From Octopus bimaculoides (lineage: Eukaryota): 52,103 nucleotides of DNA. This document shows, piece by piece, positions 1 to 52,103 of the stretch. Position 1 is the stretch's first letter, and each line of letters starts with the position of its first letter. Below the pieces are notes generated by a model. That model saw nothing but the letters and a program-made list of their open reading frames with translations. It did not search any database and was not told the DNA's origin. The DNA lies in assembly GCF_001194135.2 (NCBI RefSeq), contig NC_068984.1, forward strand, positions 52,435,615 through 52,487,717. The letters are read 5' to 3'. The translations under genes and the position numbers were made by a program.

Positions 1-119
1 CTCTCCCTCTTTTACTCTTAATCTCTATATTTTTATGTTGAGCGCGTGTGTAAGAATGGCGTTCCAGGTAGAAGGGATGAAATATAAAAGTTGCTAGAAA
101 CAACAGCCAAATCTCCCTT

Positions 120-291
120 AAATCACATAAAGTAAACGGAATTTTAAAAATCTAATTACTGCACTGGAAAGTTCACATCGAGAAAATTCCATTGATGCAA
201 ACATTTTTACGAAAAAGTGGAAAATGTGGATTTCTATAAATTTTTTAAAAGGCTTCACACAGACACACAACTTCAGCTTTATATATTAAGA
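120..291 (-). mobile_element. Possible Helitron 5' terminus fragment
   Basis: The minus strand reads A|TCTTAATATATAAAGCTGAAG from 291, resembling TC-initiated Helitron 5' ends. No 3' end identified. Confidence 0.3.
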
Positions 292-454
292 TATAAGAAA
301 CAAGTTAAAAATAATGATCATTACATATAATTCCTTTATTAGAGTAAATTTGACTTACACCTGTTCCTCACTAATCTAAGTAATATTGTTAGCCTGGTGT
401 ACCAAGAGAGAGCTGATGAAGTATTTTGCCCAGATTGATAATCCCTCACTATTT

Positions 455-459
<5 letters not shown>

Positions 460-551
<92 letters not shown>

Positions 552-780
552 TCTGTGTATGTGTGTCTGTGTTTGTCCCCCACCATTGTTTGATAACTTG
601 TGTTGGTGTGTTTATATCTCCATAACTTCATGGTTTGTGCAAAAGAGACCAATAGAATAAGTACCAGGCTTTAAGAAAAGAAATTCCTGAGGTTGGATTA
701 GTTTGACTAAAACCTTTGGAGGTGGTGCCCCAGCATGGCCGCAGTCAAATGACTGAAAGAAATAAAAGATAAAAGATTAA
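460..780 (+). mobile_element. SINE family A, 3' half with (TA)n(TG)n microsatellite
   Basis: gtgtttgtcccc...atagaataagtaccaggc...cagcatggccgcagtcaaatgactgaaa tail shared with 50935-51348. Confidence 0.8.
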
Positions 781-1014
781 AAAAAACAATCAGTTTACAT
801 CTGTGTTTCTTTATTTTTGTCTTTGATAAAGTTTATATAAAAGCTATACTTAATTAGCAATTCAATCTATGACTTCCCAGATATTAAAATAAGTTCTTAA
901 TGCATGCATTAATTTCAAATAACTTTATTTTTCCTTTTTAATCACTCATAATTTTCACTTAATCTAACTTGAACCTTTACTGTACCTCCTATTTCCAGAA
1001 CTAGTAACCATTGT

Positions 1015-1260
1015 GAAGGCACATAGCTGAGTGGTTAGGCTGTTGCACTCACAATTGCTAGACCATGGGTTCAATCCCCTGACTGGGCACCACATTGTGT
1101 TCTAGCACAAAACACTTCTTTTCATGTTGCTCCAATCCCCACTTTTGATCAGTGGAGAATTGTTGGCCTGCTCACCTAGCCAGTGGGGTGACATCATTTG
1201 AAGGCTAAAACAGTGCAAATGCACATTGTGGTCGGTCACGTGATCTTGTGAGTAATCATT
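1015..1260 (+). mobile_element. SINE family E (tRNA-head, CORE-like), partial
   Basis: gctgagtggttagg...ggttcaatcccct...acttcttttcatgttgctcc; similar to 32797-33137. Confidence 0.5.
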
Positions 1261-1299
1261 AGGAAAGAAAACATGCTTTCATCATCCTTCATCATTCAT

Positions 1300-1770
1300 T
1301 CATCCTCATTTAACATCACCTTTTCCATGCTTGCATGGATCAGACAGAATTTGTTGAGGCAGATTTCCTACAGCCAGACACCCTTGCTATTGCCTACCCT
1401 GTTTCCAAGGTAATATCTCTCATAGGCTGACTTTTTTTTCCTGAAGACTGGAAATGAGTAAGCTCATTTACAACCATCATGTGATGTCAATACACTGGTA
1501 CACACACACACACACACACACTCACATACATGCACACAAACACGCACACACACACCTACACATGCACGCACACACCTACACATGCACACACACACAAGTA
1601 CATACAAATATATGACGGACTTCTTTTAGTTTATGTCTACCAAATCCACTCATAAGGCTTTGGCCAGCCCAAGGATTTAATACAAAACACTTTCCCAATG
1701 TGTTGCACAGTGGGACTGAACCCAAGACCATGGGGTTGAGAAGCAAGCTTCTTAACCACTGAGCTACATC
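1300..1770 (-). mobile_element. Nested SINE fragments (RTE-tail-like piece, CA repeat, SINE A 5' half)
   Basis: tttaacatcacc ttttccatgc (tail family) followed by ctaccaaatccactcataaggctttgg (SINE A). Confidence 0.65.
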
Positions 1771-1976
1771 AAGTAAAATACACAGAAAAAAAATGTTAAT
1801 CTAATTTTACAGTCACTGACTGTGATAACTCAATTTTATTATAGATATTGTAATTTTTTTTTAATAACATATATGGTTAATACAATTATAATTTTTCAGA
1901 CTATTAACATCATTAATAACTTCAAATTATTATTATCATCATCATCATCATATCATCATCATCATTATCATCGTCT

Positions 1977-2132
1977 AGGTGTGGTTGTGTAGTAAGAAGC
2001 TTACTTCCCAACCACATAGTTTGAGGTTCAGTCCCACTCTGTGACACTTAGGGTAAGTGTCTTCTGCTATACCCTGAGGCCAACCAAAGCCTTGTGAGTG
2101 GATTTGACAGATGGAAACTGAAAAAAGCCCAT

Positions 2133-2171
<39 letters not shown>

Positions 2172-2363
2172 TTATCCACCCACCACCACTTGACAACCAG
2201 TGTTGGTGTGTTTATATCACTGTAACTTAGCGGTTCAGTGAGTGAAACCAATAGAATAAGTACCAAGCTTTTAAAAAATAAGTAGTGGAGTCCATTCATT
2301 CAATTCATGGCCGCAGCATGGCCGCAGTCCAATGACTGAAACAAGTAAAAGATAAAAGAAAAG
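1977..2363 (+). mobile_element. SINE family A, full length
   Basis: ggtgtggttgtgtagtaagaagc head, internal (TG)n, gactgaaacaagtaaaagataaaag tail. Confidence 0.85.
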
Positions 2364-2869
2364 ATCATCATCATTACCTTAGTGTCTTTTTTGCCATGGT
2401 AACATGGATTAGATGGAATTTGATGAGGCAGCTTTTCTACAGCCAGAAGCCCTTTCTGTCAACAACCATCACCTGTTTCAAAGTAAGGTATTATATGCCC
2501 ATGGCTGGGTGTGTTTTCACAGAGGACTGGAAATGAAGGATACCCCTTACATGACAGTGACACTTGTTTACATCAATCACATGATGTCAGGACAAGGAGA
2601 CACAAATACACACACACACACACATGCATATGTATGCATATATATGTATGTATTCAATGGGATTCCTTCAGTTTCCATTCACCAAATCCTTTCACAAGGC
2701 TTTGGTCAACTGAAAATTATAAAAGAAGACACTTGTCAAAAGAGACATAGAGTGGGATAGAACCCAAAACCATGTGGTCGGGAAGGAAACTTCTTAAACA
2801 CACAGCCCCACCTTCACCTAACATCATTAATAATTTTTCTGATTATTAACATCATTCATAATTTCAGAT

Positions 2870-3254
2870 TCTTTTATCTTTTACTTGCTTCAGTCATTAG
2901 GCTCTGGTCATGCTGGAGTATTGCCTTGAAGAATTTGAGTTGAACCAGTACTTACTACTTTTTGTAAAGCCTGGTTCTTATCATATCAGTCTCTTTTGAC
3001 AAACTGCTAAGTTATGGGGACATAAACATACCAACAGCGGTTGTCAAGTGGTGGATGGGGACAAACACACACAAACACACACACACACACACACACACTT
3101 ATATACAACAGGCTTCTTTTAATTCCTGTCGACTAAGCTTTGGTTGGCCTGAGGCTATAGAAGAAAACACTTGCCCATGGTGCCATGCAGTGGAACTGAA
3201 CCCAGAACCATGTAGCTGGGAAGCAAACTTCTTACCACATGCCATGTCTGCACT
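2870..3254 (-). mobile_element. SINE family A, full length
   Basis: Reverse complement of the family A consensus with internal (CA)n. Confidence 0.8.
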
Positions 3255-3399
3255 TAACAATCATTAGAGATTCAATAATTACATTTACACACAGTTTGAA
3301 TGGTTGATCTCTGTCATCGGGTGTTTTATTCCTGGATATACTCATCATACTAAACCAGATTTGAACAAAGAGCCTTTATTTTTAAACTAATCCTTTGTA

Positions 3400-3600
3400 A
3401 TGTAAGCACAAGGTCTGAAATTTTGGGGGAGCAAGTAGTCAATTGCATCAACCCAAGTCCTTGACTGGTACTTATTTTATCAACCCCGAAAGAATGAAAG
3501 GACAAAGTCAACCTAAGTGATATTTGAATTCAGAATGTAAAGCCAGAAGAAATGCTGTTAAGTATTTTGTCTGGCATGCAAACAATTCTGCCAGTTCCCC
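3400..3600 (-). mobile_element. SINE family B (tRNA-derived, cctttcggggtcgataaa core)
   Basis: actggtacttattttatcaaccccgaaagaatgaaagg...acaattctgccagttc, reverse of the family B consensus. Confidence 0.75.
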
Positions 3601-4185
3601 TACTTTAGGAATCAAGTCTATTACTATGCATATATCCAGGGATAAGACATCTGATGTTGACTGGATATCAACCAACTTCCCTCCTCCCTTCTCCATATTT
3701 CTATCTCTCTCTACTTCTTTTTATAATCTCTCTCAATATATAAATCTTCATTTCTCTTCCTTTCCTGCTTTTTCAATTTGGATGATTGACAGCCTGTCCA
3801 ATTGGTTGAATTGTCACTTATTCCTGAACAACATCTCATTCTTTTCTCCTTCAATGATCAAACTGTTTTAATTCAACAACTTCTTTACAATTTTCTTTAA
3901 TTTTCAGCCCTAACATCATTTAAAAAAAAGATGAGATCAATTTGGACAATGCAGTACCAGATAAACAACATGGTTGGCATGGTTGGAACACTTTTGATCA
4001 TAGATTTGCATGAAATAGACTGACTCTGAGACTACAAATACAGCAACATCCACTTTATTGCTTTCTCATTTCAGCAATTCTTGTTTCATTGTTTTATGCC
4101 AAGAAAAATCCATTCATTATATGATGGATAAATCTGTTCTGTCAACTTTATGTTCTTATTTCTTCTTATCGTCTTCCTGCTCCTT

Positions 4186-4278
4186 CCCTTTCTTCTTCTT
4201 CTTCTTCTTCTTCTTCTTCTTCTTCTTCTTCTTCTTCTTCTTCTTCTTCTTCTTCTTCTTCTTCTTCTTCTTTCTTCC
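4186..4278. repeat. (CTT)n microsatellite
   Basis: About 25 tandem CTT units; explains the poly-F/poly-R ORFs. Confidence 0.97.
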
Positions 4279-4399
4279 ACTTGTGTGATCTACTTTTCAT
4301 TTCTTTGAATTTCTTTGGTTAACTTATTCCTTTTTCTTTTCCTTCATCTTTCTTTTATGGTATAAATGCAAATATTAAGTATTAAATATTTTATCTTGT

Positions 4400-5075
4400 A
4401 AAAGGCATTAGCAGGAATATCTCAAACCTATTCTCCAATATGGATGTCTTTGATGTAGTGGGTCCCTACTATAATGAGGCTTTGGCTGCCAGTAACTTTT
4501 AGGACCACATCACTTACATGCCCAGCCCTACTATCTACAAGAAAAGACACCTCTGCAAAGTCATCTAGTTTTCCCCTACCTTTTCTCACTTAACCTAAAA
4601 ACCTGCATATGTAGGGCATTCCTTAGTTTAGCAAGATGAGCATTTCATGCATGACCATAGATACAGGAAAATTTTCAATAGGCATAGCTTCAGTTACATG
4701 CCTATCATCAAGAAAATTTTAGTTAATAATCCCCAAACCACAGACAGGCAGAATGCTCGTGTTAGAATTACAGTATGTGCCCACTAAATAGTGCACTACC
4801 TCTGTCTATAAGGCAGAGGTAGTTAACCATCACCAATTAAATGACAAACATACAGAAACAGATCATAGTTAGGTAGGGTCTCTTTAAGATCCACAAAAAG
4901 AACAATACCAGTTATACTGGGCAATTAAAAGAGAATGCAATATCATATATCAACTGGAATTTGCTGGAAAGATCTATGCTGTACCTCAACAGTAGTAGGA
5001 GGTGCACACTCTGCATGGCAGAGAAGATGAACAAATGTGAACCAGATACTTTCTTGGACACAAAAAGTGAAATTT
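4400..5075 (+). mobile_element. Degenerate Penelope-like element (RT C-terminus and GIY-YIG endonuclease relic)
   Basis: Broken frames read ..YRKIFNRHS.., VYKAEVV.., GQLKENAISYINWNLLERSMLYLNSSRRCTLCMAEK..EPDTFLDTKSEI, which is the PLE endonuclease C-terminal pattern. Confidence 0.6.
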
Positions 5076-5080
5076 GAACT

Positions 5081-5488
5081 CTCTCTTTTACTCATTTCAG
5101 TCATTTGACTGCGGCCATGCTGGAGCACCGCCTTCAGTCGAGCAAATTGACCCCAGCACTTATTCTTTGTAAGCCTAGTACTTATTCTATTGGTCTCTTT
5201 TGCCGAACCGCTAAGTTACGGGGATGTAAACACACCAGCATCGGTTGTCAAGCGATGTTGGGGGGACAAACACAGACACACAAACACACACACACATATA
5301 TATATATATACATATACATATATACGACGGACTGCTTTCAGTTTCCGTCTACCAAATCCACTCACAAGGCTTTGGTCGTCCCGAGACTATTATAGAAGAT
5401 ACTTGCCCAAGGTGCCACGCAGTGGGACTGAACCCGGAACCATGTGGTTGGTAAGCAAGCTACTTACCACACAGCCACTCCTGCGCCT
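5081..5488 (-). mobile_element. SINE family A, full length, young
   Basis: Near-identical to the reverse complement of 50935-51348. Confidence 0.9.
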
Positions 5489-5689
5489 GAACATAAATTT
5501 ATTTTGGTGAAGTGGTCAAACCTCACTTCACACTAGGGAACAATACATTCACAAGCAGCATACTTCCATTTATAGTTACTGCTACATCCTACATCACCTC
5601 TGGTCCCAACCTTCAATGGGGTTTCCAACTCCTCCAGATTTTTGCTTTCTTCACTCATTCCTTCCCACCTGCCTCATCAAATGCCCCTG

Positions 5690-5803
5690 CCCCCACATAC
5701 ACATGCAATCAAATAGTTTTTTGCATATATATAGGCATACACACACATATACACACATGTATATGTGTCTGTATGTGTAAATATGTGTGTATCAGTGTGT
5801 GTA

Positions 5804-5837
<34 letters not shown>

Positions 5838-5875
5838 TGTGTGTGTGTGTGTGTGTGTGTGTATTTGCACATACA
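5690..5875. repeat. Compound CA/TG/GA microsatellite
   Basis: Directly visible dinucleotide runs. Confidence 0.9.
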
Positions 5876-6286
5876 AGATTTACTCCTTTAATACCTATGA
5901 TATTATCCTTCGTTGCAATTAATAACATTAGTTTTGGTTCCTTTTCCTTTACTATTGTTATTGCTGTTATTTTATTTTTGTTTTTATCACACAGCAGTTT
6001 CAGCTCATTCTTTAAAACTAATTTAACAACCGCTCTCCATTTTACAAATGACCTTTTAACACAAACCCAGGGAAATAACTCTTCCCGACTTTTTTTTATT
6101 CCACTAAATTATCCTTCTTCACTTTTGCCACCACCAATTCTGTATGTACTTCCAGGGCTAATGAAACTCTGAGCTTCTAGTCACCATGTTTGAAAAGACA
6201 TCAATATTTGAAGTGAAACCAATGGTAACATCTTAACCTGTTATATGTCATAACCCATAATATATTGTCAATAATATATATAAGTT

Positions 6287-6723
6287 GGTGAGCTGGTAGA
6301 ACTGTTAGCATGCTGGGCAAATTGCTTAGTAGCATTTCATCTGTCTTCACGTTCTGAGTTCAAATTCCACTGAGGTCGACTTAGCCTCTCATCCTTTCAG
6401 GATCGATAAAATAAGTACCACTTGAGCACTGGGGGTCAATGTAATTGACTTATTTCTCCCACCAAATTTCTGGCCTCCAAGTGGTTGGCATTTGGAAGGG
6501 CATCCAGCTATAAAAATCATGCTAAAACTAACTTCGCTTGTGCTAGTACCACATAAAAAGCACTGAGTCCACTCTGCAAACTGGTTGGTGTTAGAAAGGG
6601 CATCCAACCCTGCCAAAACAGATACCATAGCCTAGGGTGGTTTTCTACCTAGTTGGTTCCTGTCAGCCATCCTACCCACGCATGCATGGAAGAAAGACAT
6701 TAAATGATGATGATGATGATGAT
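6287..6723 (+). mobile_element. SINE B followed by RTE-tail-like family C ending in (GAT)n
   Basis: ggtgagctggtagaactgttagc...cctttcaggatcgataaaataagtacc, then ttagaaagggcatcc...cattaaatgatgatgatgat. Confidence 0.75.
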
Positions 6724-6729
6724 GGTATA

Positions 6730-6896
6730 TCTCTTTCGTCTTTCATTTGTTTCAATCATTGGATGGTGGGCATGCTGAGGCACCACTTTAAAGAATTTTA
6801 GTCAAGCAGATCAACCCCAGACAAACACCGACACAAAAACCCACACATGCATGTGTATGTACGTATGTACATATGTATGTGTGTATGTGTGTGTGC

Positions 6897-6944
<48 letters not shown>

Positions 6945-7237
6945 NNNNNNNNNNNNNNNNNNNNNNNNNNNNNNNNNNNNNNNNNNNNNNNNNNNNNNNN
7001 NNNNNNNNNNNNNNNNNNNNNNNNNNNNNNNNNNNNNNNNNNNNNNNNNNNNNNNNNNNNNNNNNNNNNNNNNNNNNNNNNNNNNNNNNNNNNNNNNNNN
7101 NNNNNNNNNNNNNNNNNNNNNNNNNNNNNNNNNNNNNNNNNNNNNNNNNNNNNNNNNNNNNNNNNNNNNNNNNNNNNNNNNNNNNNNNNNNNNNNNNNNN
7201 NNNNNNNNNNNNNNNNNNNNNNNNNNNNNNNNNNNNN

Positions 7238-7280
<43 letters not shown>

Positions 7281-7433
7281 GCTTCCACAGTTTGCATCTT
7301 CCAAATTCACTCTTGACACATTGATCAGCCTGGGTCTATAGTATAAGATGCTTTCCCAAGTTGCTCTGCAGTGAGACTGAACCCAAAACCATATAGTTGC
7401 AAAGTGACCTTCTTGACCACACTGCCATGTCTG
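6730..7433 (-). mobile_element. SINE family A spanning an assembly gap in its (TA)n tract
   Basis: Tail half at 6730-6944 and head half at 7238-7433 flank the N-run. Confidence 0.65.
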
Positions 7434-7540
7434 CAAGAGTATGTGGTGGGGAGAGACAGGGTAAGGATTGACAAGAGGGGTTACATAAGTTGGGAGGCTA
7501 CAGGGATACTGACCGTATGGTCTTTAATTGTATGCTTGTT

Positions 7541-7775
7541 TCTTATTTCTTTATTACCCACAAGGGGCTAAACATAGAGGGAACAAACAAAGACAGACAA
7601 AGGGATTAAGTCGATTACATCGACCCCAGTGCGTAACTGGTACTTAATTTATCGACCTCGAAAGGATGAATGGCAAAGTCGACCTCGGCAGTATTTGAAC
7701 TCAGAACGTAAAGACAGATGAAAAACCGTTCAGCAATTCGTCCGGCATGCTAACGTTTCTGCCAGCTCGCCGCCT
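7541..7775 (-). mobile_element. SINE family B
   Basis: actggtacttaatttatcgacctcgaaaggatgaatggcaaagtcgacctcggc...ctgccagctcgcc. Confidence 0.85.
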
Positions 7776-7779
7776 AAAT

Positions 7780-8850
7780 TCTTTAATTCTATGTTCTAAT
7801 TCTCGCCTTTAAACAACTGAAACTGCTTGCAATATCAACGAAACATTTGGTGAGGAAATGACCAGTGAGCGGTCAGCTCGAAAATGGTTTAAACAATTAT
7901 TCAGTGGAGACCTGAGCCTTGAATATCATGAGCGTAGTGGACACCCATTTGTCATTGATGACGGTCAATTAAAGACTGTCATTGAGAAAGATCCACATAA
8001 AACCACTCGAGAACTGACAAAAGAACTTCAAGTTAGCCAGAAAACTGCCTGCAACCATTTGCATGCGATTGGAAAATCAAAAAAGCTCGACAAATAGGTA
8101 TCACATTATTTGAATGAAAATCAGAAAATGCACCGATATGAAATTTGCTCATCGCTTCTCCATAACAAGACTGATCCATTTCTCAATGTATTGTAACTTA
8201 CGATGAAAAGTAGATTCTGTACAATAATAAAAAATGCTCTTCGCAGTGGCTGGACCAAAATGAAGCACCAAGAACCTTCCCTAAACCTGAGCTCTTCAAA
8301 ATGTAGGTTATGGTGCCTGTTTGGTGGTGTACTGCTGGACTCATCCACTATAACTTATTAAAACCTGGAAAAACCATTACTACAGAAACATATTGTCATG
8401 AAATTGCCAAAATGAATGAAAAACTGATACTCCTCCATCCCAGACTGGTCAACAGAAGAGGGCTAATCATTCTTTATGACAATGCTTGACCACACATTTC
8501 ACTAACAACACTCTAGAAGTTGAGGGAACTTGGCTATGAAGTTCTTCCCCACCCAGCTTATTCCCCAGACCTTTCTCCTACCAACTACCACTTTTTAAGC
8601 ACCTTGATGGTTTCCTGCAAGAGAAGGAGTTCAAAAATCAAACCGATGCTGAAAGTGTGTTCAAAGAGTTCATCAGCTCCAGAACTCCAGATTTTTATGT
8701 TACCAGAATAAACAAACTTGTAACTCGTTGGCAAAAATGTGTTGATTGTATGGTACTTACTTTCATGAATGAAATTTCCTCTTTGTTGAAACATATTGTG
8801 AAGAGAATTTCATGTTTCAAAAGGTTGCTTACTTTTTACTCAACCTGATA
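7780..8850 (+). mobile_element. Mariner transposon, 5'-truncated, pseudogenised transposase
   Basis: HTH (RKWFKQLFSGDLSLE..ERSGHP), IVTYDEK, LYDNA, HPAYSPDLSPTNYH motifs with stops and frameshifts; right TIR ...actttttactcaacctga followed by TA at 8849-8850. Confidence 0.9.
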
Positions 8851-9039
8851 TTTAATACAAAGTATCAAAAGGCTAACTAGAGAAAAAAAAAAATTGTGCA
8901 GTGATGGGAAAAAATCTTAATCAGTGACTAATATTGATTTTTACTTCATTATATAAATTTTTCTAGTTAGAACTAATATTGTATTTTTCTCATAACATTT
9001 TTGTTTTCTTTTTGATGTTCCCTGCTTTAAATATCATTT

Positions 9040-9420
9040 ACTTGATTCAGTCATTAGACTGCGACCATGCTGGTGCACCACTTTGGAGTATTTTTAGTCA
9101 AATGAATCAACCCCAGTACTTATTTTTAAGCCTACTACTTATTTTATTGGGCTCTTTTGCTGAACTGCAAAGTTGCAGGGACAAACACACACCAATACCG
9201 GTTGTCAATCAGGGAAGGGAGAGGCCAAACACAGACACTAAGACACACACATGTAGATGTATATATAAATATATGATGGGCATCTTTCAGTTTCTGTACC
9301 AAATCCACTCGCGAGGCTTTGGTCAGCCGGAGACTATAGTAGAAGACACTTGCCTAAGACACCATGCAGTAGGACTGAACCTGGAACCATGTGGTTGGGA
9401 AGCAAGCTGTTTGCCACTTA
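9040..9420 (-). mobile_element. SINE family A
   Basis: cagtcattagactgcgaccatgctgg ... gaaccatgtggttgggaagcaagc. Confidence 0.8.
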
Positions 9421-9444
9421 CACTTGACTATTCTTCCAAACAGA

Positions 9445-10015
9445 TGTCATCGAAGAATAATTGGCACACCAACATAAGTGCACACTGTTTTGTTTCCTCA
9501 TAACTTTCAGAAAAATAGATGGTTTTTCTTTTTCAATGAAATTTTCTACAAATACTTTTCAGACAGTGTAGATTACAAGTATATCAGAATTTGTTGTGTA
9601 AAACATTTTCAGGGGGTGGGTGGGTGAAGAAGAGTTTCAAATAATTTACATAAGCTGACTTTGTTTCCTTATAACTTTCTGAAGATAGGTATTTTTTAAT
9701 GATATTTTCTACAAATACCTTTTAGATTGTGTAGGTTACAATTATATTGGAATTTAATGTAAAGAAAAAAATTGAAAGGTGCACACATGTGATGTGTGTC
9801 AATTTGTATGTGAAAACACTCACTAGATTATTTTTGTTTTGTTTTGTTTTTTCACATTAAATTTTGATATAATTTATAATTGTAATCTACACTATCTGAA
9901 AGGTATTTGTAGAAAATTTCATTAAAAGACAACAGTTTTTCTGAAAGTTATGAGGAAACAAAGTCGATGGGGGCGGGGGCACACTTGTATGCCAAATAAT
10001 TTGTTATAAAATAAA
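9445..10015. mobile_element. Foldback/MITE-like element with internal ~120-150 bp subrepeats
   Basis: Unit tttgtttcctcataactttcagaaaa...ttttctacaaatac...gtgtagattacaa occurs at ~9485 and ~9660 (direct) and ~9850-9965 (inverted). Confidence 0.6.
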
Positions 10016-10264
10016 AGTGTCAGTAGCAATTATGTCGGTTGTAACGAAGTGGCATAAAGGAAATTAAGATGATAATATTTTTGTTTTGTAAACAATTTTC
10101 ACAGAAGTAGAATTCTCAGTGATGAACTGGAAATGAACAAACTCGTGCCCGATATTTAAATAGTATATCGAAACGAATTAGTTAATCTGAAAGAGTTGCT
10201 TCCCTTATGTTTAATCCGCTTGTCTGTGGTAAGATTTTTTACAAGTTCGAATATCGAAGAAATC

Positions 10265-10561
10265 ATTATTATCATTTTAACGGCCATTTTTCCATGCGCA
10301 CATGGTTCGGGTGGAATTTGTCGAGGAAGATTTTCTACAGCCCTTCCTGTCACCAGCCCTAACCTGTTTCCAAGCAAGCTAATGTTTCTTCATGACCAGA
10401 CGTTTCCATGGAATATTGGAAATGAAGGACACTGCTTGCATGACGGTGGCGCTTGTTTGCAACTATGACGCAATGTGAAGGCAAAGAGACAGTTACACAC
10501 ACACACACACGCACGCACGCATGCACACACACATACGCGCGCACACACACACACGCACGCA

Positions 10562-10617
<56 letters not shown>

Positions 10618-10772
10618 GGACGTCTTTCTGTTTCCACCTACCAAATCCCTCACAAGTCTTTTGTAGGCTCAGGGCTATAGTAGAAGATACTTACCTAAAG
10701 GGTCACACAGTGGAACTGAACTCGGATCCATGTGGTTGAGAAACAAATTCCTTACCTCAAAGCCATGCCTGT
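10265..10772 (-). mobile_element. SINE-like element, (CA/CG)n tract and SINE A 5' half
   Basis: ttttaacggccatttttccatgc tail, microsatellite 10495-10615, then ctaccaaatccctcacaag...ggatccatgtggttg. Confidence 0.65.
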
Positions 10773-12054
10773 ACTATAATAACATGAAACATGGAATTGA
10801 TTCAAGGAGATAATTCTATCCAGTACTTTTCTTATTGAAAAATCAGTTTTTACTTTAAATTTGAGAAGTTGTTATTGTCGTTGCTGTTGTTGTTTAACCT
10901 CAAGTCAATCCTGCTCAAGCAGATATATGATGAAAGGTATTCCAGCTCTGAATTTCCAATCATTTTTGCAGGTTGCTATTTCTAGCAGATCTAGTGAGCA
11001 TGTAGAGGCTTTCCCCACTGAAAAAAAAGTGATCTATAAAGATGAAGAATCATATAAAAATACCTCTAGCCATTTATTGTCTGAGTTAGATGGTAGAAAA
11101 TAGGGTTTCTTGAATAAATAGATACAGACTAAATACACTAATTCTTTATTATGATGTCACTTGGAAGCAGACGGGATTGAAACCTGTCGAGAGATCTGTT
11201 GGAGACTGGATTCACTTCCCTACTGCATTCTTTTGTTAATTCGAGAATTACCTCCCCTGTCATTCTTCCTCAAATTTAATCATTAAGGCAAGACTAACCC
11301 CTCAGACGTAGGAAGACACCCTTAAATTAAAGATACTCTCAATGGGAATGAAACCCAAGCAAACCAAATATGGCATATATCAAGTACAATGTTGGCTCTA
11401 TCAAAAAATATAATATTCAAATTTCCACATCTCTTCATGACCTAATTATATATTCAAAATGACCGACAAGACAAACAGACCCTTATTTTAAGTCAATTTT
11501 TCTACCAAATTATCAAAGATAATATGCTCTAATTTGGAATGCCAACAGACTGGGGTACAGACTCGTAGATGCCGAATCAAAGACACTGATGAAGTTGGCC
11601 TAGATTTCATTCAGGGGTCGCTCATAGTCATATGCAGCAGTTCAAGCGTTTTGGATCCCTACGTAGTAGCATTCAAGTGTCTCTGGAAGATGAACAAATA
11701 AAATTTCAGCCTATTACATCAATTATTCTCAGAGATATCGTGACCTAAATATTGCTACTTATAGTCAGAAATGTCATTTTGAAAAAAAATGCAAAACACG
11801 CTGGAAATGGTTGGTTTTACAACAATGCCCAACTACACAAGTATAATATCCACATTTTAATGAAATATTTGCAGTTCTGCAATAATAACCTCCCCCTACT
11901 CTTCCTTACAAACATGAGTTGTGAAGAGAATGTAAAGATTTTTACAAATACATATTTTTAAAATTCATTTAAAAGTAGGAGTTGCGTCCCTTGTTTTAAA
12001 TGCGTAACAATTTAATACAAACACCTTTGACTGGTTATTCTATATACTACAATT

Positions 12055-12195
12055 AGGCAGAATGATTAGCACTCTGGACGAAATACTTAGCGATATTTCG
12101 CCCGTCTTCTCGTTCTGAGTTCACATTCCGCCAAGGTCGACATTGCCTTTCATCCTTTCGGGGTCGATAAAAAGATTACTGGGACAATGTAATTT
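12055..12195 (+). mobile_element. SINE family B, partial
   Basis: gttctgagttcacattccgccaaggtcgacattgcctttcatcctttcggggtcgataaa. Confidence 0.8.
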
Positions 12196-12899
12196 GAAAT
12201 CATTGTACATGCTACAATTAGTATCCAAACCTCTTTAATATTTTACTCCACTGTCTACAAAATGGACTGATATATTAGTTAAACTAATCCTGCATTTAAC
12301 ACATATGATAAAAAGATGGAGCACTCACAACTTGAATACCAATCAAACACAGAAATATACTATTATAAAATGGATATAAAGGTATGATTCTAATAATGGT
12401 CATATTTCTAGACATTTAAAATACAAATATATTTATGATGACATTGTTACTTTAAAAGCTTTTGTGTATGTGTGTGTAAGGAAATTCAAAAGCTTAGTTT
12501 CCAAATTTGAACTGTTCCCATTTCATAACTTCGTGGCTGATGAGTTCATTTTCAAGCAATTTATTTAGTGTACGTAAGGTAGGCACCATTCTTTCCCAAA
12601 CTTAACTGTTAGAAGTTAAAATCAGTTTTCCAAATTTATAAAGCCCTTACAATTTTATATATTTCTCACTTTATATCTCTGTTTATGGAAGAAATATCTA
12701 AGAGAAACACTCATTCAATTCCAACAATAGCCGTCCCTGTTTGTTTTATAATCCTCAGGTTCATGCCTACATAATATAAAAATGGTAATTTCTTTTTCTT
12801 TGTGCTGTTCAGTAGCTTTCATTACCCACAGCCATCCTTTTTTCAATTCAACATCATTATGTTGTACAGTTGTCAAAAGCAACATGATGTACAGCATTG

Positions 12900-13080
12900 A
12901 TCATGCATTATCAGCATCATTCAACATCTGTTTTCTATGCTGGCATGGGCTGCATGGTTTGACAGATGATGAACCAGAAGACTGTGCCAAGCTCTACTGC
13001 TTTTGCATAGTTTCTATGGCTGGCTGCCCTTCTTAATGTGAACCACTTTACAGAGTGTACTGTATGCTTTTTACGTGGTA
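12900..13080 (-). mobile_element. RTE-tail-like family C
   Basis: catcattcaacatctgttttctatgctggcatggg...ctgcccttcttaatg. Confidence 0.65.
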
Positions 13081-13424
13081 AAACTTGGCAAGTATATGCA
13101 AGAAAGGCTTATTTTCTTTAATATTCTGAATAAGTCCATTTATTGTGCAGTTGTGTTGTTCAACCATATGAAAATCTCTATGACATAAACACGAGGAGAC
13201 TTAAATCATTTATGAAGAAACTAAACAGATGACATAATCTGCCTTTGATAGAGTGTCAATCTATTGTTGGTAATATTCTCAGTAGATTTGCTACTTATCC
13301 TCAACATAGATGGAATAAATAACATAAAATAATGTTTTCTCATCAGATATATAACAAAATTCCAAAAGGGAATCTAAACTCAAAGTCTAAGCTTTGGTAG
13401 TCCAGTTAACCGATATACTATACT

Positions 13425-13812
13425 TTTACCTGTTTCAGTCATTTTGACTGCGGCCATGCTGGAGCACCACCTTCAGTCGAGCAAATCGACCCCAGCACTT
13501 ATTCCTTGTAAGCCTAGTACTTATTCTATCAGTCTCTTTTGCCGAACAGCTAAGTTACGGGGACGTAAACACACCAGCATCGGTTGTCAAGCGATGTGGT
13601 GGGGGGACAAGCACAGACACGCAAACACACCCATATATATACATATATACGACGGGCTTCTTTCAGTTTCTGTCTACCAAATCCACTCACAAGGCTTTGG
13701 TCAGCCCGAGGCTATAGAAGAAGACACTTGCCCAAGGTGCCACGCAGTGGGACTGAACCCAGAACCATGTGGTTGGTAAACAAGCTACTTACCACACAGC
13801 CACTCCTGTGCC
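13425..13812 (-). mobile_element. SINE family A, full length, young
   Basis: Near-identical to 5081-5488. Confidence 0.9.
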
Positions 13813-14150
13813 TATATAATCACAATCTCACAATGACACTGCTCTTCTTTCTCCCTTTATACTACAATTGCTTCTATTACTCTGAGCATGTTGCACACCA
13901 CCTGTCCCCAACCTATTTCATATACTCATCTGTTCCTTTTATCAGCCCTACATCATTTCAACACTAAGCTGCACTAAAAAATTTTCTCAATCATTCTTCG
14001 CCATAATGCAATTTCAGTCTCCTGGAATTCCCATCCTGTCTCTATTGTTGTTCTTTAGCCCCAAGTCAAATCTGATTGAGCAAACATATAAAGAAAAGCA
14101 TTCAAATTGTGAAAATCACCTCCTTTCCCAAAAATCTTGGACTACATTAT

Positions 14151-14313
14151 CTCACTAGCATAGCTAGAGGGGGTGGTCCACCCTAAGCAGCACTTTTATG
14201 AGAGCAGCACCACTTTTGGGTCTGCTATAGGCAATATGTATTTTTTTGTGGGGGCCTGGGAGCGGTAAACTGAAAGGTCGCTCCAGGCGACACACTCTAG
14301 CTATGCATTATCT
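14151..14313. mobile_element. Short TIR MITE (possibly hAT-type)
   Basis: 12-bp inverted ends gcatagctagag (14158) / ctctagctatgc (14306); cattatct occurs on both sides as a possible 8-bp TSD. Confidence 0.4.
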
Positions 14314-14419
14314 AATATCTCCTTCCTTTTTAAGATGGTAGAATGTGATTTGAGAAATATTTGACATCTACTTCTAGCATATCAAATGATTATATATAGC
14401 AAGCACACAGGCAATCAGT

Positions 14420-14925
14420 TTTGTTAAAAGCAGACCACATGATACATGGCATCATAAAAATCATCTTTGCATGTTATGCCTGATGGCATTACCACATCCT
14501 GAGCATCATTACTGATGTAGTAAAACACCTTATCGCATACTTCTGTTTTCCACAAGACAGGGGGCAAAAAGGACAAAGCAGGAACATACATATAAGAAAA
14601 CCAATGCCCAGAGTTCTGTAGGGTGTGTGTGAAAGGAGCATTGGTATTCATATACCATATTGTAATATCAAAGCAATGCTTTAACGTTATGACATTACAT
14701 GGCTTGACAAAATAAAGTTTGATTGTTGAGTTGATGGTGCCTTACAAAAGCAATATGGAATGGATACATAAAAGGATGGGCAAAAAGTATGGGGAACTTA
14801 GAGAATTATATGAGACCAGAAGATGAGATGACAGTGTCTGTTGTTTCTCCTATAGATGTTATGTCGTGGGTTTGTAACTAGAGCCATGATGTTTTACTTG
14901 GTTGGTATTGAATTTAGGAAGGACA
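14420..14925 (+). mobile_element. Degenerate RLE-type (restriction-like endonuclease) non-LTR retrotransposon relic
   Basis: Broken frame SLIVELMVPYKSNMEWIHKRMGKKYGELR..SVCCFSYRCYVVGL resembles the ELTVPWEEN..HERK..KY..EVGCRG endonuclease motif of R2/Hero-type LINEs. Confidence 0.4.
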
Positions 14926-14949
14926 AGACTAACCATTTTCTCAAAACTC

Positions 14950-15265
14950 CTTTTCCCACCCAATCAGAAAAAAATTCCCCACAAATGTCTTTATAATCGT
15001 TATCTATGCTGTTTGAAAGGTATTTGTATAAAATTTCATTTAAAGAAATTCATTTTTCTGAAAGTTACAAGGGGAAAAAGTTGGACCATGTGAATTTTCC
15101 GAAACTCTTCTCACCACCCTTTCGGAAAAATTCTTTCCCATAAACCCCTACATGCTCTGAATCCACAGCATCTAAGCGGTATTTGTTGAAAATTTTGTTT
15201 AAAAGTATCAATTTTTCTGGAAGTCATGAGGCCACAAAATTGGTGGGGTACATATCTGTAGTTAT
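14950..15265 (-). repeat. Two tandem units of the same subrepeat family as 9445-10015
   Basis: gaaaggtatttgtataaaatttcatt...tttttctgaaagttac repeated as gcggtatttgttgaaaatttt...tttttctggaagtcatgagg. Confidence 0.55.
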
Positions 15266-15299
15266 GCCAACAAAGCTATCCAAGTGTTCACAGGAAGGG

Positions 15300-15987
15300 C
15301 AATAACTCCAGGTTTTACTTCTTAGATTTGTGGAAACAAATTTCAAAACCCGCGTATCTCAGGACTCCGTGGTCCGATTTACGTGAAATTTGTTTTATTC
15401 CGTTTGTATTCGCATTTCAGGGCTACTTTACTTTCAGAATATTTTCCCCATTATGCGCTGGTTTGACTGTATTAAATTACAGACATGATCGCAAGCAAGC
15501 AATTACAGAATTTTAGTAGACAGATAGATAGCGAATCAGTGACTTGTGGAAGAGAGAGAAACAGAAACTGTTTCATTATGGATTGGCTGATGCATGTGAG
15601 AGAAAGACCAAAGAAATGAGCAAATAACAAATGCCCAGCAAGTAGTAAAAGAAAACAAAAAAAAACGTTAAAAAGTTGCTGCAGCTGTACCCGGTTAGGT
15701 GTAATGGTTGCATTGGATAACAGAAGGAAAAAAACGTGCTCGCGTGTTGGTCAAAAGGACATTGGTAGTTATCAAGGTTGTTTGAGAGAGCAATACTGGA
15801 GTGAGAGGAATGATTCTTTATTATGAATAGTTACATTCGTACAAAGAGAGAGAGGGAGAAATATGTAGTTATTTTATTTTTGTTGTTATGCCGTTATATA
15901 TAAACATTACCCAGCCTATCAGTGTTATCCCCCGTGATATATAATTGGAGGAGAACTTACAGTGGTGACACCGTTTCGATAGCCAAT
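15300..15987 (+). promoter_or_regulatory. Probable TUG promoter/5'UTR region (CpG-retaining)
   Basis: Lies immediately upstream of the first ATG, and CpG dinucleotides are visibly more frequent than in flanking unique DNA. The TSS cannot be located. Confidence 0.4.
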
Positions 15988-16068
15988 ATGGCGTTTAATG
16001 TTCAAATACTGTGTCCAAATGGACGAAGACAAAATATTAAGACAAACTTCAACACCACTTTACTTCAG
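15988..16068 (+). CDS. ASPSCR1: TUG exon 1 ([27 protein letters not shown])
   Basis: ATG at 15988; resembles human SVLAPNGRRHTVKVTPSTVLLQ; donor CAG|gttgagt, phase 0. Confidence 0.9.
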
Positions 16069-19000
16069 GTTGAGTCATGTATTTGTATTATTATTTTGCG
16101 TCTGATTTTTTCTGTTCACATTTACTTCACTGGAATATAGCATAAGGCAGACGAGTTATTGTAATTATTTCGCCCTTTCAGCTTATTTATTGATAAATAT
16201 ATTTATTTATCTATATCTCTCTTTCATATATTATATATATAGGCGATCTTTCGTCTATATATATATACTGTTTTATGTTTTCGACGTCTTTCTTGTGATA
16301 CAGTTGTCACAACCATAACCTCAGCATGTTTTCATATTTGAAAATAATATATTATAAGAGAAGCAAGAATTGTATTATGAACCTCCACATGTTTTACTTC
16401 ATTGCTCTCAAAGCAAAATAACACTAACCGTTCCTTTTTAATATACACCTTCCTTCCGCCGAGGTTGACTTTGCCTTTCGGGGTCGATAAATTAGGTACT
16501 AGTTGCGTATTGGGGTCGATCTAATCGACTCCCCCTCGCCAAAAATTTCGGGCCTTGTGCCTAGAATAGAAAAGAATATACACCTTTTCTTCTATACATG
16601 AAAACTTGCTGATCTTTTGGTCATGATAAGAAAAAGAAAACGAAATATATTTTAACCGCTGAAGTTGAAATATAATATTTTCACTTATTAATTCCTTAAT
16701 ATTAGTTTCAGTGATAAAAACAAATAAATGACGTTTATGTAAGAAGTTGTCAGAAGTGTATTCTTCACGTAAAGCACAGACAATTTCAACAGTGATATTT
16801 AAACACGAGTATAGGCCAATCTTAATTTGAAATTGAATGTAAACAAACGGTTTGATTGAACTATTAGTTCTAAGTTTAATTAATTTATTAATGTGCGCGT
16901 ATTATACTTTTCAAGCACATTGTTCGTGTGGAATTTATATTCTTTGTCTAGGATTTGCTGAATCGAAACATCTGAAGTTCATAACGTGACAGGAGCGCTA
17001 CTTTGTAACTGTAATCAAAACGCAAGATTACACCGAGCACTAAGCAGTACGAAGGGTGAATTAGTTCTCTATACAAACCGAAGTGTAAAATTAACGAATA
17101 TTTCGTTATCTCGTAGTGCTGTGTTCAAATCCCTATATGCTTGGGAAAACGCTATATATTTTTGAATCACTATATGAAGCCCATGTCTAATACCCTAACT
17201 CTATTAGATCTAACTACCTTCACCACTATTGACGTAGTCATTCTTATTAGGTGATTGAACTAAATATTTTGTTATGTTGATATACTGGTATATCATTTCA
17301 CTTAATTGGCGCTCGTATACTTGAGCATTCATTTAAGAATCAAGGGCGGTAATCAAAAGCGCTAACAAAAAATTTAGAAATTTCTCGTCGGTTGAGCTTC
17401 GTATATATAAAATTAATTCAGTTGTTAACTAAGAAAAATTAAAAGAAAGTATTCGCACACATAATGTTAAATGACTGTTTACTGTTTTCCGAGAGCAGAT
17501 GAAATTTTAAAAGTCATAAATATTGAATCAGTTGTTTTTTTACGAAAAGATTTGAACCATAATAAAACCTATTTAAAAGATTGAGTTGTAAATATTCAAT
17601 TAATTGTAGTTGATCAATACCAATATTTGTAATTTGAAATAAGTTAATCGAAAACAATAAATAATAATTAATAGTTTCATTAATCAATAACCGATGTTTT
17701 ATTTAGATAAAGTTTTATTCAAAAGAAATTTCTCATCTCATTCCAGCAGTTTTGATTATTCTCACACCTTCATTATTCCAAATTCCCTTCGTAGTACTTA
17801 ACTATTTTAGTTTTAGACTTAATAGTATTTAGGCAAGTATGTGTATTCTATTATTTAATATTGTGACTATGGTGTTAAGTCGTATTTTCTGTGTTTTCTT
17901 TGTTATGGATCAATGTTTTAGCCTACTCTGAGATGTGTAATAAATGATTTAGTTTTGTGGAATATATCTAGTAGCAAGATATTCTTGCCATTCGTTTTTG
18001 CCATTGATAGATTATTCTTCAGAAACTGCTGACTGCTCTCTGCCAACAGTCAAACAGATCCATTGAACCACCACTCTATCTCTTGCTATCCATACTCTTG
18101 TTTTTTGTTGTCTGTAAAACATTAAATTTGATCCTTCAATCTGAGGACCATCATACTATGGAAATGCTTTATAACTTTAGAATAACTGAATAAATCTTGG
18201 AATTAGCTTTCATTGTTTTTATTCAAGAGGAATTCCAAGGATTATGGAAGCTCTTACTTCCTCAGATTAATGATTAAAGAGAAAAATCTAGATGAGAAAA
18301 TAATGTGAACAGACAAAGTGAATATGAATACAAAAAAAGAATTGGATCAACTCTTGTCTGACATTCAGAGATACAAGTGGAAATGATGGCTCTAAATGCC
18401 TTTGCAACCTTTAAGGATAGTGCTTAGCTTTAGATTCAGTGGAGATAAACAAATGAAATATAAAGGAAATGAACGTTTTAAAAAAAAACCTCGTCAAATT
18501 GACATCATTATATCATAATTTGCAAGTTTGAGCTCCTAAAAGTTATGAGTTTACAAATTATATTTGTAAACTTATAACTTTTTAGGAGCTCAAACTTGCA
18601 AGAGAAAGCCTTTGACAGGGTCCCCTAATCCCTTATCTGGTCATCAATGTGGAAACTAGGGATAGACAAGTGGTTGGCGAGAGCTGTACAAGCCATGTAC
18701 AGGGATGTTATCAGTAAAGTGAGTGTTGGCAACAAGTGCAATGAAGAATTCAGGGTACAAGTAGGGGTTCACCAACAATCAGTCTTCAGTCCCCTCTTGT
18801 TCATCATAGTCCTCCAGGCAATAACAGAAGAATTCAAGACAGGCTGCCCCTGGGAACTCCTCTATGCTGATGATGTTGTTTTAATAGCTGAGTCACTACC
18901 AGAACTAGAAAAGAAGTTTCAGGTGTGGAAGCAAGGTCTAGAATTGAAGGGCCTTCAAGTTAACCTAGCAAAACCCCAAGTCTTAGTAAGTAGGAAGGCG

Positions 19001-22000
19001 GACAAATCACAAATCCCTTCAGGTAGATGGCCTTGCTCGATCTGTAGAAAACGCATAGGTAGAAACTCCATAAGATGTACCCTGTGTAAGCTATGGACAC
19101 ACAAGAGTTGCAGCAATATCAAAGGAAGGTTAACTGGGAAGATAGTTTTTTGTGTGGAAGATGCACAAGTGCAATAAACACCGAAAGTGTACAGAAAACA
19201 AATTCCATCCCATGCCAAGGGGAAAAACTAGAAGTAGTTGATAGCTTCCATTGCCTAGGTGGCCATGTCAGGAGCAGGGTTGGTTCTCTGAGAGCATAGC
19301 TGCTAGAATAAGAATAGGCTGGGCAAAGTTCAGAGGGTTCCTACCTCTGCTGGTAACAGAGGGTCTAGAGTGAAAGGTAGATTGTATGATGTCTGTGTGC
19401 AAACAGCCATGCTACACAGCAGTGAAACATGGGTTGTGATTGCTGAGGATATGCATCGGCTTAAAAAAAAATGAAGCTAGTATGCTCCGCTGGATGTGTA
19501 ATGTCAGTGTGCATACACAACAGTGTAAGCATCCTGAGAGAAAAGTTAGACATAAGAAGCATCAGATGTGGTGTGCAAGAGAGACAACTGCACTGGCATT
19601 GTCATGTGATACATATAGATGAGGACAGCTGTGTGAAGAAGTGTCACACCCTAACAGTGGAGGGAACTTGTGGAAGAGGTAGACCCAGGTAGTGGAGCAC
19701 GACCTTCAAACGTTGGGCATCACAGAGGTAATGACAAGCAACTGAGACCTTTAGAGACATGCCATACTTGAGAAGACCCAGCAAGCCAAGTGAGATCGGC
19801 CAGTGCCAGTGTCGCATAACTGACCCATTTAAAAGCACCCTTCAATTGTCAGGTGATATGCTATGCTTGTGAAGACCTGTTGAACCAAGTGAAATCATAG
19901 TTCTGGCCAATGCCAGTGTCGCCTGACTGGCACCCATTCTAGTGGCACATAAAGAGCACCATTCGAGTGTAGCCGATGCTTGTACCACCTGACTGGCACA
20001 TTAAAAAGCACCATTCAAGTGTGGCTGATGCCAGTGCCGCCTGAGTGGCACGAAAAAGCACCCACTACACTTATAGTGGTTGGCATTAGGAAGGGCATCC
20101 AGCTGTAGAAACCTTGCCAAATCAGATTGGTGCCTGGTGCAGCCTTCCAGCTCTCAGTCAAGCCATCTAACCCATGCCAGCATGGAAAGCAGATGTTAAA
20201 TGATGATGATGATCTGATGTTATTATTTTTTTCTATTTAAAGATATTAGAAGACTGCTGTAAAAAACAAGGGTTTTTACCACCTGAAGATTATTCTCTCA
20301 TGTAAGTTCTTTACATTATAATCATGTCATTACCAATTTGTTAATGATAATATATTGTTAAACCAGTTTACTAAGAACCATTTTTTCAGCTATGTGACGC
20401 ACTTCTAAGATCTAAGTCACTGTTATTATCTACTTGAATTGTAGCAAGATCCTATCTAATTTATGATATGTCTCAGCCTATTTCTTTCCAAAAGATTGTA
20501 ATTCTCTTCTCTCATAACACATTGACACATTGACTTTAATGAAGTAATAATTATTGTTGTAGTTCATCACTACTAACACTTTTTCTTTGCTTTGTTAAGT
20601 CTCCAAGCTCATAGCACTTTTTCAATTCAGCATCTGCCAGCCTTTTAAATCAGTCCAGTCCATTGCTATTATCTATCCTTTTTTTTTTTCCACCAACGAA
20701 AGCATTAATACTAAGGTTAGTCATGAAGGAATCTCTATATAGGTGCTCTCCTTGATAGAAATAGCAGTCAAATCTTCCCCAAATCATGTCTTATCACCTT
20801 AAAAAGAGGAAAGAATACATTGGTTACTGTATTACAGAGTATATAGAACCTGATTCACAAAGAGATGATAAACTCCAGCTTCGATAGATAAATAGGTTAC
20901 ATGAAAAAATTTGTTTGTGATGTTGATCCCAGGGAAGCGAGGGCACTTGATAATGTGACACTCTGGCAATCTTATGTAATCCTACTGTGGGGTAAAGCTC
21001 TCATTCAACTGTAGGAAAAATGTAAATTCAATGAATTATTGTTCTAAACTTACATTTGAGAGATTGCAGCCATGATTTGGGTGTTCCAAGGAACTTCAGT
21101 ATTACATTAAGTTGATTGTGTATTATTCAAAAGAGAGAAATGGTTTTGGTGAAATTGCAGCACTCTTGTTTGAAAGTAAACAAAAATAAACAGGCATGGC
21201 TGTGTGATTAAGAAGTTGGCTTTGCAAGGCTTTGGGTTCAGTCCCACAGAATGGCACCTTGTGCAAGTGTCTTCTACTATAGACCCATGCCAACCAATGC
21301 CTTGTGAATAAATTTGATGGATGAAAACTGTGTGGAATCCTATTATATATGTGTATGGCTATCCCCATCGCTTCTTGACAACTGGTGTTGGTTTGTTTAC
21401 ATCCTCATAATTTAGCAGTTTGATAAAAGAGATTAATAGAATAAGTATCAGACTTTTAAAAAAAAAACAACTACTGAGGTGAAATTTGTTCAAGTAAAAT
21501 CCTTCAAGACAGTACAACAGTATGGCTGCTGTCCAGCAACTGACAAAAGTAAAAGATAAAAGATAAGCAATTTTCTATTTTAATGTCTTGATGTAACTGA
21601 GAAACTGAAACACAGTATTGCAGCAGTATTATCTGGTTTTACTCCTAGTTCATCACTTCCTATTCATGTATTAGACATGTCTCTACCAGGTTCTGTCCTG
21701 GTGCAAAATAAGCAACTAATTTGCTTCTGTTTACATTGGTTGTAAAAAAAAAATATTGAAAATAAATGGCCACTGTTGAATTAAAACCTTGTGAGTAAGC
21801 AAATCATTTGATAAGTTTGTTCAATTGGAGCTGGCTTGGAGCTGAACAACAACTACAGCCTCTTACCCAGTTACTTGAGTTCAATCTACTTCTCAAGTTT
21901 ACATTTACTTATCTAAATAACTTCTTACTCTGTTAATCCAACCTTTTTAGCCACATGACTTGCTTGAAATAGTTATCAAATTTCCCTCAAACAAAATTCT

Positions 22001-25000
22001 ACCATAATAAAAAAAAAAAGTGGGGGTATGTTTGATAGCATCCTCTATGTATTGTCTGCAAAAGAACTCAAATATAGCAAGTTAAATGATCACTTTCTTT
22101 ACCACTATATGCCTTACAGTATTTAGATGTAACCAATTCCTAATTGCTTCACATTTTCTATTAATCCAAATCTCACTGTGGGTGGCTTTTGTCCCTTATG
22201 CAAAAGTAGAAATAATAAAATCATCATCATCATCATCATCATTTAACATCTGCTTTCCATGCTGGCAAGGGTTGAACAGTTTGACTGAACATTTGTAAAC
22301 TGGGGAGCTGCACTAGGTTCCAGTCTGATTTGGCAAGGTCTCTACAGTTGGATGCCCTTCCTAACATCAACCTCTCCAAGTGTGTAGTGGATGCTTTTTA
22401 TGTGCCACTTTCATGATCCCAACATCAGCCACAACTACGATCTCACTTGGCTTGACAGGTCTATACAAGCATGGCATATCACCAAAGTATTTACTTACAT
22501 CTTTTCTTCTGATACAGTGGTATTGTGCCTAATTAGTATTTGTTTCAACAGGAACTAAAGAAACAAAACTGTCATAGAATTTTTTATTTGTTGATGTTGT
22601 TAAATCCCATAAAATAAGCTTTTATAGAACAAGTCTTTTATTTATATTTTTATACAAGTAGAATCACAATTAAGGATATTGCATGCATCTAATATCTCTT
22701 ATTAAAAGATTAGAGGTTACTCTTATGTCTTCATGATGTTATGGTTACAATGAGTTTTTTTTTTAAAGTTTTTTTCTTGTAAATTTTCAGGCATGGTCGA
22801 ACAATCCTTGATTTAACATTGTCCATTCGCTATTTAAATTTAACAAACAATGCTAAGCTAGAATTAGTGAAAGCAGCAACACCACGAAGAGAATCTGAGA
22901 TAGTAGTTGCCTTACAATTGTCTGATGGTACACGACTTCAGAAAAGTTTTCTGCCTCAAGTAACATTATGGGAAATATTAGAACACTGGCAGAAGGAAGC
23001 AGACAGGTGAGTACATCCAATTGTTATGAAACCTACCACTGACAATGATACGTTTGTTTGTTTGTCTTTCAGTTCTTTTGTTTTTTGCAAATATACCCTC
23101 TTATTTTGGTTGTATATAATACATACCCTCATTTAGCCACCTGCAATATTACAAAAGACTCAGACAAAGCAGAAGTGCTGCGAAGGTGCCAGCTCATTGT
23201 TTGGGACGAATGCACCATGGCACATAAAGGATCCCTTGAAGCACTGGACAGGACCCTGAAAGACTCTTACATGAGGGCCCAGCTTTTCGGTGACAACTTA
23301 TCGGGTGACTTCTCCAAGCAACTTCTCACCATTGGTGATGGGACAGCTCCCACTGATGCAGCTGGAGAGATGGCTGTCTCACACGTAGGCACACCTGTGG
23401 ACACTGTGGATGACCTTACGACTGCTGTTTTTCCTGATCTGCACATAAACTACCAAAACTTGAATTGGCTGTGCGAAAGAGCGATATTAGCTCCCAAAAA
23501 CATATTTATTGCGAAACTCAATGAAAACCTACTGCGAAACCTTCCTGGAAACCTTCACACTACATGTCTGTGGACATTTGTGGACCAAGAAGAGGCTGTT
23601 AATTTTCCCACAGAATTCCTCAATTCCTTGGAGCCCTCCAGACTACTGCCTCATCAACTGCACCTCAAAATTGGAGCTCCTATCATGTTGCTGAGTAACC
23701 TGGAGCTACCACGTCTGTGCAACGAAATGCAGTTAGTGGTAAAAAAATGTGCTGCCTCAGGTTATTGAAGCAACAATTCTTATGGGTTGCAACATCAGAG
23801 ACAATGTCTTTATACTTAGGATACCTCTTACTCCATCAGATAAACAATGTCCCTGTCTCTTGTGTGGACTTCAGTTCCCTCTTCAACTTTGCTTTCCCAT
23901 GTCCATCAACATGTCCCAAGGCCAAACACTAACAACAACAGGCCTCCATTTAGGCAAACCATGCTTCTTGCACAGCCAATTATACATTGGATGCAAAAAA
24001 ATCCTTTTTGTGTTCACCCCAAAAGCCAAAATGAAAAACGTTGTCTACTGTGAGGTGCTGTAGGCTGTCCAACATACCGCAGCTTCCCTGCCAAACAGGT
24101 TTGTGGTGAGTGAGTACTATTGTTGCCATTCTTTCAAAATTACCTGTTTTTCTTAAGTCTTCTTTTTATTTTGTCTGCTACAGCTTCTCAATCTCCTTGC
24201 AGATGGCTTGAGTTTTGGCATCACTGCACCCACGCTTTTCATGTGAACGAAAAGGGACGTTTACACCTGTGAATGGTTAACAATCTTTTTCGGGGTTATT
24301 GTGAGAATGATAACACAGCCCTTTTCAGGGTTATTGTGAGAATGATAACACGGCCCTTTTCAGGGCTACTTTACATTCACTTGTTGCACCTCCTGAGATG
24401 CTCTTGTGGCTTCTCCAGGGCTTTTCACCCTGTTGTTACTACTTTAGTTATGGTCTATGGGAAAAATCACTTCCTCAATGTCAATGTTTGCAACTTAATG
24501 CAAAAAATATTCAAAGAGATGTACAACAAAAAAGAATGATAGAACCTATTAAGACCATTGCCGAGTATTTAATACCCGAGCAACGCCGGGTACTCCTGCT
24601 AGTCAATGCTAGTTTTTCTGTGTTTATGTTGTAGACTTTTACTTATTTCTCATAAAACCTCTTGTTTTGTATTAAATAGTTGTCTGTCTAATTTAATAAT
24701 TCACAAAGTTCATTACAATCTACATGTTTTTCTGTGTTCATTTATTTCACCTACAGCTCTTTACAACCACTTTTAACAACAGAAGTTGATACAAGCAGCT
24801 CAACATGTGTGCACCCTATTTGTATATATATGAGAGAAGAGGTTAGTGAAGTTTTATTTCACTTAATAACAATGATAATAATAATATTTGTTTCTTTATT
24901 GGCCACAAGGGCCAAACACAAAAACAAACAGGGACAATACAAAACAAGGGACATGTAGGGTTTAACACAAAAATTGAGTAAACAATAAAATAACAATGAC

Positions 25001-28000
25001 AATCAACAAGAAAAATCTAACAACAAAAATCCCCAACATGGGGAGTTCCACCCAGGACCAACCAAGGCACCCCACACATCTTGGTCACCCCGACCACCAA
25101 GGCAGGCACTCTTCTTCCTCTCAACTGCTCCAGCCTACAAGTGAATGTTCAGAGTAGGCCCATTCACATGAGCCATTTTTGCCACATTCATCCTCACTTT
25201 CCTTTTTCAAGTGGAACTTGAAAAAGTTGATGAGGGGCTTGGCCAAAGAGGAAAGTGTTTGTCTTCAGTCCTTTCAGCCTTGTCCACAACACCACCTTTT
25301 TTACTTTAGTCAAATAATGTTACCCTCCAATGCACAAGTTCAAGCAAGGTTGATTATGGAAGACCAACAGTCACCCATGAATACCAGCCTCCCTCCTCTA
25401 TGTCACCAATGTTATCCAAGGGAAAAGCAAGGGTCAATACAGCTTGGCACCAGTGGCACTGCAACTCATTTCTACAACTGAGTGAACTAGAGCAATGTGA
25501 AATAAAGTGTCTTGCTCAAGAACACAACATGCAGCCAGGTCCAGGTATCAAACCCATCTCCTCATGATTGTGAACCCAACACTCTAACCACTGTACCATG
25601 CACCTTCATATATAAACAGATTGATAGATATAAATTAGAAAATTAATATTTTAATCAAAGACTAAGCACAGACATATTGCTAATAAAGTTTGCTTCACTG
25701 TCACATTGTTCCAAGTTTGATTCCACCATTTTTCAATTTGAACAAGTATCCTCTACCATAGCCTCGAGCCAACAAAGGCTTTCTCAGTATAATTTGATAA
25801 TCCATCAGCTATATATACATATGTATATTCACTGGAGATAGCACATATCCTATATAGTTTAGCTTATGACTTTCTTCAATACAGTTCTATATTTAAGAGA
25901 TGAAGAATTATGTACATTATTTACATTTGACGGATATTTGTCCTCATCTTGTTTGTTGTTAACACAATGTTTCAGCTGATATACCCTCCAGCCTTCATCA
26001 GGTGTCTTGGGGAAATTTTGAACCTGGGTTCTCATTCCTAGGGTATTTTTTGATGTTGCTATTGTTGTTGTCGTCATCACCATTGTCGTTGTCATTATTA
26101 TTATTATTATTATTATTATTTAGGCAGTGACCTGAATAGTAGTAATAATAATAGCATCAAAAAATAACTTAGGAATGAGAACCCAGGTTCGAAATTTCCC
26201 CAAGACACCTGATGAAGGCTGGAGGGTATATCAGCCAAAACATTGTGTTAACTACAAAGATGAGGACATATATCTGTCAAATGTAAATAATGGACTTCCT
26301 TCAAGATAAATAAAATAAATACTGGGGTTGATAAAATCAACTAAAATCTTAGATTTTGCTTCAATATGACCACAGTCCAATGACTAAAACTGGTAAAGGA
26401 ATAATAGAATATTATTTCTGAGATATTACAACACAATTGATTCAAACTCTTTCCTTTAAGAAATACATTTTAATGATTATAATTTGTATTTACATTTTTT
26501 TGCTGTTTAGATTATTGGAGAAATTGCTTTGAAAACCACACCCTTACGGAAATTAGGACTTACTGGCGGCAAAGCAGTTATACGGTAATTAAGTAGGATT
26601 TATATTTGAAGTTGTTAAAATTATTATGAATATTGATCTCAAATTTTGACACAAGGCCAACAATTTCAAGGCGAGATTAAGTTGATTGCATCAACCCCAG
26701 TACTCAACTGGTACTTATTTTATTGACCCCAAATGGATGAAATGCAAAGTCAACATCGGCAGAATTTGAACTCAGAACCTGAAGACAGGTGAAATGCTAT
26801 TTAGCATTCTGCCCAGCATTGCTAATGATCATGACAGCTTGCCACCTTAAAATTGTTATAAACATTGACATGAAATAACAGTAATACTTTTTATGACATA
26901 CTATACTTGCTTCAAATGTTATGTATTATAAAAACTCTACCATGCAAAACAAAGACACTGTGTGTGTGTGACCACCATTTGACAACTAGTGTTGGTTTGT
27001 TTACATCTTCATAACTAAGTGGTTTGGCAATAAGAGACTGATAGAATAAATACCAGATTTTAAATAAAAAACATGTACTTGGGTGCTCCAGTATGGCTGC
27101 AGTCTAACGATTGAAGCAAGTAAAAGATAAAAGATATTGTTGTATGTATGTTTGACAGAAAGAGAATTTTGTTGTTTGTCCCAACAAATTTGACTGATAG
27201 AACTATTATCTTATGAACCTTAAGGGGGTAACGATTTTATACTTTACTCTGCAATTAACCTTATTGTTTTTGTTTTTTTCTGTCTAGGCTAGTTCACAGA
27301 CAAGTTGATGATGTTACCTATGCTCAAATTATACAGAAGATTGATACTGAAACTGCCAAGAAGATGAAATTAGATCAGATAGCAGCCAGGCATTTAAGAG
27401 AAGAGAAAAATGAAAGAGAATTGCGAGCTGTTAGGGATGTTGGTGATAGTTCTTCTGATTATATGATGGAAGTATCTCAAGAGGCACCTAATCCTGTTTC
27501 AGCGACCCAACCAAATATGCAGATCTCAGGGCATCTTACTTCTCCACAGGATGTGGCACAGCGTGATCAACAGAGAGAATTTAAACAACAGCAGCAACAA
27601 AAAGTATGTATGTATCCACTTGCACATAGACATAGGCATGCAAGCAAGTTCAGAACCAGGGCCTAGATTCAATGGCAAGTTAAAAGCCTTTGGTTGGTGG
27701 TCTGTAGTCTGAGTCTGAACCTCATTGATCCAGTACATATTTCTAACAAAAGATATTAAAATGTTCCACCGTGAAACATGCAAGATAGTTTCAATCCATG
27801 ACCCGTGAACAGATAATCCAATATCTTATCTATTTGACTAGCCCTCTCTTACCAGCAAACATCTAACTGCCATTCTTCTCTCTATTACTGTCTTCTCTAT
27901 CACCCTCTCATCCCATTCACTGTTTGTCTCAACATATTTTCTCTTCATTCACCCTCTCACTCTGGTTCTTCTGTTTTGCTCTCTCTCTCATTTATCATCT

Positions 28001-31000
28001 TGATCACATTGAATAAAGATAACATATAGTAATGAGAACTCTTCAACCTTGCTGGATACAAAGTGGCCTTACTACTATAAGTGTTACAATAAAATGCCTC
28101 CAGTATATTCTGTTGAGTGGTTGTTGCTAGGAAGAGTATCTTGCCATTGAAACTGTACCAAAAATAGAAAGTACAAGTGACGCATAGTCCTTGACCCATT
28201 TGGAGACATGTAATTCTGAATAAAAACTCACTCAGACCATTATGACCCATCCTTCTCATACCAGCATAAAAAACATGTAATGTGACATTATGTTATGTAA
28301 TGGCTGTGATGTTAAAAGTGATGGTCTGTAAGTCAAATAGGTCATTATTTCAAAGCTAACTTTTTTAGAAAGTGTGCTATGTCCCTGTGCAAAATATACA
28401 CTTTTTACTTGAATAAAAAACAAAATAGTGAAGGGAACCAAGAATGATTCCTTCTGAATATAGCAAGATGCCGTATCTGTTTCTTAGTTTCTTTCATAAC
28501 ATCTCTTTGCAGCAGTTGTCAAGTATGCTAAACAAGCCCTTGTTTAAATATCTGAGCTGAGTTATTGTTAAGATTATAATAGTTCAAACTATGAACTTCA
28601 TTTTTAGACATGAGAAACAGGCACTGAATAGGAGGAAGAGCTTTGGCAATTACAAAGGAGCAAATTGTTAGATTTGTAATGTTAAATAACATTTGAGTAA
28701 GGTTGAGGACAAGTGAATTGAGATAATGATAAACATCTACTGAATTTCTTTAAATACAGGGTGAGTCAAAAGTATTGCCCAATTCCTGCTTCCCAACTAG
28801 GAGATGCTTTTGACTCCGAACACTTGTTCTGCAAGTTGAGATATTAATGAGTATTAACATGATGCATGATCCAGATTCAGTAACTTTTAAAACTCAGTAA
28901 TAACCTGCAAAACAACTAAGGCATGACTTCCCAGAAACTCTGCGCTACTTTTGACTCTGTATAAAAGCCAGACAATTGTGCTGGTATTTGCATAGCATGT
29001 TTCTTGGTGGATGTAGAAAAAACCTGCAGAACACAGACAAGAGAAATAGTGGAGAATATGTAGTAAGGTCAGAACATTAGGCCTCACAGATGATGCACAG
29101 TATAAAATTGAAATGCATGGAAGAGTGCTATGTTGAAGACCTTTCCTAATTGTTAAAATTACCACTGTAGCAGCAATATCAAAGATGACTAGTTTGTTTT
29201 AATTAAAGGAATTATCTTTTCTATAAAACTACTAAATTCCATTTTTACCCCCTTTTTTTCATATTTTTCTCTTTGTTTTTAATTATTACAATATTGTGTC
29301 TTCCAGCACCAAGAAAGAAATTTTGCCAATGAGAGGTTAGTGTGGGTTTTATACTAACTTTTATATATAAGGAATTTTTTATAAATGCATATTTGCAAAT
29401 ATTACTAGGCTGTAAAATTAGAGGTGCTATACTACTAATAGTTTATAATTTCTTTTGCAATAAAACATGCTCTGAACTAAATGATGTAATTAAGAATTCT
29501 AGCTTCTTGACTCAAACTTTTCTGATACTTTCACATTATGTTTATGCCTCAAATCTACCTAACATGTAACTTAAGAATGATAAGAATTTTATTATAAACT
29601 TTAGCATTTTGATATACTATACTCAAGAAGACATGTCCACCAGAACAGAATCGAGATCCTAAAATCAAAATGCCATGTAAAAAGCATTGGTGTGGGTGAG
29701 TGCTGGTGCCACGTAAAAAGCACCCTATACACTCTGTAAAGTGGTTGGTGTTATTAAGGGCATCCAACTGTAGAAACCAAACCAAAACAGACTATGGCAT
29801 TTGGTGTGGCTTGTCAATTCCTGTCAAGTCATCCAACCCATGCCACTAAGGAAAATGGTCTTTAGATGATGATGAGGATATTGTCTGCATATGTTTCACA
29901 GAAAGAAATTTTTGTTATTTAAGATTAATTATTTTATGTTCTAATCTACAACTGACTTCACTGTATTTCCTGTGTAGGCTAGTTCATGGAGAAACTGAAG
30001 GTACTACTGATGCTGTACAGGAGACCAACAGAGAAACTGTCAAAAAGATAAAAATGGAAGCGATAGCAGACACACATTTAAGAAAAGGAAAAACTGAAAA
30101 GGAAATGGAAACTGTTAGGGATGTTGGTGATAGTTCTTCTGATTGTAGGATGGAAATATCTCAAGAGGAACATAGTTCTGTTTCAGAGACTCAACGAAAT
30201 GTGCAATTCTCAGGGCATGAAGAAAATCTTATTTCTTCACAGGAAATGATGTGGCATGATCAACAGAGAACATCTACACTTCAACAACAACAACAGCAAG
30301 AAGTAATTATGAAACTTTGATTTTTTTTATTATTTTTATCTATACATGATGGCACCTGTGCCCAGTGTCGCCTTCCTGGCACGTGTAAAGACATTCGAGC
30401 GAGATCGTTGCCAGTGCCGCTGGACTGGCTCCTGTGCAGGTGGCATGTAAAATACACCATTTTGAGAGTGGCCGTTGCCAGTACCGCCTGACTGGCCTTC
30501 ATGCCGGTGGCACATAAATGCACCCACTACACTCTCGGAGTGGTTGGCGTTAGGAAGGGCATCCAGCTGTAGAAACTCTGCCAAATCAGATTGGAGCCTG
30601 GTGTAGCCATCTGGTTCACCAGTCCTCAGTCAAATCGTCCAACCCATGCCAGTATGGAAAGCAGACGTTAAACGATGATGATGTACTGGCACATATTCTC
30701 ATATCAAACAAAATACACAACCAGCTTTGAACACAAACAACCAAAATTAGCTCATAATTGACATCAAAATCAGAGTCCAGGTTGAATGGCAACTAAAACC
30801 ATGTAACTGGTGGTTTATAGTCTACGTGTGAACTCCATTGATCTAGTATATATTCTTGATAGGAAATGATAAAATATTTTACCCAGAAAAACACAAATGA
30901 CTTGCAGTAAGTTTGAATTCTATCTCTAGGAATTAATATTTATGTCTGTAGTAGATGTAAATATGTAAGAAATGTTTCTTCCCAAATAGTCTGAACTGTT

Positions 31001-31844
31001 ATAATCTTAACTCACCTCAGCTTCTACACAGAGATGTTGCTGTAATTATGAGAGCAGAACTACACATATTGTATTTCCTTTTGTGCTACCAGTTATCCCT
31101 CTCCCTGGAACCATTTCTTCCAGACTTCCAGACAAATATATTAGTAATTAGTATTGCATGTGTCTGAGAGCAAATGAAAACAGTGGATGTTGAAAAACTG
31201 CAGTACACCAACAAGAACAATATTGAAGAATATGTAGTAAGGTCAGAATGTTAGGCCTCACTGATGATAAATGATATTAAATTAAAATACATGGAAGGGC
31301 CTGTGTTGAAGACCTTTCCAAATCAAACCTGCATTTAAATGTGGATGTTAAATTTACCACTGTAACAATAATGGTAAAAAAGATGATTTTCTTTCAGCAA
31401 AGAGGATAATTTTGGTTGCAGGAATTAACTTTTTTCTAAAATAAACTACTATCTTGTAACTAATAGTTTTTCTTTTTCCCAATTTTAATACTATTTTCTT
31501 TTATTTTTAATTATTTCAATAATGTGTCTTCTTTCAGTTGCAAGACAGAACTTATTCTCAAGAGAGGTAAGTGTAGATTTGATACTAACTTTGTTTGTTT
31601 ACTTTCATCGTAAGTTGAATTTAACGTTAGCGTCTTATGAAGCTATATTTATAAGTTCTAAAATTGCAGAAGAATTTGTTACTGGACAGTTTAGCTTAAT
31701 GGTATAGCACTTAATGCGTAATCACGGGGATGTGAGTTCGAGTCTCATGGCTGGCCGGTAACGTATTTTTCTGCAATATAAGGAGCAAGTAATTTGGTTG
31801 ATTAGACAACTGAATCCTCATCATTCAACTGGTGGGGAACCCTC

Positions 31845-31878
<34 letters not shown>

Positions 31879-34800
31879 GTAAAGTGCCAGTCACTTAAAG
31901 TAGGAGGAAGTTGTGGAAGAGGGAGACCCAGAAAGATGGGACAAAGTATTGATGGCTTATCTCAAAATGCTGAACCTTATGAAGATGACAGAGGGCCATG
32001 ATATGCAGTACATTGCTGTACTAAAGAAGACCCACCCACCATAACAGAATTGATATCCTAAAACCAAGCTACCACAAAAAAAAAGCAGTAATGTGGATGC
32101 TGGTACCATGTAAAAAGTGCTGGTACTACATCTTAAGCACTGGTGATGGTACTCTGTAAAAAGCACCCAGTACACTCTGTAAAGTTGTTGGTGTTACTAA
32201 GGGCATCCAGCTGTAGAAACCAAGCCAAAATAGACTGGAACTTGGTGTAGTCCCTGGCTTTGCCAGTTCCTGTCAAGCCATCCAATCCATGCCAGCACAT
32301 GAAACAGATGTTAAATGATGATGATATATAATTATCATTTAACATCTGCCTTCCATGCTGACATGGGTTGGAAGGTTCAATCGGACCCAAATCACCAGAG
32401 GACTGTATCAAGGTTTATGTCTATTTTGATAGTTTCTATGGCTAGATGACCTTCTTTAACACCAACCACTTTTTTTGTTTTCATAGCACTAGTGAAGTAA
32501 CTTGCAAAACAAAAAGCTTCTTTTACTGAGTGGGGATGGGTGGGTAGTAGAGAAGGAGTGGCTTTATGCCAAGTGGTAAGAGGCTAAAATATAATGGAGG
32601 GACAGAAACAGGTGTCTTGTATGTATGTGATCATAGACAATCCACTCTGCAATGTTCTTACTATTTACTACTATGACGTCTTTCTCTTTATTTCCTAATT
32701 CAAATATATTTCTATTTCTTAGCAATAATTTTCCATCAAGAGAGGTCTTTTGGACCTCTTGATAGAAAATTATTATATAGGTTAACGTCTTAGCCCTGCT
32801 GGGTTCAGTGGTTACAGCGTCGGGCTCACAATCATGAGGTAGTGAGTTTGATTCCCAAACCAGTTGTGTGTTGTGTTCTTGTTTAAGACGCTTTTTTTCA
32901 TGTAACTCCAATTCTCTCAGTTGTTGAAATGAGTTGTGACATCACTAATGTCAAGCTGTATTGGCCTTTGGATATCATCCTTTAGATGACATTGGTGGTG
33001 TGGAGAGGGGAGGCTGGTATGCATGGGTGACTGCTGGTCTTCCATAAAAAAGCCTTGCCTGGACTTGTGCCTCAGAGGGTAACTTTCTAGGTGCAATCCC
33101 ATGGTCATTCACAAACAAAGTGGGGTCTTTACCTTTTTACTGATAGCAATATAAAAAATTAAGAGGAACATGAGACAAGATATTTAGATCTTTTCTAAGA
33201 AATCATACTGTAGGTGTATCATTAATTATGAAATGAAGTGTTTTGCTCAAGAACACAACGCGTTGCCTGGTCCAGGGATTGAAACCACAATGTTATGATC
33301 ATGAGTCCAACACCCTAACCACTAAGTCATGCGCTTCCACAAAAACAGTAAGTGGTTCCAAGACATGAAAAAGCATTTTAAAAATTTATTAGCTTAGATT
33401 TATTTTAATAAATGGTTTGTACATATTTTCATATGTATTTTATTTCATATTATACTTCTGTATTGGCTTTTAGGTATTTTTTTTTTGATCAGCATAAGGC
33501 TGCAGTAAATGACATATGCCTAAAGTGTTGCATAGTGGGATTGAACCTGAAACCACGTAGTTGGAAAGCTGGCTTCTTAACTACGCAGCCATGCTTTTTA
33601 TATTATTATCATATTGGGTCTTTATGTCTCTATTACATGTTTAATTTGGGTTCTGAATTCTCTGGGCACTTGCATTGACTATCTTCAGTAACATTTTCTG
33701 GTTGGTTTCATGCTCATTTTATTTTGAATCTAAATTTCCAAATAAACTGCTCTCCATCCCTTTTCGTTTTTTACTTCCTTCCACTTTATGGTGATAAATT
33801 TGGTAGGATCAGTGACAACAAGGTCATGTAATTCAAATCTTTTTAAAATATTTTTTCAAAATTTTTTTTTATCATTAACTAGCAGTATAACCCGACGTTG
33901 TCCGGGTGTGACTTATTACGCCATCTACGATAAGTCTTGCTAGGTGAAAATCAACTAAAAAAGAAAGCCTTACAACGAAAAAACCCTTATGATGTAAATA
34001 TGTTCATAATTCAAAAGACGATGAAATTAATAGGGAAAGTCTGAAGGCTGTTTTGTGTAACATTATTAAGTGTACGTAAATTTCATCCGTCTAATTGGCT
34101 ATACAAATGCTTGTGCAAAACAACTTTTTGCGCTGCCTTGATTATACATAGCAGGGTAATTCCTTTTCGCAGGAGGTAGGACGGCAATTTCTGATGAAGC
34201 AATTGCTGGCGATCTGTTGCNNNNNNNNNNNNNNNNNNNNNNNNNNNNNNNNNNNNNNNNNNNNNNNNNNNNNNNNNNNNNNNNNNNNNNNNNNNNNNNN
34301 NNNNNNNNNNNNNNNNNNNNNNNNNNNNNNNNNNNNNNNNNNNNNNNNNNNNNNNNNNNNNNNNNNNNNNNNNNNNNNNNNNNNNNNNNNNNNNNNNNNN
34401 NNNNNNNNNNNNNNNNNNNNNNNNNNNNNNNNNNNNNNNNNNNNNNNNNNNNNNNNNNNNNNNNNNNNNNNNNNNNNNNNNNNNNNNNNNNNNNNNNNNN
34501 NNNNNNNNNNNNNNNNNNNNNNNNNNNNNNNNNNNNNNNNNNNNNNNNNNNNNNNNNNNNNNNNNNNNNNNNNNNNNNNNNNNNNNNNNNNNNNNNNNNN
34601 NNNNNNNNNNNNNNNNNNNNNNNNNNNNNNNNNNNNNNNNNNNNNNNNNNNNNNNNNNNNNNNNNNNNNNNNNNNNNNNNNNNNNNNNNNNNNNNNNNNN
34701 NNNNNNNNNNNNNNNNNNNNNNNNNNNNNNNNNNNNNNNNNNNNNNNNNNNNNNNNNNNNNNNNNNNNNNNNNNNNNNNNNNNNNNNNNNNNNNNNNNNN

Positions 34801-36937
34801 NNNNNNNNNNNNNNNNNNNNNNNNNNNNNNNNNNNNNNNNNNNNNNNNNNNNNNNNNNNNNNNNNNNNNNNNNNNNNNNNNNNNNNNNNNNNNNNNNNNN
34901 NNNNNNNNNNNNNNNNNNNNNNNNNNNNNNNNNNNNNNNNNNNNNNNNNNNNNNNNNNNNNNNNNNNNNNNNNNNNNNNNNNNNNNNNNNNNNNNNNNNN
35001 NNNNNNNNNNNNNNNNNNNNNNNNNNNNNNNNNNNNNNNNNNNNNNNNNNNNNNNNNNNNNNNNNNNNNNNNNNNNNNNNNNNNNNAGGGGTCAATATAA
35101 TCGACTATTCTCCACCTGCCCGAAGCAGCCGTTGTGGGAAAAATTTAAAATAATAATAATAATAAATAAATAATAATAAAAATGACCTCTGCCGATCAAA
35201 CTCCCAACCCACAACTAAGTCTTAAGTGTGTATATATATATGGGCAACACACACACTAAATAAAAAAGATGTTAGTAAGTAAAAGTGTTTTAAAAAAGAT
35301 TGTTAAATTTTCAGATTAACACCCGTACGATTTTCACTACAGTGTTAGGGTTAGGTAGGTAATGATGTGGGTGTTAATCTCAAGATTTACGAAAAGATTT
35401 TCCAAAAAAAACTCAGTTTGTAAGGAATAAATGTTTGTTGATCGTATTTGAGAAAGATGTCTCGATGGTGAAGGACAGTGTTAGAAATGGAAAGTAAACT
35501 TACAATTCCCGCCAATTAGAATGAGGTCATTGGTAACCATAGGTACATATATATGTGTGTGTATTTACGTATGATTGGTAGTGTGTCTGTTTATTTGACT
35601 CTCACTCTCCTTCGTTTCTCTGTCTTTTTTCTTGGATTGTTCGTAAACGTTCATAAGAGAAAGTAGCAATTGAAACGATGTGTAAGAGGAATAGAAATAG
35701 TTAATTTACACAGGGGTCAATATAATCGACTATTCTCCACCTGCCCGAAGCAGCCATTGTGGGAAAAATTTTAAATAATAATAATAATAAATAAATAATG
35801 ATAATAATGACCTCTGCCGATCAAACTCCCAACCCACAACTAAGTCTTAAGTGTATATATATATGGGCAACACACACACTAAATAAAAAAGATGTTAGTA
35901 AGTAAAAGTGTTTTAAAAAAGATTGTTAAATTTTCAGATTAACACCCGTACGATTTTCACTACAGTGTTAGGGTTAGGGTTTGTTAGGGTTAGGTAGGTA
36001 ATGATGCGGGTGTTAATCTCAAGATTTATGAAAAGATTTTGACAAAAACTCACAGTTTGTTGGGAATAAATGTTTGTTGATCGTACTTGAGAAAGATGTC
36101 TTGATGGTGAAGGACGGAATTAGAAATGGAAAGTAAACTTACAATTCCCGCCAATTAGAATGAGGTCATTGGTAACCATAGGTACATATATATGTGTGTA
36201 TTTACGTATGATTGGTAGTGTGTCTGTTTATTTGACTCTCACTCTCCTTCGTTTCTCTGTCTTTTTTCTTGGATCGTTCGTAAACGTTCATAAGAGAAAG
36301 TAGTAATTGAAACGATATGTAAGAGGAATAGAAATAGTTAATTTTAGAGGGGCAAAGTAATTTTGTATGTAGTTTTAGTATCTGTCATTAGAGTATCGAA
36401 ATGTGATTGTTTCAGTTTTGATCTTTTTGTATTTGTTGTTGGATTGATCGTAAATGTTCATAAGAGAAAGTAGGAGTTGAAAGGATTTGTATTAGAAAGA
36501 GGAAATTAGATTTTATTAGGGAGAAAATGTTTACTGCTGTAGTTTTATGGATTTTATTCATTATTAGGAAATTTTTGGAGTGAAAAAATGACGCAGTGAC
36601 CTAACAAATTGTATTTAGAATATTAATTGCGATTGTTCAATCGAAGAAATTTGGAATTGTGTAAATGTATGAATTTTAAACATACACACACACAGAGAAA
36701 ATTTGCCCTTTATAGTATAGATAAATCACAATAATGCTTGTTTGTGTTTAGCTATAAATAAGTTTCTTGAAAGATTATCATGCCAAAAAATGACTGCTCC
36801 AATTCATATGCAAATATCCAAAATTTACAAAAGCTTTTTCACTCATGTTGACATAAGTATTTTTAACTTACTCAATATTTTTATTCTACAATTTTTTTTT
36901 TGTTTTTAGTGATAAAGAAAGTGATGATTTTGAGGTA

Positions 36938-36972
<35 letters not shown>

Positions 36973-39944
36973 CTCTTTATTGAAATAACTTTGCTACTGT
37001 TTAGTTTATTTATTCTATTTAAAAGGTTTTCTTTTTATGATGTTATTTCTTTTCTGAGCACTAAAACTTGTTCAACTCCAACAACTGAGAGTTTTCAAAG
37101 AGCACCCTGAGTAAGAGAGTGTATTGCTTAATTTGTTTGCAATTCAATATTCTTAGGGCTATGGTTACTGTGAAAATTTGTTTTTTAAAATAAGATTTGA
37201 TGATTTGGAGTTGCCAAGTAAAAGTGCCTGTGCGATGTCACCTAAAAGTGCCCGTGCAACAACATATAATAGCACCTGTGTGGTAACATGTAAAAGCACG
37301 TGTGCAGCAACACACGTAGAAATGCCCATGTGGTGATACGTAAAGTGTCCATGCAGTGCCATGTAAAAGTATCCATGCAGTGACTTGTAAAAGCATCCGT
37401 GCGGGGACATGTAAAATTGCCCGTGTGGGGACATGTAAAACTGCCCATGTGGCGACATGTAAAACCGCCCGTGCAGCGACATGTAAAGCCATCAGAACTA
37501 CTGTCACACATGCTATCAGTGCCAGCCTTAGAACCACTCTTAAAAACTATATTTTAAGTTTAATAATTATACAAACAGATGAAAGACAGTGTTGTTGGTG
37601 TAGGGATTGCCATTTATGTTGCCAACCTCTTCATGGTATGGTGAGACAGTCTTTTGAAGCAGTGCCTAGCAACTAGTAACATCCACTTAGCTATGTACTC
37701 TCGATACGTCAACGACATTAACCTTGTCGTGAAAAGAAATACACATATGAACAATATACTGAATGAAGAACAGATAATTACAATTATACAACACATAGTT
37801 GACTAAAGGTTACTGTAGACTACCCCTCTAAACACCCCAGAAATAGATTATCTGTCCTAGAGCTGTGGATAGAAAATACTATGTTCAACAGAACTGTTAA
37901 ACTCTGTTTACTCCATTCACACTATTATAAGCCTATGGTTAAGCCACTGGTAATCTGTAGTGACTCAACAGTGTCAGGTACTACCAAAATGAACATCCTT
38001 ATGGCAGACTTAGAGCAATGAAGAACATATCCCCACTATGCCAACCACAAGAACGACAACACATCCAGCAACATTCCAGTTACACACAGTATGATAGAAT
38101 CAGAGTGTACAAAGGAGTGGAAACAAGATTTGAATACATTTTAAGAGATGATGAAAGCGGTATATGCCCACTATACCACAACAAGTTCTGGAATAGGTTG
38201 GAGAGAGACACCAACAAAAGAAATAAAAATAGTACTTGGTATGATAAGAATTTTCACAGTGTACTGTTTATTGATGCTACACCTATGAACAAGTTAAGTA
38301 GGACATTTAAGAAAATTTTACGCACAACTGGCCTTAAGATCAAAGTTGTAGAAAAGACAGGTAGGACTATCAAATCTATATTAAGTAAGTCATACCCATT
38401 TGATAGAATCATGTGTCAAAATAATTGTGTAGTATGTTCTACAAACCCACATATGAACTGCAAAACGAATAACACTGTATACCAGATTAAGTGCCAGGAA
38501 GGGACTTGCACGGTTCTCTTGAAGTCCTATATTGGTGAGACATCTAGAAGCATCAATGACAGGTTCAAAGAACACATGGACAACTACATTGAGAAAAAAA
38601 CCAAACTCCATCTTTTATCAACATACTGTAGACTGCCACAATGGCTCCTTAGGGAGACTTAGGTTAGACATCCTATCTACACATACCACTGATGCAATGC
38701 TGAGACAAGTCACCGAAGCTGTCTGTATACAGGAATACAAATCCACCCTCAACCGTTATTCCAAATGGGGTAACACTCTGATTCCACCTGGGAGTACCCA
38801 TTCATAATCACCTCTTTCTCTCATTTACATGTAGAAATCCATATATACATATTGAGAGGTATGATACTGAAATATATTTATGTAATTATATTTAGTCGTA
38901 TGAATGTACATAGATTAATATGTATGTACGTATGTGTATTTTAGCGTGTGCGTATTTGTATGTGTATGAGTGTGTATATGCATGTACGTATGGGTATGTA
39001 TGTATGCACATATATGCATATTCTGTAAGATTATATGTATATATGTGTTTATATGATTGTGTGTGCTTGTACATATGTATAAGTAGGTTTATATTTGCAT
39101 GTATGTATCTAAGACATTGTATCCATTCACCGTTAGATGGTGGTGAAAGGAACATATATATGTACAACCTTCAACAGAGTTGTATAGGATCTCTTCAGTT
39201 TCGCTCACAGATTGAAACATTTTTTTTTTTTTTAACTAAACAGTTTGATACTTTGTATACTGGTGTAATTTCTTATGCTGAACATAGTTTACTTTCAACA
39301 TTTTTGACAAAATTTGATATTTTAGAAGTTATTTCTTATTAAAGTTGTCATATTTGGGTAATTTTAAGCAATCAATGACACGTATTCAGCTGAAGAAAGC
39401 TACTGCTGTATGCAATAGTAATCAAAGAGCAACAACTTCCAGATCATCTCTACTAAATGTCACCACTCTGTTCTATTTTATTTTTGTTTACTGCCTGTGT
39501 TGCATATTATATGGTTTGTTTGTTTTTTTTTGTTTTTTTTTATCGCCTCTGTACAAGTGGTGACAATGCAAATGTACAAAGAGGTGACCAAAAAGTGAAA
39601 AAGAGGAAAGCGTGTAATATGCAACACAAGCAGTAAACAAAAATAAAATAGAACAGAGTGGGGACATTTCGTAGAGATGACGCACACATGCATAAATACA
39701 TATATACATACATATGTACATACATACATATATGCTTATATGCATGCATACACATGTACACATGCATACATACATGCACACATACATAAAAACATATATA
39801 TCATGAACTAACTGTTACTTTCTTAGATGCAGCATGAAGTTTTGTTAGTAAATAGGTCATGGTTTCAGAACGACAAAAATATTAAATGAAACTAACGATT
39901 TTTGTGTGTTCTTAAATGGCTTACAAACATCTTCTATACTGCAA

Positions 39945-40014
<70 letters not shown>

Positions 40015-43000
40015 ACATGCACACACATATATATACACACGCATGCATACATATGTATATACATTGTGTCTCTCATTTTGACTTACAGATACCTGAACGA
40101 AATACTCTGATCTTTTATCAAGGTGAAAAGGAAAAAGAACAAACTACATATGAAGGTAAGTTAATATTAATGTTTCCCCTTCCTCTAGGTTGTAATAATA
40201 GTAATTGCTTATACAGGAAACAATGCCACAAATAATACAAAAAAATAATAGGAGTACATTTTACTTGATAGACCTTACTATTTGAGTAATATTTTTTTTA
40301 TCAACCTCAGAAGGAAGAAAGGCAAAACTTCTACCTTGCTACATTTAAATTTCAAATATAAATGGAGGAAACTAAATATTGTACATTCTAAGTTTAAATT
40401 CATACATGGTTAGCTTAGCCTTTCGTCTCTTAGAGATAGATAATTACCAATAATTATCTTGGAATATTCATCATCATCATCTTTCTGTTTTCCATGCGGG
40501 CATGGGTTGGATGGTTTGACCAGAGCTGACAAGCCAGAGAGCTGCACCAGGTTTGTTTTTTGGGGCTTGATTTCCACAGCTGGCTGCCCTTCCTAACACC
40601 AACCACTTTACTGTGTAAGCTGGATGTTTTTAACATGGCACCAGCATGGGTGCTTGTGTGTGGCACCAGCACAGACTCTTGCAGGCCAATCCTCTTTACC
40701 AGAGGATGCAGTCTTAACACTTCTAGTGTGGTGCCAGATATCTTGGGCCTTTTTCATCTCATGACTATTTAAAAAATAATCTTTTTTTTTTTTAATGTAA
40801 GTAATTCAATTTAAAAGTTTGCTACCTTTTTATTCAAATGTTATTAATCTGTTTTAAAAACATTCCTTTACCATAAAGTTTCACTATTTTAAGCAATTTT
40901 TGATATCAACTCACCAGAGATTTCTTCGTTTTCCATGATACAAAACTTCCTGTTTTAAAGTATTCAGATTTAAAACTTTGCATTTTATAGTTTAATATCA
41001 GAACCTTTTAAGATACATTCCAAGTGTCACCTTAATTAGGACAGTTAGTTTACTAATTCCCTCCAAAAACTTGATTTTCAAAATTAATTGAAATAGCATA
41101 GATTGTGTACTTATATAAACATATGTACAAGAAAGGAGTAAAAATGACACTGTCTGTATTATAGATCCTCCTGATGAATTTTTTGAGGTTACAAAAGCAG
41201 ATGTGATGACTATGATGCTTGATCTTCAGAAAAGATTGTGAGTTAATAAATAGATAAATTTTGATTATTTTTTTTATTTTATTTTTTTAACCTTTTAGCT
41301 TTCAGATAACTCAATTAAGTGTAATTCATATTCATGTTGTTTTGAATTAATCATGCATTATCTCATAGCTTCAAGATTTCAATGATGTGATTGTTTATTG
41401 TTATGACTCAGTAGGGTAAGTGTGAGAGGCCTGATCTAGCTGGCTTTAGCATAAACTAGGTCAATTATTTGAGCTGGGTGTAGCCAGCTTAAATGCTAAA
41501 AGAGTTAAACAGTATAACTTCTAATTTCCATATATATTTCTCCAGACCTGTGTCTCACATAGCTTTATTTCATGTTTGTATAATTTGCAGGTATAGGTGT
41601 CCTGGAGCTGGAATAGACTTCTTAGAATTAACAAAATAATTCTAAGTTGTTGCTGTTTAACTCCAGCTCAGTTCTGATTGACCAAAACCATGACCATCCT
41701 GTTTTTTTGTATATCTAAGACTAAGTCACTGCAAGGTTACTCCAACTTATTTTGGAAAAACCTTGTTTTTCAGTGAATTAAACTGAAGTTAAGTAAATCT
41801 AGAAAGCAATATAATCATATAATATACTAATATATTATAATATTCCCTTTTCATTATATTGGGATTTAAAGTAAAAACAAGACTTGATACCTAAGTATCT
41901 CAGAAATTTCAATGCTACCCAAATTTGCACAGTGCTGTCTATGGGTATCATGAGAACCATATCACATTATCTCATTTAAAGTCACAATGTTAAGTATAGG
42001 GATATGTGGATAATCTCAGCAATAAACTATATTTTCCTTATGTCTTAGTCTGAGGAAGACCAGTGCCTACATTTGCAGGCCAGCCAAGACTAATGAAGTT
42101 TAAACAGTTGTTCAGACTTCAGTAAGTTAATATCTGCAGGAAAAATAGGGACTGAGAGGGAATTCCAGAGTGATGACATTGTGAAGAGGAAGGGTTGGGA
42201 GGAGTTGTTAGTATGAGAATTAGGGACAGAGATATAACAGGAGGTGGCAGGTGGATCTGAAGGAGATAATGCATGTAAGAAACTAATTCAGAGGAACATT
42301 GTTGTAATGGTGAGAGAATAGAGTGATGAGACAGCATATCTGTAGATCAGACTTTTGTAGTGTCTTGGTGAATCAGTTGGATGGCATTTCTATTGATGAT
42401 AGTAGGGGGTCTAATGTTTGTGAGTGTCTTAGATGTGGGGGGCAGTATTCCAATATGGGTTTTACTTTGTAGAGGGTCAACTATTGATCAGAAGTGAAGT
42501 ATTTTCTGACCCTGAAGGGGATGTCTAGTCTCTGGGATACAAATTCAGCTATGTTATATATATATATAGGGGCCACTAGGAAGATTCATTGGGTATTTGT
42601 AGCAATTTTAAGGGGTTTTGATTGCATATGGTTCAGTCTTGGAGAAAGCAAAGTACAAGATTGTTTCTTTGATATGGCCAGTGATTTTGTTTTGTGCTTT
42701 TGAAGGAGACTAGATTGTCTTGTTGCTTGATGAAGAAGGTTTTTCATGTCTTTGTTCAAGGAGGATTGCTGGTTCGGTGTGAGATATCTAGGTTGTATTT
42801 TGGTAAGGTAATGCTTATGTGTTAACGGTTAAAGAATTGTGTGTTATAAGTAAGAATGAGAACTGGAAGGGTATTGGGGAGCATAATCATCCTTTGTGTT
42901 TCCATACAGTAAGCATAATCTCTCATGCTAGAAATGGTTAAAGGTTTTGCTGATGCCCAATGCAGCAACATTACTTTTGCTGAACATCTTCAGGACAAAG

Positions 43001-46000
43001 TACCATTTGTAATATGGGAGAGCAGATTCCTAGATCCGGAGTCTAAAAAAAACAGCCGTAGTCAATGAAGAGAGAAAGAGTGTGTGACTTGAAATATTGG
43101 AGATTATTGCTTGCAGCTGTTTCCATCATGTTTTATATGAGATAGTGGCCGTTGCCAGTACCGCCTGACTGGCCTTTGTGCGGGTGACACGTAAAAGCAC
43201 CCACTACACTCTCAGAGTGGTTGGTATTAGAAAGGGCATCCAGCTGTAGAAACTCTGCCAAATCAGATTGGAGCCTGGTGTAGCCATCTGGTTTCACCAA
43301 TCCTCAGTCAGATCGTCCAACCCATGCTAGCATGAAAAGCGGACGTTAAACGGTGATGATGATGAGTGAGAGAAATAGTGGGAACAATAGGTCAATGGTT
43401 GGCAAGGTTAGAAAGTTTGCCTTTTTATGAATACTAGTATGTTTCCAAAGATTGGATTAGCTCTACATAGAGAGAAAGATTGAAACATCTAATGCTGATA
43501 TGAACTTTCTCTACTTTGATCATTTGAAGACAAATGAAAGGGCATTGTCAGGGCTGGTGGCATTACTGGCTTTGAGTGACCAGAAATGTGATGAGACAGC
43601 AGCTTTGCTGAGTGTGTGCAGTGTGGAGTTGTAGACAAATGTGGAAGATTTTTCTTTGATAGTAGTGTTTATGGAGTTATCATGGTTGAGAGGTAGGAGT
43701 AAGAAGTTACTACAAAGTCAACAAATCCTTGTGGTAGGGGACTTGAAGGATCAGCGGCAGTTTGTAAATAATGAAAACATCATTTTGATTAGTAGTCTTG
43801 TAGGAGTTGTGGGCTTTGTTCTTTTCCTGTACTGCTACAGTGCAAACTGTACCAAAGCACTCAGCTGCTAAATAAATGTCTCTCCAACTTAATATTTTTG
43901 AATATTTAAAATTATTATTATGTCTCATAATATCTTAAAATAACTATAATGCTTATTAAATTACATTTCACTGATTCTTCACAGAAATTACATTGCATAA
44001 AGTTTGTTCATAGTAATTTTTCTTTATGGTAATTCTTTGAGATATCCAAGTTCTTGAATAAAAATACAATGCAATTTAAATATTTATAGCAAAGAATAAT
44101 ATTTAATGAAATTGTTAATTTTTTTTTCTTTTAATGAAAGGAAAACGTCTGTTCTGGCTCTAAGAAATACTTTCCTCAAATGGCTTACTGAATATCATCT
44201 AGACATTTAAAATATACATTTTAAAATATATTGTTACATGAAAACTAATTTCTGTTTACCATTTATTTTGGTGTTTAATATGAACAGCCGAGACCTTGAA
44301 AACGTGCCTTTAATGACAAAATCTGCAAAAGAAGCTAAACTGTTTCAAAAGTATGCAAAATACAAAAAAGCAACTATAAGAATACATTTTCCTGATCGTA
44401 TGGTATTGCAGGGAACATTCCATCCTAGAGAAGATGGTATGTAGATTTTTATTTCTAGAATTTTTTTTTTTAAATAGTACTTGTCAAATAATCCAGTATA
44501 AAGTTAATAATACAGAAATAAATGTATTTATACCGAGCACTCAGAGAGTGCAAACATCCGCCAAGGCAACACCAATGTTTTCTCAACGATTAGCCAGAGA
44601 TGATTTTTAAAATGAGAATATCTGAAATAAACTTGACTGCTCTCACAAACAAGAATACTAAAAATGAACCCGACCGCTCTTAAAAATTAAGTTTAAAAAA
44701 AAATGGAAAAATAATCCAGAATCCTTGTCTGGTACCTGATCAATCCCAATGGTTGTCATGGAATGTGAAGGTGGCTGTAGAAAATTTAGTAACAGTAATA
44801 AATAGTTTATCCTTATCTAATAACAAACCAAAGTTAACAAATTCACCATTCAAAATAGTTACAGCGTATAGGGAGATAATTGAGAAAAACTTGAAAGTTA
44901 ACGTAAGATTGTAATCAATCCAGAATCCTTGTCCTGTACCAGATCGATCCCAAGATATAATCTGTTCATGCCAGTCACGAGGCCAAACATCCCTGAAAGT
45001 TTCATCCAAATCCATCCAGTGGTTCTTGAGATATCTTGTCCACGGACAAACAAACACGACTGAAAACAATACCTCCCCCTTTGCTAAGGCGGAGGTAATA
45101 ATCTAGCATAGAATGAGATATGTATTTTATATTTTCTACTGCAACAAGTGGATAATTGTGTAGTCTATAAAGTGCAATAAAACTGAAGTAAACTTTTAAA
45201 TGAAAATAAAAGTAAATTAGGTAACTATGTAGTTATTCATTTTCTCTCTTTTACTTTGAGTTAGAGGATGTCATGTAGGAAGAAAAATTGATGAAAAATT
45301 ACCAATGATGATACTAGGATTCATGAGTGTTTCTTTAAGCACAAATTAGTAGGGAACAGCTCTTGACAAGATAGAAATATACAAGTACACTCAAAGCATT
45401 TACAATTTGTATTTAGGGTTGTTTTAAGTCAAGTAAAGATGTAAATTAGAACCAGAAATCCATTTCATTTGTTCTAGATTCCTGGAATAGTTCCCCAAAC
45501 CATTATTTTCTAGAAACAATATCCTTAAAATTTATCAGCAGTAAGTTTGATAATCTGATTTGGTTGCACATTTATTAAATAGTATTTGTGTTTAACTGTG
45601 AAGATGAGAGGAATGACACCTAAATAGATCATCAAGGAAACATATGACCATTTAAGGGGTTATTACATATTCAGAAATATTTTGTTTTATTGAACTAAGG
45701 CAAAAGATTCAGGAATGTATAAATATTGACTACGGAAATATTTGGTTTGTATTTGTTTCTTTGGAAACAAATAAAAATAATTCACGGTTTGCTCAGAAGA
45801 TATATTAAAGAAATAAATCATAGATAATACCAAGTTCTGTTACTGTAATCATAATTTATTGATATTAATCAGTGTAATTATGTATTAATGTTACAGTGGC
45901 TGCTTTACATCAGTTTGTGAGAGACAACTTAGAAGATAGTAAGACAGTATTTCATCTCTGTAAGTATAATTAATTAATTATTGTCTTTTCATTTACTTTC

Positions 46001-49000
46001 CTGTGTGTATGTGTGAGCGTCATTCTACCACTTGATCACTTGAACAAAGTTATTGTTATATAAACTATAGTGTGTTAAGCATTCTTGCTGGAATAAGCCT
46101 TTCAGCATAATACAGTTTCACTGCTAACGATAATCCTACCCTTGTTTCCTTTCCACATAAGGATTTTTAATCTCAGATTAAGCACACTACATTGTATATA
46201 AATTATAACACAGAAGTAATTTTTCATTTGAAACTAGTTGTAATTCTTGTGAACTAGAGAACTAGAGTTGTTCTCGTATGCAATTTTAATAGTTCTACAT
46301 ACAGTTATGTATATGGATGGTAAATTATACACCATTAGCTGACTATAGAGCGTGCTTACCTATTGGTCCATGATTTGTATATGTGGCTGTGTGGTGGGCT
46401 CTAGATTCAAACCAGGACCACCTAGTTGCACTATACTTTTGGGCAAGTGTTTTCTACCATATCATGTGTATCATTTGTTGATTTATCAATATAAGATATA
46501 AATTTGATGAGAAAAAAATATAATAAAAACATTCTTTTACAAGAAGTTCCTTTCACATGGCGAAATGTTCCCTTTATACTCTGACTCAGAAATAAAATGA
46601 ACTAATGATTGGCCTCTTGGAAATCTATGACTAATGATACCAAAATAAACAAACTGCCTGTGCTGTATTAATGTCACCCCTAGAGATATTTACTTTTCAG
46701 AGATTCAGTCCTCTTGGTTCTACATTATACACCACAGATCAGGCGACCTCTATAAACAGTGTATTACTTTAAATGTTTTCTAATATTGCTAATGATTCTG
46801 CCAGCTTGCTGTCTTCACATTCTGAGTTCAATTTCCACCAAGGTCAACTTTGCCTTTCATCCTAAAATTTGAAATCAATATTGCTAGAAGGACTTGCATT
46901 CATCAGGAGAGGATAGTTGATTAAACTGATCTCCAATAATTGACTGGTACTTCATTTTATTGATCCCAGAAGGATGATAAGCAAAATTATTTGAACTGCA
47001 AATGTAAAAATTAATGACTAAATACCATAATTGATAGGTGTTTTGTTAGCTTTCATAGCTGAAGTGAAATCCATTGTCATTTAGCCATCTTTAAACCACT
47101 TCATAGCAATGTCTTATTTGATGACACAATGAATACTGCTCAGTGAGATTTTAGTTGTACTCTAAAGCAGTTTTGTGTGAGTTGTTTGATTGTTTTGCTT
47201 TTGAGAAGTTCTTTTTTTTTTATTTCAATAAAAATCTAAAATAAATTGTTTATTCTCTTTGCTCTGTTACAATCACATTTATAGAAAATCTAATAAAAAC
47301 AAATGTTTAGAACATATTTGAACTGATATAAATGTTTAATTCACAAAACTGCTTTCATGTGCCAACTGCATATTAAATTAAGACAATTTTATTGACAGAT
47401 ATCTCTCCTCCAAAGCAAATTTTGAAAGACACGAGCGAAAACTTGATTTCAGTAAGTTATTACTACATCAATATATAACTGCTACAGTATTACAATACTG
47501 TTTCCACATTTTGACTGATCTGTTAGACTGAAAAATAGCTTTTATAGATTTATAACATAATTAACTCTTTACCATTTTAAAGGAGCATAAGATAAATGTA
47601 AATGTTGGTATTAGGAAGGGCATCCAACTGTAGAAAACCATGCCAAATCAGACTGGAGTCTGGTGCAGCCTTTCAGCTTACCAACCCTGGTCAAACTGTC
47701 CAAACCATGCCTGCATGGACAATGGACATTAAATGATGATGATGATTACAATACTTCTGCTTCAGTTTTGACTTAATTTCTTTCTATTTTATGTTTACAT
47801 TCCTGGTAATTAGAATTATTTTTATCTAACTGAAGAATTATGTTAATCTTAGGAAACATGAATAAAAACGTCCAATGTTAACAAAGCCATGTGAGAACAT
47901 TGTAATATTTACAGATCCCAATTTTGCTATTTTTTAAACATATCTATGAAAGGCACCAGATCCATTGTTGTAGTGAATGATATCTATATTTATATGAAAT
48001 CAGACAATGATATACAGAAGTTGTGCACCATCCTATACAATTTATATTAATATTTGTCAGTTTATATTGTATGTCTTCAGTGATCTTCTGTGTGCCTTGT
48101 TCTATGTTTGATTTTTGGTTTTGTATTTTCTGATATAAATATATACAGCACTTTACTTGTATAGTGCCTCGTAGTGCTGCTATCTCTTTAATGTGTATAA
48201 CTTTTGGAATGTCAGTTTATGAAAATATCAGGTTATCCCATAAGTTCTGTCCGAATTTTGAATAAAGAAAACAATTGATCAAATGTTATATTTAATTGAA
48301 ATTTAATCATCAATGTACTTTCCCTGATTTTCTATGACTTCCTTCCATCTATTTACAAGCTTTTTAATCTCATCAATGTAAAACTCTTTTGGTTTCAAAG
48401 CGAAGAACTCTGAAATGTCAGTTTCGACCTCTTCCTGGCTTGTGAAAGTTATGTCCCCCAAATGATTCTGTAAACTACAAAACAAATGGTAGTTTGAAAG
48501 AGCAAGGTTAGGAGGATAAGGTGAATGAGGAATTTTTTCCCAACCAAGCTCTTCGATCTTCTGTGATGTGATCTTTGCAGTGTGGGATCACACATTGTCC
48601 TGATGAAACATCACTCCTTTTCGATTCACTAAAGCAGGTCTTTTTTTCTTCAAAGCTTGGTTCAAACGCTCTAATTACTGACAGTAGACTTGAGCATTGA
48701 TTGTTGCATTAGGTGGTAACAATTCAAAGTGAATTACTCCTTTGTAATCCTACCAGATAGAGAGAAGAACCTTTTTTCCATGAAGTTACCTTCTCTGTTG
48801 TGATTGAGCTTTTTCCCTTTTACCAAGCCACTGTTTACGACGTTTAACATTTCGATAGAAGATCCATTTTTCCTCACCAGTCACAAGTCTATCCAAAAAG
48901 GGTGAAATGAGTTCGCGAGAATGGAGAGAAGAGCAGATGTCAACTCGAGATTTGTAGTTGCTTTCTGACAATTTATAAGGCACCCATTTTTTAAGTTTAG

Positions 49001-49663
49001 GAACCTTTCCAAGTTGTTGAAGTTGACGATGAACAGTTGTATGGTTTGAACTAAGCTTTATTGCCAATTCTTTAATTGATAATGCAGGATTTTCTTCAAG
49101 TAATGCCTCAAGGAGCTTATCATCAAACTCAACTGGACATCCTGTTCGATCTTCATCTTCAAGGCTGAAATCTCCACTTCTGGATTTAGCAAACCATCTT
49201 CTACAAGTTCTTTCATTCAAGCATTCTTTCCCATAAACTGAGTGTATGTTTCGAGTCTCTTCGGCTGCAGAGTTTCCTTTTTTGTACTCGTAAAGCATTA
49301 TGTGCCTCAAATGCTCTTTGGATNNNNNNNNNNNNNNNNNNNNNNNNNNNNNNNNNNNNNNNNNNNNNNNNNNNNNNNNNNNNNNNNNNNNNNNNNNNNN
49401 NNNNNNNNNNNNNNNNNNNNNNNNNNNNNNNNNNNNNNNNNNNNNNNNNNNNNNNNNNNNNNNCTAGAATGTCTCTCCTTTTTGCCATTTTCTTTAGATG
49501 TTCTTATGATTATTACAAAAATCTATACTAATTTTGAATACCATTTCATATTTTGATATACTTGCTGATATTTAAACAAGGTTCGTTTACTTTTATTTCC
49601 TTACATTACAGGCAAAGCTTGTTCCGGCTTCCAACGTATTTTTTGGTTCTACACACAACAAAG
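15988..49663 (+). CDS. ASPSCR1: ASPSCR1/TUG (ASPL, UBXD9) orthologue, 16 coding exons in window, 3'-incomplete (overall span)
   Basis: The spliced translation matches human TUG in order: UBL1 (CPNGRR..TTLLQILEDCC), [76 protein letters not shown]. All introns are GT-AG with matching phases. No stop codon is reached in the window. Confidence 0.93.
16455..16578 (+). mobile_element. SINE family B, 3' part
   Basis: ccgccgaggttgactttgcctttcggggtcgataaattaggtac...cgggccttgtgcctagaatagaaaagaat. Confidence 0.8.
18520..18601. repeat. Near-perfect 82-nt palindrome
   Basis: ttgcaagtttgagctcctaaaagttatgagtttacaaat-tat-atttgtaaacttataactttttaggagctcaaacttgcaa; one G-T pair and one extra T. Confidence 0.9.
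18602..20215 (+). mobile_element. 5'-truncated RTE-clade LINE (RT plus 3'UTR with (GAT)n tail)
   Basis: EKAFDRVP at 18602, [22 protein letters not shown], Cys-rich [31 protein letters not shown]; frameshifts and stops; the 3'UTR matches dispersed family C. Confidence 0.92.
20243..20301 (+). CDS. ASPSCR1: TUG exon 2 ([19 protein letters not shown])
   Basis: tttaaag|ATA ... AT|gtaagt; resembles human VLEDTCRRQDFNPCEYDLK; phase 0 to 2. Confidence 0.88.
21193..21570 (+). mobile_element. SINE family A (older copy)
   Basis: ggcatggctgtgtgattaagaag...gtaaaagataaaagataag. Confidence 0.75.
22220..22480 (-). mobile_element. RTE-tail-like family C
   Basis: (ATC)n then atttaacatctgctttccatgctggc...ggatgcccttcctaac. 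Confidence 0.75.
22791..23006 (+). CDS. ASPSCR1: TUG exon 3 ([26 protein letters not shown]...[13 protein letters not shown])
   Basis: ttttcag|G ... AG|gtgagt; 216 nt, phase 2 to 2; strong similarity to the human UBL1/UBL2 region. Confidence 0.93.
23100..24602 (+). mobile_element. Helitron remnant with PIF1-family helicase fragment and intact 3' terminus
   Basis: [74 protein letters not shown]; 3' hairpin TACCCG-agcaacgc-CGGGTA (24573-24592) then CTAG|T at 24599-24603. The 5' boundary is uncertain. Confidence 0.88.
24757..24841 (+). CDS. ASPSCR1: TUG exon 4 ([28 protein letters not shown])
   Basis: cctacag|C ... GAG|gttagt; PICIYMREE resembles human PVCVYTRDE; phase 2 to 0. Confidence 0.88.
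25300..25607 (-). mobile_element. SINE family E
   Basis: ggaagaccaacagtcacccatgaataccagcctccctcctc...cttgctcaagaacacaac...ctaaccactgtaccatgcacc. Confidence 0.75.
25961..26006 (-). ncRNA. Minimal type-I hammerhead ribozyme-like motif (degenerate), copy 1
   Basis: The minus strand reads GACAC-CTGATGA-A-GGCTG-gagggtatat-CAGCT-GAAAC-ATT-GTGTT: stem I, core and stem II are present, and the position-16.2 G is changed to A. Confidence 0.5.
26204..26249 (+). ncRNA. Minimal type-I hammerhead ribozyme-like motif (degenerate), copy 2
   Basis: GACAC-CTGATGA-A-GGCTG-gagggtatat-CAGCC-AAAAC-ATT-GTGTT; the core GAAA is mutated to AAAA, so probably inactive. Confidence 0.45.
26511..26584 (+). CDS. ASPSCR1: TUG exon 5 ([25 protein letters not shown])
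   Basis: gtttag|ATT ... CG|gtaatt; resembles human VTGEAALRGTTLQSLGLTGGSATIR; phase 0 to 2. Confidence 0.92.
26640..26850 (-). mobile_element. SINE family B
   Basis: cccagtactcaactggtacttattttattgaccccaaatggatgaaatgcaaagtc...gacagcttgccacc. Confidence 0.75.
26960..27135 (+). mobile_element. SINE family A, 3' half
   Basis: ccaccatttgacaactagtgttgg...gtaaaagataaaaga. Confidence 0.7.
27288..27603 (+). CDS. ASPSCR1: TUG linker exon 6a (copy 1 of duplicated cassette; LVHRQVDDV...[10 protein letters not shown]...QQQQQK)
   Basis: tgtctag|G ... AAA|gtatgt; 316 nt open, phase 2 to 0; continues the frame of exon 5. Confidence 0.82.
28757..28959. mobile_element. Tc1/mariner-type MITE present only in duplicate copy 1
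   Basis: TA|cagggtgagtcaaaagta ... tactttttgactctg|TA imperfect TIRs with TA flanks. Confidence 0.4.
29307..29335 (+). CDS. ASPSCR1: TUG micro-exon 7a (HQERNFANE)
   Basis: cttccag|CAC ... AG|gttagt; 29 nt, phase 0 to 2; paralogous to 31538-31566 and needed to join 6a to 6b in frame. Confidence 0.7.
29670..29878 (+). mobile_element. RTE-tail-like family C at the junction between duplicate copies
   Basis: gtgccacgtaaaaagcaccc...aagggcatccaactgtagaaacc...tttagatgatgatga. Confidence 0.75.
29978..30302 (+). CDS. ASPSCR1: TUG linker exon 6b (copy 2; LVHGETEGT...[10 protein letters not shown]...QQQQQQE)
   Basis: tgtgtag|G ... GAA|gtaatt; 325 nt open, phase 2 to 0; clearly homologous to exon 6a. 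Confidence 0.8.
30345..30683 (+). mobile_element. RTE-tail-like family C, young copy just downstream of exon 6b
   Basis: gtggccgttgccagtaccgcctgactggc...ttaggaagggcatccagctgtagaaac...gacgttaaacgatgatgatg. Confidence 0.88.
31538..31566 (+). CDS. ASPSCR1: TUG micro-exon 7b (LQDRTYSQE)
   Basis: ctttcag|TTG ... AG|gtaagt; 29 nt, phase 0 to 2. Confidence 0.72.
31684..31756 (+). pseudogene. tRNA-like sequence (Thr, CGT anticodon) pseudogene or orphan SINE head
   Basis: 73 nt; acceptor GGACAGT/GCTGGCC (1 mismatch), A box TAGCTTAATGGT, T arm GTGAG-TTCGAGT-CTCAT; anticodon loop TGCGTAA, but the anticodon stem is disrupted. Confidence 0.55.
32080..32480. mobile_element. Two family C copies, tail to tail (+ 32080-32325; - 32330-32480)
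   Basis: aagggcatccagctgtagaaac...gttaaatgatgatg followed by catttaacatctgccttccatgc. Confidence 0.7.
32797..33137 (+). mobile_element. SINE family E, full length
   Basis: tRNA-like head cagtggttacagcgtcgggctcacaatcatgaggtagtgagtttgattccc, CORE-like ttgtgttcttg...tgttgaaatgag, tail ggggtctttacctttt; a further - strand head lies at 33225-33340. Confidence 0.8.
33879..36721 (-). mobile_element. Complete non-autonomous Helitron with internal ~625-bp tandem repeats (contains gap)
   Basis: Minus-strand 5' end A|TCTATACTATAAAGGG at 36721; 3' hairpin ACCCG-gacaacgt-CGGGT then CTGCTAG|T at 33879; A|T target. Confidence 0.8.
35087..36352. repeat. Two near-identical ~625-bp tandem units
   Basis: aggggtcaatataatcgactattctccacctgcccgaagc begins at 35087 and again at 35712. 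Confidence 0.95.
36910..36934 (+). CDS. ASPSCR1: TUG micro-exon 8 (SDKESDDFE)
   Basis: Long pyrimidine tract, ttttag|T ... GAG|gtaagt; 25 nt, phase 2 to 0; bridges 7b and exon 9 in frame. Confidence 0.72.
37219..37490. repeat. Degenerate 24-bp minisatellite (~11 units, taaaagYRcccgtgYRgYgacatg)
   Basis: Visible 23-26 bp periodicity; produces ORFs with 8-aa periodicity. Confidence 0.85.
37565..38805 (+). mobile_element. Penelope-like retroelement (RT and GIY-YIG endonuclease), 5'-truncated, frameshifted
   Basis: [17 protein letters not shown] (YVDD-type), [63 protein letters not shown]. Confidence 0.88.
38880..39110. repeat. Degenerate TG/TA microsatellite
   Basis: Low-complexity run. Confidence 0.8.
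39444..39680. mobile_element. MITE/foldback with ~70-bp near-perfect inverted arms
   Basis: tcatctctactaaatgtcaccactctgttctattttatttttgtttactgcc... pairs with ...gcagtaaacaaaaataaaatagaacagagtggggacatttcgtagagatga. Confidence 0.75.
39680..40065. repeat. CA/TA microsatellites
   Basis: (TACA)-like run at 39680-39800 and (TA)n at 39950-40005. Confidence 0.85.
40089..40155 (+). CDS. ASPSCR1: TUG exon 9 ([22 protein letters not shown])
   Basis: cttacag|ATA ... G|gtaagt; positionally equivalent to human VDREPVVCHP; phase 0 to 1. Confidence 0.82.
40465..40740 (-). mobile_element. RTE-tail-like family C
   Basis: catcatcatcatctttctgttttccatgcgggcatggg...gctgcccttcctaacaccaacc. Confidence 0.75.
41165..41237 (+). 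CDS. ASPSCR1: TUG exon 10 ([24 protein letters not shown])
   Basis: tatag|AT ... TT|gtgagt; resembles human ELPDEFFELTVDDVRR; phase 1 to 2. Confidence 0.92.
42170..43860 (-). mobile_element. Degenerate CR1/L2-group LINE RT fragment, interrupted by a SINE
   Basis: The minus strand gives broken ..[23 protein letters not shown].. and ..[21 protein letters not shown].., resembling the LFRCRxYFT..LYK..RPxMEYC and NYRPI RT motifs. Confidence 0.5.
43140..43365 (+). mobile_element. RTE-tail-like family C, young, inserted in the LINE relic
   Basis: gtggccgttgccagtaccgcc...ggacgttaaacggtgatgatgatg. Confidence 0.85.
44288..44436 (+). CDS. ASPSCR1: TUG exon 11 ([11 protein letters not shown]...[20 protein letters not shown]), UBX start
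   Basis: gaacag|C ... G|gtatgt; resembles human EEAPLVTKAFRE...LRVLFPDRYVLQGFFRPSE; phase 2 to 1. Confidence 0.93.
44527..45100 (+). mobile_element. Helentron/DINE-like non-autonomous element
   Basis: 5' gagcactcagagagtgcaaacatccgccaagg; 3' hairpin acctcc...ggcggaggt whose arm is inverted to the 5' subterminal motif; internal duplicated 30-bp motif aatccagaatccttgtc..gtacc. Confidence 0.5.
45897..45959 (+). CDS. ASPSCR1: TUG exon 12 ([21 protein letters not shown])
   Basis: ttacag|TG ... T|gtaagt; resembles human VGDLRDFVRSHLGNPELSFYL; phase 1 to 1. Confidence 0.9.
46790..47020. mobile_element. Two SINE B fragments in opposite orientation
   Basis: ttctgagttcaatttccaccaaggtcaactttgcctttcatcc (+) and actggtacttcattttattgatcccagaaggatga (-). 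Confidence 0.55.
47399..47451 (+). CDS. ASPSCR1: TUG exon 13 ([18 protein letters not shown])
   Basis: ttgacag|AT ... TCA|gtaagt; resembles human FITPPKTVLDDHTQTLFQ; phase 1 to 0. Confidence 0.9.
47600..47746 (+). mobile_element. RTE-tail-like family C, 3' part
   Basis: ttaggaagggcatccaactgtagaaaacc...ggacattaaatgatgatgatg. Confidence 0.8.
48228..49323 (-). mobile_element. Mariner transposon, nearly complete pseudogenised transposase; 5' end lost in the gap
   Basis: [70 protein letters not shown]; TA|tcaggttatcccataag TIR at 48226-48244. Confidence 0.92.
49612..49663 (+). CDS. ASPSCR1: TUG exon 14 ([17 protein letters not shown])
   Basis: ttacag|GCA ... G|gtgcgc; resembles human ANLFPAALVHLG; phase 0 to 1. 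No further exon recognised in the window. Confidence 0.85.
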
Positions 49664-49729
49664 GTGCGCATATAATTTTAATCTGTTTTGGGCTTTTATT
49701 TGTTTATTTATATGATTAAGCAAAAGTAT

Positions 49730-49900
49730 AGCTATGTGACTAAGCAGTTCACCTCCCAACCATGTGCTTTTGGGTTCAGTTCCACTGCATGATACTTTGG
49801 ACAAAAATCTTTTAGTAGAGACCTAAACCAACCAAAGCTTTATGAGTAGATTTGGTAGATAGAGACTGAAAGAAGCTCATCGTGTGTGTGTGTGTGTGAT
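49730..49900 (+). mobile_element. SINE family A, 5' half
   Basis: gctatgtgactaagcag...ccaaagctttatgagtagatttggtagat. Confidence 0.65.
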
Positions 49901-50385
49901 AGATATGTGACATGTATATTTTTTTCAGACAATCATACTGACTTTCCCGTAACAGCATGTATGTCAACTTGTTAATTTTGGATAATTCCTGATTCATGAG
50001 ATTATCTCCCCTTCTCGTTTGGCGTTGGTACCGATTTCCACCATGGAAAATTAGTTTACTTGCTCTGGAAACCAGAGACAATTTCAGTAAATCGAGAATT
50101 TATCTGGTAGGTTATCTAATATACCCTTATTATTTTTTGTTTTAATGTTCATGCCCACTATGCTCGTTTTTATTTTATATCCGAACAAAGAGTTATTAAT
50201 AAGAGATTAGTAATCTAAGCAAAATACTTTTTGGTGCTTGGCATTGAAATCCAGGTAATCTGAAGGTGAGATCTGAAGTCAAAGTCCATCACCAGTTGAC
50301 ATAGTAAATCCATTTTTACATTACCTAGTTAGTATAGTATGTTTTCACAAAGTGATACACAAGAAAAAGACAAATAATAGGCTTT

Positions 50386-50607
50386 ATGCATTTATTTGTG
50401 AATTATAGACTTACAGCTGCTGTTTCTTATATGCATTTCGAGAGCATTCGTGATTCAGTTAACTCAGCCGATTAACTGATTGATTGGAAATGCAGTGAAT
50501 GCTACTGTTGTCAGTCCAACACACCAACTGCAGTAAACTAAATCATGAATGCACCCAAAATGCATATCAAATACAGGTATAAGTTTATAATGCACAAATA
50601 AATGTAT
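50386..50607. mobile_element. Degenerate MITE/foldback with ~78-bp inverted arms
   Basis: atgcatttatttgtgaattatagactta...gcattcgtgattcagttaact versus the reverse complement of agtaaactaaatcatgaatgc...tataatgcacaaataaatgtat. Confidence 0.6.
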
Positions 50608-50934
50608 CCAGTCCATTATTTATACCTTTTACTTTTATTTATATATACCAACCAGAGGCACAGGGACTTTTAAATGCAAGTTACAAAATTTTTGGCTCAA
50701 AAAACATAAAACAAATACATGAGTGGACAGGAGGTACATATATTTTTTAATGAGTTTGACTTAGCTCCATAAATGTCTTGAGTGCATAGGACACACCCAT
50801 CTCATCAGATTTCTGATTAGATGAATGTGTCTTACATACCCACAAAACTTTGTCATATGGAACCAAGTCAAATTGTTATTAAAATATACATACATAGTTA
50901 TTCAACAGAATTTTTTCACAAATATAAACTAACA

Positions 50935-51097
50935 GGCGTAGGAGTGGCTGTGTGGTAAGTAGCTTGCTAACCAACCACATGGTCCCGGGTTCAGTCCCAC
51001 TGCGTGGCACCTTGGGCAAGTGTCTTCTACTATAGCCTCGGGCCGACCAAAGCCTTGTGAGTGGATTTGGCAGACGGAAACTGAAAGAAGCCCGTCG

Positions 51098-51138
<41 letters not shown>

Positions 51139-51348
51139 ATATGTTTGTGTGTCTGTGTTTGTCCCCCCAACATCACTTGACAACCGATGCTGGTGTGTTT
51201 ATGTCCACGTAACTTCGCAGTTCGACAAAAAGTGACCGATTGAATAAGTACTAGGCATCCAAAGAATAAGTCCTGGGGTCGATTTGCTCGACTAAAGGCA
51301 GTGCTCCAGCATGGCCGCAGTCAAATGACTAAAACAAGTAAAAGAGTA
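50935..51348 (+). mobile_element. SINE family A, full length, young
   Basis: ggcgtaggagtggctgtgtggtaagtagc head with ggttcagtccc B-box-like motif, (TA)(TG) core, acaagtaaaagagta tail. Confidence 0.92.
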
Positions 51349-51864
51349 GACCCACACACACATAAACGTGTGTGTGTTTGTTTATATTTGCACACCACCT
51401 AATTCATGAGCTACAAGTAGTGTTGGTAGTATATCTCTTGTTAACAAATCATCTTCTCACTTTAAACCTTCAAATATGTATGCAGTAAGAGATCCCTCAC
51501 TTGGAAAACAGGCAAGGGCTTACAACAAGAAGGGCATCTGACTATAAAGCATAAACGTAAAAAGAATAAATAATATATATATATATTATTTCAGTATTCT
51601 TGCTTAGAGATTAAAATTACCTGTATCACTTAATGATTTTAACTCTGTCACTGATTGTTAACCATCTCATTAAAACTGATCATGAATTACATCCCTTGTC
51701 TTAAATTGACTATACTTTATAAAAATCCATGGGGGCGATGTGCAATATGTTGTATCTTTTATTTGTTTCTATAACTAGACTCTGACCAACCTGGGACTCT
51801 ATCTTCAAGAGTTTTAATTGAACATTCAGTCCCATGTTTTTTTTTTCCGGCTCTGGTACTTCTG

Positions 51865-52103
51865 TTGGTTTCTTATACAAAACTGCTAAGTTATGGGGGA
51901 TGTAAACAAACCAACAGGTGTCAAGTGGGGAGGGAACACACACATATATATAGGTGCAGGTGTGGCTGTGTAATAAGAAGCCTGCTTCCCAACTAAATGG
52001 TTGCATGGTACCTTAGGCAAGTGTCCTCTACTACAGCGTCGGGCCAACCAAAGTCTTGTGAGTGGATTTGGCAGTCAAACTGAAAGTCTATTGTATATAT
52101 ATA
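51865..52103. mobile_element. SINE A fragments (- then +), truncated at the window end
   Basis: ctgctaagttatggggg (-) and ggtgcaggtgtggctgtgtaataag (+). Confidence 0.6.

Follow-up and report, generated by a model that had tools for sequence, protein, structure and literature searches.

The TUG/ASPSCR1 gene of Octopus bimaculoides carries two homologous exon pairs where a single pair would be expected from other molluscs, which raises the question of how the second pair arose, whether both are spliced into one mRNA, and what has kept the second copy open. The window analyzed here is a stretch of 52,103 nucleotides of contig NC_068984.1 (RefSeq assembly GCF_001194135.2, positions 52,435,615 to 52,487,717, forward strand). 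In a comparison of two segments of ~500 nt each, it proved identical to CM046604.1 of GCA_001194135.2. Its gene had been taken for TUG from the sequence alone, and both Pfam domains and best matches, which are ASPSCR1 orthologues, agree: the octopus protein model comprises an N-terminal TUG-UBL1 domain (PF11470; residues 9-72, E = 6.7e-22, 77.8 bits against a cut-off of 23.3) and a C-terminal UBX domain (PF00789; residues 485-559, E = 2.5e-13, 50.5 bits against a cut-off of 21). An FN3-type repeat protein and a bacterial repeat protein were rejected as homologues, being false profile matches that sum many weak repeat matches. As the original prediction held, the repeated cassettes (each an exon 6 plus a micro-exon 7, copies a and b) lie between UBL2 and the UBX module; the cassette opens with the last strand residues after the LTGG motif and continues into the central linker. 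The end of UBL2, a 14-residue segment encoded by exons 5 and 6a, is conserved in the 27 orthologues whose anchor could be located, and includes what we take, by sequence correspondence, to be the position cleaved in mammals. Between exon 8 and the PDEFFE exon, exon 9 brings the reading frame back into register. In 26000-37500, searches gave no Rfam hits and no tRNAs.

Exon 6 and micro-exon 7 had been predicted to occur twice together with their flanking introns, and every coordinate and exon length was confirmed (Table 1). Each of the four exons is preceded by a pyrimidine tract and AG and followed by GT, leaving all eight GT-AG sites intact. Read in the exon-5 frame, the cassettes yield 115 and 118 codons with zero stops; stops in the remaining two frames of each exon 6 number 5-12. 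Exons 6a and 6b are 77.5% identical at the DNA level (ungapped) and differ by three indels of 6, 9, and 6 nt, while the micro-exons are 66% identical (ungapped). The encoded peptides share 58 of 112 residues (52%), close to the half identity first estimated by eye, and translation reproduced all of the shared motifs and the poly-Q end in both copies. Cassettes a and b measure 345 and 354 nt, each (and hence their difference, as predicted) a multiple of 3, so the frame is intact with either, both, or neither included; for the same reason, frame alone does not decide against alternative skipping. The weakest donor of the gene is that of 6b (GAA/GTAATT), in which G-1 and G+5 are both missing.

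Table 1. Coordinates of the duplication and neighboring features in the window (position 1 is the first nucleotide of the window)
Feature	Position	Strand	Description
Exon 5	26511..26584	+	End of UBL2 including LTGG motif; ends in CG at the splice junction; 100% identical to O. sinensis
Duplication unit A	27133..29876	+	5' intron flank, 6a, intron, 7a, 3' intron with terminal SINE-like element; collinear blastn/MAFFT matches to unit B
Exon 6a	27288..27603	+	316 nt, phase 2; conservative copy; 97.4% identical to O. sinensis
Micro-exon 7a	29307..29335	+	29 nt; 1 mismatch to O. sinensis; Argonauta equivalent VQEKFCYHE
Duplication unit B	29877..32324	+	Right end approximate; blastn/MAFFT matches; terminal SINE-like element
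Exon 6b	29978..30302	+	325 nt, phase 2; fast-evolving copy; 93.8% identical to O. sinensis
SINE-like insertion, intron 6b-7b	30349..30680	+	O. bimaculoides only; 335-nt gap in alignment to O. sinensis
Micro-exon 7b	31538..31566	+	29 nt; 3 mismatches to O. sinensis
Assembly gap (N run)	34221..35086		Within intron 7b-exon 8
Exon 8	36910..36934	+	25 nt, SDKESDDFE; next after 7b; agrees with XP_014774029.1
Exon 9	40089..40155	+	67 nt; agrees with Argonauta VPDRNRVIFNRSE and annotated Octopus proteins
Exon 10	41165..41237	+	Linker end, UBX extension start

Similarity between the copies reaches into the introns (27133-27287 against 29877-29977, 73%; 29007-29306 against 31183-31537, 77%), which identifies a segmental tandem duplication rather than a chance resemblance. 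The event was head-to-tail and spans ~2.7 kb, with a left boundary at 27133/29877, where similarity starts (GATATTGT...), and with a SINE-like element at the end of unit B (32016-32324) that is similar to 29617-29875. Unequal crossing-over between SINEs is unsupported as its cause, the element ending at 27132 being of another family than the element ending at 29876. Searches with tblastn recovered exactly two cassette copies in the window and likewise two at the O. sinensis locus, which has no gaps. Neither a third copy nor the lost mollusc motifs, which an N gap might have hidden, occur in the O. sinensis and Argonauta loci, both free of gaps. The octopus cassette pair is a tandem exon duplication, consisting of adjacent, same-strand homologous exons with homologous intron flanks, the same phase, intact splice sites, and single-copy outgroups.

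The cassette is single copy in Argonauta hians, in the protein and in a gap-free 42 kb genomic locus, and in every other mollusc orthologue read; 23 non-octopod linkers have lengths and motifs consistent with one copy. In Octopus sinensis and O. vulgaris, the two copies occur at syntenic positions. This survey of orthologues bears out the claim that the repeat is lineage specific, and with one copy in Argonauta and two in three Octopus species, the duplication is placed after the Octopus/Argonauta split and before that of O. bimaculoides and O. sinensis. A four-way comparison of site patterns returned 67 paralogue-fixed and 0 species-shared sites. Gene conversion was considered as the source of a 33-nt block identical between the copies and rejected, since no sites are species shared, the block is conserved in orthologues, and cassette b of O. 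sinensis retains it via synonymous changes. The duplication is real and old, but of an ordinary kind.

All 11 distinct annotated isoforms (four in O. bimaculoides, five in O. sinensis, and two in O. vulgaris) include both cassettes in tandem and differ at their termini only; XP_014774029.1 is identical to the exon model derived here. Because the protein models of RefSeq and ENA include both copies, the feature is part of the public record already, and the genome annotation is left unchanged. Look-ups of the full proteins returned genome records only and no transcript contigs, and exact look-ups of the genomic ORFs around 6a and 6b gave no match. In the literature, we found no paper describing the octopus TUG duplication and none linking ASPSCR1 to cephalopods.

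The two copies have evolved at different rates. Between O. bimaculoides and O. sinensis, the introns differ at 5.55% of sites (215/3872; 94.4% identity). Cassette a, with 9/342 differences, evolves at about half the intron rate (slower, P = 0.008), whereas cassette b, with 23/354, does not differ from it (a versus b, Fisher P = 0.018). Lineage-specific singletons number 7 in a and 20 in b (P = 0.019), and with Argonauta as the outgroup, 14 changes are unique to 6b and 5 to 6a. Exon 6b differs from its O. sinensis counterpart by two 6-nt indels, with no stops and with splice sites conserved, and all exonic indels are multiples of 3, against 24-33% of those in introns. Under neutrality, the probability of no stop arising in b is ~0.04-0.10 at 40-60 substitutions, that of no frameshifting indel is 0.005-0.04, and that of all 8 splice nucleotides staying intact is ~0.32; their joint probability of 1e-4 to 1e-3 is a rough product of terms estimated separately. 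Comparison of dN/dS between copies and between orthologues, suggested along with the original prediction, gave 0.96 (0.54-1.88) for the paralogues and 0.44 (0.18-1.21) for b between orthologues. Paralogue differences are spread evenly over codon positions (29/28/24), and in cassette b of O. sinensis the SSS codons have undergone two synonymous changes and zero replacements. Taken as sequence comparisons, these results support frame selection on cassette b, with weak constraint at the residue level. The claim that the repeat was retained under frame selection thus stands on the neutral probabilities, but it is not accompanied by any slowing of substitution in b relative to introns.

Structural modeling with AlphaFold2 predicted a strand (residues 162-173) and a confident helix (residues 175-219, pLDDT 84-92) in cassette a. 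From residue 223 to residue 405, a stretch that takes in the tail of a, b in full, and exon 8, pLDDT was < 50. The tail of a and the whole of b within the linker repeat are thus predicted to be disordered, although the alignment is shallow for b and low pLDDT there is partly expected. Neither exon-6 peptide had a match in Pfam.

We propose, with a probability of roughly 0.7, that the cassettes, duplicated head to tail in the Octopus lineage, are both spliced in series, and that b has been kept as an in-frame spacer. The comparisons show that a segment of ~2.7 kb with exon 6 and micro-exon 7 was copied in that lineage. As the cassettes have the same phase and lengths divisible by 3, they would be spliced in series in the order 5-6a-7a-6b-7b-8, and the predicted gene models indicate that mature mRNA would include a and b in tandem. 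TUG would thereby gain ~118 residues right after UBL2, where the central disordered region starts. Copy a would retain the ancestral role: it completes the UBL2 strand, forms a long predicted helix that is conserved among molluscs, and ends in an acidic/Ser/Gln tail. The helix signature is lost from copy b, which drifts by neutral substitution, with selection acting to keep it open, in frame, and spliceable. That b drifts neutrally yet is kept open and in frame suggests that it may be mainly an additional disordered spacer; it also carries a second copy of a conserved 16-residue acidic-serine block, and its putative function could lie in spacing or in motif valency.

Alternatively, the tandem arrangement could have been created by assembly, from two diverged haplotypes set side by side or from a repeat that was collapsed or expanded. 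The window does have N gaps, including one between 7b and exon 8. Nevertheless, a and b diverge by ~23-27% and are unlike in TE content, far above heterozygosity, and the same two copies with orthologous introns occur in O. vulgaris and at the O. sinensis locus, which is free of gaps and 91.5-93% identical across the region. The arrangement common to three independent assemblies refutes this explanation, whose probability we put at practically nil, in keeping with the earlier judgment that mis-assembled haplotypes were unlikely. Very unlikely too, if less extremely so, is that cassette b is a decaying pseudo-exon pair, included by gene predictors by chance and untranslated in vivo. Substitution in 6b/7b at the intron rate, a paralogue dN/dS of ~1 spread evenly over codon positions, and predicted low-confidence disorder across all of b are what such decay would leave. 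Against it, the rough joint neutral probability of b remaining intact since duplication is very low, each of O. bimaculoides, O. sinensis, and O. vulgaris has independently preserved its ORF and splice sites, with the two 6-nt indels, a 10-residue block in b is maintained via synonymous changes, and dN/dS of b between orthologues is below 1 as a point estimate.

A more serious competitor, though still unlikely, is alternative cassette use, in which one cassette (most likely b) is often skipped or a and b alternate, yielding linker isoforms. Symmetric cassettes, with lengths divisible by 3, are typical of skippable exons, and here 5-6a-7a-8, 5-6b-7b-8, and the tandem form would all be in frame. 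Exon 6b retains its first 10 nt (G CTA GTT CA, encoding R-LVH), so that direct splicing to exon 5 would complete the KAVIRLVH strand; its donor is weak; and a neutral rate such as that of cassette b is frequent in minor-isoform exons. Tandem exon duplication is, moreover, a known origin of mutually exclusive exons (PMC9013439, PMC9741552). However, skipping of either cassette occurs in 0 of the 11 annotated isoforms of three species, and rather than one member per mRNA, as in a mutually exclusive cluster, all 11 have both at the level of annotation. There is also no evident bar to joint inclusion: the intron between 7a and 6b, at 642 nt, imposes no steric block, the splice sites of both cassettes are all U2-type GT-AG and present no U2/U12 obstacle, and inclusion of a and b together leaves the frame unbroken, with no cause for NMD. 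A scan for inverted repeats found no convincing docking/selector pairs, only matches of 17-22 nt (73-88%), no better than chance, in AT-rich, TE-rich introns.

Like the described class of tandem exon duplications (PMC9013439, PMC9741552), the octopus locus has adjacent homologous exons of equal phase with intact sites and intron homology, confined to one lineage. It differs in that two exons together (one of 316/325 nt and the 29-nt micro-exon), not one, form the unit, that the copies are in series by annotation rather than mutually exclusive, and that they lie in a disordered linker rather than a folded domain. Vertebrate TUG/ASPSCR1 (UBXD9) shares the arrangement of UBL1, UBL2 with LTGG, disordered linker, UBX extension, and UBX, and the duplicated segment falls at the start of the equivalent of IDR1, which in mouse TUG (residues 183-321) is necessary and sufficient for ERGIC targeting (PMC12218103). 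In contrast, no sequence similarity between the octopus linker and the vertebrate IDR was detected past the first few residues. The IPGV..ARRLA and FKFPEETKG motifs, kept by other molluscs and by the other lophotrochozoan TUG linkers measured, are likewise absent from octopods; FKFP is present in 23/23 non-octopod linkers measured, amphioxus included. In Argonauta hians TUG (GAB1599081.1), an expansion at the same Gln-rich 3' end of exon 6 makes the linker ~100 residues longer, but there it is a young 27-nt coding minisatellite (NVTQMEQQQ x 11.7, 92% matches) within one exon. The Argonauta expansion is of the replication-slippage type, whereas in Octopus exons were duplicated with their introns.

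Linker lengths are 262-265 residues in Octopus, 224 in Argonauta, and 205-294 (median, 247) in the other 23 TUGs. Tentatively, the common ancestor of Octopus and Argonauta may have lost the central motifs, leaving a linker of ~120-145 residues, and each lineage could then have restored its length independently, Octopus through the exon-pair duplication and Argonauta through the minisatellite; we consider such compensation possible, at well below even odds. If true, selection would act on the length of the UBL-UBX tether and not on its sequence, which would explain why b is constrained in frame yet neutral. Octopus TUG is a natural variant with a doubled and long-kept start of the IDR, in which a is conserved and b constrained in frame only. 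It offers a tidy case for distinguishing tether length from motif copy number as the target of selection, and Argonauta, whose linker expanded independently at this position, provides a built-in comparison.

The gene was identified as TUG/ASPSCR1 by tblastn with orthologues and by Pfam scans (TUG-UBL1, 77.8 bits; UBX, 50.5 bits), and XP_014774029.1 is residue-identical to the exon model of the window over the modelled span. Those segments of the window that were compared with O. bimaculoides GCA_001194135.2 (chromosome CM046604.1) matched it without a difference. Exon 8 and the PDEFFE exon had seemed to conflict in phase, which the 67-nt exon 9 between them resolves. Alternative first exons occur upstream of 20243 among annotated isoforms, with MEHSQLEYQSNTEIYYYKMDIK... 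replacing the UBL1 start (protein isoform models P0115, P0235, and P0241); some isoforms would therefore be without the first UBL1 strand. C-terminal exons also vary among O. sinensis and O. vulgaris models.

Exons, transposon-derived fragments, and assembly gaps at the TUG locus (window positions)
Feature	Position	Strand	Remarks
TUG exon	15988-16068	+	exon model
TUG exon	20243-20301	+	exon model
TUG exon	22791-23006	+	exon model
TUG exon	24757-24841	+	exon model
TUG exon 5	26511-26584	+	encodes ...GGKAVIR, final nt CG; sets frame for cassettes
Exon 6a	27288-27603	+	316 nt; cassette a
Micro-exon 7a	29307-29335	+	29 nt; cassette a
Exon 6b	29978-30302	+	325 nt; cassette b
Micro-exon 7b	31538-31566	+	29 nt; cassette b
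TUG exon 8	36910-36934	+	exon model
TUG exon 9	40089-40155	+	67 nt; exon model
TUG exon 10	41165-41237	+	exon model
TUG exon	44288-44436	+	exon model
TUG exon	45897-45959	+	exon model
TUG exon	47399-47451	+	exon model
TUG exon	49612-49663	+	exon model
Transposon-derived ORF fragment, reverse transcriptase	18629-19174	+	intron 1; RVT_1, E = 1.8e-10
Transposon-derived ORF fragment, PIF1-like helicase, Helitron-type	23049-23765	+	intron 3; E = 1.7e-11
Assembly gap (N run)	6945-7237
Assembly gap (N run)	34221-35086		7b-exon 8 intron
Assembly gap (N run)	49324-49463

The original prediction of a tandem two-exon duplication in TUG was right: sequence reading and translation in the exon 5 frame bore out its coordinates for all four exons and the motifs it had placed in both copies. 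Each of exons 6a, 7a, 6b, and 7b has a pyrimidine tract and AG upstream and GT downstream, leaving eight intact splice sites, and 6a-7a-6b-7b reads through 233 codons with 0 stops in the exon 5 frame, compared to 5 to 12 in the remaining two frames of each exon 6. The cassettes measure 345 nt (a) and 354 nt (b), both multiples of three, so that the frame is preserved whichever is included. They share 52% protein identity (58/112), and exons 6a and 6b are 77.5% identical in ungapped DNA, with three indels of 6, 9, and 6 nt. Homology continues into the introns, both in the upstream flanks (27133-27287 vs 29877-29977; 73%) and ahead of exon 7 (29007-29306 vs 31183-31537; 77%), and ~30 nt directly 3' of exon 7 are alignable between 7a and 7b. 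Therefore, a ~2.7-kb unit was duplicated head to tail, with its junction at 29876/29877. The event is a tandem exon duplication yielding an internal repeat, a well-known kind; both cassettes are already in public gene models, and a literature search found no paper describing the duplicated cassette. Downstream of both 29-nt micro-exons, 17 nt past the donor, is the textbook branch-point consensus TACTAAC (29352-29358 and 31583-31589), inside a ~29-nt intronic block more conserved between copies than exon 7.

The 6b-7b intron holds a SINE-like element (30349-30680; relatives at 29617-29875 and 32016-32324) that its O. sinensis orthologue lacks, showing a 335-nt gap instead; the element is therefore an insertion of the O. 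bimaculoides lineage. A large tandem repeat occupies 35087-36547 (period ~625-640 nt, copies 91-100% identical), and a 24-nt array (AAAGTGCC.GTGC....ACATGTA) lies after exon 8 at 37221-37485. Part of a 214-aa ORF in the intron ahead of exon 9 (38018-38662) resembles, by eye, a Penelope-type GIY-YIG nuclease motif; the ORF had no Pfam match at E <= 0.001. The gap-free O. sinensis locus carries no extra cassette in the 7b-exon 8 intron.

An exhaustive profile search with 6a, 6b, and an orthologous ORF gave only two real matches, one octopod genomic ORF and Argonauta hians TUG. The latter protein has one exon-6-like segment, the only copy detected by tblastn with both cassettes in its gap-free 42-kb locus, and all other mollusc orthologues and Logan transcripts read are single copy. 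Both copies occupy orthologous positions in O. sinensis and O. vulgaris, whose whole regions are 91.5-93% identical to the window. The duplication is therefore lineage specific, as predicted, and is younger than the Octopus-Argonauta split and older than the divergence of these three Octopus species. In a four-way comparison, 67 sites were paralogue-fixed and 0 were shared within species; the resulting topology is ((a,a),(b,b)), without a trace of gene conversion. The copy on octopod contig L001, whose introns diverge about 13-15% from the window, groups with 6a (57 b-unique sites vs 15 and 9). Octopod genomic Logan contigs L001-L004 (SRR11869384, SRR11869390, SRR11869391, and SRR11869394) carry a 6a orthologue (exon 91% identical, introns 85-88%); its splice sites are conserved, a single 3-nt indel falls in the poly-Q run, and the contigs are too short to inform on 6b.

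The asymmetric evolution of the cassettes is worth attention. Between O. bimaculoides and O. sinensis, introns differ at 215/3872 sites (5.55%) and exon 5 at 0/74; cassette a (9/342) is significantly below introns (P = 0.008), whereas cassette b (23/354) is indistinguishable from them and shows no substitution slowdown (a vs b, Fisher P = 0.018). Cassette a has 7 lineage-specific singletons and cassette b 20 (P = 0.019), and taking Argonauta as outgroup assigns 14 unique residue changes to 6b and 5 to 6a. The N-terminal 40 residues of 6a are alignable with the RLVHRPV(D/E)DS...KIE.EK..K..KL segment of other molluscs; 6b has diverged across the matching region (GETEGTTDA...). Intervals for dN/dS are wide, both between paralogues (0.96; 0.54-1.88) and for cassette b orthologues (0.44; 0.18-1.21), and the ratio is in practice undefined for cassette a orthologues (1 synonymous, 8 replacement changes). 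From paralogous intron divergence, about 51 substitutions are expected on the cassette b lineage; under simulated neutral change, the probability of no stop is about 0.10 at 40 substitutions and 0.04 at 60. At the indel densities of the introns, 3-5 frameshifts would be expected (probability of none, 0.005-0.04), and indels are multiples of three in all cases in exons and in only 24-33% in introns. Survival of all eight splice-site nucleotides has a probability of about 0.32. The rough product, a joint neutral probability of 1e-4 to 1e-3 for the kept frame and splice sites of b, makes "retained under frame selection" a fair description. A 6-nt deletion (DHEIV to DAV) is confined to O. bimaculoides 6b, and in O. 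sinensis b the SSS codons of the conserved block are intact via two synonymous changes.

At the level of annotation, gene models support serial inclusion of both cassettes. All 11 distinct protein isoforms retrieved (O. bimaculoides X1, X2, X3, and an older X3; O. sinensis X1-X5; and two O. vulgaris models from a separate annotation) carry 6a-7a-6b-7b in tandem and vary only at their N and C termini. Alternative or mutually exclusive use would be compatible with the symmetry of both cassettes, the R-LVH still present in 6b, and a 6b donor (GAA/GTAATT) without G-1 and G+5, but cassette skipping occurs in 0/11 of these isoforms. No usual mechanism of mutual exclusion is evident: the intron between the cassettes is 642 nt, every site is GT-AG, joint inclusion carries no frame penalty, and a search for competing RNA pairs found none convincing. 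Such use is the less likely reading. Far less probable is that cassette b is a pseudo-exon pair, given its frame and splice retention and its conservation in three species, while mis-assembly as the source of the tandem copies is excluded by three independent assemblies. The original interpretation is essentially right.

In an AlphaFold2 model of isoform X2 (30 orthologues), KAVIRLVHRQV is predicted as the final UBL2 strand (residues 162-173, pLDDT about 90) and the first half of cassette a as a long helix (residues 175-219, pLDDT 84-92); pLDDT falls below 50 at residues 223-405, a stretch that takes in the end of cassette a, the whole of cassette b, and exon 8. A Pfam scan of both exon-6 peptides matched no family. 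We infer that cassette b would add about 118 residues of disordered spacer and a second acidic-serine block. The central region of octopus TUG is the counterpart of mouse TUG IDR1 (residues 183-321), which is necessary and sufficient for ERGIC recruitment (PMC12218103).

Measured from IRLVH to PDEFFE, 23 other TUG linkers span 205-294 residues (median 247), and all 23 contain the FKFP motif. For TUG of three Octopus species and Argonauta, neither the protein sequences nor tblastn searches of the loci revealed the IPGV..ARRLA and FKFPEETKG motifs; in the window, the interval concerned is 31567-41165. The Octopus linker has 262-265 residues, or 144-147 if cassette b is removed. In Argonauta hians, exon 6 is single and carries at its Gln-rich terminus (8290-8600 of the locus, L006) a 27-nt coding tandem repeat (11.7 copies, 92% matches) encoding NVTQMEQQQ, an independent linker expansion at the site where Octopus has its duplication; the Argonauta linker has 224 residues, or about 120 without the repeat. 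Both octopod expansions, independent of each other yet located at one site, return linker length to the ancestral range, which suggests, as a hypothesis from two lineages, selection on tether length. This possible length compensation, together with the asymmetric evolution of the copies, is what makes the duplication of interest.
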